NCBI GenBank assembly: GCA_030592645.1
Contig: JAUVIR010000002.1
Coordinates: 8,065-72,064, forward strand
DNA length: 64,000 bases
DNA from: Candidatus Fermentibacterota bacterium
Lineage (GTDB): Bacteria > Fermentibacterota > Fermentibacteria > Fermentibacterales > JCC-6
Direction: 5' to 3'
Shown piece after piece: positions 1-64,000 of this stretch. The notes below the pieces were generated by a model that ran no database searches, was not told where the DNA came from, and was given only the letters and a program-made list of their open reading frames with translations. The translations under genes and the position numbers were made by a program. How positions within the stretch are numbered: the stretch's first letter is position 1; the number at the start of each line of letters is the position of its first letter.

Positions 1-55
1 AGCAACAGGACGCCGTCCCGTTTTTCTCAGAAGGGTCTGCTGTCATGAAGCCCTT

Positions 56-1123
56 GTGAATTCAGCCATGCTTGAACTGCTCCCCCCGGATTGTCCGGGG
101 GCGGATTATGGGGCAGGTATCATCAGGGAAGGAGTTGTTTTCGATTTTGAAAGCCTGTTCCCGCCGGAACCGCATATTCTGGACGAAGCATGCTCGAACG
201 CAACTGACCTGGCCTTTTCTTCGGGAGTTACCGCATTATGTACCTTCGAACCTCTGGTAACCACTGAAGTACTTCTGAAAACCTCCCTTCCTGTAAGGAT
301 GTCCATCTGTCTTTTCGGAAATGATGCGGGCTTCACAGGAGAAGCGCCCGAATCTCTCGAGGGAGTACTTCCCGGGCTTGATGGTCTGAAATTCTTCCTT
401 GATGGATCCCTTGGTGCATCTACAGCAGCTGTTTCGGGGAGCTATGCGGACGGTACGGTTACCGAGCCTCTGCTGTCCGATGAACAGGTTCTGCGCAGCC
501 TGGAATTTGCGGACAGTTTAGGTTTGATGCCTGTATACCATGCTATAGGGGGCAGGGCACTTGCGCAGATTGACCGTGCAGCCCATTATTTTCGCATGAA
601 GCATGACGGGAGAAATCCTCCAGCCATGAGGATAGAGCATGCTGAAGAACTCACCGCAGACTGGCCGGGCAGCTGGGATACTTCGCTCCACACCTTTGTT
701 ATGCAGCCTAATTTTGTGAGCAGATGGCAGATCAAAGGGGGACTGTACGAAGGAAAACTCGGAAAGGAGAGAGCACAGGCTCTTAACCCGTTCAGACTTG
801 TAGTAGATGCGGGTTTCTCTCTTGGTTTCGGCAGCGACTGCATGCCTTTCGGCCCGCTTAAGGGGCTTGGCGGCGCTACAGACCATCCATTAGATTATTT
901 CGCTGTCGATACAGCGCAAGCCCTTAACGCATACACACTTGAAGCGGCAAAGATATGCGGTTTTTATGATCTTTCTGAAGAACTTACAGAAGGCAGGATT
1001 GCAGATATGACTGTCCTTTCTGCCGATCCTTTCCATACGCCCCCGGATGAGATCGAAGTTGTTGCAACGATCATCGGTGGTGAAACCGTTTTCGGACCGG
1101 AAGCTTTTCTGAAGGAGAAGTGA
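56..1123 (+). CDS. Amidohydrolase-family metal-dependent hydrolase. GTG start at 56; the frame is open back to base 1, so the gene may be 5'-truncated by the window edge.
   Basis: Amidohydro_3-like C-terminal region (GFGSDCMPF, HAEEL) and typical length. No stop codon upstream of 56 in frame. Confidence 0.5.
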   Translation: MNSAMLELLPPDCPGADYGAGIIREGVVFDFESLFPPEPHILDEACSNATDLAFSSGVTALCTFEPLVTTEVLLKTSLPVRMSICLFGNDAGFTGEAPESLEGVLPGLDGLKFFLDGSLGASTAAVSGSYADGTVTEPLLSDEQVLRSLEFADSLGLMPVYHAIGGRALAQIDRAAHYFRMKHDGRNPPAMRIEHAEELTADWPGSWDTSLHTFVMQPNFVSRWQIKGGLYEGKLGKERAQALNPFRLVVDAGFSLGFGSDCMPFGPLKGLGGATDHPLDYFAVDTAQALNAYTLEAAKICGFYDLSEELTEGRIADMTVLSADPFHTPPDEIEVVATIIGGETVFGPEAFLKEK

Positions 1124-2001
1124 TGGATAGAATCGACTGGTCGGATCCCCTGTCAGCTGGAAGGTTCATTGTGCGTAACGCCCTTGCGGAAGACAGAGTG
1201 ATGGATGACGTTACAACCTCTTCACTTTCCGTGCATCCGGGCGATAGCAGTACATGTATCGTTGCAGCCAGGGAAGAACTGATCGTAGCTGGATGGTTTC
1301 TTGTAGAACAGGTATTTTCAGAATTGTCCATTCTGGCGGGGATGAGTATTCAGAGTATTCAGAGCATTATCCCTGATGGGCACACTGCCTCCAAAGGAGA
1401 CAGTATCGGTTGTCTGCAGGGTTCTGCTGATCTGCTTCTGCGAGGTGAGAGAGTAGCTCTTAACCTGCTCTGCCGCCTCTCCGGAATAGCGACTCTTACA
1501 GGGAAATATGTTGAGGCTGCCGCAGGAACAGGTGTCGAAATTCTGGACACCAGAAAAACAACTCCCTGTCTGCGCGCACTGGAGAAATACGCTGTCAGGA
1601 CGGGGGGAGGCGTGAATCATCGTTTCAATCTTGCGGAACTTGCCATGGTGAAGGACAATCATATTGCCGTTGCAGGAGGATCAGGGAAACTGCACAGCGT
1701 AATGCTCCGTATTAAGGAGAAGGGAATTCCAGTTGAAATTGAGGTTGATTCCATCGATCAGCTCAAGAAAGTGCTTGATGAAAAACCGGACAGGATACTG
1801 CTCGACAACATGAACCCCGATACTCTCAGAGCAGCGGTGAGAGTGGCATCAGGCAGCGGTGTTTACCTTGAGGCTTCCGGAGGGATAACGCTGGAGAATT
1901 TAAGAGAAGTGGCAGCTACCGGAGTTGACGGAATATCTTCAGGTGCCCTTACACATTCGGCTCCATCAGCGGATATAGGATTTGACTGGGGGATCATATG
2001 A
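1120..2001 (+). CDS. nadC: Nicotinate-nucleotide pyrophosphorylase (quinolinate phosphoribosyltransferase)
   Basis: Conserved LDTRKTTPCLR...KYAVRTGGGVNHRFNL...VKDNHI QPRTase signature. 293 aa. Overlaps the upstream gene by 4 bp. Confidence 0.85.
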   Translation: MMDRIDWSDPLSAGRFIVRNALAEDRVMDDVTTSSLSVHPGDSSTCIVAAREELIVAGWFLVEQVFSELSILAGMSIQSIQSIIPDGHTASKGDSIGCLQGSADLLLRGERVALNLLCRLSGIATLTGKYVEAAAGTGVEILDTRKTTPCLRALEKYAVRTGGGVNHRFNLAELAMVKDNHIAVAGGSGKLHSVMLRIKEKGIPVEIEVDSIDQLKKVLDEKPDRILLDNMNPDTLRAAVRVASGSGVYLEASGGITLENLREVAATGVDGISSGALTHSAPSADIGFDWGII

Positions 2002-2762
2002 AAAGACTAGTGCTTGATATTGGAAATACAAGAACATCAGCGGGGGTATTCGTAGATGGAAGGCTTGATGTTCAATGGAGGATAACAACCAGACATTGGA
2101 CTGCCGATGACCTCTGGGTTATCCTGGGCTCTCTTCTTAAGGCGGACGATTGTGATCTGCCCGGGGAATTTGCTTACGCATGCGTTGTTCCACAGGTTCG
2201 TCATGCTCTCCTGAATCTCTCGGGAAGGTACATCAAAGCTGATCCGGTTGAAGTAACCGTAGAAACAGCGGGCATAACGATTGATTACGGATTTCCTCAC
2301 GAACTTGGTGCGGATCGCCTGGCAAATACTGCTGCTGTTCTTAGACTTGGGTCTACTCCTGCTATTGTTGTGGATTTCGGAACGGCAACAACATTCGATG
2401 TAATCAGCAGAGAAGGTGTTTACATTGGCGGTGCAATAACGCCTGGAGTGGGTACCGCTGCGGGAGAATTGTTCAAGAAGGCGGAGAAGCTCAATCCTGT
2501 AGACCTTGAGTTCCCTGCGTCCCCTCTTGGGAAGAGTACTGCAGAGGCTGTCTGTTCAGGCGTTCTTTTAGGGGCTGTTGGAGCGGCCGACCATATAATA
2601 GACGAGCTTTGCAAAGTAATTGAAGGAGTTCCCGAAATATGGGCTACTGGAGGCTGGGCACCGGGTATTGCCCGGAAGTGCAGAAACCTGATGAAGGTAT
2701 GCCCTGAACTTACGCTTGTAGGAATAGATTGTATTGCTGAAAGGTATTCAAATGAAAAATAA
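1998..2762 (+). CDS. coaX: Type III pantothenate kinase
   Basis: N-terminal LVLDIGNTRT and DFGTATTFD motifs of CoaX/Bvg accessory factor family. 254 aa. ATGA overlap with nadC. Confidence 0.85.
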   Translation: MKRLVLDIGNTRTSAGVFVDGRLDVQWRITTRHWTADDLWVILGSLLKADDCDLPGEFAYACVVPQVRHALLNLSGRYIKADPVEVTVETAGITIDYGFPHELGADRLANTAAVLRLGSTPAIVVDFGTATTFDVISREGVYIGGAITPGVGTAAGELFKKAEKLNPVDLEFPASPLGKSTAEAVCSGVLLGAVGAADHIIDELCKVIEGVPEIWATGGWAPGIARKCRNLMKVCPELTLVGIDCIAERYSNEK

Positions 2763-3300
2763 AAGGATACTGCTGGGAATCACCGGAAGTGCGGCAGCCT
2801 TCAAAGGAGTGATGCTTGCCTCCATGTTACGAAAGGAGGGCTTCGAAATTGATGGTGTTCTTACTCCCGGAGCTCTGCGTTTCGTTTCCGAGACACAGCT
2901 TGTCTGTGTAACCGGAAGACCTGTTCAGAGTTCGCTTTTTACAATGCAGCCCGGTGATCCAGTTCCTCATATTACACTTACTGATAATATTGATCTCTAT
3001 ATCGTTGTCCCCGCGACGGCCGACTTTATCGGCAAGTCCGCCAATGGATTGGCTGATGACCTGTTATCCTGCGCTTTTCTAGCCTGTTCCTCTCCGGTCA
3101 TCATGGCTCCTTCGATGAATATCAGGATGTGGAACAACAGAGCTACAGCTGCCAATATCGAGACGCTTAAAAGCCGTGGAGTGGTTTTTGCAGGTCCTGT
3201 AAAGGGACCTCTTGCCTGCGGCGCGGAAGGTATGGGCAGAATGATGGAACCAGATGGTATCTTTAAGTTGTGTCTTTCCATTCTGTCGGGCAAATGCTGA
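2750..3300 (+). CDS. coaC: Phosphopantothenoylcysteine decarboxylase (flavoprotein), standalone CoaC without a CoaB domain
   Basis: ILLGITGSAAAFK, PHI.LTDNIDL.IVVPATADFIGKSANGLADDLLS and PSMN..MW, GPLACG..G.GRM.EP motifs of Dfp N-terminal half. ATG at 2750 overlaps the coaX stop. The six-frame ORF starts at 2734. Confidence 0.7.
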
Positions 3301-3301
3301 C

Positions 3302-4351
3302 ATGATTCCTCTTCCTACCATGCAGTGGATGGAGGGTAATCTCCGGCTGCTGGATCAGAGAAAGCTTCCATCCGAAGAAACTTATATAGACTGCAGGGAT
3401 ATCGATTCCCTGGCGGAAGCCATCAGGACCCTAGCCGTCAGAGGGGCACCGGCCATTGGTATTGCAGCAGCTTTTGGCGCTGTAATTGCTGCTTTAACTA
3501 CGGATCCTGGTGAAAAGTTCAATGAAGCTTTTGTTGCGAAGATAGATATACTTGAAGGAACAAGACCTACAGCGGTTAACCTTTTTCATTGTCTCGATAT
3601 CCAGAGACGCATTTTCCGCATGAATCCCGGCAGGGACAGCGCTATCGAAGCCCTTCTGGAATCTGCCCGGGACATGATGCGATCAGATCTTGAAGCCAGC
3701 AGACAAATGGGGCGATTCGGTGCCGATCTGCTGGAAAAAGGCTCGGTAGTTCTGACCCATTGCAATGCAGGGGGATTGGCTACCGCAGGCCTGGGGACTG
3801 CCCTTGCAGTTATATACGAAGCCTGGGAAAGAGGCATACTGGAAAAGGTGTATGCCGATGAAACCCGCCCGCTTCTTCAGGGCGCCAGGCTGACGGCATG
3901 GGAGCTTTCAAGGGCAGGTATTCCGGTCGATGTGCTTCCCGATTCCGCTGCGGCCTCGCTTCTGCAGAAGGGAGAGGTCGATGCTGTTATAGTCGGCAGT
4001 GACAGGATAGCCGCAAATGGAGATGCCGCTAACAAGATAGGGACATATCCACTTGCACTGGCGGCAAAAGAGCATGGAATCCCCTTCTACGTTGTTGCGC
4101 CCCTTTCCACGTTCGATCTATCCACTCCGTGCGGGAGCGGAATTGAAATCGAACAGAGGGGTAGAAATGAGCTTAACTCTCCTGGAGAGCGGAAGCTGCT
4201 TCCAGAATCAGCAGGGGTATGGAACCCGGCATTTGATGTAACACCGGCTACGCTGATTACGGCAATTATCTGTGAGAAAGGTGTACTGTTTTCTCCAGAT
4301 GCCGATTCCCTGCGATTGCTTCTCGGGAAAGACCGGCAATTCAAGAAGTGA
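3302..4351 (+). CDS. mtnA: S-methyl-5-thioribose-1-phosphate isomerase / eIF-2B alpha-beta-delta-like family
   Basis: N-terminal W.EGNLRLLDQRKLP and the eIF2B/MtnA fold signature (GAPAIGIAAA, VGSDRIAANGD.ANKIGTY). Start chosen at MIPLPT, directly after the coaC stop. Confidence 0.7.
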   Translation: MIPLPTMQWMEGNLRLLDQRKLPSEETYIDCRDIDSLAEAIRTLAVRGAPAIGIAAAFGAVIAALTTDPGEKFNEAFVAKIDILEGTRPTAVNLFHCLDIQRRIFRMNPGRDSAIEALLESARDMMRSDLEASRQMGRFGADLLEKGSVVLTHCNAGGLATAGLGTALAVIYEAWERGILEKVYADETRPLLQGARLTAWELSRAGIPVDVLPDSAAASLLQKGEVDAVIVGSDRIAANGDAANKIGTYPLALAAKEHGIPFYVVAPLSTFDLSTPCGSGIEIEQRGRNELNSPGERKLLPESAGVWNPAFDVTPATLITAIICEKGVLFSPDADSLRLLLGKDRQFKK

Positions 4352-4545
4352 ATTCTGAATACTGGAATGACTGAATAATCGAGATTGTATTGATTGTTGT
4401 ATACTGCTGTTTTGATCGTTTATTGAGAGGTTGGAGTTTAAGGTAACTTGCATTATTCTACGGAGTATTAAGTTATCCTGTTCTTCTTATTCTGACTATG
4501 ATGCAGCACTTCAAAATTAGAATAAAGTGCGTTTAAGGAGGAATT

Positions 4546-6408
4546 TTGGGCTGTACAATTGGTATTGACCTGGGAACAACTAATTCTTGCATGTCAATAA
4601 GCGAAGGTGGAAACGCCATTGTTATTCAAACCGGGGAAGGCCCGAGAGTCATGCCTTCCGTTGTTGCATTCACACCTGCAGGGGACAGGCTTGTCGGCAT
4701 TGTCGCCAAGAGACAGGCGATAACTAATCCCAAAGAGACCATAACAAGCGTTAAAAGGCTTATGGGAAGAAAGTACGATGAGCTCAGCAAGGGAATATTC
4801 AATGTATCCTACGACATAGTTCCAAATGATAAAGGAGACGCTGTTGTCAGAATAGGGGACGGCAGAACATTCACCCCGCAGGAGATTTCCTCGATGATCC
4901 TCCAGAAAATGAAATACAGAGCGGAGGAATACCTCGGTGAGGAAGTCACCGATGTCGTTGTTACTGTACCTGCCCATTTCAACGAAGTACAGAGAAAGGC
5001 AACAAAGGACGCATGCACTATTGCCGGGCTGAACGTGAAGCGTGTGCTTAATGAGCCTACCGCTGCCGCGCTTGCCTTTACCGACGCAGTCGAACGGAGA
5101 AAGATAGCCGTCTTTGATTTCGGAGGCGGTACTTTTGATATCAGTGTTCTTCAGGTGGTGAACGGCATATTTGAAGTGAAAGCTACAACTGGAAATACTC
5201 AGCTGGGCGGGGACGATTTCGACGCATTACTGGTTGAATGGATCATGAAAGAGTTCCAGCGGGATAAGGGTATCAACTTAAGAGATGATCCCGTAGCACC
5301 TCAGAGGGTTCGTGAAGCAGCTGAAAGAGCAAAATGCGAACTCTCCGCATCCCTGGAAACTTCAATTAACCTTCCATTCATAGCCTCCAGTGATCAGGGG
5401 CCTGTTCATCTTGAAATGGTTATTACCCGAAGCCTGTTCGAAGGGCTTATCAAGGATCTTATTGAAAGTACACGGCCCCTGTGCGAGCAGGTGTTAAAAG
5501 ATGCCGGTCTTACCCATGAAGACCTCGAGACGGTTGTTCTTGTCGGAGGGTCTACCAGAATTCCCATGCTCAGGACACTTGTCGAGGAAGCCTTCCAGCA
5601 GGAACCTGTTCACAGCGTGAATCCCGATGAGGTTGTTGCCATGGGCGCAGCAATAGCCGGATCCGTAGTTTCAGGTCAGAGGAAGGATCTCGTCCTTCTT
5701 GATGTTACTTCACTTACATTGGGTGTTGAGACTCTCGGCGGTGTAATGGCGCCGATAATTGTGAAGAACAGCCCTCTCCCGATTAAGAGAAGCAAGATGT
5801 TCACCACTGCTGTTGATAACCAGCAGGTAGTTGGAATTCATGTTCTTCAGGGTGAACGGGAACTCACAGAAGATAACAGAAGCCTCGCAAGGTTCGAACT
5901 AGTCGGCATAAGACCTGCGCCAAGGGGTGTTCCAAGGATAGAAGTTGCATTTTCGATCGATGCTAACGGGATACTTTTTGTCAACGCCAAGGATGCGGTT
6001 ACCGGTAAGCATCAGGAACTGAAGGTCAATCCGAGCGGAGGGCTTTCAGATGATGAAGTCCGGCAGCTCATTCGTGATGCAAGGCAGTATAAGGATGCAG
6101 ACCGTGACAGGATCAAGCTGATAGAGGAGCGTAACATTGCCGACCAGTTAATATACGAGGCCTCAAAGCTGCTTAATACAGGCAAGGACAAACTTGACGG
6201 GGATTCACAGATAGAGCTTAAATCAGCCCTCGACGAATTGAGAACTGCCCGTGACAACTCTGACCTGGCTTCCATTGAACGTGCAAAGAAGGATCTTGTC
6301 ATGGTCCTGCATACTGCACGGAATATACTGAATATGTTAGATACCCTTGACTCCAAAGATGGCTCCGGTGGTGCAGAATTGCCGGACCAGAAAGAGGGCA
6401 TGGACTGA
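4546..6408 (+). CDS. dnaK: Molecular chaperone DnaK (Hsp70), TTG start
   Basis: IGIDLGTTNS, DLGGGTFD and VLVGGSTRIP signatures. 620 aa. AAGGAGG Shine-Dalgarno 8 nt upstream of the TTG. Confidence 0.9.
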   Translation: MGCTIGIDLGTTNSCMSISEGGNAIVIQTGEGPRVMPSVVAFTPAGDRLVGIVAKRQAITNPKETITSVKRLMGRKYDELSKGIFNVSYDIVPNDKGDAVVRIGDGRTFTPQEISSMILQKMKYRAEEYLGEEVTDVVVTVPAHFNEVQRKATKDACTIAGLNVKRVLNEPTAAALAFTDAVERRKIAVFDFGGGTFDISVLQVVNGIFEVKATTGNTQLGGDDFDALLVEWIMKEFQRDKGINLRDDPVAPQRVREAAERAKCELSASLETSINLPFIASSDQGPVHLEMVITRSLFEGLIKDLIESTRPLCEQVLKDAGLTHEDLETVVLVGGSTRIPMLRTLVEEAFQQEPVHSVNPDEVVAMGAAIAGSVVSGQRKDLVLLDVTSLTLGVETLGGVMAPIIVKNSPLPIKRSKMFTTAVDNQQVVGIHVLQGERELTEDNRSLARFELVGIRPAPRGVPRIEVAFSIDANGILFVNAKDAVTGKHQELKVNPSGGLSDDEVRQLIRDARQYKDADRDRIKLIEERNIADQLIYEASKLLNTGKDKLDGDSQIELKSALDELRTARDNSDLASIERAKKDLVMVLHTARNILNMLDTLDSKDGSGGAELPDQKEGMD

Positions 6409-6539
6409 CCGCTCGGCTTCCCATGATTTGCAATAGCCATGGATGCTATTTTTCCATCAGCTGCTTTTCCTTACTATATTTCTGCTTCAGAAGAAGCGGA
6501 TGAGAATGTTTTGATGAACCTTATTACGGATGTGATTTC

Positions 6540-7601
6540 ATGAGCAGTAATCCATACGGTGTGCTTGGCGTTGACCGGGACGCTGATCATGCTGCTATCA
6601 AAAGCGCTTACAGGAAGCTTGCACTGAAGTATCACCCGGACAGAAATCCCGGAGACAGGGCTGCCGAGGAGAAATTCAAGGAGATCACCCAGGCTTACGA
6701 AATTCTGAGTGACCCCAGCACGAAAGAGAGATTCGATAGAACAGGTTCGGCGGATGGCATGCCTGATATGTCTGATTTTTTCGGTGGATTTGGAATGGAC
6801 GATGCCCTTCGGGCTTTCCAGGATATTTTCGGATTCGGCCAGTCAAGGGAGTCTTCAGCCGGCGAGGATGCTGTTATTGATATTGAGCTGAGCCTTGAAG
6901 AAGTTGCTATGGGCTGCACCCGTGAGATAAAGGTCGAAAGAAAAGAGCACTGCAGTGTTTGCGATGGAACCGGAGCAGATCCTCAAGAAGGAATGAAACA
7001 GTGTGACACGTGCGGTGGACAGGGGAGGATCAGAACTGTAAGAAGAACTCTCCTCGGTGCTATGCAGTCGGTTTCGATCTGCCCGGCCTGCAGAGGCAGG
7101 GGCAGTATACCCGTGAAACTGTGTTCTTGCTGCCTGGGCTCCAGGCTTGAATCCAGAGAAAGAAAGATATCGGTGGATCTTCCCGCGGGTATTTCCGAGG
7201 GACACTTCGTAAGACTCAGAGGACAGGGGCATTTTCCGGGGAATGATGGTAGCCCCGGCGATCTTATTCTAAGGATAATGAATATTGATTATGGAGAATT
7301 CCTTCGCGAGGATTACGACCTGATCTTCAGAACCAGAATTTCCTTTCCCGATGCGGCACTGGGTACCGAGATCACCATTCCCGCCGTTGAGGAAGGAACC
7401 ATGAATATTACTATTCCACCGGGTGTGCAGCCGGGTGAGAGGCTTGTTCTGAAAAGAAAAGGTATCAGGAAACTCAAGGGTTTCGGCAGGGGTAATATTG
7501 TAGTTATCGCCGATGTATACGTCCCGGAAAGGCTTTCAAGGAAGGAGAAAAAAGTACTGAAGGAGCTTGGTGAATCAGAGCACTTCGTACCCTCATCATA
7601 G
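6540..7601 (+). CDS. dnaJ: Molecular chaperone DnaJ
   Basis: J-domain with HPD (KYHPDRNPGD), Gly/Phe-rich linker, and four CxxCxGxG zinc-finger repeats. Confidence 0.9.
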   Translation: MSSNPYGVLGVDRDADHAAIKSAYRKLALKYHPDRNPGDRAAEEKFKEITQAYEILSDPSTKERFDRTGSADGMPDMSDFFGGFGMDDALRAFQDIFGFGQSRESSAGEDAVIDIELSLEEVAMGCTREIKVERKEHCSVCDGTGADPQEGMKQCDTCGGQGRIRTVRRTLLGAMQSVSICPACRGRGSIPVKLCSCCLGSRLESRERKISVDLPAGISEGHFVRLRGQGHFPGNDGSPGDLILRIMNIDYGEFLREDYDLIFRTRISFPDAALGTEITIPAVEEGTMNITIPPGVQPGERLVLKRKGIRKLKGFGRGNIVVIADVYVPERLSRKEKKVLKELGESEHFVPSS

Positions 7602-7621
7602 TTGCTCCAGGAAATCGTACC

Positions 7622-9952
7622 ATGACCAGTTCCCTTAAGCGATTGGAATTTCGGAAGATTCTTGAAGATATTGCCGCAAGAACGGCAAGCCGTATGGGAA
7701 GCGGCAAGGTCATGTCTCTCACTCCAGGTCTTCATATGGAAGAAGCTCGCGAGCTCAGGCTTGAGACAGAAGCAGCATCGGCTCTTCTCGATAACGATAT
7801 CAGGATTCCTGCAGGTGCTAACGACAGTCTGCATGATGTATGCAGCCTTCTTGATGACGGTGTAATAGTACTTGATCCGCAGCAGTTGAGAACTGTCGGT
7901 TCAATACTTGCCGGTATGGATCGATTCCTGGAATCCTTAGACTCCGTCAGTGAAAACTATAAAGCTCTGGATAAGTATCTTAAACGTATACCGAGGCTTG
8001 CAGAACTGTCGGAAAGGCTCATCAGAATAACTACTCCGGACGGGGAACTCTCCCCGGATGCATCAAGTGAACTCTCCCGATTGTTCAAACAGGTGGACAG
8101 ACTCAAGAGAAAACTGTCAAAGAGGATAGCTAAAATCTCGACTGCGCTTTCGGGCAGGAATCTTCTCAGAGATATCCCGCCTACATTAAGAGATGGAAGG
8201 TATGTTCTGCCGGTTATATCCTCAAGAAAAAGTGATGTCCGGGGAATTGTCCATGACCGGTCCGAGAGCGGAGAGACTATTTTTATAGAGCCTTCGGAAC
8301 TTGTCGAAGACGGCAATGCCATGAGGGAAGCATCACTGGATCTTGATTATGAGAAGAGGAGGATATTAAAGGAGGCTTCACTGGAGGTCAGGGAGCATCT
8401 GAACAGCCTGAAGGAATGCCTTGAAGCCTCAGTTTCTCTTGATGCTGTTTTCGCAAGGGCTTTATTTCATCGAGAGTTAAAAACTTTCTTTCCACCGGAA
8501 GGCAGACTCTCTCTCCGGAACCTCAGGCATCCTCTGATACCCGCTGAAGAAGTAGTCCCTAACACTGTTGAACTACCAGAAGACTGGAGAGTACTTATAG
8601 TGAGCGGCCCGAATGCCGGCGGGAAAAGTGTACTTCTCAAAGCGGTCGGACTGGCCGCCTGTATGGCTCAATCCGGCATTGGTTCGTGCGTGGATGTAGA
8701 TTCAACCATCCCTTTCTTCAGTAGAGTGTACGTTTCGATCGGGGACCAGCAATCGATAGCACATCACCAGAGCACTTATTCCGCACGTCTGCTTGAACAG
8801 CTTGAAATGCTGAGAACACCCGGTGAGAATTCACTTGCCCTGATCGACGAACCGGCTGCCGGGACTGACCCTCTTACCGGAGCTGCTCTTGCTGCTTCTG
8901 TACTTGAGCATCTGGCCGAATCAGGCTGCAGGGTGATTGTTACAACTCACCAGGGACAGCTCAAGAGTTTTGCACATGGAAAAGCGGGATTCATCAATGG
9001 ATGCATGAATTTCCGGAAAGATTCACTAGTGCCGGATTACACTTTCGTCGCTGGAATTCCCGGATCTTCGTTTACCCTTGAAATAGCAAGAAGAATGAAA
9101 TTTCCGGATTCCATTCTATTGAGAGCACAGGAGTTATCCGGTGATTCATTCCGACTGGATAGAATGCTTGAGGAGATCACTGCAACGAGAAAGGAAGTTC
9201 TGCTCCAGCTGGAGGAACTGGGCAGGGAACGCGAAGATGGCATAAAATCGCTGCAGCGGAATGAAGCGGAACTGACAAGGGCAAGAAACGATCTGCTGAT
9301 TCAGAAAGAGAAGATCGAGAAGGATTATCTCGATTTAGAACAGAGCGTTAATTCAAAGGCTGATTCTCTTCTTGCCAGGCTTGCAAGGGCCGATTCCCCT
9401 ATCGATCGGAGAGAGCTCAGATCGAAGATAAGGGAAGTATCAACGCTATCCCGTAATCATAAGGGAATATCATCTGTTGACAGGGAACAGCTCTCAGAGG
9501 ATATCGAACCGGGAGACTGGGTGAATGTGAAGGGATGGAGCGGGTGCGGAAAGGTTGAGGATTCAGGGAAGGATCAGGCCACTGTCATCCTTGGTAATCT
9601 GAAGCTGAGAAAACCACTTTGCGACCTGCAGAAGGTAGAGCCGCCGGACGAGAAGCCTTCTTCTGCAGGGTGGAGCATTCCGATAACCGCTGAAACAGAG
9701 CTGGATCTCAGAGGCATGTCTTCAGAAGAAGCTCTTGCCGAGCTTGACCGTGCTGTTGATGATGGGATAGTCGCTGGTATTCCCTTTATAAATGTCATAC
9801 ACGGTAAGGGAAAAGGCATATTGATGAAGGCTGTTGTCGATACTGTACGGGCAGACAGGAGAATAGCTTCCTTCAGGCAGGGAAAACCCTTCGAAGGAGG
9901 GACGGGAGTCACTATCGTATTTCTGAACACAGCCGGGAAAAATTCCGTATGA
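7622..9952 (+). CDS. mutS2: Endonuclease MutS2 (MutS domains III-V plus C-terminal Smr domain)
   Basis: Walker A GPNAGGKSVLLK, MutS signature, and C-terminal Smr (LDLRGMSSEEA...NVIHGKGKG). 776 aa. Confidence 0.85.
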   Translation: MTSSLKRLEFRKILEDIAARTASRMGSGKVMSLTPGLHMEEARELRLETEAASALLDNDIRIPAGANDSLHDVCSLLDDGVIVLDPQQLRTVGSILAGMDRFLESLDSVSENYKALDKYLKRIPRLAELSERLIRITTPDGELSPDASSELSRLFKQVDRLKRKLSKRIAKISTALSGRNLLRDIPPTLRDGRYVLPVISSRKSDVRGIVHDRSESGETIFIEPSELVEDGNAMREASLDLDYEKRRILKEASLEVREHLNSLKECLEASVSLDAVFARALFHRELKTFFPPEGRLSLRNLRHPLIPAEEVVPNTVELPEDWRVLIVSGPNAGGKSVLLKAVGLAACMAQSGIGSCVDVDSTIPFFSRVYVSIGDQQSIAHHQSTYSARLLEQLEMLRTPGENSLALIDEPAAGTDPLTGAALAASVLEHLAESGCRVIVTTHQGQLKSFAHGKAGFINGCMNFRKDSLVPDYTFVAGIPGSSFTLEIARRMKFPDSILLRAQELSGDSFRLDRMLEEITATRKEVLLQLEELGREREDGIKSLQRNEAELTRARNDLLIQKEKIEKDYLDLEQSVNSKADSLLARLARADSPIDRRELRSKIREVSTLSRNHKGISSVDREQLSEDIEPGDWVNVKGWSGCGKVEDSGKDQATVILGNLKLRKPLCDLQKVEPPDEKPSSAGWSIPITAETELDLRGMSSEEALAELDRAVDDGIVAGIPFINVIHGKGKGILMKAVVDTVRADRRIASFRQGKPFEGGTGVTIVFLNTAGKNSV

Positions 9953-11682
9953 GCGGGAAAGGCGGCTATTTCTCAAACGAGTCAGTCGAGCGGGTCAGGA
10001 CATCGAGTGATATCGTTACCGTGATCGGCAGGTACGTCAGCCTCAAGAGATCAGGAAGAAGCATAAAAGGTTTGTGTCCCTTTCACCGGGAGAAGACACC
10101 ATCGTTCTTCGTTTCTCCGGACAGGCAGATGTATCACTGTTTCGGGTGCGGGGCAGGAGGAGATATATTCTCATTTCTCATGAACTACCTCAGCTTCTCA
10201 TTTACAGAAGCGGTGGAGGAACTGGCAACCGAAGCCGGCATTAAACTTGAAAGAACCGGAAGAGATACAACCAGAACCGACATATTCAGAGAGATTCTTG
10301 CCGAGGCTCAAAAGTATTACAGGAAGCAGTTTTCGGGTAAGGCTGGAGCTGTTGCGATGAAGTATCTCGAAGGACGAAAACTATCCCGGCAGACCATCGA
10401 AAAGCTCGGTATCGGATGGGCGCCCGATGAGGGTGAGCTCTCCTCCCACCTGCGCGGGAAAGGATATTCGGAAAGCCAGCTTATCGAATCAGGTGTAGCT
10501 ATTCAATCCACAAGGGGCAGCGGAATATACGATAGATTCAGGGGCAGAATACTGTTCCCTATCTCAGATAGACGGGGCAGAGTGATCAGTTTCGGCGGCA
10601 GATTGATCAGGGAATCCGCAACTGGTGCTCCGAAATATGTTAACGGTCCCGATTCGCCGATTTATAGAAAGGGTGATTACCTCTACGGTTACAGAGATGC
10701 CTCAAGGGCATCAAGGGACCTGGATATGATCATTCTCGTCGAGGGTTACTTCGATCATGCGCGATTTGTCGACGCTGGATTCGAATGTGTTGTGGCAACG
10801 TGCGGAACGGCCATTACATCCCCCCAGGCCCGTCAGATGGGAGCTCTTGCGTCAGTCTACATCTGCTACGATGGTGACAGAGCCGGACAGAGGGCATCTG
10901 TAAGGGCTGCTGAAGCCGTTCTTGAGCAGGGATACCTCCCCGGAATAATCGCTATTCCAGGTGGACAGGATCCGGATGATTACATACTCGAGAATGGAAG
11001 AGAATCGGTGCTTGAGCTGATTTCCGCTGCTGATGATCCGATCAGATATGCGCTTGAGCTGCTTGGCGGCTGGTCTTCGGTGAAGGGTTCGGAAAGAAAA
11101 GTAAAAGTTGTTAAAAGACTTGTCGAGATCGCTTCTGCCGCCACAGAGCCTGTTATCAGAGAGACCATGATAAGAGAAATATCTGAACAGACAGGCTATT
11201 CCATGAGAACACTGGAACTTGAGATCGAAGAAGGGGAGAGTAAATCAAGGAAGCCGGGTAAGGAGAAACTCAGGGAGACGGAATTGAACAGGTGGGACAG
11301 CAGGATTATAGGTTCAATTCTCCTGTCGCCTTCCGGGCTTGCGGGCACACTCATAGATTTTGTCGAGGAGGATGACCTCCGCAGTGTATCCGGATGCGGG
11401 ATACTCAGAGAGATTAAAAAGCAGGCTGATTCCGGAATGGAAAAATTTCAGATTTCACGTCTTGAAGACGATAAAAGTTCAGTATGCACCAGACTCATGT
11501 TAGACTATCCAGAACAGACCGGGCCGGTTGACGTTGATAGTGTGATGAGAATCTTGAAAAAGGACAGGCTTCAGAGAGAGTGTAAACTGCTGAAGCTGCA
11601 GTTGAATTCCGGGGAGGATGAAGGGCGTCAGGAGCTGCAGCGAAAGATCATCGAAATCGAGAAGAAGCTTATAAACATGTAA
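9949..11682 (+). CDS. dnaG: DNA primase
   Basis: CHC2 zinc finger (CPFHREKTPSF...HCFGCGAGGD) and Toprim domain (EGY.D). 4-bp overlap with mutS2. Confidence 0.9.
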   Translation: MSGKGGYFSNESVERVRTSSDIVTVIGRYVSLKRSGRSIKGLCPFHREKTPSFFVSPDRQMYHCFGCGAGGDIFSFLMNYLSFSFTEAVEELATEAGIKLERTGRDTTRTDIFREILAEAQKYYRKQFSGKAGAVAMKYLEGRKLSRQTIEKLGIGWAPDEGELSSHLRGKGYSESQLIESGVAIQSTRGSGIYDRFRGRILFPISDRRGRVISFGGRLIRESATGAPKYVNGPDSPIYRKGDYLYGYRDASRASRDLDMIILVEGYFDHARFVDAGFECVVATCGTAITSPQARQMGALASVYICYDGDRAGQRASVRAAEAVLEQGYLPGIIAIPGGQDPDDYILENGRESVLELISAADDPIRYALELLGGWSSVKGSERKVKVVKRLVEIASAATEPVIRETMIREISEQTGYSMRTLELEIEEGESKSRKPGKEKLRETELNRWDSRIIGSILLSPSGLAGTLIDFVEEDDLRSVSGCGILREIKKQADSGMEKFQISRLEDDKSSVCTRLMLDYPEQTGPVDVDSVMRILKKDRLQRECKLLKLQLNSGEDEGRQELQRKIIEIEKKLINM

Positions 11683-11766
11683 GGGGTCTCTATTTCCGGT
11701 TACCAAAAAAATCGTGATTGCTCATCAAGAACTATTTTCTTCCGAGAGCTTGACGTAGTTTCTCCA

Positions 11767-13080
11767 ATGTCAGCGGAGGAGGAGAATGACCTGATCACAG
11801 AGCAGGAAAAGATAAGATGCAATATGCTTGAATCCATCCTTTCCATTAAGCTTGGCAGTGATCAGTTCTTCGGACCGCTCTGCAAACTGCTGAATGGAGA
11901 AATCCCCGACAGGAGAATTATCGATGAGTCCTTCTGGGGTATGGTCAGCGGTCGTCTGCCCGATTCGAGGAGAAACGAACTGAGGGACATTCTCGGTAAC
12001 ATGAAAAGCCGTTACCTTAACCGCGATTCAGTGCGTGCTCTTCATCTTCTGTGGCATACAGTTGAGAACATGGGAAATGAACTCTTTGAAGGGATCGAAA
12101 GCTGCAGAAAGCTGCTGAACCGGCGCATGAGCCTGATGAATATTCTGGAAGGTGATACGATTCCCCCCGACAGGAAAGCTCTCGCTCATGAATCACTTCT
12201 AAAACCTTCCGATCAGAACAGTTATCGAGCCTGGGAGCTGCATCCTCTCTTTTCATCCATCGAGAACGAACTGGATCTTATGGAGGTTGCGAGAGGCTCA
12301 AGTATTCACGAGTATTCCGTCGCCGCTAAACGTTTCCGCGAAGCCTTTCTGAAAAATGCAGATATCCTTGAACGATTCGTTGAAGCGAATCTCAGGCTGG
12401 TGGTTTCCATGGTACGGAAGTACTATCCATGCAGTATAATGGAAGAGATGGACCTTGTTCAGGAAGGATGCGGGGGTCTTATGGAGGCTGTCAGGCGTTT
12501 TGATTACCGGCGGGGATGCAAACTGTCTACTTTCGCGGTCTGGTGGATAAGACAATACATAATAAAAGCCATCCTCCACCATTCAAGGCTGGTCAGGCTC
12601 CCGGTATCAGTGCTGATAGAGGATTCCTCAATAAACAGTGCGATCGATGAATTTATACTGCAGAACGGTCGAAAGCCAACTCTGGATGAGCTTTCCGAAT
12701 ACATGGGTAGAAACAGGGATGAGATAGAACAGGTGTACATTTCTACAGCGCCCCTGCTCTCACTTGACCATACAGATGGCGAGCATGATGCAACTATCGC
12801 CGATTTTCTGGTGAGCCGTCTTCAGCAGCCTGATGCGGAGGCAGAGCATAACGATACAAGAGAGCGTATCAATGCTGCCCTTGCTTCTCTTTCGGACAGG
12901 GAGAAGACTATAATCACACTGCGTTTCGGACTTCTGGATGATATGCCGTGTACACTGCAGGAACTCGGAAGAATATTCGGTATCAGCAGGGAGAGAGTCA
13001 GACAGCTTGAGTTAAGAGCTCTTAAGAAGCTCAAGGGGCATGGGCTGCTTTCGACACTTTCGCAGAATGGATCGTTATGA
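11767..13080 (+). CDS. rpoD: RNA polymerase sigma-70 family factor (primary-like, lacks long region 1.1)
   Basis: Regions 2-4 present (EANLRLVVSMVRKY, DLVQEG..GLM.AV.RFDY, helix-turn-helix TLQELGRIFGISRERVRQLELRALKKL). Canonical position downstream of dnaG. Confidence 0.75.
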   Translation: MSAEEENDLITEQEKIRCNMLESILSIKLGSDQFFGPLCKLLNGEIPDRRIIDESFWGMVSGRLPDSRRNELRDILGNMKSRYLNRDSVRALHLLWHTVENMGNELFEGIESCRKLLNRRMSLMNILEGDTIPPDRKALAHESLLKPSDQNSYRAWELHPLFSSIENELDLMEVARGSSIHEYSVAAKRFREAFLKNADILERFVEANLRLVVSMVRKYYPCSIMEEMDLVQEGCGGLMEAVRRFDYRRGCKLSTFAVWWIRQYIIKAILHHSRLVRLPVSVLIEDSSINSAIDEFILQNGRKPTLDELSEYMGRNRDEIEQVYISTAPLLSLDHTDGEHDATIADFLVSRLQQPDAEAEHNDTRERINAALASLSDREKTIITLRFGLLDDMPCTLQELGRIFGISRERVRQLELRALKKLKGHGLLSTLSQNGSL

Positions 13081-13904
13081 AAAGCTGGTTCTTTCTCCTT
13101 CTGTCATTCGTTCTCTTATGCTCATGTTCGGGCGTAAGCAGCGACAGCCGGGAGGATAACAGATTTGTGGTTCTCGGACCGTCTCTTGTTGAGCTGATGT
13201 ACGTATCTGGTCTGGGCTCTCGAATAGTCGGTGTCGACCGATACTCTGATTGGCCCGAGGAGACCGGGAGCCTGCCGCAGGTTGGCGGTTATATAGACCC
13301 CTCGCTGGAGCAGATAGCTTCACTGAACCCAACTTCAATCCACATTTCAGGTGAGAGTCCGATGCTCAGAGAACTTGCTGAAACCCTGGGAATACCCTGC
13401 TATACTTACCGGTTCGATACTCTGGCGGATGTTTTCGACTCCGTTGATTCACTGGACGCAAGGTACGGCGCACAGGCGTCTGATTTCAGGGATGAGCTGA
13501 ATGAGAAACTGGATTCGCTTGCAGCTGAAATGGAGAGCATCGCTCCCGTTTCGGTCATGATCGTGATTTACCACGAAAGAGGTTCGTCCAGCATGACCAT
13601 AGCGGGAAGGAGCACGTTTTTTGCAGATCTTCTCTCCTCTGTAAACTGCGTCATATCCGCTCCGGGAACCGGTTCCTGGCCTCTTATATCCGCAGAAGGA
13701 GTTATTTCTCTTTCTCCTGATCATATTGTCTGTCTTTATCCGGGGAAAACGGATACGCTGGAGATCATGTCCTCCGAAAAGAACCACTGGATGGAGCTGG
13801 GATTCGAATCCGACCGGGTACACTGTCTTTTCGAGCCCTACATCATGATTCCCGGCGGAAGAATAGGTTTGATAGCCCAGAGGATATGCTCGTGTCTGCT
13901 CTGA
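13077..13904 (+). CDS. ABC transporter periplasmic substrate-binding lipoprotein, BtuF/FecB class (cobalamin/iron-siderophore/heme type)
   Basis: Lipoprotein signal (LLLSFVLLCSCSG). RFVVLGPSLVELMY...IVGVDRYSDWPEE is typical of the PBP class 8 N-lobe. ATGA overlap with the rpoD stop. Confidence 0.7.
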   Translation: MKSWFFLLLSFVLLCSCSGVSSDSREDNRFVVLGPSLVELMYVSGLGSRIVGVDRYSDWPEETGSLPQVGGYIDPSLEQIASLNPTSIHISGESPMLRELAETLGIPCYTYRFDTLADVFDSVDSLDARYGAQASDFRDELNEKLDSLAAEMESIAPVSVMIVIYHERGSSSMTIAGRSTFFADLLSSVNCVISAPGTGSWPLISAEGVISLSPDHIVCLYPGKTDTLEIMSSEKNHWMELGFESDRVHCLFEPYIMIPGGRIGLIAQRICSCLL

Positions 13905-14671
13905 GTATCATCAATCTGAATGCAGGTTACGGGCGTAACCTGGTTCTTTCGGATATAAACCTTTCTATCGTGCCGGGTGAGATATGCGGACTGATAGGTC
14001 CGAACGGCGTCGGGAAAAGCACCCTTCTGCGGAGCATTCTTCAGATCGGAGTTGATTATTCCGGTGAAATATCCATCTGCGGCAGCAGGCTCTCCTCACT
14101 TTCGGGCAATCAGAAGGCCAGAATGGTATCCTACCTTCCTCAGAACTTCAACCCACATTCCCGATTGACCGTTGCCCAGACCGTTCTGCTCGGCAGGCAT
14201 CCATACAGAAGCGGATGGGCTATGGATTCTGGGGATGATCTGGAAATTGCAGAGAAATGTATGCTTGAAACGGATACATGGGATCTGCGGAACAGAGTGT
14301 TTTCAAACCTTTCAGGCGGAGAGAAGAGGCTGGTTCTGCTCGCCTCGGCACTTGCACAGGAACCTGAACTCCTCCTTCTTGATGAACCTGGGTCATCACT
14401 GGACTTCAGGCATCAGCTCAATATGTGGCTGCTGCTCAAAAAACTCTCAAGCAGAGGAATTGCAGTTCTAGTCAGCACACACGAAGTCGCGCTGTCCGGA
14501 AGGTACCTTGATTCGGTGCTTATCCTTTCGGATGGAAGATCCAGAGCTTTCGGCAGCCCCTCAGATGTTTATACAACTGAGATCCTGTCAGAAGTATTCA
14601 ATGTTAATCTTCTTGTATCGCAGGACAGTGCAACCCGCTCCTGGGTTATCGTGCCCGAAATGAAACAATGA
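13886..14671 (+). CDS. ABC transporter ATP-binding protein (FecE/BtuD-like)
   Basis: Walker A GPNGVGKSTLL, ABC signature LSGGEKRLVLLA, Walker B LLLLDEP. Confidence 0.8.
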   Translation: MLVSALSIINLNAGYGRNLVLSDINLSIVPGEICGLIGPNGVGKSTLLRSILQIGVDYSGEISICGSRLSSLSGNQKARMVSYLPQNFNPHSRLTVAQTVLLGRHPYRSGWAMDSGDDLEIAEKCMLETDTWDLRNRVFSNLSGGEKRLVLLASALAQEPELLLLDEPGSSLDFRHQLNMWLLLKKLSSRGIAVLVSTHEVALSGRYLDSVLILSDGRSRAFGSPSDVYTTEILSEVFNVNLLVSQDSATRSWVIVPEMKQ

Positions 14672-15642
14672 AAAACGGAGTTGTCTCAAGGCCGTCATCA
14701 GGATTCTGGATCCTTCTGGTACTGTCCGTGATCCTTGCCGGTGCTCTTTCACTTCTTGCAGGTCCCATGGATCATCCTCCGGAATGGGTTATCATGAGAC
14801 TCAGGCTGCCCAGGCTTGTGCTTGCCCTGCTTGCCGGAAGCGCGCTCTCCATCTCGGGTTCTGTTCTTCAGTCACTGCTCAGGAATGATCTTGCAACACC
14901 CTACACTCTGGGCATATCCGCGGGAGCCGGACTGGTGGCCGGTTCGGTGATCGTGTCCGGGATGATCGTACCGGTTATTGGCCTTGTCGCTGCCGGAACG
15001 GCGGGAGCCCTGCTCGCGGTTCTTCTGGTGTACGCCCTGGCTTACCGGAGCAGGAGGGGTAATTACGGTCCAACGCTCCTGCTGGCCGGGATCACAATGA
15101 ATCTTGTAGGCGCATCGATACTGCTCCTGTTCGAGTATTTCAGTGATGCCTCCAGGATTATGGAGATAGTACGATGGATGATGGGCGATATGGCGGTTAT
15201 CGGATGGGACAAACCTCTCTTCCTCCTGCCTCCTGTGATTCTGGGAATAGCTGTAGCACTTACAAGAACCGGGGTTCTGAACCAGATATCACAGGGCGAT
15301 GACATTGCCCATACCAGAGGTGTTTCGGTAAACTGGGAGCGGAATCTGCTGCTTGCTGTTGCAGCCCTTCTTGCAGGGTCAACCGTCGGGGTAGTGGGTC
15401 CGGTTGGTTTTGTGGGGCTTATGGTGCCCCACATCATGAGGAGATTCGTTGGATCCGATTACAGATACCTTGTTCCGGCATCGGCGCTCGGAGGTATGCT
15501 GCTTGTTATTCTTGCGGATTCTCTTTCAAGGGTGATCATAAGCCCGGCCGAGCTTCCTATCGGCATAGTGATGTCACTTATAGGGGGCCCGTTTTTCCTG
15601 GTTCTTCTCCTTGCGGGAGGGAAGCAGAAAAGAAAAGGATAA
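14668..15642 (+). CDS. ABC transporter permease, FecCD/BtuC family
   Basis: Polytopic membrane protein with the FecCD-family LPRL..ALL.G..LS.SG...Q motif. 324 aa. Confidence 0.8.
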   Translation: MKNGVVSRPSSGFWILLVLSVILAGALSLLAGPMDHPPEWVIMRLRLPRLVLALLAGSALSISGSVLQSLLRNDLATPYTLGISAGAGLVAGSVIVSGMIVPVIGLVAAGTAGALLAVLLVYALAYRSRRGNYGPTLLLAGITMNLVGASILLLFEYFSDASRIMEIVRWMMGDMAVIGWDKPLFLLPPVILGIAVALTRTGVLNQISQGDDIAHTRGVSVNWERNLLLAVAALLAGSTVGVVGPVGFVGLMVPHIMRRFVGSDYRYLVPASALGGMLLVILADSLSRVIISPAELPIGIVMSLIGGPFFLVLLLAGGKQKRKG

Positions 15643-15648
15643 TCCCGG

Positions 15649-16347
15649 CTAATTCTTAATGAAAGGGTCGAACAGGTACTTTATGTAATCAAGGGAATCC
15701 TCTATCAGAAAGGGAATAGCCTTGGCGTAAGTATCCAATATGACGATAGCATTTACCGGAGAATCTGCCTCACTTGCTGCCCTGAGACGCTGGGCAACCG
15801 CGTAATTCACCTCCTGAATATCATCGTATATCTTTTTCAGCCCTTTAAGCTGAAAATCAGCCTCCCTGCCCTCCCTCTGAATAAAATACTGTGCAAGAAG
15901 ATACGTTGATACAGCCCGGTAGACGGTTTCGTCTCTGCTGGCAAGCGGAAGGTGAAAACGAGCCATCGGCTTGAAATACTCCGTATGCGGACATCCGGAA
16001 GCTGCTATCAGAAGTCCCATCAGTGAACTCAGACCCTGCTGTGCTGAGGTCTGCTGAGAGATGTGTCTGTCTTCTGCATGAACATCGAGATGTATCCTGT
16101 CGTAGGAAAGCACATGATCGAAATGCTCAACGATATCAAGTATGCTCAATGCGAGAGGGCAGTACCTGTGGTTCGCAGTCTCCAGCGAGCAGTTGGGGCA
16201 CTGATGAAAACCGAGTTCCGTCCACAATGGAGGGTTCTCAGGGATTGCAGTCATCAGGTTGAGCGTTAGAGGATCCAGCTCAACGCGGAACTCCTCGATC
16301 TTATCATCTGACAACCTGAAACGGTATTCGATAACTACACTGTCCAT
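15649..16347 (-). CDS. Hypothetical protein of unknown function with a CPNC...C cysteine cluster
   Basis: Open frame. Start assigned at internal MDSVVIEY (the ORF-track start at 16443 overlaps the ppiD-like gene). No family recognised. Confidence 0.35.
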   Translation of the reverse strand: MDSVVIEYRFRLSDDKIEEFRVELDPLTLNLMTAIPENPPLWTELGFHQCPNCSLETANHRYCPLALSILDIVEHFDHVLSYDRIHLDVHAEDRHISQQTSAQQGLSSLMGLLIAASGCPHTEYFKPMARFHLPLASRDETVYRAVSTYLLAQYFIQREGREADFQLKGLKKIYDDIQEVNYAVAQRLRAASEADSPVNAIVILDTYAKAIPFLIEDSLDYIKYLFDPFIKN

Positions 16348-16390
16348 AATTCCCGATCTGGTGCATGAATCCTGTGCCGGGTGCTTTGTA

Positions 16391-18313
16391 CTACTCCTCC
16401 AGCTGCTCCTGCTCGGCTGCCAGGGAATCCTCGACGATCTCAAGGTACTCGGACCATTCTTCCCTCAGATCATGAATATTGCTGGTTTCTCTGAGGTTCC
16501 TGATGATGTACTGGGATCCGAGCATTTCATGACCGTACTGGGCTGAAATGTAAGTCAATGCCTGCATGTTCTGATCCTCGGCGGAGACCTGTCTTGAAAG
16601 TATTTCAGCGATAACACAGCTGGTTCCGGTCATGAAAGGTCCGATAACCTGGAATTCGGGGGCAATAAGTGCAGCTTCAGCGAATTCGCCGGAATAGAGA
16701 ATTCCGCCTGCAGCTTCCGGATCCATTCTAGCGTTAAGCCTGATCTGTGCTGTTGTAAATGAGGGAAGCGAATGAACCTGCAGTGATTCAATGGAAGCGT
16801 ACGCTGCCAGATTGATACCACTTGAGTGGATATCATCGATAATCTCCTGAGCTTTACCCCGTGCAGCTTCCCTTCTGAGTGTATACATTGCTGTTTCGAA
16901 CAGAAAACCGGAATCAAGGGCATCTTCATAGATTGTAGTATCAGGCGGGAAAAATTCCAGTCTACGAACCATGGTGAACGCCGGGTAACCGCCCATGTAG
17001 GAAGGATTGAAGAATAGAGGACCTATTTCATCTCTCCAGAGAGTGTCCGAAGCGAACGCTAAAAGCTCTTCGGATATGAGTCCTGAGAGAGGAGTGTCTT
17101 CCTCAACCAGCATTTCCCCGAAATCAACAATAACCAGGGAATCAGGAACCGCTGGAATGTGTTCTGCGAGCATGTCCTCCATGCTCAGTTCCAGATCCCA
17201 CATAATCCTTCTTACCGTTGAATACTGTGGAAGAATAGGTATTTCCCAGCTCTGCAGGAAGAGGGTGTCATCCTGACTAACCGCCGAATCAAGCGCAAAA
17301 GTAACAGTGGATTCGTGGAGTGAGTCAAGAAGCAGGACATGATAGCTTCTAATGGATGGATTTCCCGAGAATACGCTGAGGAAAGGTTCAGTTCTTTCTC
17401 CAGTTTCAATTCTGATGCTGTCCCCGAACACTTCGGCGATCTGAGACCTGGTGGCAATTATCCGTTCACCGGGAGTTGAATAAACGAGGGAATCGATTCT
17501 GTTCATGGTGAATTCCAGATCCGAGTCCACGGGCAGTACCTGAATCGTGATATACCTTAGAAGGGAACCTGCAGGTTTGCTGAAGAATTCCGATCTGGTT
17601 TCGTAGATTTCCATCAGATACTCTTCATCGGGCAGGGGAGGTGCAGCATTGATGACTATGTACCTTGCGGTGATCTGCCCGCGAGTATCAAGGATCAGGT
17701 AATCTACCTCTTCAAGGCTGGCCATACTGACCATCCCCGAAGCGAGAGGGAACCTGAGGGCACTGGCGCTCATGTATGTCTGGTAGAGGTACTGCTGGTA
17801 AACTCCGGGCTGCTCTGATTTAATCATATCGAGGTATTCTCTTGCTGTCATTTCACCCAGGTTCTGCATACCGATCTGTGCGATAAGCAGTTCCTCAGCC
17901 TGTTCCGCAGTGAAATCCAGCCAGTTGTGCTTCTTCATGTATATTCCCTGCAGCTTCTGATCGATAAGACCCTGAAAAGCCTCCTCTGATATCTGAGCGC
18001 TCATGAGAAGCATCATGGATTCGGGATCAGGATTGCCGCTTCGCTCAAGCATTGAACGGTACTGCTGGCTCCAGGATTGAAGGGCCTGCTGGTATTCATC
18101 AGGTAGAATATCTTTTCCATCGACCGTTGCTATGGGACGCTGATAAGGGTTTTTGGGAGTGTTGTCTCCTTCTCCCATACCCCATCTCAGAAAGATAAGG
18201 GCAACGAATATGACAATTGTAGCGATCAGGAATATCTTAGCGTTATCTCTTAACCAGGTTAACATCATTCTCCCCCGAAATTGGATTGGTTTTTTGAAGA
18301 AGCAAAAATACAC
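16391..18313 (-). CDS. Periplasmic chaperone with SurA N-terminal-like domain (PpiD-like)
   Basis: N-terminal single transmembrane helix (MMLTWLRDNAKIFLIATIVIFVALIFL) like PpiD, followed by a long acidic periplasmic region. No clear parvulin motif seen. True start is probably the internal MM near 18268. Confidence 0.45.
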   Translation of the reverse strand: MYFCFFKKPIQFRGRMMLTWLRDNAKIFLIATIVIFVALIFLRWGMGEGDNTPKNPYQRPIATVDGKDILPDEYQQALQSWSQQYRSMLERSGNPDPESMMLLMSAQISEEAFQGLIDQKLQGIYMKKHNWLDFTAEQAEELLIAQIGMQNLGEMTAREYLDMIKSEQPGVYQQYLYQTYMSASALRFPLASGMVSMASLEEVDYLILDTRGQITARYIVINAAPPLPDEEYLMEIYETRSEFFSKPAGSLLRYITIQVLPVDSDLEFTMNRIDSLVYSTPGERIIATRSQIAEVFGDSIRIETGERTEPFLSVFSGNPSIRSYHVLLLDSLHESTVTFALDSAVSQDDTLFLQSWEIPILPQYSTVRRIMWDLELSMEDMLAEHIPAVPDSLVIVDFGEMLVEEDTPLSGLISEELLAFASDTLWRDEIGPLFFNPSYMGGYPAFTMVRRLEFFPPDTTIYEDALDSGFLFETAMYTLRREAARGKAQEIIDDIHSSGINLAAYASIESLQVHSLPSFTTAQIRLNARMDPEAAGGILYSGEFAEAALIAPEFQVIGPFMTGTSCVIAEILSRQVSAEDQNMQALTYISAQYGHEMLGSQYIIRNLRETSNIHDLREEWSEYLEIVEDSLAAEQEQLEE

Positions 18314-18327
18314 ACCTTCAATGCATT

Positions 18328-19368
18328 ATGCAAGGTCTGGTAAGATACGCTAATGCAGAAAATGGCAATATGAAGATCAAGAAATACAGTGAGATGCACA
18401 ATATGGTCACAGCTGCTGACGGAGGAGCTGTACTTGTGGTTGCGGGACCTGACCTCTACCAGTCAGGGCGGCTTCAGAGTACAATTATTAATAAATTCCG
18501 CCAGGAGCTGGATTACGAAATATTCAGATTCGATGCTGATGAGCTCAAAGAGGGCGATCTGAAAAGACATCTCCTTGAGAACTCACTCTTCTCCGCGGGT
18601 AAGCTGATAGTGATATCGAATATTCACAAGCTCTGTAAAGCTGCAGAACCTGAAATGTTTGATGCAATCAAAAACGGGCTCAGTGATTCAGCTCTTTTCA
18701 TGTCATCCACGAAGGTTCCAAGAGAATCCGCGATTCTGAGGAAACTGGAGAAAGCAGTGCCTGTCTATATATGCTACGAACCTTTCTACAGGGATATGAC
18801 CGCCTGGGCTTCAAAACTGGCTGCCGAGGAGAACATCAGGTTAACGCGGGATACTGTCCAGCTTCTTATAGAGTATTCGGGAAGAAGCCTCGGAAGATTG
18901 GCGGATGCCGTATCAAAACTTGCCCTTTACCATGGTCCGGAAACTCAGATCGACAGAGACAGAATGATAGAGGTCATCTCTGGAAAGGGCGGGGCTGATG
19001 TTTTCCATCTTGGAGATATGATATTTTATGACAGAAGGGGGGAAGCGGTTGATGCCGCGTGGTCACTTCTGCAGTACGGAGTGGAACCTCTTTCGATCAT
19101 CGCATACCTTTTCAGTTCATGGCAGAAGGTTATCCGGGCAATCGAAATAGTTGAGGGGGGTGGAGACGTTCAGAAAGTATCAAAGGAAACGGGAGCGAGG
19201 TATCCACTTCTTGATAAGCTCATGAAATTCACAAAATCCGCCTGCAAGGTTGATACAGCCGTCGCTGCAGAGGCGTTCGCGGAGGCTGACTATGGGGTAA
19301 AATCAGGTGTTGACCACCTTCTGGTTTTCTCGAGGTTGATCTTCACCTTGACAAGCGGACATTTATAA
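18328..19368 (+). CDS. holA: DNA polymerase III delta subunit-like
   Basis: Length and clamp-loader delta-like architecture (AVLVVAGPDLY...LFSAGKLIVI...LADAVSKLALY). Weak similarity only. Confidence 0.5.
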   Translation: MQGLVRYANAENGNMKIKKYSEMHNMVTAADGGAVLVVAGPDLYQSGRLQSTIINKFRQELDYEIFRFDADELKEGDLKRHLLENSLFSAGKLIVISNIHKLCKAAEPEMFDAIKNGLSDSALFMSSTKVPRESAILRKLEKAVPVYICYEPFYRDMTAWASKLAAEENIRLTRDTVQLLIEYSGRSLGRLADAVSKLALYHGPETQIDRDRMIEVISGKGGADVFHLGDMIFYDRRGEAVDAAWSLLQYGVEPLSIIAYLFSSWQKVIRAIEIVEGGGDVQKVSKETGARYPLLDKLMKFTKSACKVDTAVAAEAFAEADYGVKSGVDHLLVFSRLIFTLTSGHL

Positions 19369-19435
19369 ACGACAATTGAGCTTGTATTAAAAATTTTAGT
19401 GAAAACAAATAGATAATCCATCCTAGGAGGAGAGC

Positions 19436-20176
19436 ATGGCAGAGGTACTCGAAAAAAAGATTCTGGACTTGCTTGATCGCAGGGAAGAATATGTCGGTCG
19501 CCTGAATAACCTGGAGACCATGAAACCGGATACTAATACCAGAGTGTACGAGAAGATCCGACAGGATTACAGTACCAAGCTTCAGAATGTGCTCGAGAAA
19601 ATAAACGAGCAGAGAGGCTCCCTCGAGAAGAAGGCAAAAGAGCTTACATCTCAGATCAGCCAGCAGGAGAAAACATTCACCGAACAGTCGGATCAGGTTG
19701 ACGAACTTCAGATAAGAGCCAAACTTGGAGAATTCAATAATGACAATGATGACTTCAAGAATGAACTCCACCAGTCCGAATCAGATCGTGATCAGACTTC
19801 AATGTCCCTCGACAAGCTCCGGAAGGAACTGAGTGATCTCAACGGTGTGCTCAGTGACGTAGATCACGCGACTTCCGCAGGAGTTCCCGGCGTGGATGCA
19901 TCGGTAAAACCAAGGGCGGATACAAGCGTCTCTGATGATGTCATCGATATAGAAGATGATGAACTTATTGAAGATGTCCAGGAGATCGGAGGCGATGATC
20001 TAGACGTAGATAGCGACGATATCTCCAGCGGATCTGATGAGAACAAGTGTTCCAGCTGCGGGCACGTCAATCCTCCTCATCTTGTGGTCTGTGAAGAGTG
20101 CAATGCTGAACTTGAAGACCTTAGCCAGGATCTGGATGACGAGTTCGATTTTGACGATATGGACGTTGACATCTAA
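19436..20176 (+). CDS. Hypothetical coiled-coil protein with an extremely acidic C-terminus containing a zinc-ribbon (CSSCGHVN...CEECNAE)
   Basis: AGGAGG Shine-Dalgarno sequence upstream. Heptad-like N-terminal region. Final ~80 aa are D/E-rich around a CxxC-x13-CxxC motif. Followed by an intrinsic terminator. Confidence 0.5.
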   Translation: MAEVLEKKILDLLDRREEYVGRLNNLETMKPDTNTRVYEKIRQDYSTKLQNVLEKINEQRGSLEKKAKELTSQISQQEKTFTEQSDQVDELQIRAKLGEFNNDNDDFKNELHQSESDRDQTSMSLDKLRKELSDLNGVLSDVDHATSAGVPGVDASVKPRADTSVSDDVIDIEDDELIEDVQEIGGDDLDVDSDDISSGSDENKCSSCGHVNPPHLVVCEECNAELEDLSQDLDDEFDFDDMDVDI

Positions 20177-20203
20177 ACTGTTCGATAACGATTCAAAGAT
20201 ATG

Positions 20204-20238
20204 AGGCTGCCGGGTAATCGGCAGCCTTATTTTTTTGG
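20204..20238 (+). terminator. Rho-independent terminator
   Basis: 9-bp GC stem AGGCTGCCG/CGGCAGCCT with a 6-nt loop, followed by TATTTTTTTGG. Confidence 0.6.
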
Positions 20239-20441
20239 TTCTTCAGAAGAATTTGTGCAGCTAAAGGTGTTGAAGTATATTCCATCATGTAATATATCAA
20301 CAAGATATGATCACGAAGGGGCCGTAATTGACAGTCTTGTCTTACTTGATAACAGTTACAGATAATCACTGTCTCGTATTGATGATCTCTTATCATTCGT
20401 GATGTCCAATATCTGCTTCCAGAGCGGAATCTATAACAGGA

Positions 20442-21347
20442 ATGCCATTATCGTACATAGCCTTCAGGTACTATCGAAAGAATGCTAAAGACTCATACTT
20501 ATGCACAGATTCTTGTGAGGAACCCGATGTTATTTCCGCCGGGTGTTCGGTTGTTGAGGAGTTTTCAGGAGCGAGGGTTTTGACAAGGATTCTTCAAGCA
20601 TCCGGGATGCAGGCATCTGAACCGGAGATAACGGAAGAATCATCTCATGCCGAGATAACATCAGTACATGAGAGAACGGCTGAAACCCTGCCAACAGTAA
20701 CAGATTATGCCGTTCCTTCGAGAGGTAATCCCGGTTGCCTGACAGATGGTTCAGTAGAAGTATGTTACTCACCATCGTCTGGAGCTGATGCAATAGTCAT
20801 TGACCTCGGTGAGGAATGTAATGTAACGTCTGTTTTGCATGAGAAAGTGTTAGATATTTCTCTTGAAAGTACATGGACGGATGAATCCGTTCGAACTCTT
20901 GAAACAGCCGCTGAAGTTGAACCTTATCTGTTAATCGAAGTGGCAGGCTCTGACAGGGAGTTCTATCCATTCTTTGAGGAGTCACGGAGCAGTACCGATG
21001 CCGTTCGTTACATACGGATACGAGGAGCTTCGGGTCTTACCGAGATCAGTGTTTATGGCAGCAGAGGAGTTGTAGATACAGTCTCATCCGTTGAGATCAC
21101 CCGAAGCGCTGAGAACGAAGGATGGATGTTCGCAATTCCTGTTGCTGAGCGCAGCGAAGAAGCTGAGATAAGGATTTACGATGTTTCCGGCCGTATGATC
21201 TGGAGCGGTTATGCTGAATCGGGAAGCGTTCTTCACTGGGACGGTTTCACCGAGAACGGAACAGTTGTTCCCAATGGAGTATACCTTCTTCAATGCAGCA
21301 TCGGTTCAGAGATCAGTACCGGCAGCTTCGTTGTGATGAGGGAGTAA
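20442..21347 (+). CDS. Hypothetical protein with a C-terminal FlgD-Ig-like / T9SS-type sorting domain
   Basis: C-terminal ~70 aa (AEIRIYDVSGRMIWSG...NGVYLLQCSIGSEISTGSFVVM) match the Por/T9SS C-terminal-domain pattern. No N-terminal signal peptide in the called frame. Confidence 0.45.
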   Translation: MPLSYIAFRYYRKNAKDSYLCTDSCEEPDVISAGCSVVEEFSGARVLTRILQASGMQASEPEITEESSHAEITSVHERTAETLPTVTDYAVPSRGNPGCLTDGSVEVCYSPSSGADAIVIDLGEECNVTSVLHEKVLDISLESTWTDESVRTLETAAEVEPYLLIEVAGSDREFYPFFEESRSSTDAVRYIRIRGASGLTEISVYGSRGVVDTVSSVEITRSAENEGWMFAIPVAERSEEAEIRIYDVSGRMIWSGYAESGSVLHWDGFTENGTVVPNGVYLLQCSIGSEISTGSFVVMRE

Positions 21348-21361
21348 CAATTTGAAGAACG

Positions 21362-21391
21362 GGGAGAATAGTTCGAAACTATTCTCCCCGT
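21362..21391. terminator. Bidirectional terminator-like hairpin between convergent genes
   Basis: 13-bp perfect stem GGGGAGAATAGTT / AACTATTCTCCCC with a CGAA loop. No strong T-tract. Confidence 0.4.
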
Positions 21392-21415
21392 CGCTTACTC
21401 AGGGATAATCAAGGA

Positions 21416-22387
21416 TTATTGTTTTGTAATGCGAAGGTATTCTTCAGCAATCTGCACTGCGTTAAGTGCAGCGCCTTTTCTCAGGTTGTCAGCAAGTACC
21501 CAGAACTGAAGAACTGAGGAGTCTCGCGGATTGTTGCGAATTCTGTCCACAGTAACGATATCGGTATTTTCTGCGTCAAGAGGTGAAGAGCCGAATTCCG
21601 AAACGGCAACTCCCGGAGATTCTGACAGTATTCTTGCGGCCTCATCACTCCGGACAATATTATCGAATTTCACAACTACCGCTTCTGTGTGCCCCGTTCT
21701 TACAGGAACCCTTGCGGTTGCAGCGAATACCGGGAAATCCGTTCCCATTATCTTGCAGGTCTCATTCATCAGCTTGACCTCTTCGCTGCAGAAGCCGCCT
21801 TCATCAGGGGGACCGATACTGGTGATGATATTCTCATGGATACTGTCGGCGGCATTTGCAGGCAGGGTTCCATTCTGCTGCCTTTTCAACTCCTCAAGGG
21901 CGGGTGTTCCTGCGCCCGAAACCGCCTGGTATGTTGACACGGAAACCCATTCAATGTTCCCCAGCTGACGCAGAGGGCTAAGAGCCACCGCAAGCTGGAT
22001 GGTTGAGCAGTTGGGATTTGCAATGATATTCTCTTCTCCCGTGATAAGGTGTCCGTTCACCTCAGGCACTGCAAGCAGAACATCCGGGTCCATTCTATAG
22101 GCAGAGGAATTGTCGATTACCAGCGCTCCTGCTGCAATGCTCATCGGTACACAATTTTTTGCTATATTTGCAGAAGTGGCACCAAAGAGTATCATTCCCT
22201 TATTGATTGTATCCGGTGTTAATACTTTTACCGCGTATTCAGTGTTTCTATACCGGACCATCTTCCCCTCTGACCTGTCTGAGGCAAAGGGATGAAACGA
22301 CACTGAAGGAAAGGAACGATCCTGAAGCACCTTGATAATAGTTTCGCCAACAAGCCCTGTCGCTCCGACAACACCACAGGTAATCAT
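21416..22387 (-). CDS. asd: Aspartate-semialdehyde dehydrogenase
   Basis: N-terminal GVVGATGLVG Rossmann motif and active-site region (QAVSGAG, CST). 323 aa. Confidence 0.9.
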   Translation of the reverse strand: MITCGVVGATGLVGETIIKVLQDRSFPSVSFHPFASDRSEGKMVRYRNTEYAVKVLTPDTINKGMILFGATSANIAKNCVPMSIAAGALVIDNSSAYRMDPDVLLAVPEVNGHLITGEENIIANPNCSTIQLAVALSPLRQLGNIEWVSVSTYQAVSGAGTPALEELKRQQNGTLPANAADSIHENIITSIGPPDEGGFCSEEVKLMNETCKIMGTDFPVFAATARVPVRTGHTEAVVVKFDNIVRSDEAARILSESPGVAVSEFGSSPLDAENTDIVTVDRIRNNPRDSSVLQFWVLADNLRKGAALNAVQIAEEYLRITKQ

Positions 22388-22531
22388 TGTTTCACCTCCA
22401 AATACAATAACCGATACATATCTGCAGCAATCCTGTGGTCAACCCTCACGATATTATCATGCTCAGGAACACGTATCAGCTCCCTTGATCATCGCAGCAC
22501 GGATTCAGCGCCGCTGGTAACCCGGAATCAG

Positions 22532-23845
22532 ATGGTCCTCCCGGTTCTCCAGGGGGGAGCAACTGGATACAGCGAGGTATCTTCAACGGACATACCTGCT
22601 TCTCTGGCAGCCAGCAGTGATATCCAGTACAGACCCGAACGTTTTCCAGGCAGGGGAGACATTAAAGAGCTTGTTGAGCGGATTCTCAGAAGCGAAGGAG
22701 TTCCCCGCGAGATAGGTGCGCTTGTCTGGATCGAAAGTGATTTCACTGTGGGTTGCTACTCCAGAGTTGGAGCCGCAGGCCCCTGGCAGCTGATGCCCAC
22801 AACAGGACGCGAACTTGGTTTAAAGATAGATGAATACATTGATGAACGATATTCCTGGGTTGCTTCCACAAGAGCAGCAGCTCGGTATCTCACACACCTG
22901 CACAACATATTCGATGACTGGTCTCTGGCGATTGCAGCATACAATTGCGGTCCGGGAAGGGTGCAGGCAGGACTTCGGCAGGGGGGCAGCACTTTCGGTG
23001 AAATTGATCTTCCAGGAGAAACGGACGCATTCGTCCCGCGGTTCGCTTCTGCCGCTGAGGCTTACGTTCAGGTAGAGCTTGATTCGGATAAGCTTGCTGT
23101 CGTCTGGATCCCTTCCGGTTTTGATCTTCGATTGCTTGCCGCTGAGACCAACCTTGATATAGATGTACTTATGGAGCTCAATAGATCGTACCTTGTGGAA
23201 AAAACACCGGCAGAGGGAGAAGCCTGGGAAATAGTCGTGCCTGCTGCATATGCCGGAGAAGTGTTCAATACTTCCTGGGCTATCGATCCTGAGAGGTACA
23301 TCGTGAAGGAGGGGGACAGCTGGAGCCGGATAGCTTCTGCGCTGGGCGTGTCATCGGAAGTTCTTATGGGACTGAATCCGGCAGGATCGCTTCAGCCGGG
23401 TATGTACATCGACATTCCGGAAAGCCAGCGCCAGCCAGTGAATGCTGGATACGTTGAAAACCCTCAGTTCATAAGGTATACCGTTCGCATGGGCGACACA
23501 CTGGGTGAGATCGCAGCAGGTGTAGGTGTGAGTTCAAGGGAAGTGGCCCTGTGGAACGAAATGTCACCTGGTGATACCATATTCCCAGGGGATGTCCTTC
23601 TGCTCCGCCGTTCCGGCAGTTCACAGGATCAGGAACAGAGCGAACCCAGACCCGCCCTTCCCGCTGGAGATGAAATAGATATAGTATCAGGTGGAGGAAG
23701 AGTTGAGCATACAGTTATTGAGGGAGATACACTCTGGGATCTGGCGATAAGATATGGGGTTTCCATAGAACAGATTATGTTCCTCAATTCGCTGGAGAAT
23801 AATGTACTCTCTTTAGGAAACATTCTTGTAATTATACCTGAGTAG
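22532..23845 (+). CDS. mltD: Membrane-bound lytic murein transglycosylase D-like protein (SLT domain plus three LysM repeats)
   Basis: SLT catalytic core (ESDFTV...AAGPWQLMPTTG) and LysM repeats (YIVKEGDSWSRIA, YTVRMGDTLGEIA, HTVIEGDTLWDLA). Confidence 0.75.
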   Translation: MVLPVLQGGATGYSEVSSTDIPASLAASSDIQYRPERFPGRGDIKELVERILRSEGVPREIGALVWIESDFTVGCYSRVGAAGPWQLMPTTGRELGLKIDEYIDERYSWVASTRAAARYLTHLHNIFDDWSLAIAAYNCGPGRVQAGLRQGGSTFGEIDLPGETDAFVPRFASAAEAYVQVELDSDKLAVVWIPSGFDLRLLAAETNLDIDVLMELNRSYLVEKTPAEGEAWEIVVPAAYAGEVFNTSWAIDPERYIVKEGDSWSRIASALGVSSEVLMGLNPAGSLQPGMYIDIPESQRQPVNAGYVENPQFIRYTVRMGDTLGEIAAGVGVSSREVALWNEMSPGDTIFPGDVLLLRRSGSSQDQEQSEPRPALPAGDEIDIVSGGGRVEHTVIEGDTLWDLAIRYGVSIEQIMFLNSLENNVLSLGNILVIIPE

Positions 23846-23849
23846 GTGA

Positions 23850-26800
23850 GTGAGAATAATGGCATTGTTTGAATCGGGATCCAGAAAGATACTGAAGAAG
23901 ATCAGAAAATTCGCCACTGAAGGCAGTGTAAACAGGGTTGCCTCTACAGTTAAAGAGGAAAAGAGTGTTCTCCTTGAAGAAAGCACTGTCGCATTGGAAC
24001 TGGTTGAACTCCTGCTTGACATAGGTCATCCGAATCTTGCTGCCAGTGTAGGCGAAGAAGTCATGCACCGTCACAGACAGATAGCTAAGGAAGTTCGGAA
24101 TCTTTTCATCGGCAGATTGAATGAATTCTCCAGATCCACAGACCTTTTGAGGGTGATCTGGAAAAGCTACATTGATATACATGATTACAGGGGCGCAATA
24201 AGTATTCTCCGTCAGGCTGATGAGATAACCGTTACAAGTCTTTTCGAAGTTATCAAAGAGAAAATGCATAGTTCAATGCGGTTTGATGGTACTGTTCACC
24301 CTGAAGCCGATCAGGACTCACTGGTCGAGTGGGGGTTGGCTCTGCATCGAGAGATCAGGTCGGGCGAGGCAATAGATTTTCTCTGGAAAGTGTGCAGGGA
24401 GGTTGAGTTTCCTCACCGTGATATATCCCTTCTGGCATTCTGGATGGGTAATCAGATAAAGAATCTGGACAGCAGCTACTTGATCTCACTTATGGGTATT
24501 GCAGCGGTCTCAGGTAAAATGGACAGGGCTCTGGAGTTTGCAAGCAAGCTGTCGGACAGTGAACCATCCCCCGATGAAGCTGTGGATGCCGCGAACGTTA
24601 TTGAAAAATGGATGGTACCTGCTGACCGTTCTGGTAAATCAGCATCATTTCTTGCCGAGATGTATACTGCAGCCGGTAAGACTGAGGCTGCATCAAAAAC
24701 TCTGGAGGGCATATACAGTCAAAGCCTGGACAGAGAGGAGCTGGAATCAGCAATTGAAGACCTTGTAGCCCATCCCGAAAGCGGCGCAGCTCCCCTTCTG
24801 CTTTCAGCCCAGATCAACCTGGAAAAGGGAAGAATTCCCGAAGCTTCAGAAGCTCTCGAGAGAGCATTTGAAGCGGGGGGTGCCGATAGCCGGAAACTGA
24901 TCGATATCTGCCGTGATATTCTTAACGAAACCGGTGACAATACAGGTACATTAGCAGTTAAACTCGCAAGTTACCTTGTTGAAAGCGGAGATATCAAGGA
25001 TGCTGTTTTTGCTTTACTTCCGATAATTGACGCGGATTCGGCGTTTGTTTTTGAACACGTGGAAAAGCTGATCATCAGAGACAGTAATAACTCTTACGTC
25101 CTTTCTTTGCTTGCCGCGGTACTCTTTGAAACGGGAAAGAGGAGTGAGGCTTCCGCCACTCTTCAGTATCTGTCAAAAAGAACGGAAAAAAAGTTCTGCA
25201 GCGAGGCAGCAGCTGTATTTGATGTACTGGAGAGTCAGATTGAAAAATATCCCGAGCTTAGAGAAGCAAGAGCCCTTTTCAGGTTTCATTCAGAGAGGGA
25301 GCAGGATGCAGCTGAAGACTGGTTCAAGCTTCTGCTTAAGGGTAGAAACCCTTCACAGGAAGGCCAGGAATTACTGAGGAAAGATAAAATTTCTGTTGGA
25401 TCAGTACAGCAGATCACAGATGCCGGTTTCAGCCCGAATACTCCATGGCAGGCGTTGGTGGTAGCACTGATCTGTTTGCGGGAGAGTAATATGGAGCATG
25501 TGGGCAAACACCTTGTCAGGGCGATGGAAACCCCTGAGCTTCAGGAAGTCGTTATCGACAGAATCGCAAAACTGCCGGATGATCTTCGCGATCAGCTTGA
25601 CCTGCAGTTGATATTCACGAAAATAACCCCCGGAAGGGCTGCTGAATCACTCGCATCGATTCTTGAGACGATTGAGGGAGGCGAAGACTGGAAGATCGCT
25701 CTTGCAACGGAACTCAAGTGGGATAATCCCGCAGAGGAGGCTCAATTCAAATTCAAGTATCTGCTTTCGCGGAACAGGGTTGTTCTTGCAGGATCATCCT
25801 ACATAGAAGGTAGTATTGGCGAACCTCTTATCGATTCTGTTGCACAGGCTTGCTCTGAAACGCTGAGGGACAGGTACAATGAGGCTCTGGATCTTCTTGC
25901 AAAACCTGTGAAAAGATCCTGGTCAAGCATACTGGCCAGAACCGTATTGGAATTCATACTGCCGAAAGCACCCGCTCTGGGTCTTCAGATCAGAAAGCTT
26001 ATCGCTGAATCATACAAGACTGAAAAAAGCTTCGGTGATGTGTCAGCCATATTGGCCCCTGTATTAAGTGAAGATGGCGTACTGGAATTACTTGAGAGTA
26101 TGGTCGAAGACCATCCTGGAGAGTACGACCTTCTGGATTCACTTACACGAACTGCCGCATCAAGGGGGGACTTTCAAAGATTTCATGAATATTCTGCCGT
26201 TATGCTCGATATTGATTCGGGCATAGCTGAAGAACTTGTAAATATGGCCCTTTCCATGGCAGCTGAAAGTGAGTCCGGCAGAGCATATCTATATGCCGCA
26301 AGATTAGCTTCCCGCTACAGGATCGATGCCGATACCGATGATCTGATCACGAAGGCAGTACTTATTCTTCCCGAGCTCTCTGAAGAAGGGATAGTCGAGG
26401 AGTTTCACAATAAGATAGGATCTGCTTCAGGAGCTTTATGCGCCGCAGCGTCTGGAAACGCATCTGCCTTCAGCAGTATCTGCAGAAATAATCCCGGCAT
26501 CAGCATTCCTCTGAATGAAACGATTATTGATATAGCTTCGCTTGACTGGACCCCCGAAGAGAATGCGGAAGCTCTTCTTGATCTGGCCGGACAGGCTCTA
26601 ACCGCTGGATTTCCACAGAAAGCGGAGAGTATACTGTGTGATCTTGCTTTGAAGAGCGATCCTCCATGGAATATAGAGGCGTCAAGGAAGATGCTCGCTG
26701 AGGTCGTAGCCGGAAAAGTAGACAGGATCAGATTCTGGGAATCAGTCAAAGCTGATGCTGTTGTTGCAGAAGCACTTGATAAACTCTTCCCCGAAGGATT

Positions 26801-27527
26801 CGGGAAAATAAGCACTGATGAGGCTAGAGTTATTGCCCCGGCAGTGCTCAACTCCGGTCAGGGAATCAGAAGACTGTTCAAGCTTGCGAATGATGAACTG
26901 TTCTTTCCTCCGGACGATCTTCCGCTCCGAAAGAAACTGGCTGAAACCTGCATGAGCAGCCTTGATGAAATGACGGATGAAGATACTCTTTCACCTGGTG
27001 AAACCGGAGAGCTACTGGAAATACTATTTTCGGCCGGCATGGTTGCCGATGCTGTTTCGGTTGCCAGACAGAACGGTTCGAACGAATTACTCTCCAGATT
27101 GAGAGATGGTCTGGCTGAAGCCAGAAAAGATTCAACAGGTGAGAGTAATGCTTTCAACATGGTTGTTTCCGGTAGATCCGATGAAGCCCTTAAAACTCTG
27201 GATGAGGCGGAAGATGAATCCTCCCGGGCTATGGATACCCGGGCTCTCGCTCTTTGGAATCTTGGATTCAGAGATCGGGCTATTTCAGCATGGATGAACG
27301 AATACAGAAGAACGGAAGACGCTGCTCCCCTGAAGAGGCTTTTCTGGGCTCTTGAACAGGCAGGTGCTCCCATGGAAAGAATAGCCCTGCGCAGATTCAT
27401 TGCCGGGAAATTTCCCGTACTTGCAGGAGTGCTTAAGCAGGAGGGTTCTGCCTACAAACCGGATCAGATGGAATTAATATCAGGACTTCGTATCGAGACG
27501 AAAACAAAGAAGGTGAAAAATGGCTGA
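23850..27527 (+). CDS. Large (1225 aa) predominantly alpha-helical protein of unknown function
   Basis: Long open frame with GTG start 5 nt after the mltD stop. No P-loop or catalytic motif recognised. Repeated LxxALxxxG helical-repeat-like segments. ATGGCTGA overlap with the next gene. Confidence 0.5.
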   Translation: MRIMALFESGSRKILKKIRKFATEGSVNRVASTVKEEKSVLLEESTVALELVELLLDIGHPNLAASVGEEVMHRHRQIAKEVRNLFIGRLNEFSRSTDLLRVIWKSYIDIHDYRGAISILRQADEITVTSLFEVIKEKMHSSMRFDGTVHPEADQDSLVEWGLALHREIRSGEAIDFLWKVCREVEFPHRDISLLAFWMGNQIKNLDSSYLISLMGIAAVSGKMDRALEFASKLSDSEPSPDEAVDAANVIEKWMVPADRSGKSASFLAEMYTAAGKTEAASKTLEGIYSQSLDREELESAIEDLVAHPESGAAPLLLSAQINLEKGRIPEASEALERAFEAGGADSRKLIDICRDILNETGDNTGTLAVKLASYLVESGDIKDAVFALLPIIDADSAFVFEHVEKLIIRDSNNSYVLSLLAAVLFETGKRSEASATLQYLSKRTEKKFCSEAAAVFDVLESQIEKYPELREARALFRFHSEREQDAAEDWFKLLLKGRNPSQEGQELLRKDKISVGSVQQITDAGFSPNTPWQALVVALICLRESNMEHVGKHLVRAMETPELQEVVIDRIAKLPDDLRDQLDLQLIFTKITPGRAAESLASILETIEGGEDWKIALATELKWDNPAEEAQFKFKYLLSRNRVVLAGSSYIEGSIGEPLIDSVAQACSETLRDRYNEALDLLAKPVKRSWSSILARTVLEFILPKAPALGLQIRKLIAESYKTEKSFGDVSAILAPVLSEDGVLELLESMVEDHPGEYDLLDSLTRTAASRGDFQRFHEYSAVMLDIDSGIAEELVNMALSMAAESESGRAYLYAARLASRYRIDADTDDLITKAVLILPELSEEGIVEEFHNKIGSASGALCAAASGNASAFSSICRNNPGISIPLNETIIDIASLDWTPEENAEALLDLAGQALTAGFPQKAESILCDLALKSDPPWNIEASRKMLAEVVAGKVDRIRFWESVKADAVVAEALDKLFPEGFGKISTDEARVIAPAVLNSGQGIRRLFKLANDELFFPPDDLPLRKKLAETCMSSLDEMTDEDTLSPGETGELLEILFSAGMVADAVSVARQNGSNELLSRLRDGLAEARKDSTGESNAFNMVVSGRSDEALKTLDEAEDESSRAMDTRALALWNLGFRDRAISAWMNEYRRTEDAAPLKRLFWALEQAGAPMERIALRRFIAGKFPVLAGVLKQEGSAYKPDQMELISGLRIETKTKKVKNG

Positions 27528-28605
27528 CAAACCGGAAGTTGAGAACACTGATAATACTATGGAGGAACTGATTACCGGGATCGGGAAACTTGTTTACAAG
27601 CTTAATGAATCCGTGGTGAACATTGATACTCGTATAGAAAAGCTTGAAACAGGAGTTTCATCTCTGCTCACGGAGAAGTTTGAAAGCCTGACAGCAGAGC
27701 TGGTAAAGTCCAACGAGTTCCTTGCCGGTATCCGGGAAGACCTCGGTACTGCACAGGAGAAACTTCTGCAGACTCTGGCTGCAGGACCTGAGGATTCCGT
27801 CAATAAGGAACTGTTCTCAAAGGAACTTAGTGAAGTGTCCCTTCTGATCACTGAGTCTGCTTCATCCATCGAGAAGACTGTTACCGAAGTGATTGGTCAA
27901 TCCAATGAGAACAGAGGGGTTATATTTTCGGAAAACATCAAGATCATCTCCGATGGAATGGGCGAAATAACATCGAAAATGGATCAGGCCAAAGACAGCA
28001 TACAGGAGAAGCTGGTGGAGGTACAAGCTTCAACAGCCAAGGAAGTAACATCAATATCAAGCAGCATCAAGGATAGCACCGATGCTCAGAAGGAGCAGCT
28101 AGAACAGATGAAGGGTCTACTGACACTGCATTCTGTTGAAGTTAAGGATAACAGGGTAAAAAATCTGAACCGTTCCGCAATAGTGCATTTTAACAATGCC
28201 GAGTTGGGTCAGGCCTGCTCGGATCTGAAAGAAGCTATTGAACTGAGTCCCGAGAGTTCCGAGCTGCTTGCGAACATGGCTCACATTGAGGCATCACAGG
28301 GGAAACTGAAGGAGGCGGAAGAACACTTCAGAAAAGCTCTCGAAATCGATCCCGAACTTGAGCCAGCCATCTCCGGTTTAGGAACAGTGCTCCTGGTAAC
28401 CGGAAGATCCGCTGATACAATCGATTTTCTTCAGAAATATCTGAATGAGGATTCTGAGGCATCTGCCGGCATTATGATTGCCTTGAGCAGAGCTTACGTT
28501 TCCCAGGGCGACCATGCAAAAGCTCTGGCAGTACTGGAGAAGGCAGATAAGATCGCTCCCGGACACCCTGAGCTGGAACAGGAACTTGCCAAATACAGGG
28601 ACTAG
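27520..28605 (+). CDS. Coiled-coil plus TPR-repeat protein (CpoB/YbgF-like architecture)
   Basis: N-terminal ~220 aa coiled coil and C-terminal three TPR units (AIELSPESSELLANMAHIEASQGKLKEAEEHFRKALEIDPE...). Translationally coupled to the upstream giant ORF. Confidence 0.45.
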   Translation: MADKPEVENTDNTMEELITGIGKLVYKLNESVVNIDTRIEKLETGVSSLLTEKFESLTAELVKSNEFLAGIREDLGTAQEKLLQTLAAGPEDSVNKELFSKELSEVSLLITESASSIEKTVTEVIGQSNENRGVIFSENIKIISDGMGEITSKMDQAKDSIQEKLVEVQASTAKEVTSISSSIKDSTDAQKEQLEQMKGLLTLHSVEVKDNRVKNLNRSAIVHFNNAELGQACSDLKEAIELSPESSELLANMAHIEASQGKLKEAEEHFRKALEIDPELEPAISGLGTVLLVTGRSADTIDFLQKYLNEDSEASAGIMIALSRAYVSQGDHAKALAVLEKADKIAPGHPELEQELAKYRD

Positions 28606-30808
28606 AGCATTTGTATTAATACCTGTAATCGCAGTGCTGCTCATCGGATGCAGGATACTTCAGCCGGATGAAAACCTCTCATGCCTGCAGAGAAGCATCC
28701 TCGCTGAAGCCAGCGGAGATTCCCTGCTTCGGGAAGGGCTGGAAGAGCAGGCCAGGGAAGCTTACATCAGGGCTGCTCTTTTAAGGTTACCAGATGACAG
28801 TCTGAGACTTGATCTTGCCTGGAAAGCTGCCGGATCTTCTGATACTCCCAGTATAATCACAGCCCAGCTGCTTCTCGAGAGACCGGATTCCCTTGCTTCT
28901 TACAGAGCAATCGAGCTTGGAGGTGCCGGGGTCGGCATGGAACTTCTTTCCAGCCTCTCCCAAAATGATTGCGTAATGCCGGAATACCTTCGGCTGGTAC
29001 TTGCCGACTCACTTATAGAGGCCGACCTGGCCGATCTTGCTTTGCGGGCACTCAGAGGAGTTCCGGGCGACCTCCCCGAACGGGCTCTGCGGAGCAGAAA
29101 CGTACTTTTCTACAGGGGATACCTGGAAACCGGTCAGCTCACTTCAGCGGATTCTCTTTTAAATGAAGCTGAACTTTCAAGCGGGGATGAACTGCTGTCG
29201 CTTCTGTATCATTACAGGGGTATCTGGATGCTGCAGAATGGTCATTCGGGATACAGAAGCATTCTTCTGCACTCCTTTGAACTATGGCCTGCCGCTCCGG
29301 TTCATGCTGATGCATTCGATGAAATAAGGATGGAATTGCTGAATGACAGAGATTTCGCCGCTTCGGTTGCTGATCCATTCTACAGTGGAGGTCTATGGAA
29401 CGAATTGTATGACATAGCCATTAATTCCGCTGATCCTGATCCTCAGCTTTGGTATCTTGCTGCTCGTACAAGGGATAGATTGGGTTTCTACGATGCAGCG
29501 GTCAGCATGCTTGATGAGTATCTTGTCAGATGGCCCGCCTCAGAGGGTGCAGCGAATGCGATGATCTATCTGGGGAGGGATCTTGGACGCTCTGGTAACT
29601 GGCAGAGGGGACTTGCGGTTCTGAAGCAGTACGGAGAGGTGTATCCGGAGCATTACAGGATAGGTAACCTCCCATGGTACATCGGTGATCTGCTGGTTGA
29701 GAACAGGCTCTGGCAGCAGGCTATCCCATGGTTCCGCATAACACTTGAACGTTACCCGAACAATGTTACTGCAGACGATGCCCATTTCTATCTCTGCTTC
29801 TCACTCCTCAAATCCGGAATGATTCCCGATGCTCTGAGCGAGCTGCAAACATTCATCTCCAGATGGTCAGGCAGTGTATACCTTTCATCCGCCAAGTACT
29901 GGCTTGGTAAACTCCTCCTGGCAGAGGGTAATCCTGCGGGCGCAGTTATACTTGAGAACCTGATCCAGTCTTTTCCCGCTAGCCTTCCGGCTTACTTTGC
30001 AAGAGAACTTCTGGGGCAACCGGCCTGGGAGCCTGAGTTCACCGAAGAACCCCTGGCTGAATGGATGGCGAGGCATGGACACGCTCCTTCCCCGCCGCCT
30101 GCAGCCGCGCTTAGAGGGTTGTTCCTTCAGGAGGCCGGTCTGAGGCATTTTGCAGATGGTGAGTTCCGGATGGCGGAAGAGATCGTCGGTGGACCCGACT
30201 ACCTTGCTCCTTTTTATCTCGAAAATGATGTATGGGAACGCAGACCGATATCGGGATACAATATGTGGAACCTCTCAGACAGTGACAGCGACAGGCCAAA
30301 GGAACTGTGGATGCTTCGCTACCAGATGGCATGGCCGGAGCTTGTTGTCCCGGCAGGTGAGAAATACGGATTGGATTCCCTCTTCGCATGGGCGATAATC
30401 AGGAACGAAAGCATGTTCCAGCCGACCTGCTACTCGGTTGCCGGTGCAAGAGGTCTTATTCAGATGATCCCGAGCACCTCTGAATATGTTGCGATTGAAC
30501 AGGGATGGAACGATTATTCTCCGGACAGGCTTTACGATCCTGCTGTTTCCATAGAATACGGGATCAGCTACATCTCGGGAGTTAACCGGGATTTAGGAGG
30601 AGACCCTGTGTTCACCGCAGCCGCATACAACGGGGGGCCGCATAACGCTGTTCACTGGGGTGCTGAGGATATGGAGCCGGACGAGTTCTTCTCGCTTATA
30701 ACTTACAATGAAACGAAAAGCTATACGCAGAATGTTCATCACGCTTATATGATCTATAAGGCGTTGTATCTGGGGCCGGGCGTCACTTCTGGTCACTTGC
30801 AAAGGTAA
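28514..30808 (+). CDS. slt: Soluble lytic transglycosylase Slt70-like (superhelical N-domain plus C-terminal SLT domain). Start uncertain.
   Basis: C-terminal SLT core (AWAIIRNESMFQP...GARGLIQMIPST, AAYNGGPHNA). Internal lipobox-like LLIGC about 40 aa into the called frame. The 3' end runs into palindromic element 30772-30833. Confidence 0.7.
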   Translation: MQKLWQYWRRQIRSLPDTLSWNRNLPNTGTRAFVLIPVIAVLLIGCRILQPDENLSCLQRSILAEASGDSLLREGLEEQAREAYIRAALLRLPDDSLRLDLAWKAAGSSDTPSIITAQLLLERPDSLASYRAIELGGAGVGMELLSSLSQNDCVMPEYLRLVLADSLIEADLADLALRALRGVPGDLPERALRSRNVLFYRGYLETGQLTSADSLLNEAELSSGDELLSLLYHYRGIWMLQNGHSGYRSILLHSFELWPAAPVHADAFDEIRMELLNDRDFAASVADPFYSGGLWNELYDIAINSADPDPQLWYLAARTRDRLGFYDAAVSMLDEYLVRWPASEGAANAMIYLGRDLGRSGNWQRGLAVLKQYGEVYPEHYRIGNLPWYIGDLLVENRLWQQAIPWFRITLERYPNNVTADDAHFYLCFSLLKSGMIPDALSELQTFISRWSGSVYLSSAKYWLGKLLLAEGNPAGAVILENLIQSFPASLPAYFARELLGQPAWEPEFTEEPLAEWMARHGHAPSPPPAAALRGLFLQEAGLRHFADGEFRMAEEIVGGPDYLAPFYLENDVWERRPISGYNMWNLSDSDSDRPKELWMLRYQMAWPELVVPAGEKYGLDSLFAWAIIRNESMFQPTCYSVAGARGLIQMIPSTSEYVAIEQGWNDYSPDRLYDPAVSIEYGISYISGVNRDLGGDPVFTAAAYNGGPHNAVHWGAEDMEPDEFFSLITYNETKSYTQNVHHAYMIYKALYLGPGVTSGHLQR

Positions 30809-30833
30809 GTGACCAGAAGTGACGCCCGGCCCC
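30772..30833. repeat. Palindromic element, copy 1: 27-bp perfect inverted repeat with 8-nt loop (GGGGCCGGGCGTCACTTCTGGTCACTT ... AAGTGACCAGAAGTGACGCCCGGCCCC)
   Basis: Read directly: arms 30772-30798 and 30807-30833 are exact reverse complements. Sits between the convergent slt-like and TolB-like genes. The slt stop codon lies in its loop/arm. Confidence 0.85.
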
Positions 30834-30838
30834 GAAGA

Positions 30839-31852
30839 TTAGATAAATTCTTCGGTAGTGAACACTCTCAGTACTTCACCATCCTGCACCAGCTCTATCC
30901 AGGCCAGGTATTTGCCATCCGGTGACAGGACAGGCTGAGTTGCCCATTCCCCCTGCCGGGATGCCTGAGTGAGATAATCGGATTCCCTGTTCATTATCCA
31001 TACCGTTGTTGGATCTTCCCATGAACGTCCGAAGTCCGCTACCGGGAAAGGATCTTTCCTGCAGAATGCCAGTAACTGTCCATCCAGAACAGCGGAAACC
31101 TGGCTTGCGTTATCCATGAATACTTTGTCGATGCCAGATTCAATGTTGAGAAATCTCAATTCCCAATCTCCCCATCCGCCTATCTGGAACAGAAGCACCC
31201 TGTCGGTTATCCACACAGGGTTGGATTCATGCCAGTCCCACCTGTAGAAAGTCGTATCGGCTCTGGCCCTTCTTCCCGAAGGCGCGGAGGCACCGATGAT
31301 ATACAGCTCCTCATACCAGGTTGGATTCATTGCAAAATTCATGCATGCGATATTAGTTCCATCAGGTGATATCACAGGAGCGTTGACCCTGGCTTCCGAA
31401 TACTCTGGGAGGAGAAGGAAGACATCATCAGAAAACAGACCTGTCACGAAAATATCACTGCCAAGGAACCGGGTAGTAAAACAGAGGACCGGATCACGGT
31501 AATGTCCCCGTGGATCGAATGTGCAGGCAACTGCTTCACCGATATGTAAAGGCTGCCTGCAGGTCTGAGGGTCGTCCGCCTGGAAGTAGCGCACAGTTCC
31601 GTCAAGAACGAAAGCGACCCAGGAGCCGTCGGGGGTAAACGCGGGAGAGGCCGCGTTGCCTTCTATAACGGTTATCTGCCCTTTCTCACGTGTCCATATA
31701 ACAAGCCTGTCATCAAGGGCTGCCACAAGCATATCTCCGGTCGGTGACCAGGCGAGATCGGGAGGGTAGTCGTCGTACCCGTTCCCGAACACATCCGGCA
31801 GAACGGTGAGGGTGGTCATAACAGCAACAATACACAGCATGCCTCTTATCAT
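30839..31852 (-). CDS. Periplasmic WD40-like beta-propeller (TolB-like PD40 repeat) protein
   Basis: Signal peptide (MIRGMLCIVAVMTTLTVLP) and repeated SPDG/TPDG PD40 motifs (AFTPDGSWVAF, VISPDGTNIAC, VLSPDGKYLAW). Start placed at MIRGM because the longer ORF N-terminus is encoded by palindromic element 2. Confidence 0.6.
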   Translation of the reverse strand: MIRGMLCIVAVMTTLTVLPDVFGNGYDDYPPDLAWSPTGDMLVAALDDRLVIWTREKGQITVIEGNAASPAFTPDGSWVAFVLDGTVRYFQADDPQTCRQPLHIGEAVACTFDPRGHYRDPVLCFTTRFLGSDIFVTGLFSDDVFLLLPEYSEARVNAPVISPDGTNIACMNFAMNPTWYEELYIIGASAPSGRRARADTTFYRWDWHESNPVWITDRVLLFQIGGWGDWELRFLNIESGIDKVFMDNASQVSAVLDGQLLAFCRKDPFPVADFGRSWEDPTTVWIMNRESDYLTQASRQGEWATQPVLSPDGKYLAWIELVQDGEVLRVFTTEEFI

Positions 31853-31882
31853 CAGCGTTCCTCTCTTCGGGGCAGTCTCTTC

Positions 31883-31943
31883 GGGGCCGGACGTCACTTG
31901 CGACACTTACGAAACGCAAGTGTCGCAAGTGACGTCCGGCCCC
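31883..31943. repeat. Palindromic element, copy 2: 26-bp perfect inverted repeat with 9-nt loop (GGGGCCGGACGTCACTTGCGACACTT ... AAGTGTCGCAAGTGACGTCCGGCCCC)
   Basis: Arms 31883-31908 and 31918-31943 are exact reverse complements. Shares GGGGCCGG(G/A)CGTCACTT with copy 1. Preceded by an 11-bp direct repeat TCTCTTCGGGG x2 (31862-31886). Confidence 0.85.
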
Positions 31944-31953
31944 ATCTATATAG

Positions 31954-32602
31954 GTGGAGATTCATATGCTGTCAACGGTTGACAAATTATGTAAACAATT
32001 GATAATATGGGAGTTACAGAAGTGTCAATTTAAGGCGGGAGATTATATGAGAAGAGAAACCCTGGAATACCTTGTATGCCCTGAATGCAAATCAGAACTG
32101 GAAGCAGAAATTGTCAGTAGCTGGAAAGGTGATATCCGATCAGGTCTTCCTCAATACAGGATTGGAGCAGACACTGTCTGTTGAACGGGATCTGAAATGT
32201 CTCGGGAATATTCAGTACCGTTTCAGGTATGCGGGCCGAAGCCGAACTTCTGAAGCGGTTGGCGGTGATGTTAAACGGCTTCCGATAAAAACAGAGTGTA
32301 TTGATACCGTCATGATGCTCAATGCCCTTTCTGAAATTAACGGCATTTCAGTTATGCTGAAAGAAGCGTATCGTGCACTAAAGGAGGGAGGGCATTTCAT
32401 CATAAAGGTTTCAGAGCTTCCGTTTACCGGAGATTTGATTTCTCTGTCTGAGTTTGTACGGTTTGCCGAGGGAATTGATCAATACTCCGGATATGAGAGA
32501 TTTCAATCGGATGCGGAAGAAAGAGGTTTTATCATTCTCAAGTCAGAAAGATTAGTGGAGAAAACCGGGAAGTATTCCCGGCTGATCTCATTCAGAAAGT
32601 GA
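31954..32602 (+). pseudogene. Probable degraded SAM-dependent methyltransferase: Trm112-like zinc-ribbon fragment (31954-32184) plus out-of-frame methyltransferase C-terminal fragment (32072-32602)
   Basis: Frame-1 ORF carries the LEYLVCPECKSELE zinc ribbon. Overlapping frame-2 ORF carries post-motif-I methyltransferase segments (DTVMMLNALSEI, LKEGGHFII) but no GxGxG motif I. The two halves are in different frames. Confidence 0.35.
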
Positions 32603-32711
32603 CACCTGATTCTCAACTAAATCCGCTTAATTTGGTATGAATTTGCTACACGAAGAGTATGTGTGTCTCAAAACAAGCTGTAAAAGTGCTTCTCAATTCC
32701 TATTGTTCTTT

Positions 32712-32741
32712 TTGTAACTAGTTATTTGATAATAGTATAAT
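32712..32741 (+). promoter_or_regulatory. Putative sigma-70-type promoter (TTGTAA-N18-TATAAT) in the AT-rich leader of the hydrogenase operon
   Basis: Hexamers read directly at 32712-32717 and 32736-32741. About 80 nt upstream of the first operon gene. Confidence 0.25.
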
Positions 32742-32818
32742 TATAGTTGTCAGAATGAATGAATTTTGTTCTTTTAAACCCCTTGACAAACGCGTTTCAC
32801 CTCTCTATTTCATTGCCT

Positions 32819-33838
32819 ATGCTTTTCATAAAACGGAGCAATTTCGATCAGCTTCTGAAGTCCCTTACCGGGGATTACAAAGTGTACGTTCCTCGCAGTA
32901 TGGGGAACACCACTGGCTATTCTCTTCTGGGCGAATCGGATACTAATTATGAGATTGGCGAGATCAGATCATTTGACCCTCTCAAATCATTCTATTTCCT
33001 GAGTCGGGAGAAGGTCGCCGAAGATTTCAAGCCGGATATCATTCGGGATGATAAACCTCCATGCATTGTAGGAGCCAAGGCATGTGACCTTAAAGGTTTC
33101 AGAGTTCTTGATTTTGTATTCATAGATGATGAATGCGGTGATCCCACTTATATGAAAGCAAGAGAAAAGGGGCTGATCATATCCGCGGACTGCACCGGAT
33201 TTGGCGAAACATGCTTCTGTACAGCGGTAGATATCGATCCCTGGCCTCAATCCGATTTTGATGTTAACCTGTCTCCAGTCGATGACGGTTTCATAGTTAC
33301 TACTGGAAGCGATAAAGGCCTCAATCTTATTGAAAGTAATAAGAGCCTTTTCATTGAAGCAACCGATACTCAGATTGAGTTTATTCAGCAGAATAGAAGC
33401 ACTGTAAAATCCAGTGTAATGAAAAGCGCCAAGGCGCTTCGAATCCCGGTCGCCGACAGACTCAGAAGAGTTATTAAAAAACAGTACGATTCCAATATCT
33501 GGAAAGATGCTTCTGAAGACTGTGTGGAATGCGGAGCCTGCAATACCATATGTCCAACCTGTCACTGCTTCCTGCTGTACGATCAGAAATCCGACGGCAG
33601 GCTTGCAAGGTTCAGAATATGGGATTCATGTATGCTACACGATTTTGCGAGAGTGGCCGGCGGAGATAATCCGCGGGACAGATTATGGATGAGGCTCAGA
33701 AACAGATTCGATAAGAAATTCAATTATTTCCCTGAAGTCCTGAAAGAGATCGGCTGTACCGGTTGCGGCAGATGCATAGCCGCCTGTCCAGGCAAAATAG
33801 ACATTAGAGAAGTTCTGGCAAGGCTGGAAGTAACATGA
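32819..33838 (+). CDS. Iron-sulfur subunit related to anaerobic sulfite reductase AsrA / sulfhydrogenase HydB (2 x [4Fe-4S])
   Basis: CVECGACNTICPTCHC and CTGCGRCIAACPG ferredoxin-type motifs. N-terminus (MLFIKRSNFDQLLKSL...YKVYVP) matches the AsrA family start. The ORF-track start at 32759 is likely too long. Confidence 0.65.
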   Translation: MLFIKRSNFDQLLKSLTGDYKVYVPRSMGNTTGYSLLGESDTNYEIGEIRSFDPLKSFYFLSREKVAEDFKPDIIRDDKPPCIVGAKACDLKGFRVLDFVFIDDECGDPTYMKAREKGLIISADCTGFGETCFCTAVDIDPWPQSDFDVNLSPVDDGFIVTTGSDKGLNLIESNKSLFIEATDTQIEFIQQNRSTVKSSVMKSAKALRIPVADRLRRVIKKQYDSNIWKDASEDCVECGACNTICPTCHCFLLYDQKSDGRLARFRIWDSCMLHDFARVAGGDNPRDRLWMRLRNRFDKKFNYFPEVLKEIGCTGCGRCIAACPGKIDIREVLARLEVT

Positions 33839-34650
33839 AGAATCCATACAGTTCAATTGAGGCAGAGGTACTTAAGGTAACAACCGAAACACCTTCAATA
33901 AAAACATTCCTTCTGAAACCAAAGGAAGAACTCACTTTCAAACCCGGGCAGTTCATGGAATTCTCGGTTCCCGGATCAGGTGAAGCTCCCTTTACACCAT
34001 CATCAGACTCACAGATCAAGGACACGATGGAAATAACCATCGTGAAAGTTGGGAAAGTTACCGATGCCATACACGAATTGAAACCCGGTGATACAGTCGG
34101 TCTGAGAGGACCATTGGGCAAGGGATATCCACTCACAAAATTCATAGGCCAGGATATACTGGTTATCGGTGGCGGTGTGGGGCTTGCCCCTGTCAGGACC
34201 CTTATGTACGGTCTTTTCCACATGAGAGATCAGCTTTCAGGGCTTGTCTACAGAGGCGGATGCAGAAATCCGGAAGAGTTTCTCTACCGCAAGGAGCTTG
34301 AGGAGTGGATGAAACGGGACGATATAGACATGAAACTTACCGTTGATCAGGGAGACGATTCATGGGACGGCCCTGTAGGAGTGGTTACGACTATCATGGA
34401 TGATATCGATGTTAATTTTGAAAGGGCAAAAGCTATCGTATGCGGCCCGCCAATCATGATGAAGTTTGCAACATTCAAACTGCAGGAACTCGGGGTTAAG
34501 GACAGAAATATTTATCTCTCCATGGAGAAGAATATGTCCTGCGGTTTCGGCAAGTGCGGACATTGCAGAATTGGCCCTTATTACTGCTGCAAGGATGGCC
34601 CTGTCTTTACTTACGATATGATCCGGGAATACCCCGGAATCTGGGAGTAG
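33835..34650 (+). CDS. FAD/NAD(P)-binding [2Fe-2S] subunit related to AsrB / sulfhydrogenase HydG / PyrK family
   Basis: FNR-like flavin and NAD(P) binding segments plus C-terminal CGFGKCGHC..G..YC 2Fe-2S motif. ATGA overlap with the upstream gene. Confidence 0.7.
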   Translation: MKNPYSSIEAEVLKVTTETPSIKTFLLKPKEELTFKPGQFMEFSVPGSGEAPFTPSSDSQIKDTMEITIVKVGKVTDAIHELKPGDTVGLRGPLGKGYPLTKFIGQDILVIGGGVGLAPVRTLMYGLFHMRDQLSGLVYRGGCRNPEEFLYRKELEEWMKRDDIDMKLTVDQGDDSWDGPVGVVTTIMDDIDVNFERAKAIVCGPPIMMKFATFKLQELGVKDRNIYLSMEKNMSCGFGKCGHCRIGPYYCCKDGPVFTYDMIREYPGIWE

Positions 34651-34657
34651 GATACCG

Positions 34658-35203
34658 ATGGAGATGAACAAAACAACATTTGATCAGCTTCACGGTAGAA
34701 TCGATGCTGTTGAGAAGAAAAAAGGCGGAAAGAAGCTTTTTATTGATCTGGATATCTGCAATTCCGATCAATGCGAGAAATGCGTTATAGAATGCAGCTA
34801 TTTCTATCATCATATCAACAACGGAATTATTTCTCTCATTGAACTTGCAACCTATGCCCTTATCTGTAGACAGTGCGAAGAACCGCATTGTGTAAACGCC
34901 TGCCCCAGAGACGCTCTTGAGAAGATAGAAGGCGGCGATATGCTCGTAAGGTATACTGCTCTTTGCGTTAACTGCCGTTCCTGCTCACATGCCTGTCCAT
35001 ACGGAACCATATATCCTGAAATCGTACCGTATCTTGCCAATATCTGTGATTATTGTGAAGACAGAGGGAATTATACCTGCATTCCAACCTGTCCATACGG
35101 TGCCCTGTCATCGGTCAAAGGAAAAGTTGAGGGAGAGAACGTATTCGAACTTGGTAATCGTCTTGTAGTACACTCCACTCACTGGGACAGGAGCAACGCA
35201 TGA
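34658..35203 (+). CDS. Multi-cluster 4Fe-4S ferredoxin (HycB/HyfA-like electron-transfer subunit)
   Basis: Four Cys clusters (CEKCVIEC, CRQCEEPHCVNACP, CVNCRSCSHACPYG, CDYCED...CIPTCPYG). Confidence 0.65.
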   Translation: MEMNKTTFDQLHGRIDAVEKKKGGKKLFIDLDICNSDQCEKCVIECSYFYHHINNGIISLIELATYALICRQCEEPHCVNACPRDALEKIEGGDMLVRYTALCVNCRSCSHACPYGTIYPEIVPYLANICDYCEDRGNYTCIPTCPYGALSSVKGKVEGENVFELGNRLVVHSTHWDRSNA

Positions 35204-36114
35204 CGTTCGTCTACCTGCTTGTGTTCGGTTTTGCAGCTACAGCAGTGCTGGGTCTGATCACCAGCTGGATAGACAGAAAAGTTACAGCAAGGGTTCAGTA
35301 TAGAGTAGGTCCTCCTTTCCTTCAGCCTTTCATCGATATAGTGAAACTTCTGGGCAAAGAAACCGTCATACCGGAAGGGGCTTCAAAGGTAACTTTCCTT
35401 ATTGCCCCGGTTATCGGGATCTCCGGTGTAATTGCAGTTGCAACACTGTTCTGGGTCAACCAGTTCTTTTCCGAGGGTTTTGTGGGAGACTGGATTGTTG
35501 CGATCTACCTCCTTGCAATTCCCTCACTCAGCATTATTCTCGGCGGATTTGCTTCAAGAAATCCTTTAGCCAGCCTTGGATCCTCCAGGGAGATGAAGCT
35601 TGTTATTGCTTACGAGCTTCCCTTCATTCTTGCGGCTCTTGTCCCGGTAATCGCTGCTGGCGGTTCCATTCGCTTGAGCGATATCATCAATGCGCAGGCA
35701 GGGGGAGTTTTTGCCGGCAACATTTCCGGAATACTGGCACTGATAGTTGCCATTATGTGCGTTCAGGCAAAGCTTGCGCTGGTTCCTTTTGATATCCCCG
35801 AAGCTGAAACGGAAATTGTCGGCGGTGCGCTTTTAGAATACTCCGGTCCGGGACTTGCCATATTCAGACTCATGAAGAACATGCTTTTCTTCACCCTGCC
35901 GTTCTTCCTGATAATACTTTTCTTCGGCGGGCTGCGATTGAACGGGATAAACATCCTCTGGACGATCCTTGAATACGTGGGAATTGTAGCGATAATAACA
36001 GTCATCCGTAATACCAACCCCAGGGTACGGATAGATCAGGCTGTCAGGTTTTTCTGGGGTCCAATGACATTGCTCGCTGTTGCTGCTGTTGTACTGGCAT
36101 TAAAAGGTTTATAG
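35200..36114 (+). CDS. Membrane subunit of group-4 [NiFe] hydrogenase, NuoH/HycD/MbhM family
   Basis: N-terminal R.Q.RVGPPFLQPFIDIVKLLGKE signature of complex I subunit 1 homologues. About 8 transmembrane helices. Confidence 0.8.
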   Translation: MTFVYLLVFGFAATAVLGLITSWIDRKVTARVQYRVGPPFLQPFIDIVKLLGKETVIPEGASKVTFLIAPVIGISGVIAVATLFWVNQFFSEGFVGDWIVAIYLLAIPSLSIILGGFASRNPLASLGSSREMKLVIAYELPFILAALVPVIAAGGSIRLSDIINAQAGGVFAGNISGILALIVAIMCVQAKLALVPFDIPEAETEIVGGALLEYSGPGLAIFRLMKNMLFFTLPFFLIILFFGGLRLNGINILWTILEYVGIVAIITVIRNTNPRVRIDQAVRFFWGPMTLLAVAAVVLALKGL

Positions 36115-36135
36115 AAGGGTAAGGCTACAACTGTA

Positions 36136-36558
36136 ATGAGCCTGAAATTGAAAGCACTCTTGAAATCGCCGTGGGTTTTTCATCTGTCCACCGGCAGCTG
36201 CAATAACTGTGATATAGAAATACTGGATTGTCTTACCCCCAGGTTCGATATCGAACGTTTCGGTATGCTGCTGATCGGAAGCATAAAGCATGCTGATGTC
36301 CTGCTTGTTACAGGCTCCTGTAACAGAATGTCCGTAGAGAGGCTGAAAGTCCTTTACGAGCAGGTTCCGAAGCCGTGCCTGGTTGTTGCCATCGGAACGT
36401 GTGCCGGATCCAGGGGAATTTTCAAGGACAGTTACAACTGCCCGGTACCGCTTGATAAGATAATACCTGTCGATGTTTACATACCCGGCTGCCCACCAAA
36501 ACCCGAAGCGATGATCGCAGGTGTGGTAAAACTGATTGAGAAAGTTGGCGGCGCCTAA
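36136..36558 (+). CDS. [NiFe] hydrogenase small subunit, NuoB/HycG/MbhJ family
   Basis: Conserved Cys pattern (GSCNNCDIE, GTCAGS, IPGCPPKPE) ligating the proximal 4Fe-4S cluster. Confidence 0.85.
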   Translation: MSLKLKALLKSPWVFHLSTGSCNNCDIEILDCLTPRFDIERFGMLLIGSIKHADVLLVTGSCNRMSVERLKVLYEQVPKPCLVVAIGTCAGSRGIFKDSYNCPVPLDKIIPVDVYIPGCPPKPEAMIAGVVKLIEKVGGA

Positions 36559-37031
36559 TGATAAGAGAAGAAATACTTCTGGATTTCACCAGCCGTTTTC
36601 ATGCGGATATTCTTGATCTGGAGGACAAGTCCAATACCCGGGTATATGTGGAAATCACCCCGGAATCCCTAGTGAGAATTGGAACTTATCTGTTCAGAAA
36701 TATCGGCGCCAGGTTCAATATCGCCACAGCCACTGACCTACCCCCGAAAATCGAGATACTCTACCATTTCCTTGTAGAGGATATCAATCTGCTTATCTCA
36801 CTTAGGGTTTTCCTTGACGGAGAAAAACCTGAGATCGAATCCCTTGCGAAAGAAATAGAGGCTTTCAACTGGATAGAGAGAGAGATGAGCGAACTTCTTG
36901 GTATTACCTTCATCGGACATCCCGATCCCCGGAGGCTTCTCCTGGCCGACAACTGGCCCGAAGGAGTCTGCCCCCTGAGGCAGGATTATGAGGAGTGGGA
37001 TGAAACAGTCGACAGGACGAGAGGTGTATAA
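36558..37031 (+). CDS. NuoC / 30-kDa subunit homologue (MbhK-like)
   Basis: Complex I 30-kDa family fold. Position between the small and large subunit genes. Confidence 0.7.
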   Translation: MIREEILLDFTSRFHADILDLEDKSNTRVYVEITPESLVRIGTYLFRNIGARFNIATATDLPPKIEILYHFLVEDINLLISLRVFLDGEKPEIESLAKEIEAFNWIEREMSELLGITFIGHPDPRRLLLADNWPEGVCPLRQDYEEWDETVDRTRGV

Positions 37032-38215
37032 TGGGTAAAACGATAATACCTATTGGTCCTTATCACCCTTTGCAGGAAGAGCCGGAATTCTTCACTCTTA
37101 CCGTTGAGGGCGAGACTGTTGTTGATATTGATGTAAGAATAGGATACAACCACAGAGGTATTGAGAAGCTGTCGGAGATGAAAACCTTCGAGAACAGCAC
37201 CTTCGTGGTGGAGAGAATTTGCGGTATCTGTTCCACAAGCCATCCGTACGCATATACGAGAGCTGTTGAAGATATCTTTCCCATGGAAGTATCCATGAGA
37301 TCAAAATACATCAGGACGATCATTGCCGAGGGGGAAAGAATTCATTCCCATCTTCTCTGGCTTGGTCTTGCCGGTCATTTCCTGGGTTACAACACAGTTT
37401 ATATGTGGGCCTGGAAACTCCGCGAGGAAATACTTGATGTCATGGAGATACTGTCCGGAAACCGAAACAATTACGCCATGTTCAAACCGGGCGGAGTCCG
37501 CAGAGACATTAATGCTGAGGATATTCCGATATGCATCAAGAAGATCGATTCCATTCTCCCCACACTTAATATGCTGAAGAAAGCCGTTCTTGATGATCCT
37601 GTGCTTCATGCAAGACTCAAGGGTGTCGGCGTTCTGAGCTATCAGGATGCCATTGATTTCAGTGCGCTGGGGCCAACATCCAGAGCTTCCGGTGTAGCCC
37701 GTGACGTCAGGAAGGATTCTCCCTACGGAGCATACCAGGAGATGGAATGGGACATGATCGTAACAAAGAACGGTGATGTTTTCGATAAAGCTGTTGTTCG
37801 CATACTTGAGATGTTTGAAACGGCAAAGATAATGAAGTACTGTCTCAATAATCTCCCGGACGGCGAGATAGACGCTAAGATAAAGGATATTCCTCCCGGT
37901 GAGGGGATAGGCCACATAGAGGCTCCAAGAGGAGAGACTTTCCACTACGTGAAAAGCGATGGGACGAACAGACCTATGCGGCACAAGGTGCGGGCTCCGA
38001 CATTCATGAACTTTCCCACCTACAAGGCAACCGTGAAGGGGCAGACTATTTCAGATGCAACTATAATCCTTGCCGCAATCGATCCCTGTTACTGCTGTAC
38101 TGAAAGAATAGCCGTGAAGGATGTTAAGGGCAGGATGCTCTATGACGGACAGGATCTTATCAGGCTCAGCCGCGAGAAGACCGAGAAGATGAAACAGAGG
38201 ATGGGGGTCAGATGA
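37031..38215 (+). CDS. [NiFe] hydrogenase large (catalytic) subunit, NuoD/HycE/MbhL family
   Basis: N-terminal RICGICSTSH (RxCGxCxxxH) and C-terminal DPCYCCTER (DPCxxCxxR) NiFe-ligand motifs both present. Confidence 0.85.
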   Translation: MGKTIIPIGPYHPLQEEPEFFTLTVEGETVVDIDVRIGYNHRGIEKLSEMKTFENSTFVVERICGICSTSHPYAYTRAVEDIFPMEVSMRSKYIRTIIAEGERIHSHLLWLGLAGHFLGYNTVYMWAWKLREEILDVMEILSGNRNNYAMFKPGGVRRDINAEDIPICIKKIDSILPTLNMLKKAVLDDPVLHARLKGVGVLSYQDAIDFSALGPTSRASGVARDVRKDSPYGAYQEMEWDMIVTKNGDVFDKAVVRILEMFETAKIMKYCLNNLPDGEIDAKIKDIPPGEGIGHIEAPRGETFHYVKSDGTNRPMRHKVRAPTFMNFPTYKATVKGQTISDATIILAAIDPCYCCTERIAVKDVKGRMLYDGQDLIRLSREKTEKMKQRMGVR

Positions 38216-39915
38216 GCTTTAATCTGATAATAGACGCCCTTAAGAACCCGAACGGCTTTTTCGCCAGTAATCCTTTGTCGCTTCTCTGTGCGGCATTTGC
38301 TACACTTTTCTTTGTCCTGATCGTAGTTTATTCTCTGAAACACATGAAAGGCCGCAAGGGTGTATGGCGCTATTACATATACACCATCGCAACATATGTC
38401 AGCTCCCTCGGTGTGCTGTTCGCGGCTAATTTCCTGATTCTGCTGATATTCTGGGGATTGCTTGGTCTTCTTCTTTACCTGTTGATAGCATTCGGGCGTA
38501 AGGAGGGTACTCCGGCGACTGCAAGGAAGGCTCTGATAATTGTTGGCGCTACAGATGTCCTGCTGCTCTTCGGTATTGTTCTTGTCTGGAAAATAACTGC
38601 AGGTTCTTCAGGATTACAGGGTCTTTTTCATATGCCGATCACTGGAATGGGTATACCGCTTTCGGGAACTGCATCGATTATCGCGTACCTCTGTTTCGCT
38701 TCGGCGGCGTTTGCCAAAGCCGGAGCCATGCCGTTCCATACATGGGTTCCAGATACTGCTGAGAACGCTCCAACTCCGGTGACTGCTTTTCTCCCCGCTT
38801 CGCTGGATAAACTCCTTGGAATCTATTTACTAGCAAGAGTCACCCTTGATGTTTTCCAGATGACCCCGACGATGAACACGATACTTATGGCTATAGGCAG
38901 CATCACTATTGTTGCTGCAGTTATGATGGCTCTTATTCAGCATGATCTGAAGAGACTGCTTGGTTATCATGCTGTAAGTCAGGTTGGTTACATGGTTCTG
39001 GGGATAGGTACTGGAAACCCCATAGGAATAGCTGGCGGTCTTTTTCATATGTTCAACCACTCCATCTACAAATCCTGCCTTTTCCTTGCAGGAGGAGCTG
39101 CAGAAAGGAAAGCCGGTACCGGTAATCTGGCACAGATGGGGGGACTTGTTAAAGCGATTCCTCTCGTATTTGTGACATTCCTTATCGCTTCACTGGCGAT
39201 TTCAGGAGTACCTCCGATGAATGGCTTTGCTTCGAAATGGCTCATATATCAAGGCGTTATAACATCTGGCGATTCGTTATGGGTTCTCTGGCTCATCGCT
39301 GCCATGCTGGGCAGCGCCCTGACTCTTGCCAGTTTTATGAAACTTATCCATGCAGTTTTCCTTGGGCAGCCTTCCGAAGGTGTGAAGAAAATTCTTGCTG
39401 ACAAGAAAGGAAAGAGAACAGCTTTATCAACCGCAATCCCGCTTGTTGTCCTTTCCACTCTGTGTGTTGGTATTGGTGTGTTTGCCTGGAAGATTCCATT
39501 TGGTCAGCTGTTCCGTCCTGAGTTAAGCGGTCCGGTTGATTCACCAGGTATCTGGCAATCCGGAACAGCAACACTCATGCTTATTGCGGGGCTGGTAATC
39601 GGTTATCTCATATACCTTGCAGGAACCTTGAAGAAAGCCAGAGTAGTGGCGCCTTTTGTGGGCGGTGAAACTCTGGAAGATAACCCGGACATGAGGGTAT
39701 CAGGTGTGAATTTCTACATGACCATCAAGGAGCTGGGCCTTCTCAAGGGTATCTACCGCTGGGCAGAAAAGAAATTATTCGACCTGTATGTTGTTGCCGG
39801 AAAGATATTTGCCGGTTTCGGTATACTTTTCTCTTTCATGCATAACGGCATATTGTCCAGATATTTCCTCTGGTTTATTGTCGGGCTTGTCGTACTATGC
39901 ATAGTGCTGATCTGA
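38212..39915 (+). CDS. MrpA/NuoL-like proton-pumping antiporter subunit
   Basis: Polytopic membrane protein with NuoL/MrpA-family motifs (WVPDTAENAPTPV, HMFNHSIYKS). Confidence 0.75.
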   Translation: MSFNLIIDALKNPNGFFASNPLSLLCAAFATLFFVLIVVYSLKHMKGRKGVWRYYIYTIATYVSSLGVLFAANFLILLIFWGLLGLLLYLLIAFGRKEGTPATARKALIIVGATDVLLLFGIVLVWKITAGSSGLQGLFHMPITGMGIPLSGTASIIAYLCFASAAFAKAGAMPFHTWVPDTAENAPTPVTAFLPASLDKLLGIYLLARVTLDVFQMTPTMNTILMAIGSITIVAAVMMALIQHDLKRLLGYHAVSQVGYMVLGIGTGNPIGIAGGLFHMFNHSIYKSCLFLAGGAAERKAGTGNLAQMGGLVKAIPLVFVTFLIASLAISGVPPMNGFASKWLIYQGVITSGDSLWVLWLIAAMLGSALTLASFMKLIHAVFLGQPSEGVKKILADKKGKRTALSTAIPLVVLSTLCVGIGVFAWKIPFGQLFRPELSGPVDSPGIWQSGTATLMLIAGLVIGYLIYLAGTLKKARVVAPFVGGETLEDNPDMRVSGVNFYMTIKELGLLKGIYRWAEKKLFDLYVVAGKIFAGFGILFSFMHNGILSRYFLWFIVGLVVLCIVLI

Positions 39916-39928
39916 TTGGGCTGAGAAT

Positions 39929-40477
39929 ATGATTGAATTATACGTACTTCTGGGTCTGATGATCGCTGGAGCGATAATAGCGATAGAGGTCAGGAACCTT
40001 CTGTCAGCCGTTGTAGCCGTAGGTATCGTAGGGCTCGCACTATCCATCATTTTCCTCCTTCTGAAAGCACCGGATGTGGCCCTTACCCAGATCGTTGTCG
40101 AAATAGTCGCAGTAATTTTGCTGATAAGAGCGACCTTGCACAGGGAGATAGCTCAGAAATCCTGTGGAACCCGGCCTTTCGGAGCTTTCATGGGAATTCT
40201 TTTCCTGGGACTTGCCGTTGTAGCGGCGATTGTAACTTTCAGCAGCGGTCTTTCTCCCTTCGGAGAACCTCTCATGACCGTTTCACGGTTCTATCCACTG
40301 AATGCCATAGCGGGAACCGGGGCTACGAATGTCGTGTCCTCCATCATTCTCGATTATCGCGCCTATGATACCCTTGGAGAGGCTACTGTTCTATTCACCG
40401 CTGTAATTGGCGTACTGACAGTGATGCGAAGTGTAGGGAAGAAAAAAGAGGAAGATTTGCAGGAGAACCATGAGTAA
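39929..40477 (+). CDS. MrpA C-terminal-domain-like (DUF4040 / MbhD-like) membrane subunit
   Basis: Small hydrophobic protein at the position and with the hydrophobicity of the MrpA C-terminal region. Confidence 0.55.
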   Translation: MIELYVLLGLMIAGAIIAIEVRNLLSAVVAVGIVGLALSIIFLLLKAPDVALTQIVVEIVAVILLIRATLHREIAQKSCGTRPFGAFMGILFLGLAVVAAIVTFSSGLSPFGEPLMTVSRFYPLNAIAGTGATNVVSSIILDYRAYDTLGEATVLFTAVIGVLTVMRSVGKKKEEDLQENHE

Positions 40478-40925
40478 AGAACACGATCGCGGAATGTCTG
40501 TCATAGTAAAAACGGTCACGAGGCTTACCGTTGGTCTGATACTTCTTTATGGGATCTACATTATTCTGCATGGGCATCTTACACCGGGCGGCGGATTCGC
40601 TGGAGGGGTTATCATAGCCCTGGCTTTTATAAATCTTGACCTGGCTTTCGGAGGCAGCGCTGCAGCGAAGATATTCTCAAAGAGAAACACTGGTCTTGTC
40701 GAGGCGCTGGGAGCTGTAATGTTCCTTACTCTGGCTCTATTAGGTATGAAATACGGAGGGTTCTTCGATAACTTCCTCCATCCGGATGGAAATCCGGGAC
40801 AGCTTGTCAGTGCCGGAATAATTCCTCTCGAAAACATCGCCATCAGCCTTAAAGTGGGTGCCGGTCTGTTTGGAATATTCCTTACCCTGATAGTTCTTCA
40901 GAAATTTGAATCGGAGAAGAAGTGA
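40470..40925 (+). CDS. MrpB/MnhB-like antiporter subunit
   Basis: GHLTPGGGFAGGVI motif typical of MnhB. Confidence 0.65.
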   Translation: MSKEHDRGMSVIVKTVTRLTVGLILLYGIYIILHGHLTPGGGFAGGVIIALAFINLDLAFGGSAAAKIFSKRNTGLVEALGAVMFLTLALLGMKYGGFFDNFLHPDGNPGQLVSAGIIPLENIAISLKVGAGLFGIFLTLIVLQKFESEKK

Positions 40926-41278
40926 TGAATGCGTATATGCCCTATGTACTCTGCATGATACTCTTCAGCATCGGTATCTACGCGATCCTTTCAAAACGGA
41001 ACATAATTAAGATCATACTGGGAGTAGTGATAGCGGAGTACGCTGTGAACCTTTTTCTTGTTCTTGTTGCCTACAAGGTTGGAGGGAGATCGGCAATTTT
41101 CTCTGAAACACAGGTTATTCTTCCCGAATCGATGGTTGATCCGCTTCCACACGCTCTTGTACTTACATCAATTGTGATCGGGCTCGCCACTACGGCTTTT
41201 CTTATCGCACTTGCAATAAGACTGTACGGTAAATATGGAACCTTTGACATAACAAGAATGCGGGAGTTAAGAGGATGA
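40922..41278 (+). CDS. MrpC/MnhC / NuoK-like subunit
   Basis: 118-aa three-helix membrane protein. NuoK/MnhC-like. Confidence 0.65.
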   Translation: MMNAYMPYVLCMILFSIGIYAILSKRNIIKIILGVVIAEYAVNLFLVLVAYKVGGRSAIFSETQVILPESMVDPLPHALVLTSIVIGLATTAFLIALAIRLYGKYGTFDITRMRELRG

Positions 41279-42774
41279 TAAGTGCAGGCATTGTACCGCT
41301 TTTTGTAGCGATCCCGCTTGCGGGGGCTTTCTTGATCGCTCTGTTTAAGAAAATAAAGGGAATTCCTGATATATTCGGGGTTTTTGCTTCCGGAAGCATG
41401 TTTATCCTTTCCATTCTCTTCCTACTGAAGATGGAGATCACTCAGAGGATAGTCTATAACATCGGCAACTGGGGCGGATTCAACGAAGTACTCGGAAAAA
41501 TTGTGGGAATTCAGCTCGTGATCGATGGGCTGACCATATTCATGCTCCTGATAGTGAATTTTGTCGCATTCATTGTTGCTGTGTATTCGGTTAATTACAT
41601 GACCAGATACACTCAGAAATGGCAGTTCTACTGCCTGTTCCTCCTCATGCTTGCCGGGATGAATGGTGTTTTGATCACCGGTGATCTGTTCAACCTTTTT
41701 GTATTCGTTGAGATAGCATCCCTTGCAAGCTATGCGCTGGTTGCATTCGGTACCGAGAAACGTGAACTCGAAGCCTCATTCAAGTACGCTGTTATGGGTG
41801 GCGTAGCTTCACTCCTGATCCTGATGGGAGTGGTATTCCTGTACAGCTATACCGGCACACTGAATATGGCCAATATGGCAGAAATCATGTCTGGTTCGGA
41901 GCAGCCTGCCCTGATATATCTTGTATTCGGGCTCTTCCTGACAGGGTTCGGGCTGAAAGCCGCTATGGTTCCGTTCCATGCCTGGCTTCCTGATGCTCAT
42001 CCTTCAGCTCCGGCTCCGATTTCGGCAATGCTGTCCGGTGTATTGATTAAAACCCTGGGAGTGTATGCAATAGCCAGGGTATTCTTCACCATTTTCGGAT
42101 TTCCCCATCAGATCTCGATCATCCTGATGACACTCGGAGCCATGTCAATGGGGGTAGGTGCCCTTGTAGCACTGAGGCAGTGGGATATGAAGAGGCTGCT
42201 TGCCTACAGCTCGATAAGCCAGATAGGTTACATAATGCTCGGATTGGGCATCGGTACACCTCTTGGAATACTGGGAGCCCTGTTTCACCTGTTCAACCAT
42301 TCAATATTCAAATCCCTTCTATTTCTTGATTCGGGAGCCGTTGAATACGCCGCCGGAACAAGGGATTTAAAAGAAATGGGCGGGCTTTCAAGAAAACTTC
42401 CGGTAACCAGCGGGTCCACACTTGCCGGAGCCATGTCACTGGCCGGTATTCCTCCATTCGCGGGTTTCTGGAGCAAACTGATCATCATAATTGCCGCTGT
42501 AGAAGCGAACCACATGAAACTCGCCGCGTGGGCAGTCCTCATGAGCATTGTAACGATTGCCTACATTCTCAAGGTAACAAGATTCGCGTTTCTTGGTGCC
42601 CTCAAAGATAGATTCGTGAATATCAAAGAGGTACCTGTACTCATGAGGATATCACTTGTATTGCTTGCTCTGATCTGCATATTCGGCGGGTTGCTTCTCA
42701 TTCCCGAAGCGAGGGCTGCATTCCTGGAGCCCGCAGTCAGAGTGCTGATTTCCGGAATGGGCGGGGGGGTGTAG
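41275..42774 (+). CDS. MrpD / NuoM-NuoN-like second antiporter subunit
   Basis: HAWLPDAHPSAPAPISA and HLFNHSIFKS motifs of the proton-translocating NuoL/M/N superfamily. 499 aa. Confidence 0.75.
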   Translation: MISAGIVPLFVAIPLAGAFLIALFKKIKGIPDIFGVFASGSMFILSILFLLKMEITQRIVYNIGNWGGFNEVLGKIVGIQLVIDGLTIFMLLIVNFVAFIVAVYSVNYMTRYTQKWQFYCLFLLMLAGMNGVLITGDLFNLFVFVEIASLASYALVAFGTEKRELEASFKYAVMGGVASLLILMGVVFLYSYTGTLNMANMAEIMSGSEQPALIYLVFGLFLTGFGLKAAMVPFHAWLPDAHPSAPAPISAMLSGVLIKTLGVYAIARVFFTIFGFPHQISIILMTLGAMSMGVGALVALRQWDMKRLLAYSSISQIGYIMLGLGIGTPLGILGALFHLFNHSIFKSLLFLDSGAVEYAAGTRDLKEMGGLSRKLPVTSGSTLAGAMSLAGIPPFAGFWSKLIIIIAAVEANHMKLAAWAVLMSIVTIAYILKVTRFAFLGALKDRFVNIKEVPVLMRISLVLLALICIFGGLLLIPEARAAFLEPAVRVLISGMGGGV

Positions 42775-42777
42775 GTC

Positions 42778-43290
42778 ATGAAGAGTAGAATCCTGATGTT
42801 CACATTCGCTTTCGCAGTATGGTGCATTCTCTGCTGGGTGCCGGACACGCAGCATCTGATAGCCGGAGCCGTAGTAGCGCTGATAGTCGCTGCCATTATG
42901 GGTTCGATGTTCGTCACCAGGCCGCATATGCTTTTCAATCCTATCAGGGTTTTCTATTTCCTGTTCTGGTACATTCCGATCTTCATCTGGGAGCTTATTA
43001 GAGCCAATTTCGATGTTGCTTACCGTGTGATTCATCCATCTATGCCCATCAAGCCCGGTATTGTAAGGCTGAAAACTGAACTTAAATCCGACACGGGGCT
43101 CACTTTTCTGGCAAACTCCATAACACTGACCCCCGGTACACTTACGGTTGATATAAATAAGGACGACGGTATTCTGTACATACACTGGATCAATGTTGTG
43201 GGGTCAGACCCCGAGACAACATACCGGGAGATCGGCAGCAGATTCGAACCGATGTTGAAGAAGATTTTCGAAGAAGATGTGGTAAAATAA
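42778..43290 (+). CDS. MrpE/MnhE-like subunit
   Basis: Size, two N-terminal transmembrane helices and position after mrpD. Confidence 0.55.
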   Translation: MKSRILMFTFAFAVWCILCWVPDTQHLIAGAVVALIVAAIMGSMFVTRPHMLFNPIRVFYFLFWYIPIFIWELIRANFDVAYRVIHPSMPIKPGIVRLKTELKSDTGLTFLANSITLTPGTLTVDINKDDGILYIHWINVVGSDPETTYREIGSRFEPMLKKIFEEDVVK

Positions 43291-43661
43291 TGAAGTTAGT
43301 GAGATGGATTTCTGGAACAGTAGTACTGCTTGCAATTATTATCCTTATTATCGTGCTTCCATTCAGAAGTATGTTTTTCTCGCAGGATGCAGCGCATATC
43401 GGTTTTGTCGGCAGGGTTATATACATACTGATACTCTCTTCGGTACTGATCCTGTTCAGGGTTTTAAAAGGCCCGACTGCCGCAGACAGGATTGTTGCCA
43501 TTGACATTTTCGGCATACTGATCGTTGGTCTCTGCGCGGTACTCGGCATTGCAACAGGCCGTTCATGGTACATTGACATCGGCATCGCCTGGGGGCTTCA
43601 GAGCTTCATCGGCACACTGGCTCTTGCCAAGTATCTGGAGGGAAGAAGCTTCGATGATTGA
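43290..43661 (+). CDS. MrpF/MnhF-like subunit
   Basis: Small 3-helix membrane protein between the mrpE-like and mrpG-like genes. Confidence 0.5.
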   Translation: MKLVRWISGTVVLLAIIILIIVLPFRSMFFSQDAAHIGFVGRVIYILILSSVLILFRVLKGPTAADRIVAIDIFGILIVGLCAVLGIATGRSWYIDIGIAWGLQSFIGTLALAKYLEGRSFDD

Positions 43662-43992
43662 TATAATCGGAATGATATTCGTTGGAACAGGGTTGGCATT
43701 TGATGTTCTTGGCTGTCTAGGTCTTGTAAGGCTTCCGGATGTCTACAACAGGCTGCAGGCCGCTACGAAATGTGTAACCCTCGGTACGTGCAGTATTCTT
43801 TTCGGGACGTTCCTGATGTCCGGCGGATTTACCCCGACAGGTTTTAAAGCTCTGATAGCAATAGTATTCCTTGTTCTCGCATCACCTGTAGCGGCACACG
43901 CCATTTCGCGCGGGGCGCACAGAGCTGGTATCAAACTCTGGGACAAGAGTGTAGTGGACAGTTATGCAGAAGATAGAGAAGGAGAAGCTTAA
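43654..43992 (+). CDS. MrpG/MnhG-like subunit
   Basis: MIDIIGMIFVGTGLAFDVLGCLGLVRLPDVYNRLQAATK matches MnhG/PhaG. ATGATTGA overlap with the upstream gene. The ORF-track start at 43525 is too long. Confidence 0.65.
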   Translation: MIDIIGMIFVGTGLAFDVLGCLGLVRLPDVYNRLQAATKCVTLGTCSILFGTFLMSGGFTPTGFKALIAIVFLVLASPVAAHAISRGAHRAGIKLWDKSVVDSYAEDREGEA

Positions 43993-44001
43993 AATAGCGG
44001 G

Positions 44002-44646
44002 TTGCGCAAGCGATACGTTACGGATGGAAATATGAAATATCCAAAGATCAGAGAAATTGTAGAAGCAGTCAAAGCAGTTGTCAAGGGACCATACACATCT
44101 AAATTCCCTGCGGAACCGCATATAGCGCACCCAAATTTCAGAGGGCAGCCGGTATTCGACCAGGATAAGTGTCTTGGATGCCTTGCCTGCGAGGAGTGCT
44201 GTCCTTCGGAAGCCATTACACATGAAGACATCCTTGAAGGCCCCGGTGCTCCGAAAAGAGTGATGATCCATCATACGGATGACTGCATCTATTGCGGGGT
44301 CTGCGTTGATGCCTGCATAAGAGAGACCGGTGATACCGGAATAGTGCAGACCAACGACTGGAATCTGGCATACTTCGACCGCAGCAAGGCTTTCGAGACT
44401 ATAGAGAAAGATCTGCAGCTCTGCGAGGTATGCGGTGTCATTATCGGTACGAAAGATCATCTGGTATGGATCGCTGAAAAATTGGGCGAGCTCTCGTTCT
44501 CAAATCCTACGCTTTACCTCTCAAGGCTTAGAAAACTCGGCCTTGCGGATGATAACATTCAGGCTGTACTGGAAGACAACGGCCGCTCCGACAGGGTTAA
44601 GATCCTCTGCGCTGAATGCAGGCGCAAAACCACCCTCTACGAGTAG
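44002..44646 (+). CDS. NuoI/MbhN-like 2 x [4Fe-4S] ferredoxin subunit
   Basis: CLGCLACEECCP and CIYCGVCVDAC motifs. A second CEVCG...C cluster region near the C-terminus. Confidence 0.7.
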   Translation: MRKRYVTDGNMKYPKIREIVEAVKAVVKGPYTSKFPAEPHIAHPNFRGQPVFDQDKCLGCLACEECCPSEAITHEDILEGPGAPKRVMIHHTDDCIYCGVCVDACIRETGDTGIVQTNDWNLAYFDRSKAFETIEKDLQLCEVCGVIIGTKDHLVWIAEKLGELSFSNPTLYLSRLRKLGLADDNIQAVLEDNGRSDRVKILCAECRRKTTLYE

Positions 44647-44661
44647 AAGCCTAAGCAAATT

Positions 44662-44735
44662 GGGGCCGGGCCTAACATCTAAACATTCATTACCAGTTTA
44701 TCAAAAAGAAATGTTTAGATGTTAGGCCCGGCCCC
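44662..44735. repeat. Palindromic element, copy 3: 26-bp perfect inverted repeat with 22-nt loop (GGGGCCGGGCCTAACATCTAAACATT ... AATGTTTAGATGTTAGGCCCGGCCCC)
   Basis: Arms 44662-44687 and 44710-44735 are exact reverse complements. Same GGGGCCGGGC base as copies 1 and 2. Lies in the 124-bp gap between the NuoI-like gene and hycI. Confidence 0.85.
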
Positions 44736-44770
44736 TGATTCATTATGCCAAAATTCAAGATACGACCCCA

Positions 44771-45229
44771 ATGACACTTAAAGATAAACTGGCTTCTTGC
44801 TTAGAGGGCAAAGTGGTTTACATGGGTATCGGTAATATTCTCAGGGGGGATGACGGTATCGGTCCCGAACTGGTGGCCAGATTGTCCGAGAAAGGTCTGT
44901 GCACAGTGGACGCCGGAACGGCTCCGGAGAATTATATACGTCCGGTCGCCAGGTTCGAACCTGACACGATAGTCATAGTTGATGCTGTTCATCTGGACAG
45001 GGAACCCGGATCTGTTGAACTGCTTGACCGCAGTGAGATATTGGAAAATACGGGTTTTACGACCCATACCCTCTCACCAGTGCTTGTCATGGAAAGACTT
45101 GAGGATGAAACAGGGGCCAGGGTGGTCATGCTTGCAATTCAACCCGGGACTCTTGAGTTCGGCGCGTCATTGTCTCCCGAAGTAGACCGCCTGCTTGATA
45201 TACTGCCGGATCTGCTGACCCTGGAGTAA
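44771..45229 (+). CDS. hycI: Hydrogenase maturation endopeptidase (HycI/HybD family)
   Basis: VYMGIGNILRGDDGIGPELV and downstream His region of the aspartic endopeptidase family. 152 aa. Confidence 0.8.
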   Translation: MTLKDKLASCLEGKVVYMGIGNILRGDDGIGPELVARLSEKGLCTVDAGTAPENYIRPVARFEPDTIVIVDAVHLDREPGSVELLDRSEILENTGFTTHTLSPVLVMERLEDETGARVVMLAIQPGTLEFGASLSPEVDRLLDILPDLLTLE

Positions 45230-45230
45230 T

Positions 45231-46832
45231 GTGAGCACAGGCATGAGACAGAAATCGGGAAATTCCTCCGGGGGAGAGATGGCAATCCTTTTTCTGATGA
45301 TTGCCGTTGTTGTTTCCATATTCCTTCTGATCAGCAATTTCGGTGTTCAGCTTGTTGATGACGGCTATTACTATCTGGAAATTGCCCGGAACATCGCAAG
45401 CGGAAACGGTTTTACCTTTGACGGATTGAATCCGACGAACGGTTTTCATCCGCTGTGGCAGATCATGCTTGTTCCGATATTTCTTCTAACCCGGAGCAGA
45501 GCTCTTGCTGCCATTGCTGTAACCATGCTGCAGGTCCTGCTTTTCGCTGGAACCGGTTTTATGGTCTACAGGATTCTGATCGAAAATACGAAGAAAATCA
45601 GCCTTTCTATCGCTGGCGCTGCCTTCTGGCTTTTTAATCTCTGGTTCTGGAGCAAGGGCGCGCTCTCCGGAATGGAGACCGGGCTTCTGACATTATGTTT
45701 CGGGACGAGTCTTCTTCTTTTTATCCGTTCACTATCCGGATCGTGCAGCACATGGCTGCTATCAGTTTCTCTTATCGTAACCTGCATGGCAAGGCTTGAT
45801 TCAATTGCCCTGGTCATCGCGATCTGTCTGATATTCCTCCTTCTTAAAAGGTTCCGTGATGCTGCTCGCACCGGGCTTCCGGTGATACTTTACCTGGCAC
45901 TCTACATGATAACCAGCAAGCTGGTCTTCGGGGGAATGCTCCCTGTTTCCGGATACATTAAATCCGCTACCGGCAGAGAACTGCTGGGACAGTTATTCGC
46001 AACTGGAAATATGAGGTTTGCTCAGCATGGAGTAACTAATATCTTAAGTTTTGTCACTATTGGAGGACGAGTTCCACTTTTACTATCCCTTGCGGCTATC
46101 GCTGGAATCATCTGGGCAGTACTTCATATCCTCAGAACCGCGGTTACTCCGATCAGAGAAGTGGTTGGCGTATGCTGCATTTACACAGTCTGTCTTTTAC
46201 TCTATTACTCATTTATGTACGAATCGCTTCTCGATATCTACACCTACTACTGGTTTCCGGTGATTCTCGGAATCATTATTTCAATATTTCTTCTACTGTC
46301 GCGAATACAGTACAGGTTACTCAGATCGGGCATTATCTGGATACTTCTCGCTGGACTTATCGGTTTTAATTATGTGTATGCACATGATCGGCTGCAGAGT
46401 TACTCATTTGTGATACCTGATTCGGACAGGCCTGAGCGGAATGGGGTTGAATTCCTGAACACACTTGATGACGGAACAGTGATCGGATCCTGGGACGCGG
46501 GATATGTGGGTTACTACTGCAGGCACAGAGTCGTTAATCTGGATGGTCTTGTAAATAACTATGAATATCAGGTCATCCTGCGTGAACAGGGGCTTGCAGA
46601 ATACCTTGATACGCAGAACATTACATGTATTGCAAACATCGATCACTTCACAGGTCAGAAAGATTTCATGGAACGTATGACCGGATGGTATCTGGCTTTT
46701 GAGGATTCGAGCGCATTCCCCAATCCTGTTTCACTGTTCTCAGTATCAGCGGGAGGCAGCCTGTATGCGTCTCGTCAATCCAGAATATTTTTCGTGTATT
46801 GCAGGTCGGACTCTGTTGATCTTGATAAATGA
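45231..46832 (+). CDS. GT-C fold membrane glycosyltransferase (ArnT/PMT-like family 39/83-like)
   Basis: DDGYYYLEIARNIASGNGF acidic loop motif after the first transmembrane helix and GFHPLW. About 12 transmembrane helices. 533 aa. Confidence 0.5.
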   Translation: MSTGMRQKSGNSSGGEMAILFLMIAVVVSIFLLISNFGVQLVDDGYYYLEIARNIASGNGFTFDGLNPTNGFHPLWQIMLVPIFLLTRSRALAAIAVTMLQVLLFAGTGFMVYRILIENTKKISLSIAGAAFWLFNLWFWSKGALSGMETGLLTLCFGTSLLLFIRSLSGSCSTWLLSVSLIVTCMARLDSIALVIAICLIFLLLKRFRDAARTGLPVILYLALYMITSKLVFGGMLPVSGYIKSATGRELLGQLFATGNMRFAQHGVTNILSFVTIGGRVPLLLSLAAIAGIIWAVLHILRTAVTPIREVVGVCCIYTVCLLLYYSFMYESLLDIYTYYWFPVILGIIISIFLLLSRIQYRLLRSGIIWILLAGLIGFNYVYAHDRLQSYSFVIPDSDRPERNGVEFLNTLDDGTVIGSWDAGYVGYYCRHRVVNLDGLVNNYEYQVILREQGLAEYLDTQNITCIANIDHFTGQKDFMERMTGWYLAFEDSSAFPNPVSLFSVSAGGSLYASRQSRIFFVYCRSDSVDLDK

Positions 46833-46839
46833 CTTCCAG

Positions 46840-47163
46840 CTAACGTAACAATCTACGTTCCAGAAGATCCTGAAGGTCTCTTCTTCCGTCAAGAACACAA
46901 TGAACGAATACCTTCTTACCTTCGATCTCGTAAATTACGCGATAAGGTTTGAAATGGAGTTCCAGATAGTTACTGACACTGATCCGCCTTAGTTCTGGAG
47001 GGATGTGACCACGTTCTGGAAGCTGATCGAGGGTATTACAGATTTCTTCAAGTTTGCCAAGGACGTAGTCTGCCTTGCGATCAGAATCATGTTCAAGAAT
47101 ATAGCGATAGATATCAAAAAGATCTTCTTGGACGTCGTGAATGATAATTACCTGATATGTCAC
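46840..47163 (-). CDS. parE: Type II toxin, RelE/ParE family
   Basis: 107 aa. ParE-like pattern (...SNYLELHFKPYRVIYEIEGKKVFVHCVLDGRRD). 4-bp overlap with the upstream antitoxin gene. Confidence 0.75.
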   Translation of the reverse strand: MTYQVIIIHDVQEDLFDIYRYILEHDSDRKADYVLGKLEEICNTLDQLPERGHIPPELRRISVSNYLELHFKPYRVIYEIEGKKVFVHCVLDGRRDLQDLLERRLLR

Positions 47164-47447
47164 TTGAGATTCTTGATTCGAGAACGAATACTATTAAAGG
47201 ATTGCTTTGCAGTCCTGTAGTTTCCTTCTCGTTTACTTTTTGAACTCTGGGCCAGCATTTTCAATAGTGCCAGACTTTCCTGTGTCTGCTCATATGATTC
47301 CAGATCCTGAACAATCACCTTCGCCTCGCCGTTCTGGGTTATAATAAAAGTCTTGTGTTCATCTGAAATTTCACGCAGCAATTCAGATGCATGTGCTTTC
47401 AAATAACTGATTGATTTAACAGAATCACTCAATTTCATGACAATCAC
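47160..47447 (-). CDS. Type II antitoxin, Phd/YefM family
   Basis: KTFIITQNGEAKVIVQDLESYEQTQESLALLK is the classic Phd/YefM core. True start is probably MKLSD at 47438. Confidence 0.7.
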   Translation of the reverse strand: MIVMKLSDSVKSISYLKAHASELLREISDEHKTFIITQNGEAKVIVQDLESYEQTQESLALLKMLAQSSKSKREGNYRTAKQSFNSIRSRIKNLK

Positions 47448-47647
47448 CTCAGACCATATATAGTTCGAATATAGGTCATGTCAAGATTTCTCAACTTGCG
47501 GGATTAACAATTGATTTATTTATGAATAAGCTTATCACTTTCATCGAGCTTAAAGCTTGCGCATTCAGATGGAGATCTTGATCTGGCTGATAGACTGGGA
47601 AATATCTTTATGAATACGACAATCAATCTGGGCATCTCTTTGGTTTA

Positions 47648-47839
47648 GTGAATCTTCAGGTATTTGACCTATCCGGGAGACTTATTTCTGAGCTTGATGC
47701 TGTTTCCTGTGAAGGGAAGGCTGTATTTCATTGGAATGGAGAAACATCTTCAGGAGTTGAACTCCCGTCAGGTATCTATACAGCAAGGCTATATTCGGGG
47801 CGTACAGTTATCACCGCAACGCTGTTAAAGCTTGAGTAG
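47648..47839 (+). pseudogene. Remnant of a T9SS/FlgD-Ig-type C-terminal sorting domain (63 aa, no upstream coding body)
   Basis: NLQVFDLSGRLISELDAV...LPSGIYTARLYSGRTVITATLLKLE closely parallels the C-terminal domain of the protein at 20442-21347. In-frame stops lie immediately upstream. Confidence 0.45.
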
Positions 47840-47934
47840 TAAGCTGTCCCGAGGCGATATGAACCATTGAACGTCAAATCACAAGACCATCATGGGGGCT
47901 CAGAAAGTAATACTTTTGAGAACTGGCACGGTTC

Positions 47935-48627
47935 CTAACTGTAATTGGATTCCACGAAATCGCAGAATTCTTCCATACCTTCGCCGGTCTTCGCCGAGAC
48001 GGTGAATACAAGAACGTCAGGATTGAGGCTTCTGCATTCCTCGATGGCCCTGTCCACGTCAAAATCAAGATGGGGGAGAAGATCCATCTTGTTAATTACC
48101 AGTACGTTGATAGTGCTGAAAAGACTGGGGTACTTGAGTATTTTGTCGTCACCCTCGGGTACCGAAAGAAGACCAATTCTCAGGTTTTCACCCAGATCGT
48201 AACCGCTTGGACAAATCAGATTCCCAACATTCTCGATCGCCAGTAACTCCAGTATGTCCGAATCCAGCTCCATCTGATCCATTGCATGTTTTACAGCATG
48301 GGCATCAAGATGGCAGGCGCCTCCGGTTTCTATCTGCCAGGCCTGGCATCCGGCTTTCTCTATCCTCTCAGCATCTCTTCTAGTTTGAATATCACCCTCT
48401 ATGACGGCCATTCTGGAACCGAAATAGTGTGCCATGGATTCCAATACGGTAGTTTTACCGGCACCGGGAGAGCTTATCAGATTAAGAGTGTAGATACCTT
48501 TTCCTTTCAGAAATCCTCTGTTCTCCGCGGCAAAGAGGTCATTTTTATTCATGACTGAAGTAGTTATGTCAATTTTCTGTTCAATTATCTCATCACACAT
48601 ATCAATCCTCTCCTTCTTCCAGTTCAA
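47935..48627 (-). CDS. hypB: Hydrogenase nickel incorporation GTPase HypB
   Basis: SPGAGKTT P-loop, CxxC-containing N-terminus, G-domain motifs. 230 aa. Confidence 0.9.
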   Translation of the reverse strand: MNWKKERIDMCDEIIEQKIDITTSVMNKNDLFAAENRGFLKGKGIYTLNLISSPGAGKTTVLESMAHYFGSRMAVIEGDIQTRRDAERIEKAGCQAWQIETGGACHLDAHAVKHAMDQMELDSDILELLAIENVGNLICPSGYDLGENLRIGLLSVPEGDDKILKYPSLFSTINVLVINKMDLLPHLDFDVDRAIEECRSLNPDVLVFTVSAKTGEGMEEFCDFVESNYS

Positions 48628-48949
48628 CGCTGTCCACAGTGAATTCCCTGCCTGAGAGAATTTTCCTGCTTAACGAACCGCAGTCCGGACAGCCCTGATA
48701 GAAATCCTCTGCTTCATATTCAGTATCGCAATCAAGACAGATAAGCTTTGCCCTGGTTTGATTTATGACCAACTCCGGCTCTCCGAACCCTTCGATCTTT
48801 GCAATTTCTGTAAAGCAGAATCTCAGTGATTCAGGGCTGATCCCCGAAAGGGGACCTACAGTGATATTGACCCGGTCCAGGTGAACTTTCCTTCCCAGAA
48901 CGTTACCTATGATCCTGGTCATGTCGTGGGCAAGAGATAGTTCATGCAT
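48602..48949 (-). CDS. hypA: Hydrogenase nickel insertion protein HypA
   Basis: MHELSLA start and CLDCDTEYE...CPDCGS zinc finger. 115 aa. Confidence 0.85.
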   Translation of the reverse strand: MHELSLAHDMTRIIGNVLGRKVHLDRVNITVGPLSGISPESLRFCFTEIAKIEGFGEPELVINQTRAKLICLDCDTEYEAEDFYQGCPDCGSLSRKILSGREFTVDSVELEEGED

Positions 48950-49005
48950 AGTATAGCCGCCATTCAGTTCAGGGAGGAAACACTGTGGTTAAAACCTTTT
49001 CAGAA

Positions 49006-49014
49006 TGGTAGAAT
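49006..49014 (+). promoter_or_regulatory. Possible extended -10 element (TGgTAGAAT) in the hypA/hypF divergent region
   Basis: Read directly. About 55 nt upstream of the hypF ATG. No convincing -35. Confidence 0.2.
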
Positions 49015-49067
49015 ATAACCTGTATTCAATATGTCAATGAGGATTATTCTATTCTGGAAGATCGGGT

Positions 49068-51335
49068 ATGCAGAGACTGAGGCTTGAGATAAGCGGAGCG
49101 GTTCAGGGAGTAGGTTTCAGACCTTTTGTGTATCGCCTCGCCCATCGCTACGGCCTTGCCGGCTGGGTATCCAACACATCTAAGGGTGTGGTCATCGAAG
49201 TTGACGGTGATACCGAAGTCCTCGCGCAGTTCGCCCAGGCTGTGCTGAATGAAAAACCGTCGGTATCCATCGTACAGAACATAAGCAGCAAGTATCTTCT
49301 TGCGGCGGGATATTCGAGCTTTAAGATACTCAAGAGCACCGGGGGAAAGAGGGAGGCATTCGTGCTTCCGGATCTGGCCACCTGTGGAGATTGTATGCTC
49401 GAGATACTTGACCCGGAGAACAGGAGGTATCGATATCCATTCACGAACTGCACGAACTGCGGTCCAAGATATTCAATAATCAATGCAATTCCCTACGACA
49501 GGCCGCAAACGACAATGTCCAGGTTCAGAATGTGTAGTAAATGCAGGGATGAGTACGAGGATCCTTATGACAGAAGATTCCATGCCCAGCCCAATGCCTG
49601 CCCCCAATGCGGCCCTCATCTTGAACTCTGGGATTCTGAAGGTATTATCCTGGCAAAGAGGGATGATGCCCTCATAAGAGCTTCGGAAGAGATACTTGAG
49701 GGGAAAATAATTGCGGTTAAAGGGCTCGGAGGCTTTCATCTTATTACTCTTGCCAGCTCTGATGAAGCTGTCCGAACACTCCGTTCCCGCAAGGGAAGGA
49801 AGATGAAGCCGTTTGCGCTTATGTTTCCATCGATTTCCCTTGTTTCCGAATTCTGTATGCTGTCCCACGGGGAAAGAGAGTCCCTTCAGTCGCCCCGTTC
49901 GCCCATCGTTCTTCTTAAAAAACGCGATGATCAGGATTCAGGCATGTGCATCTCTAAACTGGTATCCCCCTCCAACCCTGAATACGGGGTGATGCTGCCG
50001 TACACACCGCTTCATATCCTGCTTATGAAGGAGATCGGAGAGCCGGTGATTGCTACAAGCGGAAACCTCAGCGATGAACCCATCTGCACCGATGAAATCG
50101 AGGCCCTTCATCGCCTGGAAGGTATAGCGGATCTCCTTCTTGTTCATAACCGTCCGATAGCCCGTCATGTTGATGATTCCATTGTAAGAATATTTGATAA
50201 GAAAGAAATGATTCTGAGAAGGGCAAGGGGCTATGCACCGCTGCCTTTGAGTATGGATGAGAAAGCTGTATCCGTCTTAGCAACAGGAGGACATCTGAAG
50301 AATACACTGGCTCTGTCTATCGGGAAGAACGTTTTCACCAGTCAGCATATCGGGGATCTTGAGACCGTACAGGCCCTGGAGGCTTTCGATGAGGTCTGGA
50401 GCAGCATAGAAGCCCTTTACAACGCCGATCCCGAAATTATCGCATACGATATGCATCCGGACTACATCTCCTCGCAGCGTGCAAGAGAATCGCAGATCAG
50501 GAGTATTCCGGTTCAGCATCACATTGCTCATATATATTCCTGCATGCTTGACAGCGGGGTCAGGCCGCCTTTGCTTGGTATTGCTTGGGATGGAACAGGT
50601 TACGGTACCGATGGTACGGTATGGGGGGGGGAATTCTTCCATTTAACAGGCGGAACCGTGAGCAGGATTGCTCATCTGAGGTGCTTCCCCCTGCCGGGCG
50701 GAGAGAAAGCTGCCCGGGAGCCGAGAAGGTCAGCACTCGGTCTTCTCTCCGAGCTGTTCGATGATCCCGGGCAGCACCTTCCTTCGGGCGCGATTATTCC
50801 AGCGGAGATGGCTATCATGAAAAAGATGATATCCTCGAAGCTTAATTCACCTATCACTTCAAGTGCCGGAAGACTGTTCGATGCGGTTGCCTCGATCCTT
50901 GATCTTCATCAGACAATCGAGTTCGAGGGGCAGGCGGCGATGGCCCTTGAGCACGCGATTGGGGATACGGAGACCGATGAATCCTATCCGATCGAAATTC
51001 TTGAACTTGCAGAGAAACCGATGGTCATCGACTGGGCGCCTTTGATCCATGGTATTATCATCGATGCCTCGAACGGGATAGATACCGGCATTATTTCTGC
51101 TAAGTTCCACAATACACTTGCCGAAGGTATTGCTGCAGTTGCCAGGAGAGTTGGAGAGAAAAAGGTTGTTCTCAGCGGCGGCTGTTTTCAGAATGTCTAT
51201 CTTCTGAAGAGGGTTGTGCAAATACTCGAAAAGATTGGTTACAAGGCGTTCATCCACAGAAATCTTCCTCCGAACGATGGAGGTATCGCTCCGGGGCAGG
51301 TTATGGCAGCGCTTATGATGAATTCAGAAAAATGA
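49068..51335 (+). CDS. hypF: Carbamoyltransferase HypF
   Basis: Acylphosphatase domain (VQGVGFRPFV), two CxxC...CxxC zinc fingers (TNCTNCGPRYSI, PNACPQCGP), YrdC and Kae1-like domains. 755 aa. Confidence 0.9.
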   Translation: MQRLRLEISGAVQGVGFRPFVYRLAHRYGLAGWVSNTSKGVVIEVDGDTEVLAQFAQAVLNEKPSVSIVQNISSKYLLAAGYSSFKILKSTGGKREAFVLPDLATCGDCMLEILDPENRRYRYPFTNCTNCGPRYSIINAIPYDRPQTTMSRFRMCSKCRDEYEDPYDRRFHAQPNACPQCGPHLELWDSEGIILAKRDDALIRASEEILEGKIIAVKGLGGFHLITLASSDEAVRTLRSRKGRKMKPFALMFPSISLVSEFCMLSHGERESLQSPRSPIVLLKKRDDQDSGMCISKLVSPSNPEYGVMLPYTPLHILLMKEIGEPVIATSGNLSDEPICTDEIEALHRLEGIADLLLVHNRPIARHVDDSIVRIFDKKEMILRRARGYAPLPLSMDEKAVSVLATGGHLKNTLALSIGKNVFTSQHIGDLETVQALEAFDEVWSSIEALYNADPEIIAYDMHPDYISSQRARESQIRSIPVQHHIAHIYSCMLDSGVRPPLLGIAWDGTGYGTDGTVWGGEFFHLTGGTVSRIAHLRCFPLPGGEKAAREPRRSALGLLSELFDDPGQHLPSGAIIPAEMAIMKKMISSKLNSPITSSAGRLFDAVASILDLHQTIEFEGQAAMALEHAIGDTETDESYPIEILELAEKPMVIDWAPLIHGIIIDASNGIDTGIISAKFHNTLAEGIAAVARRVGEKKVVLSGGCFQNVYLLKRVVQILEKIGYKAFIHRNLPPNDGGIAPGQVMAALMMNSEK

Positions 51336-51348
51336 CAGGAGTATACTG

Positions 51349-51645
51349 ATGTGTCTTGGAGTTCCCGGAAGGATAGAGGAGATATCTGAGAATGATGATC
51401 CTCTCTTTGTAACCGGTAAAGTAAATTTCAGTGGTGTACTGAGGGAGGTCATCCTTGCAGGCATAAAAGATGCGAAGATCGGCGACTGGGTGATCGTTCA
51501 CGCTGGTTTTGCTCTTAACAAACTGAAGGAAGAGGAAGCCTCGGAAGTATTTGAATATCTTAGACAGATATCCGAATTCGGTCAGGACGAGCTTGAGGAC
51601 AGCGAAGGTATCTCAGATCAGAATGAAGAGGCTGGAATAGATTGA
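51349..51645 (+). CDS. hypC: Hydrogenase assembly chaperone HypC/HupF
   Basis: [10 protein letters not shown]-terminus. Confidence 0.85.
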
Positions 51646-52736
51646 AATATGTTTCGGAATACAGGGACAGAGAATCGGCGATTGCGTATGCCGACCTCAT
51701 CAGAAAACTGGTTACACGGGAATGGAGTATCATGGAAGTCTGCGGCGGGCAGACCCATTCTATTGTTAAATACGGTATAGATCAGCTAATTCCCAATTCC
51801 GTAACCCTTATTCACGGACCGGGATGCCCTGTGTGCGTAACTCCAATTGAGCTTATCGATCAGGCCGCAGAGATCGCCGGGTTTGAAAATGTCATCTTCT
51901 GTTCATTTGGAGATATGCTGCGGGTGCCCGGAAGCATAACCGACCTTTTAGGAGTCAAGGCTTCCGGGGGAGATGTGAGAATGGTTTATTCTCCTGTTGA
52001 TGCAGTCCGTATCGCTGCTGCTAATCCGGACAGGGAGATCGTCTTCTTTGCGGTCGGTTTTGAAACCACTGCCCCTGTTACTGCCGCCGCTGTACTCCAG
52101 GCTGAACATCTCGGCCTGAATAATTTTTCACTGCTTGTTTCTCATGTACTTGTTCCTCCGGCGATCGAGGCTGTTCTATCCGGTGAGGACTGTGCTGTAC
52201 AGGGTTTTCTTGCCGCAGGGCATGTCTGCAGCGTGATGGGATATACAGAATACGAACCGATTGCGGAGAAGTATGGTGTACCTATTGTTGTGACCGGTTT
52301 TGAACCGCTTGATATTCTCGAGGGTATTCATATGTGTTTAAAACAGCTCGAAGAGGGCAGAGCGGATGTGGAGAACCAGTACCTGCGGGCGGTTTCGAGG
52401 GATGGAAACAGGGCTGCCATAGAAATAATGCGAAGCGTATTTGAGATAACAGACCGCAAATGGCGGGGTATCGGAAGAATCCCGGACAGCGGATTTTCAC
52501 TGAGGGAACGATTCGCGGGGTTCGATGCCGGAAAGAGATTCGAAGTTGGCAGCCATGAAGTGGACGAACCGGAGATCTGTATTTCCGGGGAGGTTCTAAG
52601 GGGTAACAAGAAGCCTTTTGAATGTGAAGCATTCGGAAAAGAGTGTACTCCCGAGCGTCCCCTCGGAGCACCAATGGTATCATCCGAAGGAGCCTGTGCA
52701 GCTTATTATCGCTACAGGCTGTCAAGGAAAAGATGA
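51642..52736 (+). CDS. hypD: Hydrogenase expression/formation protein HypD (TTG start)
   Basis: MKYVSEYRD start, [10 protein letters not shown] and FEC..C motifs. 364 aa. Confidence 0.9.
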
Positions 52737-53791
52737 TGGATACAAGAAAAATAACTGAGATTACATGTCCGATTTCCATTTCGGATTACCCCGAGATCAC
52801 AATGGCCCATGGGGGCGGCGGAAGGCTGATGAACGATCTTATCGGGAAGATCATGCTGAGGGTTTTCTCAAATCCCATTCTGGATGCAAGGCATGACGGT
52901 GCAGTTATTGCAGTGGGGGAGGGCAGACTGGCTTTTGCAACGGATTCACACGTTATTACTCCTTTGTTCTTTCCCGGCGGTGATATCGGTGCTCTTTCAG
53001 TATACGGAACTGTTAACGATCTGGCCATGTGCGGAGCGCATGCAAAGTGGCTAAGTGCCGGTTTCATAATAGAGGAAGGGTTTTCCATGGAGACCCTCTG
53101 GAGGATAGTTCTCTCGATGGCCGAAGCATCAATGAAAACCGGTGTATCGATAGTTACCGGAGATACAAAGGTGGTTGACAGGGGCAAGGGAGACGGCATC
53201 TACATTAATACGGCTGGAATAGGCATCATTCCCCCGGGGATCGACATCGATCCTTCAAGAATTACAGAAGGTGATGCAGTGGTTCTAAGCGGTGATATCG
53301 GAAGGCATGGCATGGCTGTAATGGCCATCCGGGAAGGGATAGAACTGGAGAGTACTATCCGGAGTGATCTGGCCCCCCTTGATTCAATGGTCAGGGATCT
53401 TCTGAGGGAGGAGCTGGATATACACTGCATGAGGGATCTCACCAGGGGAGGTCTTGCCAGCGGATTGAATGAGATAGCTTCCATGGTCGATTCATCAATA
53501 AGGATCGAAGAGAATCTGATACCTGTTCAGGATGAGGTTCAGGGCGCATGCGAGATCCTCGGTTTCGATCCTCTTTACGTGGCGAATGAGGGAAGATTCG
53601 TGGTCATCCTTCCGCGGGAAAACGCTGAGAGGGCTGTGGAAATCCTCAGGCAGCACGATAGCGGGCGTCAGGCTGAGATAATCGGCTTTGTGGAGAAACC
53701 GCAGTACGCCGATGTATTAATGACCAGCAGTATAGGCTCTGAGAGAATTGTCGATATGATGAGTGGTGAACAGCTGCCTCGGATATGCTGA
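52733..53791 (+). CDS. hypE: Carbamoyl dehydratase HypE
   Basis: MAHGGGG motif, PurM-like fold, C-terminal ...PRIC cysteine. ATGA overlap with hypD. The ORF-track start at 52643 is too long. Confidence 0.9.
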
Positions 53792-55263
53792 TACAGATGA
53801 ACATCAATAAGATATCGATGAGAACATGGATGCTGGGTGGTTTTGTTCTGGCAGCAGGATTTCTCCTTTTATCCTACAGCTCTGTATTGTCTCAGTATTT
53901 CTGGGATGAGGACGATTTCGCGTACGTTTCTAATGCTATTAATGAGAATTCCCCTGCCTATATTTTAAACAGTGAATTCTATGTACGGTAGTTTCCCAGA
54001 CCAATTGTACACCTTTACTGCTGGCTAATAGCACTATTCTCGGGTACGGTTATCTGGCCCTATTTTCTTTCAAATCTGCTTCTCTATGCTGCTAGCTCAG
54101 TTCTACTATTCAGACTGGTTCACAGGATGTCAGGAAATCTCACAGCCGGGCTTATCGCTGGAGTATTCTACCTTATCTCTCCCTGTGCAACTGATAGCCT
54201 GTACTGGCTGGCTGCCGGAGCAACAGGTTTCCTTTCAGGTTTCTTTATACTTCTTACAGCCAATATTTACATACAGGCCAGGAGAAGCACCGGCCGTAGA
54301 CTTTGTATCTTTGCGTGGTTCACAGCTGTGCTGGCGATGGGATCCAAAGAGTCCGCTTTATCACTGCCGCTTCTTCTCACCCTTCTGGAATTCTCCGAAA
54401 GCGAATCCAGGAAGGGATGGTTTCGAAGACTGCTTCCATTCTACTTGATTGCATTCCTCTTTGTTCTGAATGTAGCTCTTATTCAGCTGTCTTATCCGAA
54501 TGATGGTAATTTCTCAAGGTACGGGCTCAGTTGGATGATTCCCAGGAATTTGCTTCACTACTTCATCTACCCGCTCGCAGGAGCTATGCCTCCAAATATT
54601 GGAGAATACACACTGATCAAATTGATTGTCTATCCGGTAATGTGGATCCTGCCTCTGTTTTTAGGATCAGAGAGGGCGAAGAAACTTACTCTACTGGGAT
54701 TTGGATGGATCGGAATATCATCCTTACCTTTCCTTTCATGGATTATGGATTTTGAAGGGTTTCTCCCGAGGGTTTGTGATATACCTTCACGCTACTTCAA
54801 CATTCCATCCATGGGGGCTTCTATGGTTGTTTGCGGATTCTGTTTAATGCTGCACGATAGATTCAGAAAAACCATCTCGATTATCACCGCTGTTCTTATT
54901 CTTGTTTTCATGGTGTTCACGAGTGTTCAGTGGACCCATAAGAAGGTGCAGCCCATTGTTCATTCTGCTGAAACGGAAGCCTGTCTGGTGGATATTGCCC
55001 TATCATCATGGAATGGTGCAAATTGCTTATATATCGGTGCTTTCGGACTAAGTGAGTTCCGTATTGATTGCTATAACAAAATGTATTTTCACGGAAGCCT
55101 GATACAGGTAGATCCTTTTCCGTTAGATGCTCCAGCAGGTGCTCGAATGCTCTGCGGTCCAGCAGCCACACCAAGGCTTTACATATTTGATGGAAACAGA
55201 TGGAGTGTTGAAAGGTCTTTTGATAGTTGTGCCCGAACCACGGAAATCATCGAGGATAGGTAG
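53785..55263 (+). pseudogene. GT-C fold membrane glycosyltransferase (PMT/ArnT-like) interrupted by a single in-frame TAG at 53989-53991
   Basis: ORFs 53785-53991 and 54127-55263 are in the same frame. The 135 nt between them have no other stop and encode ...FPRPIVHLYCWLIALFSG... (GT-C loop motif). The N-terminus has the WDEDDFAY acidic motif. Confidence 0.5.
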
Positions 55264-55281
55264 ATTCCTGTTTGTACCGGT

Positions 55282-56490
55282 TTATTTCGGGAAGTAGCCC
55301 CTTGACTGAACTTCGTCCTTTGGAACCCTGAGAACGGGTCTTATCAGAGGACCTTCATCTTTCGGACAGATGTTGATATCGAAACCGAAGATACTGCCTT
55401 TTCCCGGCTCACTGATAACGTAGACCCTTCCTCCATGCATGTCGACAATACGTTTGGCTATAGAAAGCCCAAGTCCGATTCCAGCGACTTTCTGACCCGA
55501 AACATCGTTGTTCTTGATCCTTACGAACTCCCTGAAGAGTTTCTTCTGATTATCCTCTGAGATACCGATACCGTTGTCTTCCACTTCCACAGACACCACG
55601 CACCTGCCCATGGTTCTGCTTCGGACTACGATACTGCCATTTTCCGGAGAGTATTTAATAGCGTTTGTGACGAGATTTGTAATCACCTCACGGAGGAGCC
55701 GTTCAACGCCTCCAACAGTAGGCAGATCAGCATCAAGGTCAGATGTCAGCTTGTGATATTTGTGATGCGCAAGATCCTGATTCGCCCGGACAACATCACT
55801 GATAAGTTCGTTAAGGTTGATCTCCTTCGCCTGTTTCTTCAGCTGAGTTGGATCCTCCAGCTGCGCGAAAAGCTGGAAATCGCGCAGAAATGATGCTGCT
55901 TCGTCCAGTCTTGCATGCATCCTGTCGATAAGATGTTCCTGTTTCACTGAGAGAGAATCTCCAAGAAGGGTCTGGAGACTATGAAGCAGCATGGTCGTAG
56001 CCGAAACCGGAGACTTCATGTCATGTATGGCGATGTGAAGGAATGCCTTCCTGAGCTTTGCGAATTCCCTGAGTGAAGAATTGGTTTTTCTGAGTCTCTC
56101 GCTCCGTTCACGCAGCGCTTTGTGTGTCTTCTTCAGTTCAATACTGAGCTCTCCAATAACCAGGGCTACAATAATGAAAGAGAGAACACGAAGTGTATTC
56201 GCCCAGAGGGGGCATCCGCATTGGGCAAGAAGGCTGAAGAAAAACACATCTACCCCGAGTATAACAGCCACGAAGATGGCTTTCCTGCCCCACCAGAAAC
56301 CGGCGAAAATAATGGGTATATAGGCGAAATGAGTGTATCCGATACCCTCGCTACGATCCAGATGGAAATATGCGGTGACTGCTGTAAAAGCAATCATAAG
56401 AACAGAAATGATAACGAATCTGTTAGCAGCGCTTGGGACGCTGTCCTGCATAATTCCAGGCTGCTTCAATCTAGTTTTACCTTCTGTCAT
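55282..56490 (-). CDS. Sensor histidine kinase (polytopic N-terminal membrane domain, HisKA, HATPase_c), no adjacent response regulator
   Basis: H-box (FLHIAIHDMKSP), N-box (NLVTNAIKYS), G-boxes (DNGIGI, GIGLGLSI). Confidence 0.8.
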   Translation of the reverse strand: MTEGKTRLKQPGIMQDSVPSAANRFVIISVLMIAFTAVTAYFHLDRSEGIGYTHFAYIPIIFAGFWWGRKAIFVAVILGVDVFFFSLLAQCGCPLWANTLRVLSFIIVALVIGELSIELKKTHKALRERSERLRKTNSSLREFAKLRKAFLHIAIHDMKSPVSATTMLLHSLQTLLGDSLSVKQEHLIDRMHARLDEAASFLRDFQLFAQLEDPTQLKKQAKEINLNELISDVVRANQDLAHHKYHKLTSDLDADLPTVGGVERLLREVITNLVTNAIKYSPENGSIVVRSRTMGRCVVSVEVEDNGIGISEDNQKKLFREFVRIKNNDVSGQKVAGIGLGLSIAKRIVDMHGGRVYVISEPGKGSIFGFDINICPKDEGPLIRPVLRVPKDEVQSRGYFPK

Positions 56491-56555
56491 TTCGTCGCTT
56501 TCCTGTATGAATTTTAAGTAAGATAAGATAGTCTGAAACAGGTATACTTGTCCAG

Positions 56556-57992
56556 TTAGTTAATTATCCACAGAGCAACCGAATCCTCGCCGCATATAAC
56601 GTTTCTATCACTTCTGTAACCCATTAGGAAATCGAGCGATTCTCCGGCTTCCAGAATGAGATTTGAATACTGTTCGGGGAACGCCAGCAGGTAATCCGAC
56701 CTCTCCTTTATCCATTGCCAGCCTTCTCTATAAGACCCTGGAAGTCTCTGCGAAGTAACAAGACCATCAAGGTCCAGGATTTCCATGCCGGTTATCCATT
56801 TTACAGCTCCGATATCGGCTGCTGCAACAGTTTGCCCGGTGGATACGATAGAGGATAAGTACTGTGCCGGCCTTACATCTATGGAGTATACATCGCCCGA
56901 AGCGTCCGCTCTCCTTCCGGCGAAGATAAAAAGACCCGGCAGCATGGAAACGGCAAGGATAAAAACGTTCAGTTTTCTTCTTCGGATCCCTCCAAGCCAG
57001 TGACTGGTAGCAAGAACTGCTGCAGTAAGGGCTGGTACGTAATACCGCATCTGAAAGAAACTATTCGGCTGAAGGTAAAGAGATGAAGCAAAAAGCAGCA
57101 GCGGGATAAGCGCAAGCGATACTTCAGACCGTCTTTTTACACTGCTCCTTAACAATCCTGCGATAGCGGCAACAGTCGTGAAAAGCAGAAGTGGGGATGT
57201 AAGGAGAAGTCCTTTGAGAAGGCCGGGCATACCTGAAGCTGCAGAAGTGAACCATGAGACCGGCTGCTTGGCGTAAAATGTGGAAGGGAGCGGTAGACCC
57301 ATGGAATGGATATTCCATAACAGCCAGAGAAGGCCGGCGATCAGAGATGGGGCCGCAAGGCGAAGTATATTTACACGAGTTCTCTCTTTAAGGGAGAGGC
57401 CAAGAGGTATGGCAAGCAGAGCAAGTTCGGGTCTGGCAAGGAATGCTCCCATAAGAATGAAGGATGTAACTGTAATTCCTGTTCCGTCCCGTGCGCATCT
57501 CCATACCGCTACTACAGCCAGACATGAGAGGGCAGTTTCCATTCCGCTTGCAGCATGGAAGAAGAACGGACCGGTCATAAGAAGAAGTATTCCTGCAAAG
57601 GGAGGAAGCATGAAGAGAGCTGTGCCTGCTGCCAGCAGAGAAAAAAGCATCAGTACAGCAGGAGCCCATCCGGTTCCGGCAAGAGAAGCAATTGCAGATG
57701 GAAGGAGCCATAGAGGGCTTGTGAATCCAGATGATGGTTCTGCATCGTTGAAACAGAGCGGTGCGGATGTGAAGAGACTTCTGCCGTAGACCAGATGAAT
57801 ATAGGTGTCATCCATGGGAGGGATGTGAACATTGTCCCCGATTATTATCAGTAGAATCACTCCACCGAGCAGTAGCAGCGGAACAGTGAAGTGAACGGAT
57901 TTCTTTCTTTTTACGGGCTTTTTCATACTGATTCTATCACCCTCATTCCGCTCATCGTCAAGGGCGGCAGGGTATCCTTTTGCAGTGGACAA
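56556..57992 (-). CDS. GT-C fold membrane glycosyltransferase (ArnT/PMT-like), paralogue of 45231-46832
   Basis: DDTYIHLVYGRSL acidic loop motif and GFTSPLW, shared with the 45231 ORF. About 12 transmembrane helices. 478 aa. Confidence 0.5.
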   Translation of the reverse strand: MSTAKGYPAALDDERNEGDRISMKKPVKRKKSVHFTVPLLLLGGVILLIIIGDNVHIPPMDDTYIHLVYGRSLFTSAPLCFNDAEPSSGFTSPLWLLPSAIASLAGTGWAPAVLMLFSLLAAGTALFMLPPFAGILLLMTGPFFFHAASGMETALSCLAVVAVWRCARDGTGITVTSFILMGAFLARPELALLAIPLGLSLKERTRVNILRLAAPSLIAGLLWLLWNIHSMGLPLPSTFYAKQPVSWFTSAASGMPGLLKGLLLTSPLLLFTTVAAIAGLLRSSVKRRSEVSLALIPLLLFASSLYLQPNSFFQMRYYVPALTAAVLATSHWLGGIRRRKLNVFILAVSMLPGLFIFAGRRADASGDVYSIDVRPAQYLSSIVSTGQTVAAADIGAVKWITGMEILDLDGLVTSQRLPGSYREGWQWIKERSDYLLAFPEQYSNLILEAGESLDFLMGYRSDRNVICGEDSVALWIIN

Positions 57993-58061
57993 AGACCCTC
58001 AATCGTGTTAAAATTATGGTATATGTGCAACTGATTACAGAACTACCCGGGAGACTGTTTA

Positions 58062-58433
58062 TTGAGAATTATCGGTGTTGGAATAGATATAGTTGACATC
58101 GGTATTTTCAAGAGCCGTCTTGATGATGGAATGATAGCAGAGCTGTTTCTTCCGGGGGAAATTGAATACTGTTCATCCAGGGCGCGTCCATGGGAGAGCT
58201 ATGCGGCCAGATTTTCCGCGAAGGAAGCATCCTTCAAAGCGCTTGGTGTCGGGTTATCTTCGGGACTGCGCTGGAAAAATGTCGAAATAATCAAAGAGGA
58301 GTCCGGTGCAGTATCCGTGAAGCTAAGCGGGAAAGCGCTGGAACAGGCAGGGAATTTAAAGGTAAAGCAGATACGTCTTTCCATCAGTCATTCCGGTGAA
58401 AGCGCCATAGCTGTTGTCACTATGGAGGGCTGA
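58062..58433 (+). CDS. acpS: Holo-[acyl-carrier-protein] synthase (TTG start)
   Basis: IGVGIDIVDI N-terminal motif and FSAKEA...K ACPS family core. 123 aa. Confidence 0.75.
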   Translation: MRIIGVGIDIVDIGIFKSRLDDGMIAELFLPGEIEYCSSRARPWESYAARFSAKEASFKALGVGLSSGLRWKNVEIIKEESGAVSVKLSGKALEQAGNLKVKQIRLSISHSGESAIAVVTMEG

Positions 58434-58462
58434 AGGAGAATCGAAGGATTGGAGGAGTCAAC

Positions 58463-60211
58463 TTGAGTAATATCGGGTCTTACAACGATGGAATGAAGGA
58501 TTTCAACTGGGATATAGCAAAGGATATTCTTGACTGGAAGGAAGGAGAAATCCTCAACATTGGAGCCATCTGCTCGGACAGGATCTGCAGCAGAGGTGAT
58601 GGGAATAAAACAGCCCTTATATGGGAAGGTTTCGGTGATAAGAGCGCCAGGTATACTTTCGACGATCTAAGAGTTTACTCGAACGGATTCGCTGATTTTC
58701 TAAGCAAGCAGGGTATTCAGCCTGGTGACAGGGTCTGTATTTTTATGGATAAGATCCCGAGTCTCTATTTCTCTTTCCTCGGCATTCTCAAACTTGGCGC
58801 AATCGCGCAGCCGCTTTTCTCAGCATTTGGTGATGAGTCTCTGGAAGTGAGGCTTGCCAGTGCGGGAACCAGGGCGATTATCACAACTCGCAAGCATGCC
58901 CGGAAAGTCCGGAAGATCAAGGACAGGTTGCCGGATCTGGAGAAGATCATAGTTGTAGAGGGAAACCCTGAAAAGCTGAAGGAAGGGGAGATATTCTTCG
59001 ATGTGGAGAAGAGCCCCAGAGTTGAGAAATTCGATGTCTACCATTCCACGCCGGAAACCCCTTCTGTTCTTCATTACACCTCCGGGACAACAGGTCAGCC
59101 TAAGGGTGCCCTTCATGTTCACAATTCCATCTGGGGCCAGGCACTTACAACCAGCTGGGTTCTTGATCTGCAGGATGATGATATATACTGGTGTACAGCG
59201 GATCCCGGATGGGTTACCGGAACAAGCTACGGTATTATCGGACCTTGGGCACTGGGCGCAACACAATGTGTTCTGGATTCAGGCTTCACATCTTCAAGAT
59301 GGTATAAGTTCATTCAGGATAACCGGATAACCGTGTGGTATTCAGCCCCTACAGCTATCAGGGCATTGATGAAGGATGGTAATGAGTTAGTCAGTTCCTT
59401 TGATCTTTTATCGCTTCGGCACCTTGCTTCAGTTGGCGAGCCGCTGAATGCAGAGGCGGTTATATGGAGCGGGGAAGTATTCAGAGGGCTCAAATTCCAC
59501 GATACTTTCTGGCAGACGGAAACCGGTGCCATGATGATTACGAACTTCCCTGGAATGGAAATACGACCTGGTTCAATGGGCAAGCCTTTTCCAGGGATAA
59601 AGGCCGCTGTCCTTGACCTTGATACTCACGAACCCCTGGATGAGTCCGGAAAGGTAGGGCTGATAGCTTTCCGTCCCGGATGGCCGTCGATGTTCAGGCA
59701 GTACTGGAAGCAGCTTGATACTTACAGGAGCAAGTTCGTTGGAGCTGCTGAGAATGCCATGCCTGATGAACTCAGGACCAATCCCGATCTCTGGTACGTC
59801 TCTGGAGATAGAGCAAGCATCGATAAGGATGGATACTACTGGTTCGTGGGCAGGGACGATGATGTAATAAACACAGGAGGACATCTCGTGGGGCCCTTCG
59901 AAATCGAATCAGCTCTTGTCGAGCATGAAGCCATTGCAGAGGCTGCTGCGGTTGGCAAACCGGACAAAGTTAATATGGAAGTTGTGAAGGCATTCGTTAC
60001 ATTGAAACCGGGTTACGAGCCTTCTGATGAACTTGAGCTGGATATCATGAACTTCATAAGGAAAAGGCTTTCTCCGCTGGCGATGCCTCAGGAGATTGAG
60101 TATCGTGATAAACTGCCGAAAACACGTTCGGGCAAGATCGTCAGAAGATATCTCAGAGCAATTGAATGGGGAGAAGAGGTTGGCGATATGTCATCCTTTT
60201 CCGACGAATAG
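58463..60211 (+). CDS. AMP-forming acetyl-CoA synthetase-like ligase (short ACS family form; TTG start)
   Basis: YTSGTTGQPKG AMP-binding motif. C-terminal region (WYVSGD...DGYYWFVGRDDDVIN..GH, LPKTRSGKIVRR) closely parallels E. coli Acs. 582 aa. Confidence 0.8.
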   Translation: MSNIGSYNDGMKDFNWDIAKDILDWKEGEILNIGAICSDRICSRGDGNKTALIWEGFGDKSARYTFDDLRVYSNGFADFLSKQGIQPGDRVCIFMDKIPSLYFSFLGILKLGAIAQPLFSAFGDESLEVRLASAGTRAIITTRKHARKVRKIKDRLPDLEKIIVVEGNPEKLKEGEIFFDVEKSPRVEKFDVYHSTPETPSVLHYTSGTTGQPKGALHVHNSIWGQALTTSWVLDLQDDDIYWCTADPGWVTGTSYGIIGPWALGATQCVLDSGFTSSRWYKFIQDNRITVWYSAPTAIRALMKDGNELVSSFDLLSLRHLASVGEPLNAEAVIWSGEVFRGLKFHDTFWQTETGAMMITNFPGMEIRPGSMGKPFPGIKAAVLDLDTHEPLDESGKVGLIAFRPGWPSMFRQYWKQLDTYRSKFVGAAENAMPDELRTNPDLWYVSGDRASIDKDGYYWFVGRDDDVINTGGHLVGPFEIESALVEHEAIAEAAAVGKPDKVNMEVVKAFVTLKPGYEPSDELELDIMNFIRKRLSPLAMPQEIEYRDKLPKTRSGKIVRRYLRAIEWGEEVGDMSSFSDE

Positions 60212-60231
60212 GTAACAGAAAGGAGCTGAAC

Positions 60232-60480
60232 ATGGATGAGATGAAGAAAACCGTACTGGAGTACATAGCCGATGAGTACCTTGATGAGGATGATGAGGAC
60301 GAAGTTTCCTATGATTCTCCTCTGATCTCTTCTGGAATCGTAGACAGTTTCTCAATGGTATCCCTGAAAAGATTCCTTGAGACAAAGTACAGCATTAAAC
60401 TCTCCGATGAAGAAGCTACGCCGGAAGCTTTTGATACAGTGAACTCAATCTGCACTCTGGTTAACAAACATCTGGGATAA
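60232..60480 (+). CDS. Acyl/peptidyl carrier protein-like (PP-binding) small acidic protein
   Basis: 83 aa. Conserved-serine context LISSGIVDSFSMVSL (DS motif of phosphopantetheine attachment). Very acidic N-terminus. Confidence 0.55.
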   Translation: MDEMKKTVLEYIADEYLDEDDEDEVSYDSPLISSGIVDSFSMVSLKRFLETKYSIKLSDEEATPEAFDTVNSICTLVNKHLG

Positions 60481-60496
60481 ACGGAGGTAGGATCGT

Positions 60497-61744
60497 ATGG
60501 CGTTTTCAGATAGTACTAGAGGCCTGTTTACAGATGAGATAGAAAAAATCAAGGAAGACGGTCTCTTCAAAGAAAAAAGATTCATCTGCTCCGAGCAGGA
60601 CGCGGAAATTGAAGTGGAGTATCCCGAGGGCGCGCCCCATGCGAAAGTCCTTAATTTCTGCGCGAATAATTATCTGGGGCTCTCAAGTCACCCTGATGTG
60701 ATAAAAGCGGCCCACGAAGGTCTTGATACCCGGGGTTACGGAATGAGTTCAGTCCGGTTCATCTGCGGTACACAGGACATTCACAGGGAATTGCAGGATA
60801 AAGTGTCTGTCTTTCTGGGTATGGAAGATACACTTCTGTTCCCCTCCTGCATGGATGCCAATTCCGGTGTTTTCGAGGCGATACTGGGGCAGGAGGATGT
60901 GATCATAGCCGACAGGCTCATCCACGCCTCCCTTGTGGACGGTATACGTCTCTGTTCTGCAGAGTATGATACTTTCAAGCACATGAACATGAAACATCTG
61001 AAGAAAAAACTCGAGCTTCACCAGGACAAGAGAACCAGGCTGGTGGTAACCGATGGCGTATTCTCTATGGATGGCGATCTGGCACCACTGGATGAAATGG
61101 TAGATCTCTGCAATCAGTACGATGCAATGCTGCTGGTGGATGATTCCCATGCTTCAGGTTTTATAGGTAAGACCGGCAGGGGAACCCATGAGCATTTTGG
61201 CGTTATCGACGGTATTGATATCATCACAACTACTTTCGGAAAGGGACTGGGAGGAGCTTCCGGCGGTTGCGTATCCGGCAGGAGTGAACTTATTGAACTC
61301 TGCCGCCAGAAGGCCAGGCCATACCTTTTCAGTAATTCCCTTGCACCTCCTATTGTCAACGGATCCATAAAAGTCATTGATCTAATCTCAAGTTCAACGG
61401 AGCGTCGGGATAAGCTTGAATGGAATACGAAGTACTTCCGTGATAAGATGGAGCAAGCCGGGCTCGATATGCGTCCAGGCGAGACACCGATCGTTCCTGT
61501 CATGTTGTACAATGCAAAGCTGGCTAACGATATGGCCAGGGATATGTATGCTGAGGGAATTTATGTTATCGGGTTCTGTTTCCCGGTTGTCCCTGCTGGA
61601 AAAGCCAGAATACGTGTGCAGCTTTCAGCCGCTCATGAGAAGGAACACCTTGATAAGTGTGTCGGGGCTTTCAGGAAGATCGGCAAAAAATATGGAATAC
61701 TTGGTCTTGGCAAGAACGAGATAATCGAGAAATACGGAAGATAG
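60497..61744 (+). CDS. kbl: Glycine C-acetyltransferase / 2-amino-3-ketobutyrate CoA ligase (alpha-oxoamine synthase family)
   Basis: Long collinear identity with E. coli Kbl (VLNFCANNYLGL, VRFICGTQD, DDSHA.GF.G..GRG.HE, RPYLFSNSLAP, IPVML). PLP lysine context TFGKGLGG. Confidence 0.85.
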   Translation: MAFSDSTRGLFTDEIEKIKEDGLFKEKRFICSEQDAEIEVEYPEGAPHAKVLNFCANNYLGLSSHPDVIKAAHEGLDTRGYGMSSVRFICGTQDIHRELQDKVSVFLGMEDTLLFPSCMDANSGVFEAILGQEDVIIADRLIHASLVDGIRLCSAEYDTFKHMNMKHLKKKLELHQDKRTRLVVTDGVFSMDGDLAPLDEMVDLCNQYDAMLLVDDSHASGFIGKTGRGTHEHFGVIDGIDIITTTFGKGLGGASGGCVSGRSELIELCRQKARPYLFSNSLAPPIVNGSIKVIDLISSSTERRDKLEWNTKYFRDKMEQAGLDMRPGETPIVPVMLYNAKLANDMARDMYAEGIYVIGFCFPVVPAGKARIRVQLSAAHEKEHLDKCVGAFRKIGKKYGILGLGKNEIIEKYGR

Positions 61745-61754
61745 TCAAAACCGG

Positions 61755-61790
61755 AAGGGGACCCGCAGGAGTTGCGTGTCCCCTTTTAAT
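61755..61790 (+). terminator. Rho-independent terminator downstream of kbl
   Basis: AAGGGGAC...GTCCCCTT stem with internal CGCA/TGCG pairing, followed by TTAATT. Confidence 0.5.
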
Positions 61791-61814
61791 TAAAGCTTTC
61801 AATGTATAAGAATC

Positions 61815-61843
61815 GTTGACATGGCGCATCCATAGTGCTATCG
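61815..61843 (+). promoter_or_regulatory. Putative promoter (TTGACA-N17-TATCGT) for yjcH-actP
   Basis: Consensus -35 hexamer read directly. Weak -10. Confidence 0.2.
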
Positions 61844-61921
61844 TGCAGCCTTATATATATGACCGGCAGGGACCCCCCGATCGCCGAATTTTCGATAAAC
61901 ATACCTGAACAGGAGTGCATT

Positions 61922-62224
61922 ATGGACCATGGACCTGCCGTAGAATACCATGAGTGCGAAGAACTATTGAAGTACAAACAGAAGGCAGGCTTACGTCTCT
62001 TCTTTATTTACTCGGGCATATACGGTGTATTTGTGCTCCTTAACACCGTTTTCCCGAGTATGATGGAGTCCGTCATATTCTTCGGTCTTAACCTCGCAAT
62101 AGTCTACGGGATAGGTCTGATACTCATCGCTATCATCCTCGGGCTGCTATATAACCATCAGTGCACTAAAATGGAGAAGCGTCTCGACACCAGCAGTAGT
62201 AAGTCCCAGGGAGTCTCCGAATGA
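61922..62224 (+). CDS. yjcH: DUF485 small inner-membrane protein (YjcH-like), partner of ActP
   Basis: About 100 aa, two transmembrane helices. LKYKQKAGLRLFFIYSGIYGVFVLL resembles the YjcH family. Stop overlaps the actP start (ATGA). Confidence 0.6.
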   Translation: MDHGPAVEYHECEELLKYKQKAGLRLFFIYSGIYGVFVLLNTVFPSMMESVIFFGLNLAIVYGIGLILIAIILGLLYNHQCTKMEKRLDTSSSKSQGVSE

Positions 62225-64000
62225 TATACACTGCATCGCCTCTCGCTGTCGGGATCTTTTTCGCGGTCGTAGCCACAGTTCTGGGCATCTCCTTCTACTT
62301 CGGCAGGAAAACTACATCTGCCAAGGGATACTTCGCTGCAGGCGGAACGATCCACTGGTCCGTGAACGGTATCGCTTTCGCGGGTGACTATCTATCCGCT
62401 GCTTCCTTCCTCGGAATCTGCGGCATGATAGCTTTCTCCGGTTTCGACGGTTTCCTCTACTCAATCGGCTACCTGGCTGGGTGGGTTGTGGCTCTTTTTG
62501 TTGTTGCAGAGCCACTGAAGCGCCTGGGCAAGTTCACTTTCGCCGATGCCCTGGACTCCAAGTTCAACTCCAAAGGCATCCGTCTGATGGCAGCAATCAG
62601 CACTCTCGTCGTGTCAATCTTCTACCTTATACCCCAGATGGTCGGCGCGGGTGCCCTGGTTACACCTCTTCTTGGGCTTCCTCACTGGGTGGGCGTAACT
62701 CTTGTGGGCGGAATAGTTATCTTCATAGTGACCACAGCAGGTATGAAGTCCACTACATACGTACAGTTCCTGAAGGGGGGACTCCTTATAGTTTTCTCCA
62801 TCATCCTTGTTTTTATGGTTGTCGACAGGGGTGTTCAGGACGTACCTTACGAGGGATACCATGACTTCATTACCCTGGAGGCGGAACTGACCGAAGGCTC
62901 CGTTACATCCGTGAGTGATCCGGCCTATACCGTTGCGGGTGAATACACGGAGAACGGTCTCCATTTCGTGAAGCTTCAGAGGGACGGCATCAACAACTGG
63001 TGGAACCTCGAATCCGGCACAGGTACCCTTACCGAAGCTCTCACCATAGTTACTCTGGACGATGGATCAGTGCTTTTCAACGGTGCCCCCAGGGAGGACC
63101 AGCTGTTTTATTCCGTGGGCAACATGCACAGGATCATGGTCGATGGTGAACAGGTTGAAGAGGTCCACGGTCTCAATGTCATAAGCTTCCTGGCTGTAAT
63201 CCAGGAGAGCGAGGTTGTCAGGTTCGTGGCCGATGTCTTTACATCCGGTGACGAGAAGGTTCGCATATGGTATCAGAAAGTCACCCCCGGCAACGAGATA
63301 CTCAGCCCCGGTCTCAAGTTCCACATAGATGAGGGCTCCAGTTTCGCAGACAAGATGAATTTTATCTCCCTTATGCTGGCACTTTTCTTCGGGACCGCAG
63401 CCCTGCCTCATGTACTCATCAGATACTACACTGTTCCTACTCCGGCCGCCGCAAGGAAGTCTACTATTGTCGCTATAGCGGCTATAGGATTCTTCTACAT
63501 TCTTACCCTTTACATGGGGCTGGGGGCAATGATAAGCGGGGTTCTGGACGTGGAGAGCTCCAATATGTCCGCTCCGCTTCTTGCACAGTCGTTCGGCACC
63601 CTCATGTTCGCTATTATATCCGCCATCGCTTTCGCGACAGTACTCGGGACCGTCAGCGGTCTCATCGTTGCATCTTCGGGTGCTGTAGCCCATGACTTCA
63701 TAGACAATTTCCTTGGCAGGAAGCTCACCGATCACAAGAAGGTCGTTGCCGGCAAACTTGCTGCCGTAGGAACCGGCATTATCGCCATCCTGCTCGGAAT
63801 TGCTTTCAAGGGCATGAACGTGGCTTTCCTGGTGGGGCTCGCCTTCGCTATTGCAGCTTCCGCTAATCTGCCATCAATACTGATGGTACTTTTCTGGAAG
63901 AAGACCACTGCAAAAGGCATTGCAGCCTCAATAACCACTGGTATCATCTCGGCGCTCGGCATCATCATGCTTTCACCGAGTATGTACACCAGATACGGGC
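62221..64000 (+). CDS. actP: Cation/acetate symporter ActP (sodium:solute symporter family), 3'-partial at window end. Not present in the supplied ORF track.
   Basis: Manual translation from the ATG at 62221 gives AAGGTIHWSVNGIAFAGDYLSAASFLGI, KRLGKFTFADA, ALPHVLIRYYTV, VGLAFAIAAS. All are collinear with E. coli ActP. The frame stays open to base 64000. Confidence 0.85.
   Translation, partial: MIYTASPLAVGIFFAVVATVLGISFYFGRKTTSAKGYFAAGGTIHWSVNGIAFAGDYLSAASFLGICGMIAFSGFDGFLYSIGYLAGWVVALFVVAEPLKRLGKFTFADALDSKFNSKGIRLMAAISTLVVSIFYLIPQMVGAGALVTPLLGLPHWVGVTLVGGIVIFIVTTAGMKSTTYVQFLKGGLLIVFSIILVFMVVDRGVQDVPYEGYHDFITLEAELTEGSVTSVSDPAYTVAGEYTENGLHFVKLQRDGINNWWNLESGTGTLTEALTIVTLDDGSVLFNGAPREDQLFYSVGNMHRIMVDGEQVEEVHGLNVISFLAVIQESEVVRFVADVFTSGDEKVRIWYQKVTPGNEILSPGLKFHIDEGSSFADKMNFISLMLALFFGTAALPHVLIRYYTVPTPAAARKSTIVAIAAIGFFYILTLYMGLGAMISGVLDVESSNMSAPLLAQSFGTLMFAIISAIAFATVLGTVSGLIVASSGAVAHDFIDNFLGRKLTDHKKVVAGKLAAVGTGIIAILLGIAFKGMNVAFLVGLAFAIAASANLPSILMVLFWKKTTAKGIAASITTGIISALGIIMLSPSMYTRYG

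Follow-up and report, generated by a model that had tools for sequence, protein, structure and literature searches.

A probable recent nonsense mutation in an accessory GT-C fold glycosyltransferase gene of Candidatus Fermentibacterota

Introduction

The closest described counterparts of the membrane protein considered here are glycosyltransferases of the GT-C fold: the GT39 enzymes Pmt1, Pmt2 and Pmt4 together with the bacterial PMT_2 superfamily (PF13231), ArnT of family GT83, and AglB, PglB and STT3. GT-C enzymes bear catalytic acidic residues in the loop that follows the first transmembrane helix (TM1), and glycosyltransferases are often phase-variable. As genetic loci, the nearest parallels are ordinary nonsense pseudogenes and glycosylation genes of the presence–absence kind.

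Here we analyse a gene of a Candidatus Fermentibacterota bacterium that is split by an in-frame stop codon. Compared with the GT39 and PMT_2 proteins, its product shows just 8–14% identity in structural alignments, has no MIR or TPR domains, carries an alpha/beta C-terminal domain instead, and does not itself reach the curated Pfam PMT_2, PMT or GT83 threshold. With ArnT, AglB, PglB and STT3 there is no sequence-level relationship, and a WWDYG-type motif as in OST is not apparent among the invariant columns of the family, on inspection of those columns. The locus resembles ordinary nonsense pseudogenes and presence–absence glycosylation genes in its single premature stop within an otherwise intact gene, in the deletions and the IS insertion seen in relatives, and in its mosaic flanks; it differs from ordinary pseudogenes only in belonging to a family without a curated model and to an uncultivated host lineage. 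A sequence-only reading of this DNA had favoured the view that a phase-variable or decaying paralogue had very recently acquired a nonsense mutation, over a sequencing or assembly error and over low-level programmed readthrough.

Results

A single amber codon interrupts a conserved reading frame

The window (the whole stretch of DNA that was analysed, 64,000 nucleotides) carries a forward-strand frame at 53785–55263 that comprises 493 codons in translation. Its sole internal stop is a TAG at 53989–53991 (+), codon 69 counted from 53785, located in the first extracytoplasmic loop (EL1) directly before TM2. The stop leaves two ORFs in the same frame, both predicted by gene callers: a 68-aa ORF (P0289; 53785–53991, +) with TM1 and part of EL1, and a 378-aa ORF (P0001; 54127–55263, +) that is an N-terminally truncated remnant. 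The 135 nt separating them (53992–54126, +) contain no further stop, and their product, FPRPIVHLYCWLIALFSG, contributes TM2 and neighbouring helices.

Queried with the read-through sequence, a set of 5.8 billion proteins yielded P0001 (100% identity) and 18 full-length relatives of 476–501 aa, 38–62% identical at 92–99% query coverage, one of them from Candidatus Aegiribacteria sp. MLS_C; apart from the two remnants of the split gene, no database protein was more than 62% identical to it. All of these relatives read through at the aligned position (a stop in 0/18; alignment A1). Because 18 uninterrupted homologues span the junction, the alignment identifies 53785–55263 as one gene broken by a stop and not as a chance arrangement; translation and homologues together confirm the earlier claim that a membrane glycosyltransferase gene is split by a single in-frame amber codon. 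In the family alignment of 19 members (the window sequence and the 18 homologues), F70, P71, R72, P73, H76, L77 and Y78 are invariant in 19/19, which bears out the impression that the 135 nt after the stop encode conserved sequence; N97 and L107 are further invariant residues of this segment.

The column of the stop itself varies among homologues (A/E/M/H/Y/C/F/G) within a local motif, Y-V/I-Q-x-F-P-R-P, that reads Y-V-R-stop-F-P-R-P in the window. Directly 5' of the TAG, the window has CGG (Arg; 53986–53988, +) where 18/18 homologues have Gln (CAG). In homologue DNA, the CAG is followed by GAA, GAG, ATG or GGC; comparison with orthologues, which had been suggested as a way to the ancestral codon, hence meets only sense codons at the position of the TAG. 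Taking CAG GAG as the ancestor, the CGG TAG of the window requires two substitutions, 2 nt apart.

The complete frame of this GT-C fold glycosyltransferase pseudogene is assigned to 53797–55263 (+). Its start is probably the ATG at 53797, 6 nt past the hypE stop, rather than the alternative ATG at 53785, which overlaps that stop; the second ATG is the likelier start because homologue N-termini align there and not at 53785. No Shine-Dalgarno motif was found before ATG 53797, and a GGAGA motif precedes the start of the orthologues in loci L003, L004 and L038. The ATG at 53785 arises from the penultimate hypE codon, ATA (Ile), which is ATC in relatives that have no gene at this site (window 53783–53791).

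Downstream of the TAG, no in-frame ATG, GTG or TTG occurs within 53992–54126, and the first such codon is that at 54127, 45 codons on. The possibility of a reinitiation signal near 54127 had been raised, and a Shine-Dalgarno motif was not found upstream of it. Residues F70–Y78, N97 and L107 fall in neither fragment, and the full conserved core is missing even from both together. It is most improbable that the 68-aa and 378-aa products, or a reinitiated product, form an active enzyme: both ORFs are called as genes, and split membrane proteins are sometimes able to assemble, yet residues 70–114, with FPRP, HLY, N97 and L107, would be missing, the restart has no Shine-Dalgarno motif before it, and no relative shows such a split. 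Since the restart lies past invariant residues and without that motif, the TAG allele is best read as a predicted null.

The protein adopts a GT-C fold and belongs to a small family

Sequence models gave little purchase on the protein. The read-through protein matched no Pfam family at E<=0.01 and P0008 none at E<=1; in NCBIfam, neither the post-stop segment nor P0002 had a meaningful match; and the best PDB match to the family profile by sequence had E=0.45. An AF2 model (pLDDT 85.2, pTM 0.87) was superimposable on solved GT-C enzymes across the polytopic membrane module, with comparison figures of 20.2 for Pmt4, 19.3 for ALG12, 18.5 for AglB, 17.7 for Pmt2, 17.1 for ArnT, 16.9 for STT3B and 15.6 for AftD. 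In this model, a small alpha/beta C-terminal domain occupies residues ~410–480, and a D-E-D-D motif (53905–53916, +) directly follows helix 12–30 (TM1) and leads into a loop. Its residues D41, E42, D43 and D44 are invariant in 19/19, which makes DEDD the candidate catalytic acidic motif of EL1, a role proposed by analogy; it is retained by the 68-aa fragment only. The structural comparison establishes the GT-C fold of the modelled protein, and it is from this fold only that we infer glycosyltransferase activity, a donor and an acceptor.

In an exhaustive profile search, cluster representatives numbered only 11 at E<=1e-30 but 25,255 at E<=0.001, some of the latter with fused TPR repeats. Only one remote relative, P0022, clears the Pfam PMT_2 cut-off (26.1), at 31 bits. 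Given the few close matches, the many distant ones and the PMT_2 assignment of P0022, the split gene is a member of a small unmodelled clade within a large PMT/ArnT-like GT-C superfamily. The family occurs mostly in Candidatus Aegiribacteria (Fermentibacteria).

The stop codon recurs in three assemblies

The source contig (90,992 bp, NCBI) carries the TAG and the 378-aa remnant. A 15,201-bp Logan contig of run SRR18936875 (L001) shows no difference from the window across 7,137 bp, the TAG among them. Furthermore, a 53-aa protein (P0290; M16 to R68) of a second run, SRR18920792, falls into one cluster with the 68-aa remnant; in that run, a 3,066-bp contig (L039) matches window 51315–54380 at 99.28% and has the same CGG TAG. 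L039 differs from the window at 22 positions, all in hypC (51345–51558) and within 214 bp, and represents a distinguishable haplotype. SRR18936875 and SRR18920792 may share a study site, and a literature search for both accessions gave no match.

The sequence-only reading had kept open a sequencing or assembly error, with a sense codon at 53989–53991 in the organism. The evidence on the TAG comes from assemblies and not from reads, and the adjacent, unusual Q-to-R change produces a local two-base cluster that is error-like in appearance. Against this stand the identical CGG–TAG in three assemblies, from two runs and no fewer than two pipelines, those of the source contig and of Logan, and a TAG-bearing haplotype that differs at 22 other sites. 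Because three assemblies, two runs and two haplotypes carry it, the TAG is genuine and an artefact is very unlikely; the error option is essentially excluded. A minority intact allele may exist in the same populations; a scan of JGI metagenomes with the post-stop protein recovered no same-species copy and hence no intact allele there.

Related loci lack, retain or have disrupted the gene

Upstream of the split gene lies hypE (52733–53791, +), the last gene of hypF-C-D-E, whose stop overlaps or abuts the glycosyltransferase start. The longest hypE ORF begins with GTG at 52643 (382 aa, 94-nt overlap with hypD), and the gene call on the Logan contig, 352 aa, corresponds to a start at 52733. The hypF-C-D-E genes (49068–53791) come after an apparent membrane-bound hydrogenase or Mrp-antiporter-like cluster at ~33800–47000, with Proton_antipo_M subunits at 38212–39915 and 41275–42774 and a small ORF, 36136–36558, that is NuoB-like by eye. 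In related loci (L006), hypA and a cobW/hypB-like gene lie upstream. On the other side, a convergent histidine kinase gene (55282–56490, −) forms the downstream boundary of the variable segment. A promoter and terminator scan around the glycosyltransferase gene gave results no different from shuffled sequence. As the glycosyltransferase is the last gene before the convergent histidine kinase, no polar effect of the stop on other genes should be expected.

Beyond the kinase, a 478-aa protein is encoded at 56556–57992 (−), and a 533-aa membrane protein at 45231–46832 (+) is homologous to it (hhalign 97.8%, E=7.8e-13, 422 columns). These two had been taken as intact paralogues of the split gene, a claim that did not hold: the 478-aa protein has a GT-C fold of a different family, neither protein has a detectable sequence relation to the split gene (hhalign probability 1–2%), and no paralogue emerged when the read-through protein was compared with the window by tblastn (next best E=0.16). 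Redundancy is not established, because the supposed paralogues share a common fold class, and not a family, with the split gene.

The contexts of related loci were tabulated, with identities to the window given here as hypE / kinase / 478-aa gene. The whole glycosyltransferase gene is precisely missing between hypE and kinase in L006 (93 / 98 / 96%), L007 (92 / 95 / 89%), L008 (85 / 89 / 82%), L010 (82 / 88 / 81%), L012 (81 / 72 / 73%), L013 (78 / 70 / 68%) and L016 (62 / 62 / 52%). It is intact at the hypE–kinase position in L035 (79 / 76 / –%; glycosyltransferase 61%), L038 (74 / 68 / 56%; 58%) and L003, from MLS_C (67 / 70 / 52%; 55%), present in part in L024 (– / 64 / 56%), and present but split by an insertion in L004 (74 / 68 / –%). 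The neighbouring 478-aa gene has relatives at 96, 89, 87, 82% and lower; the glycosyltransferase has none above the 62% of its best homologue. In the closest case, blastn aligns L006 with window 48002–53792 at 93.0% and with 55283–59702 at 97.7%; in place of the 1,490-bp presence/absence segment at 53793–55282, L006 has a 15-nt spacer (L006:4421–4435).

In L004 (Ca. Aegiribacteria sp. BLK3-3.bin.115, JAWOBF010000069.1), a ~1.3-kb insertion (L004:1410–2726) interrupts the gene; it contains orfA (HTH_Tnp_1) as well as orfB (rve), its terminal inverted repeats are imperfect, and a CTG is duplicated at the target. On the basis of these two ORFs, the inverted repeats and the CTG duplication, the insertion is an IS3-family element. 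With the element removed, the sequence M-V-S-L-E-K is restored as in the intact P0004; the C-terminal remnant of the L004 gene is the database protein P0017, with 6 member sequences. Since the gene is absent in seven related loci and IS3-split in L004, comparison across loci indicates that it is accessory and dispensable in the lineage. Intact family members, 59–61% identical, are also found at L002:1040–2545, L036:1022–2467 and L037:533–1978 with no hypE or kinase nearby, those in L036 and L037 adjoining a glutamate dehydrogenase gene; owing to these other contexts, the link with the hyp operon is not obligatory.

Glycosyltransferases are often phase-variable as a class, and this one has been inactivated by three different routes in the lineage, both of which would suit a stop that is one state of a reversible, high-frequency on/off switch of a surface-modifying enzyme. 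The site itself speaks against such a switch, which we consider hardly credible: the change is a substitution without known high-rate reversal; no tandem repeat or homopolymer lies at or near the TAG, and TRF found no repeats over 53700–55300 (the site reads GTACGGTAGTTTCCC); both samples show the same state; and, among the adjacent ORFs examined, no inverted repeat or invertase was noted. From the earlier phrase "phase-variable or decaying paralogue", the decaying gene stands, and the phase-variable part falls with the missing repeat tract and the base substitution.

The empty site is old and its flanks are mosaic

The spacers of L006, L007, L008 and L010 are mutually homologous, and for this reason sequence comparison indicates that the empty site is old. 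A GATGAA shared after the hypE stop is suggestive of the spacers retaining remnants of the gene's ends, in sequences that are too short for more than a suggestion. On the kinase side, the gene-bearing window is nested among empty-site relatives: the window and L006 are 97% identical, and both are 90–94% identical to L007. In hypD, by comparison, L006 and L007 are 92.9% identical, and either is ~91% identical to the window. Sliding windows against L006 reveal a divergent patch at 51578–53377 (hypD–hypE) with 87–95% identity, within surroundings of 95–99%; the final ~115 bp ahead of the junction show 98% identity, as does the sequence immediately beyond it. Mosaicism of this kind suggests that homologous recombination has taken place around the locus. 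The hypD–hypE patch and the hypC differences between the two haplotypes both look like short recombination tracts.

The identity ranking of the glycosyltransferase follows that of its neighbours, which fits vertical descent. The gene-carrying allele may have been retained, the empty allele may have spread, or the gene may have been re-imported by recombination; polymorphism, too, may be among the histories of the window copy. A foreign origin was considered from composition and set aside: the G+C content of the gene (44.3%, against a gene mean of 48.9 +/- 2.2%) is only marginally low, with GC3 within 1.2 sd, and makes too weak an argument.

Apart from the stop, the gene appears undecayed

Among the 62 columns without variation in the other 18 sequences, only two are changed in the window (Q68R and G380S); when the intact homologues are left out one at a time, each deviates from the invariant columns at 0–6 positions. 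Eighteen Tajima relative-rate tests (six sisters, three outgroups) detected no excess of change on the window branch (all p>0.05). With no rate acceleration and so few invariant columns changed, these comparisons indicate that the nonsense mutation is recent and that constraint on the gene had been normal for essentially its whole history.

A post-stop segment that keeps all its invariant residues is predicted by a recent mutation and equally by continued translation. Programmed or tolerated readthrough, by a suppressor tRNA, pyrrolysine or near-cognate decoding, would leave some full-length enzyme still being made, and it would accord with the retention of every invariant residue in the 45 codons after the TAG and with a gene that bears no sign of decay. 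That undecayed state, however, is equally expected of a recent mutation, and the remaining observations disfavour decoding of the TAG. All 18 homologues lack a stop in this column and its vicinity, and the residue of the column is itself variable. Of the window's 45 stop-to-stop ORFs with 200 codons or more, 13 end in TAG (TGA 21, TAA 11), in line with the earlier remark that TAG serves as a genuine stop elsewhere in this DNA. No other gene of the 64-kb window is split by a stop, same-frame neighbours being ordinary adjacent genes (e.g., that at 36136–36558), and the glycosyltransferase is the sole split gene of the 64 kb. No tRNA lies within the window. The base after the TAG is T, and TAG followed by T is a strong termination context in E. 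coli. The programmed readthrough that had been listed as an option accordingly finds no support, and we hold readthrough of any kind to be very unlikely.

Discussion

Taken together, these results make it highly probable that the TAG is a genuine, recent nonsense mutation in an accessory GT-C gene of an uncultivated Aegiribacteria population, one that has been lost repeatedly in the lineage, and that the locus is an ordinary pseudogene. The very recent nonsense mutation in a decaying gene favoured by the sequence-only reading is largely upheld, on grounds other than the two supposed paralogues that had been offered as its reason: the TAG is genuine, the rest of the gene is undecayed, and relatives have lost or disrupted it. 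No new mechanism is implied.

In its intact form, the locus would encode a ~490-aa polytopic GT-C fold glycosyltransferase of a small uncharacterised family. By analogy with PMT, ArnT and OST, this enzyme would take a sugar from a polyprenyl-phosphate donor and pass it to an acceptor on the outer side of the membrane, with the DEDD motif of the first external loop presumably acting in catalysis. A base substitution has made the TAG at codon 69, beside the Gln-to-Arg change. Translation is predicted to end after TM1 and part of EL1, and the next in-frame start would come too late, 45 codons on and beyond the invariant FPRP–HLY segment, with no ribosome-binding site. The lineage has lost the gene repeatedly: the closest relatives have it deleted, another MAG has an IS3 insertion in it, and the window carries the nonsense mutation.

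A bolder reading is that the TAG is decoded at low efficiency, through near-cognate readthrough or an unrecognised suppressor tRNA, and that the population thereby keeps, strongly down-tuned, a surface glycosyltransferase whose gene is wholly deleted in close relatives; we think this very doubtful. More likely than such decoding is a milder reading, in which presence or absence of a surface-modifying enzyme at the hypE–kinase junction would be a polymorphism of long standing: homologous recombination would exchange the gene, and phage or another frequency-dependent pressure would lead to its being knocked out again and again.

For annotation, the recent nonsense mutation means that the 378-aa P0001 and the 68-aa ORF both derive from a single pseudogene, and that neither should be regarded as a protein. 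The lineage is uncultivated, and the families of the split gene and of the other two membrane proteins have no Pfam or NCBIfam model. With loss by three independent routes at one conserved chromosomal junction, the locus is a compact example of how flexible cell-surface glycosylation genes can be.

Follow-up and report, generated by a model that had tools for sequence, protein, structure and literature searches.

The four-gene locus

The question raised by this locus is why the gene of a Kbl-type alpha-oxoamine synthase is placed behind the genes of a holo-ACP synthase, an AMP-forming ligase and a small carrier protein, and which reaction the four products may carry out together. The window, that is the whole stretch of 64,000 nucleotides that was analysed, comes from a genome of the Fermentibacteria (Hyd24-12). 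The preliminary description had reported the cluster, and in our study all four open reading frames were found on the + strand at the same coordinates (Table 1). The length of the carrier protein, previously given as 83 aa, was corrected to 82 aa, as its start codon was found to be the ATG at 60232, located 3' of an AAAGGAG ribosome-binding site. The product of acpS matched PF01648 (E=2e-17) and TIGR00556 (85 bits, cutoff 45). The intergenic gaps between the genes of AcpS, the ligase, the carrier and the module alpha-oxoamine synthase (AOS') were 29, 20 and 16 bp, respectively. The hairpin behind AOS' had a folding energy of -21.7 kcal/mol, with a z of -3.41 relative to 200 shuffled sequences. 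Seven promoter-like sites were found where 5.9 were expected, and a site of this kind, taken singly, gives weak support.

Table 1. Position and properties of the features of the locus within the window
Feature	Position	Strand	Properties
Promoter-like site, 5' of acpS	57986..58014	+	TGGACA-17-TAAAAT, extended TG; consensus match alone
acpS, group-I holo-ACP synthase (phosphopantetheinyl transferase)	58062..58433	+	123 aa; TTG start; GGGAG ribosome-binding site upstream
Acs-type AMP-forming ligase	58463..60211	+	582 aa; AMP-binding and AMP-binding_C domains
Dedicated carrier protein	60232..60480	+	82 aa; pI 4.1; attachment Ser39 in GIVDSF
AOS', module alpha-oxoamine synthase, Kbl paralog	60497..61744	+	415 aa
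Terminator-like hairpin and U-run, 3' of AOS' stop codon	61753..61795	+	closes the four-gene unit
DUF485 (yjcH-like) small membrane protein	61922..62224	+	PF04341, E=4e-9
ActP/MctC-family monocarboxylate symporter	62221..64000	+	gene continues past the window end

The DUF485 gene belongs to a separate transcription unit with its own promoter-like site (61816-61844). The symporter scored 427 bits on the MctC-like and 372 bits on the ActP model of NCBIfam, both under the cutoff. A DUF485 gene downstream of the module was kept only in Fermentibacteria-like loci (L008, L018, L021 and L022), and ActP/MctC-type homologues adjoined the module in these loci and in L024; the two genes are lineage-specific neighbours of the module. 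Searched with tblastn, the whole 64-kb window gave no hit for threonine dehydrogenase, for another Kbl or for an AcpP-like gene, in agreement with the earlier statement that the synthase has no threonine dehydrogenase beside it.

Recurrence of the module and its neighbours

The module was present in at least 539 species-representative genomes of at least 12 phyla, with unrelated flanks. The hosts were hundreds of mostly uncultured anaerobic bacteria and included Fermentibacterota, Acidobacteriota (with Aminicenantes), Zixibacteria, KSB1, Calditrichota and Fibrobacterota, followed by some Bacteroidia, Anaerolineae and Clostridia. The order of the four genes was repeated in Gemmatimonadales, in Fermentibacteria and on other contigs, each time with unrelated flanks. 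The carrier and AOS' genes were adjacent in 69 of the 73 loci with room to see the pair (median gap 15 bp). The ligase gene was adjacent in 58/72 loci and not adjacent in about 12-19% of loci, and acpS was found in 55 of the 86 loci that were retrieved, nearly always directly upstream of the ligase, and shared the operon in about 60% of loci. The repeated occurrence of the arrangement in dozens of genomic contexts that are unrelated to one another is far more than chance would give, and it is supported that the four genes are a functional unit. These counts speak against the coincidental neighbour that the preliminary description had named as the alternative.

A canonical Kbl and/or an SDR-type threonine dehydrogenase was found beside the module in 24/76 loci, a separate canonical Kbl in 15 and threonine dehydrogenase in 10, sometimes translationally coupled with the module. 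These neighbours tie the module to the threonine/glycine/acetyl node. Monocarboxylate transporters adjoined the ligase in at least three lineages, and a Pat-like GNAT adjoined it in Acidobacteria. The 76 neighbourhoods contained no recurrent lipid genes (ceramide synthase, reductase or acyltransferase) and no recurrent bio genes, and a search for ligase-carrier or carrier-AOS fusion proteins found none. Databases annotate the parts of the module separately, and no publication describing it was found.

Conserved features of the carrier, ligase and synthase

The 82-aa protein may be classed as a carrier by its length, close to 80 aa, and by its conserved Asp-Ser attachment site. Its match to PF00550 was weak (20.0 bits, cutoff 20.8), and no curated NCBIfam model passed its cutoff, the top model being ACP_for_OlsHI with 62 bits against 130. 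It clearly matched carriers of solved structure, of which the closest were the type II peptidyl or aryl carriers Bmp1-CP (6cxt), PigG, PltL and DltC, and the protein resembles type II carriers that are charged by stand-alone adenylating enzymes. Conservation of the carrier across phyla was 61-100%, and the G[IL]VDSF motif with the phosphopantetheine Ser was invariant in 82/82 orthologues. The role of the carrier, which the preliminary description had let depend on the conservation of this site, is therefore not refuted.

The ligase scored 725 bits on NF003313 (acetate--CoA ligase, AcsA type; PRK04319), for which the cutoff is 729, and the module ligase of another locus (L046, 567 aa) scored 757. 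The top solved structure was AcsA of B. subtilis (9g79, 528 bits). The residues V310, T311, V386 and W414 (S. enterica Acs numbering), which restrict Acs to acetate, were invariant in all 62 module ligases, and so was the equivalent of the catalytic Lys609. The invariance of this acetate pocket speaks against a product of the long-chain kind, be it sphingoid, amino-lipid or biotin. The R526 position was Leu in 62/62 ligases, the equivalents of the CoA-contacting R194 and R584 were kept and R191 was variable. The ligase may still make acetyl-CoA, since it shows no visible loss of CoA-binding residues and some module ligases pass the NF003313 cutoff; we infer that it is an acetate:holo-ACP (or CoA) ligase.

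The synthase had been described as Kbl-type, and this was borne out. AOS' scored 573 bits on TIGR01822 (glycine C-acetyltransferase; cutoff 493) and 566 on NF005394 (cutoff 460), followed by 454 and 448 bits with the Kbl structures 7v58 and 1FC4, respectively. It was collinear with E. coli Kbl (1FC4) at 52% identity, and its module orthologues were 64-97% identical to it. The score was 326 bits on the CFB-type Spt model (cutoff 640), 245-326 bits over the Spt models (cutoffs 500-670) and 363 on BioF (cutoff 426). The phylogenetic placement that had been proposed earlier put the module AOS' clade inside Kbl, monophyletic in 99/100 bootstraps and apart from the canonical Kbl copies of the same loci. 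The PLP-stacking His, the DDSH His (PLP O3'), the Schiff-base Lys, the carboxylate-binding Arg and the Asn of ANNYLGL were invariant in 76 module and 17 canonical sequences; the Asp column compared was the second Asp of DDSH (D or E), not the PLP-N1 Asp. The clade-specific changes were SCFDAN to SCMDAN and an invariant gained Arg140, located three residues upstream of the PLP-stacking His, and five more basic positions were gained. The gained basic residues are compatible with docking of the acidic carrier.

Since canonical Kbl and/or threonine dehydrogenase co-occurs with it in 24/76 loci, AOS' is, as judged from its sequence and neighbours, a specialised Kbl paralog; the plain Kbl function that had been considered earlier does not fit the loci with a separate canonical copy or a threonine dehydrogenase beside the module. 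The obligate linkage to a private carrier, together with this co-occurrence, suggests that the thiol partner of AOS' may be other than CoA.

Proposed reaction and comparison with known systems

The module most likely moves an acetyl (C2) group to or from glycine via its own carrier in place of CoA, as far as conserved residues and gene order can tell. In this reaction, AcpS would modify Ser39 of the apo-carrier and so give the holo-carrier. The Acs-type ligase would adenylate acetate, which in some lineages would be provided by a monocarboxylate transporter of the ActP/MctC or MFS type encoded beside the module, and would pass the acetyl group to the phosphopantetheine thiol of the carrier, either instead of CoA or more readily than to CoA. 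AOS' would then convert acetyl-S-carrier and PLP-bound glycine into 2-amino-3-ketobutyrate and holo-carrier. Threonine dehydrogenase may reduce this product to L-threonine, or the product may decarboxylate to aminoacetone. The loading of the carrier by the ligase, the use of the acyl-carrier by AOS', the way in which the flux runs and what becomes of the product are what we infer. With CoA, the equilibrium of Kbl favours cleavage, which counts against condensation. A private pool may change this, as the ATP-driven ligase would keep the ratio of acetyl-carrier to holo-carrier well above that of cellular acetyl-CoA to CoA, and the high ratio would drive a condensation that runs uphill with CoA. 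The private carrier would also separate the flux from the CoA-dependent catabolic Kbl that is encoded next door in many of the same genomes. We give about an even chance to the module being a self-contained form of the Kbl reaction that depends on a carrier protein and leads from acetate over acetyl-carrier to 2-amino-3-ketobutyrate. Several points count against this reading: the ligase keeps CoA-contacting residues, fusion proteins were not found, some loci have no adjacent ligase, AOS' and a co-transcribed canonical Kbl working in opposite directions would make a futile cycle, and threonine dehydrogenase was adjacent in just the 10 loci mentioned and absent from the window.

A wider and rather doubtful proposal is that the module serves an undescribed, widespread route of primary metabolism in anaerobes, in which the private acetyl-carrier drives the joining of glycine and the C2 unit of external acetate into threonine or an aminoacetone-derived metabolite. 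The threonine would be made through threonine dehydrogenase in reverse. In that case the anabolic and catabolic arms of threonine-glycine metabolism would be split between ACP and CoA, as fatty-acid synthesis and beta-oxidation are.

Three other explanations were weighed. The ligase may simply be a common acetyl-CoA synthetase and AOS' a common CoA-dependent isoenzyme of Kbl. The carrier, together with AcpS, would then do something else, for example act as a subunit of AOS' with a regulatory or structural function or serve an unlinked pathway. The kept Arg equivalents that contact CoA, ligase scores near or above the acetate--CoA ligase cutoff, the AOS' score above the Kbl equivalog cutoff, the like labels in databases and the Pat-like GNAT of Acidobacteria, as found with regulated Acs, all agree with it. 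We nevertheless consider it unlikely, because the carrier-AOS' pair is the tightest linkage of the module, the carrier is conserved from phylum to phylum and always keeps its attachment Ser, a redundant CoA-dependent isoenzyme is not expected beside a second canonical Kbl, and AOS' carries the active-site change and the gained basic residues. Quite improbable, in our view, is a catabolic, energy-conserving degradation of threonine by the same enzymes in the reverse direction. Threonine dehydrogenase would give 2-amino-3-ketobutyrate, AOS' with holo-carrier would cleave it to glycine and acetyl-carrier, the reversed ligase would convert acetyl-carrier, AMP and PPi into acetate and ATP, and the transporter would export the acetate. 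Kbl favours thiolytic cleavage, an AMP-forming Acs reportedly runs in reverse in Syntrophus, the canonical Kbl and threonine dehydrogenase co-located with the module are a catabolic pair, and a private carrier would pass the driving force of cleavage on to ATP synthesis. Against this, ANL ligases normally work in the thioester direction, transporters of the ActP/MctC and SfMCT types are known for uptake, an operon-leading acpS suggests constitutive rather than substrate-induced expression, and no tdh was found in the window. Hyd24-12 genomes are moreover reported to contain Pta-AckA, which serves for ATP, and to be without amino-acid catabolism (PMC5030696), which speaks for assimilation in this lineage.

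A long-chain or dicarboxylate system would place the module at a Spt/CFAT-like step towards sphingoid bases, sulfonolipids or amino-lipids, or at a BioF-like step from pimeloyl-carrier to a biotin precursor. E. coli BioF uses pimeloyl-ACP, and the architecture of ligase, private ACP and AOS matches that of AasR-AcpR-Spt. This explanation is extremely improbable, as all 62 ligases keep the pocket, Trp414 included, that restricts Acs to acetate, AOS' scores far higher on Kbl than on Spt or BioF and is nested in Kbl, and lipid and bio genes do not recur in the 76 neighbourhoods. The same results stand against the amino-lipid or sphingoid pathway of the preliminary description.

If the carrier replaces CoA, the module would be the first alpha-oxoamine synthase system that works with a short chain (C2) on a carrier protein, and a rare example of an Acs-type enzyme loading a protein thiol. 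The labels 'glycine C-acetyltransferase' and 'acetate--CoA ligase' would have to be reread in hundreds of metagenome-assembled genomes, and a new way of acetate assimilation and glycine/threonine interconversion in acetate-rich anaerobic communities could be revealed. A natural Kbl that takes acyl-carrier substrates would also be useful for the biocatalytic synthesis of aminoketones.

Among known systems, our best reading is that the module would be a short-chain analogue, which the preliminary description had kept as its fallback, of the AasR-AcpR-Spt triad, experimentally established for the first step of sphingolipid synthesis in Caulobacter crescentus and other Rhodobacteria (PMC9386255). 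Both contain an ANL-family ligase and a small specialised ACP gene directly 5' of the alpha-oxoamine synthase, the three genes of the module are linked across taxa, and the logic, in which the ligase charges the private carrier and the AOS condenses the acyl group with an amino acid, would be shared by the module. AasR-AcpR-Spt has a long-chain acyl-ACP synthetase and a decarboxylative serine palmitoyltransferase that uses L-serine and gives a lipid base, whereas the module has an Acs-type ligase with an acetate pocket, a Kbl-paralog AOS (glycine, non-decarboxylative), a PCP/DltC-like rather than AcpR-like carrier, often acpS in the operon, and no linked lipid genes. AOS' shares its identity and HMM match with Kbl of the E. 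coli Tdh-Kbl pair (EC 2.3.1.29), whereas canonical Kbl uses CoA/acetyl-CoA without a carrier, ligase or PPTase partner, and the AOS' clade is distinct and coexists with it in loci. With E. coli acs-yjcH-actP and B. subtilis AcsA (9g79), the module shares an Acs-type ligase, the same residues in its acetate pocket, the Lys609 equivalent and, in Fermentibacteria, the DUF485 and ActP-family symporter genes that follow. It differs by the carrier and AOS genes between ligase and transporter, by the change of R526 to Leu and by the thiol acceptor, which would be protein-bound phosphopantetheine. CitC, the acetate:SH-ACP ligase, loads acetyl from free acetate in an ATP-dependent manner onto the thiol of the citrate lyase gamma-subunit ACP, like the reaction proposed for the module; it is unrelated to ANL ligases, the group of the citrate lyase ACP is 2'-(5''-phosphoribosyl)-3'-dephospho-CoA instead of phosphopantetheine, and the acetyl there is a catalytic primer, not a substrate.

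The four-gene unit in the window and its surroundings

The genes for the holo-ACP synthase (acpS), an AMP-forming Acs-type ligase, a small carrier protein and a Kbl-type alpha-oxoamine synthase were found adjacent to one another (hereafter the module). All four open reading frames recognised in the preliminary description were confirmed on the forward strand; the carrier gene was present as described, except that its true ATG start gives 82 instead of 83 aa. The intergenic gaps within the module were 29, 20, and 16 bp, respectively. A promoter-like site was present 5' of acpS, a hairpin (-21.7 kcal/mol, z = -3.4) followed by a U-run was present 3' of the synthase stop codon, and the downstream DUF485/ActP-like genes had a promoter-like site of their own; the four genes thus seem to be transcribed together as a unit. 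A riboswitch or leader RNA 5' of the module was rejected, as all Rfam matches in the window and 11 related loci were below the gathering score.

Features of the window at and upstream of the module
Feature	Position	Strand	Remarks
Mrp/complex-I-type antiporter-like subunit	41275-42774		further upstream than the hyp genes
HypB-like GTPase	47935-48627	-	hydrogenase-maturation set (47935-53791), upstream of module
HypF	49068-51335		hydrogenase-maturation set
HypD	51642-52736		hydrogenase-maturation set
HypE	about 52742-53791		hydrogenase-maturation set
Multi-pass membrane protein	54127-55263	+	without Pfam match
Sensor histidine kinase	55282-56490	-	flanked by both multi-pass membrane proteins
Multi-pass membrane protein	56556-57992	-	478 aa; without Pfam match; faint match to LA_3751/3752 putative glycosyltransferases
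acpS	58062-58433	+	123 aa; PF01648, TIGR00556
AMP-forming ligase	58463-60211	+	582 aa; NCBIfam NF003313 'acetate--CoA ligase'
Carrier protein	60232-60480	+	82 aa; ATG at 60232 behind AAAGGAG ribosome-binding site
Alpha-oxoamine synthase	60497-61744	+	415 aa; above cutoff of Kbl equivalog models

A tblastn search of the 64-kb window detected neither a threonine dehydrogenase nor a second Kbl nor a gene of the AcpP type. The hyp genes and the antiporter-like subunit suggest an energy-converting hydrogenase region. The 478-aa membrane protein and the histidine kinase (families 20 and 25) were syntenic with the module in the Fermentibacteria loci only.

Conservation of the arrangement across genomes

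Exact-sequence lookups with three carrier homologues, from a Gemmatimonadales MAG and other long contigs, returned the order acpS-ligase-carrier-synthase each time (about 123, 581, 83, and 415 aa, respectively) within wholly unlike flanks. A genome scan using one genome per species yielded at least 539 matches. The best 80 of these loci belonged to Fermentibacteria, Eisenbacteria, Delongbacteria, Gemmatimonadales, Acidobacteriota (Aminicenantes, Holophagae, Vicinamibacterales, Thermoanaerobaculaceae), Zixibacteria, KSB1, Krumholzibacteria, Calditrichota, Ignavibacteriales, Fibrobacter, Bacteroidia (Rikenellaceae, Prolixibacteraceae), Anaerolineae, Clostridia, and Planctomycetota. The synthase directly followed the carrier in 69 of the 73 loci that extend far enough to show it (median gap 15 bp), and the ligase was directly 5' of the carrier in 58 of 72. 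Of the 86 loci fetched, 55 had a recognisable acpS. The four-gene arrangement is meaningful, coincidental adjacency being excluded by this conservation, and the cluster proposed earlier was borne out as a functional unit. Among the matches listed, the nearest genome was the Guaymas MAG Ca. Fermentibacteria B22_G4 (carrier 100% and synthase 97% identical to the window) and no cultured organism with the module was identified; the exact sequence of the window synthase had no record in the sequence lookup.

The carrier-synthase pair was found without an adjoining ligase in the loci L050, L064, L071 (Aminicenantes), L012, L054, L055, L062, and L063; loading of the carrier in these genomes may take place in trans or fall to a different enzyme. 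In L064 the ligase was present on the forward strand 3.3 kb upstream of the pair, with other genes intervening, and in L055 the pair was preceded by the gene for a secreted subtilase-like protein of 1740 aa. Two Acidobacteria loci (L025:2844-4199 and L037:1-381, both on the reverse strand) contained the ligase-carrier pair without the usual 415-aa synthase downstream, and a divergently transcribed TIGR01825-type 'BioF/Kbl family' synthase (36% identical) was present upstream of the pair. A CoA-transferase-GNAT (Pat-like) fusion was found downstream in these two and in three further acidobacterial loci; such a protein near the module is reminiscent of the lysine-acetylation control of Acs.

Features of the carrier, the ligase and the synthase

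The preliminary description had allowed for an attachment site not conserved in carrier orthologues. The G[IL]VDSF motif with its attachment serine was invariant in 82 of 82. The carrier is strongly acidic (pI 4.1) and is claimed by no curated family. Its closest solved relatives were the stand-alone type II carrier proteins Bmp1-CP, PigG, PltL, and DltC, which are charged by free-standing adenylating enzymes. In an exhaustive phmmer search over 1.84 billion representatives, all carriers stood alone except in a few Bmp1-like carrier-thioesterase proteins; none was fused to the ligase or the synthase. The best NCBIfam match of the carrier pointed to the ornithine-lipid OlsH/I system; this link was rejected because the score was far below the cutoff and OlsH, according to its paper, requires neither ACP nor CoA.

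The window ligase scored 725 bits on NF003313, slightly below the cutoff of 729. Among solved structures B. subtilis AcsA ranked first (528 bits), ahead of further acetyl-CoA synthetases such as S. enterica Acs. In 62 aligned module ligases, the acetate-pocket residues V310, T311, V386, and W414 (S. enterica Acs numbering) and the Lys609 equivalent were invariant. Such a pocket is strong evidence that the substrate is acetate or, at most, an acid of comparably small size. The A8-loop Arg526 position was occupied by Leu in all 62; this and S523 to Gly/Ala were the only clade-specific changes. The equivalents of the CoA-contacting R194 and R584 were kept, and the sequence gave no decisive signature of lost CoA binding; the thiol acceptor may be CoA or the carrier. 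Compared with B. subtilis AcsA and S. enterica Acs, the window ligase contained a 14-residue insertion, GAAENAMPDELRTNPD, ahead of the A7 'SGD' motif (59730-59780, residues ~427-442). It was restricted to ligases of 581/582 aa, from Fermentibacteria, Gemmatimonadales, and Eisenbacteria-type loci, and was missing from the 567-aa form of other phyla; as it is limited to this sub-clade, a general ACP-docking role was rejected. Monocarboxylate transporters adjoined the ligase in several lineages: DUF485 with an ActP/MctC-family symporter in Fermentibacteria-like loci, an ActP gene in one Delongbacteria locus, and an SfMCT-type L-lactate MFS transporter in four other loci.

The window synthase scored 573 bits on the Kbl equivalog (cutoff 493). 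Among structures Kbl was best (454 and 448 bits), followed by Thermus AONS/KBL (312), Spt (260), and BioF (about 193), and all catalytic residues checked were invariant. The module synthases shared 64-97% identity with the window protein but only 51-58% with E. coli Kbl; they were monophyletic in 99 of 100 neighbour-joining bootstraps and nested among canonical Kbl sequences. Beside the module, 15 loci contained a canonical Kbl (Kbl2; 55-63% identical to E. coli Kbl) with a higher Kbl HMM score than the module synthase, located just 3' of the latter or immediately 5' of acpS, which it overlapped by 4 bp in four Bacteroidia loci. By sequence the module synthase is a paralog and not an ordinary Kbl, and the plain-Kbl alternative raised earlier did not hold, given the distinct clade and the co-resident canonical copies. 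All-against-all clustering of the flanking ORFs gave only one further family common to at least 10 loci; this sole further recurrent neighbour was an SDR-type L-threonine 3-dehydrogenase (TDH; 10 loci, 410 bits against solved TDHs). Kbl2 and/or TDH was present at 24 of 76 module loci.

The active-site motif SCFDAN of canonical Kbl was changed to SCMDAN in the module clade, along with four other clade-specific substitutions. Arg140, which lies three positions ahead of the PLP-stacking His, was found in 100% of the module clade, whereas 0% of canonical Kbl sequences were basic at this position. The further basic residues K161, K178, R303, R326, and K406 were also gained; this would be the pattern expected if the acidic carrier docks on the synthase. 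Nearly all module synthases were exactly 415 aa long. Among the related proteins P0121-P0240, those of Krumholzibacteria, KSB1, Acidobacteriia, Calditrichota, Gemmatimonadales, and Thermoanaerobaculaceae were 81-88% identical to a Fibrobacter-type copy; conservation this tight is unusual across phyla and may stem either from strong constraint or from a recent horizontal spread.

Proposed reaction, direction and relation to known systems

In the proposed scheme, AcpS would prime the carrier, the Acs-type ligase would place acetate on it, and the Kbl paralog would interconvert acetyl-carrier and glycine with 2-amino-3-ketobutyrate and holo-carrier. The product may be reduced to threonine by TDH or decarboxylated to aminoacetone; the coupled Kbl/TDH reaction reportedly proved reversible in vitro (Marcus and Dekker 1993). 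A private carrier pool could be driven by ATP to a very high acetyl-carrier/holo-carrier ratio. That would push a condensation which the shared CoA pool disfavours, and would keep the flux apart from the CoA-dependent catabolic Kbl.

One rival is a catabolic branch that conserves ATP through reversal of the ligase. The canonical Kbl in the same operon fits a model with both enzymes running in the same, possibly catabolic, direction better than an opposed one. We favour the assimilatory direction because ANL ligases normally run towards the thioester, because uptake-type transporters are linked to the ligase, and because acpS stands first in the operon, which suggests constitutive expression. 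The metabolism reported for Hyd24-12 genomes, with Pta-AckA present and amino-acid catabolism absent (PMC5030696), favours the same direction. Alternatively, the module could be an ordinary Acs with a Kbl isoenzyme, the carrier having another role. A long-chain or biotin-type system is strongly disfavoured because of the acetate pocket of the ligase, the placement of the synthase inside Kbl, and the lack of nearby lipid or bio genes, and the amino-lipid or sphingoid lead of the preliminary description falls with it.

Database labels name the parts singly as 'acyl carrier protein', 'glycine C-acetyltransferase', and acetate--CoA ligase. Targeted full-text literature searches of incomplete coverage retrieved no description of an Acs-ACP-Kbl cluster, though one may exist elsewhere; in the Black Sea Spt survey of the sphingolipid literature, Kbl-like sequences serve as outgroup only. 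The module is apparently a widespread, unrecognised variant of the carrier-dependent alpha-oxoamine synthase systems. The most economical reading, which the preliminary description had offered as a fallback, would make it a short-chain counterpart of the AasR-AcpR-Spt triad established by experiment in Caulobacter (PMC9386255), in which a ligase, a private ACP, and serine palmitoyltransferase carry out the first step of sphingolipid synthesis; the module likewise joins a ligase, a carrier, and an alpha-oxoamine synthase, but probably for a short chain.
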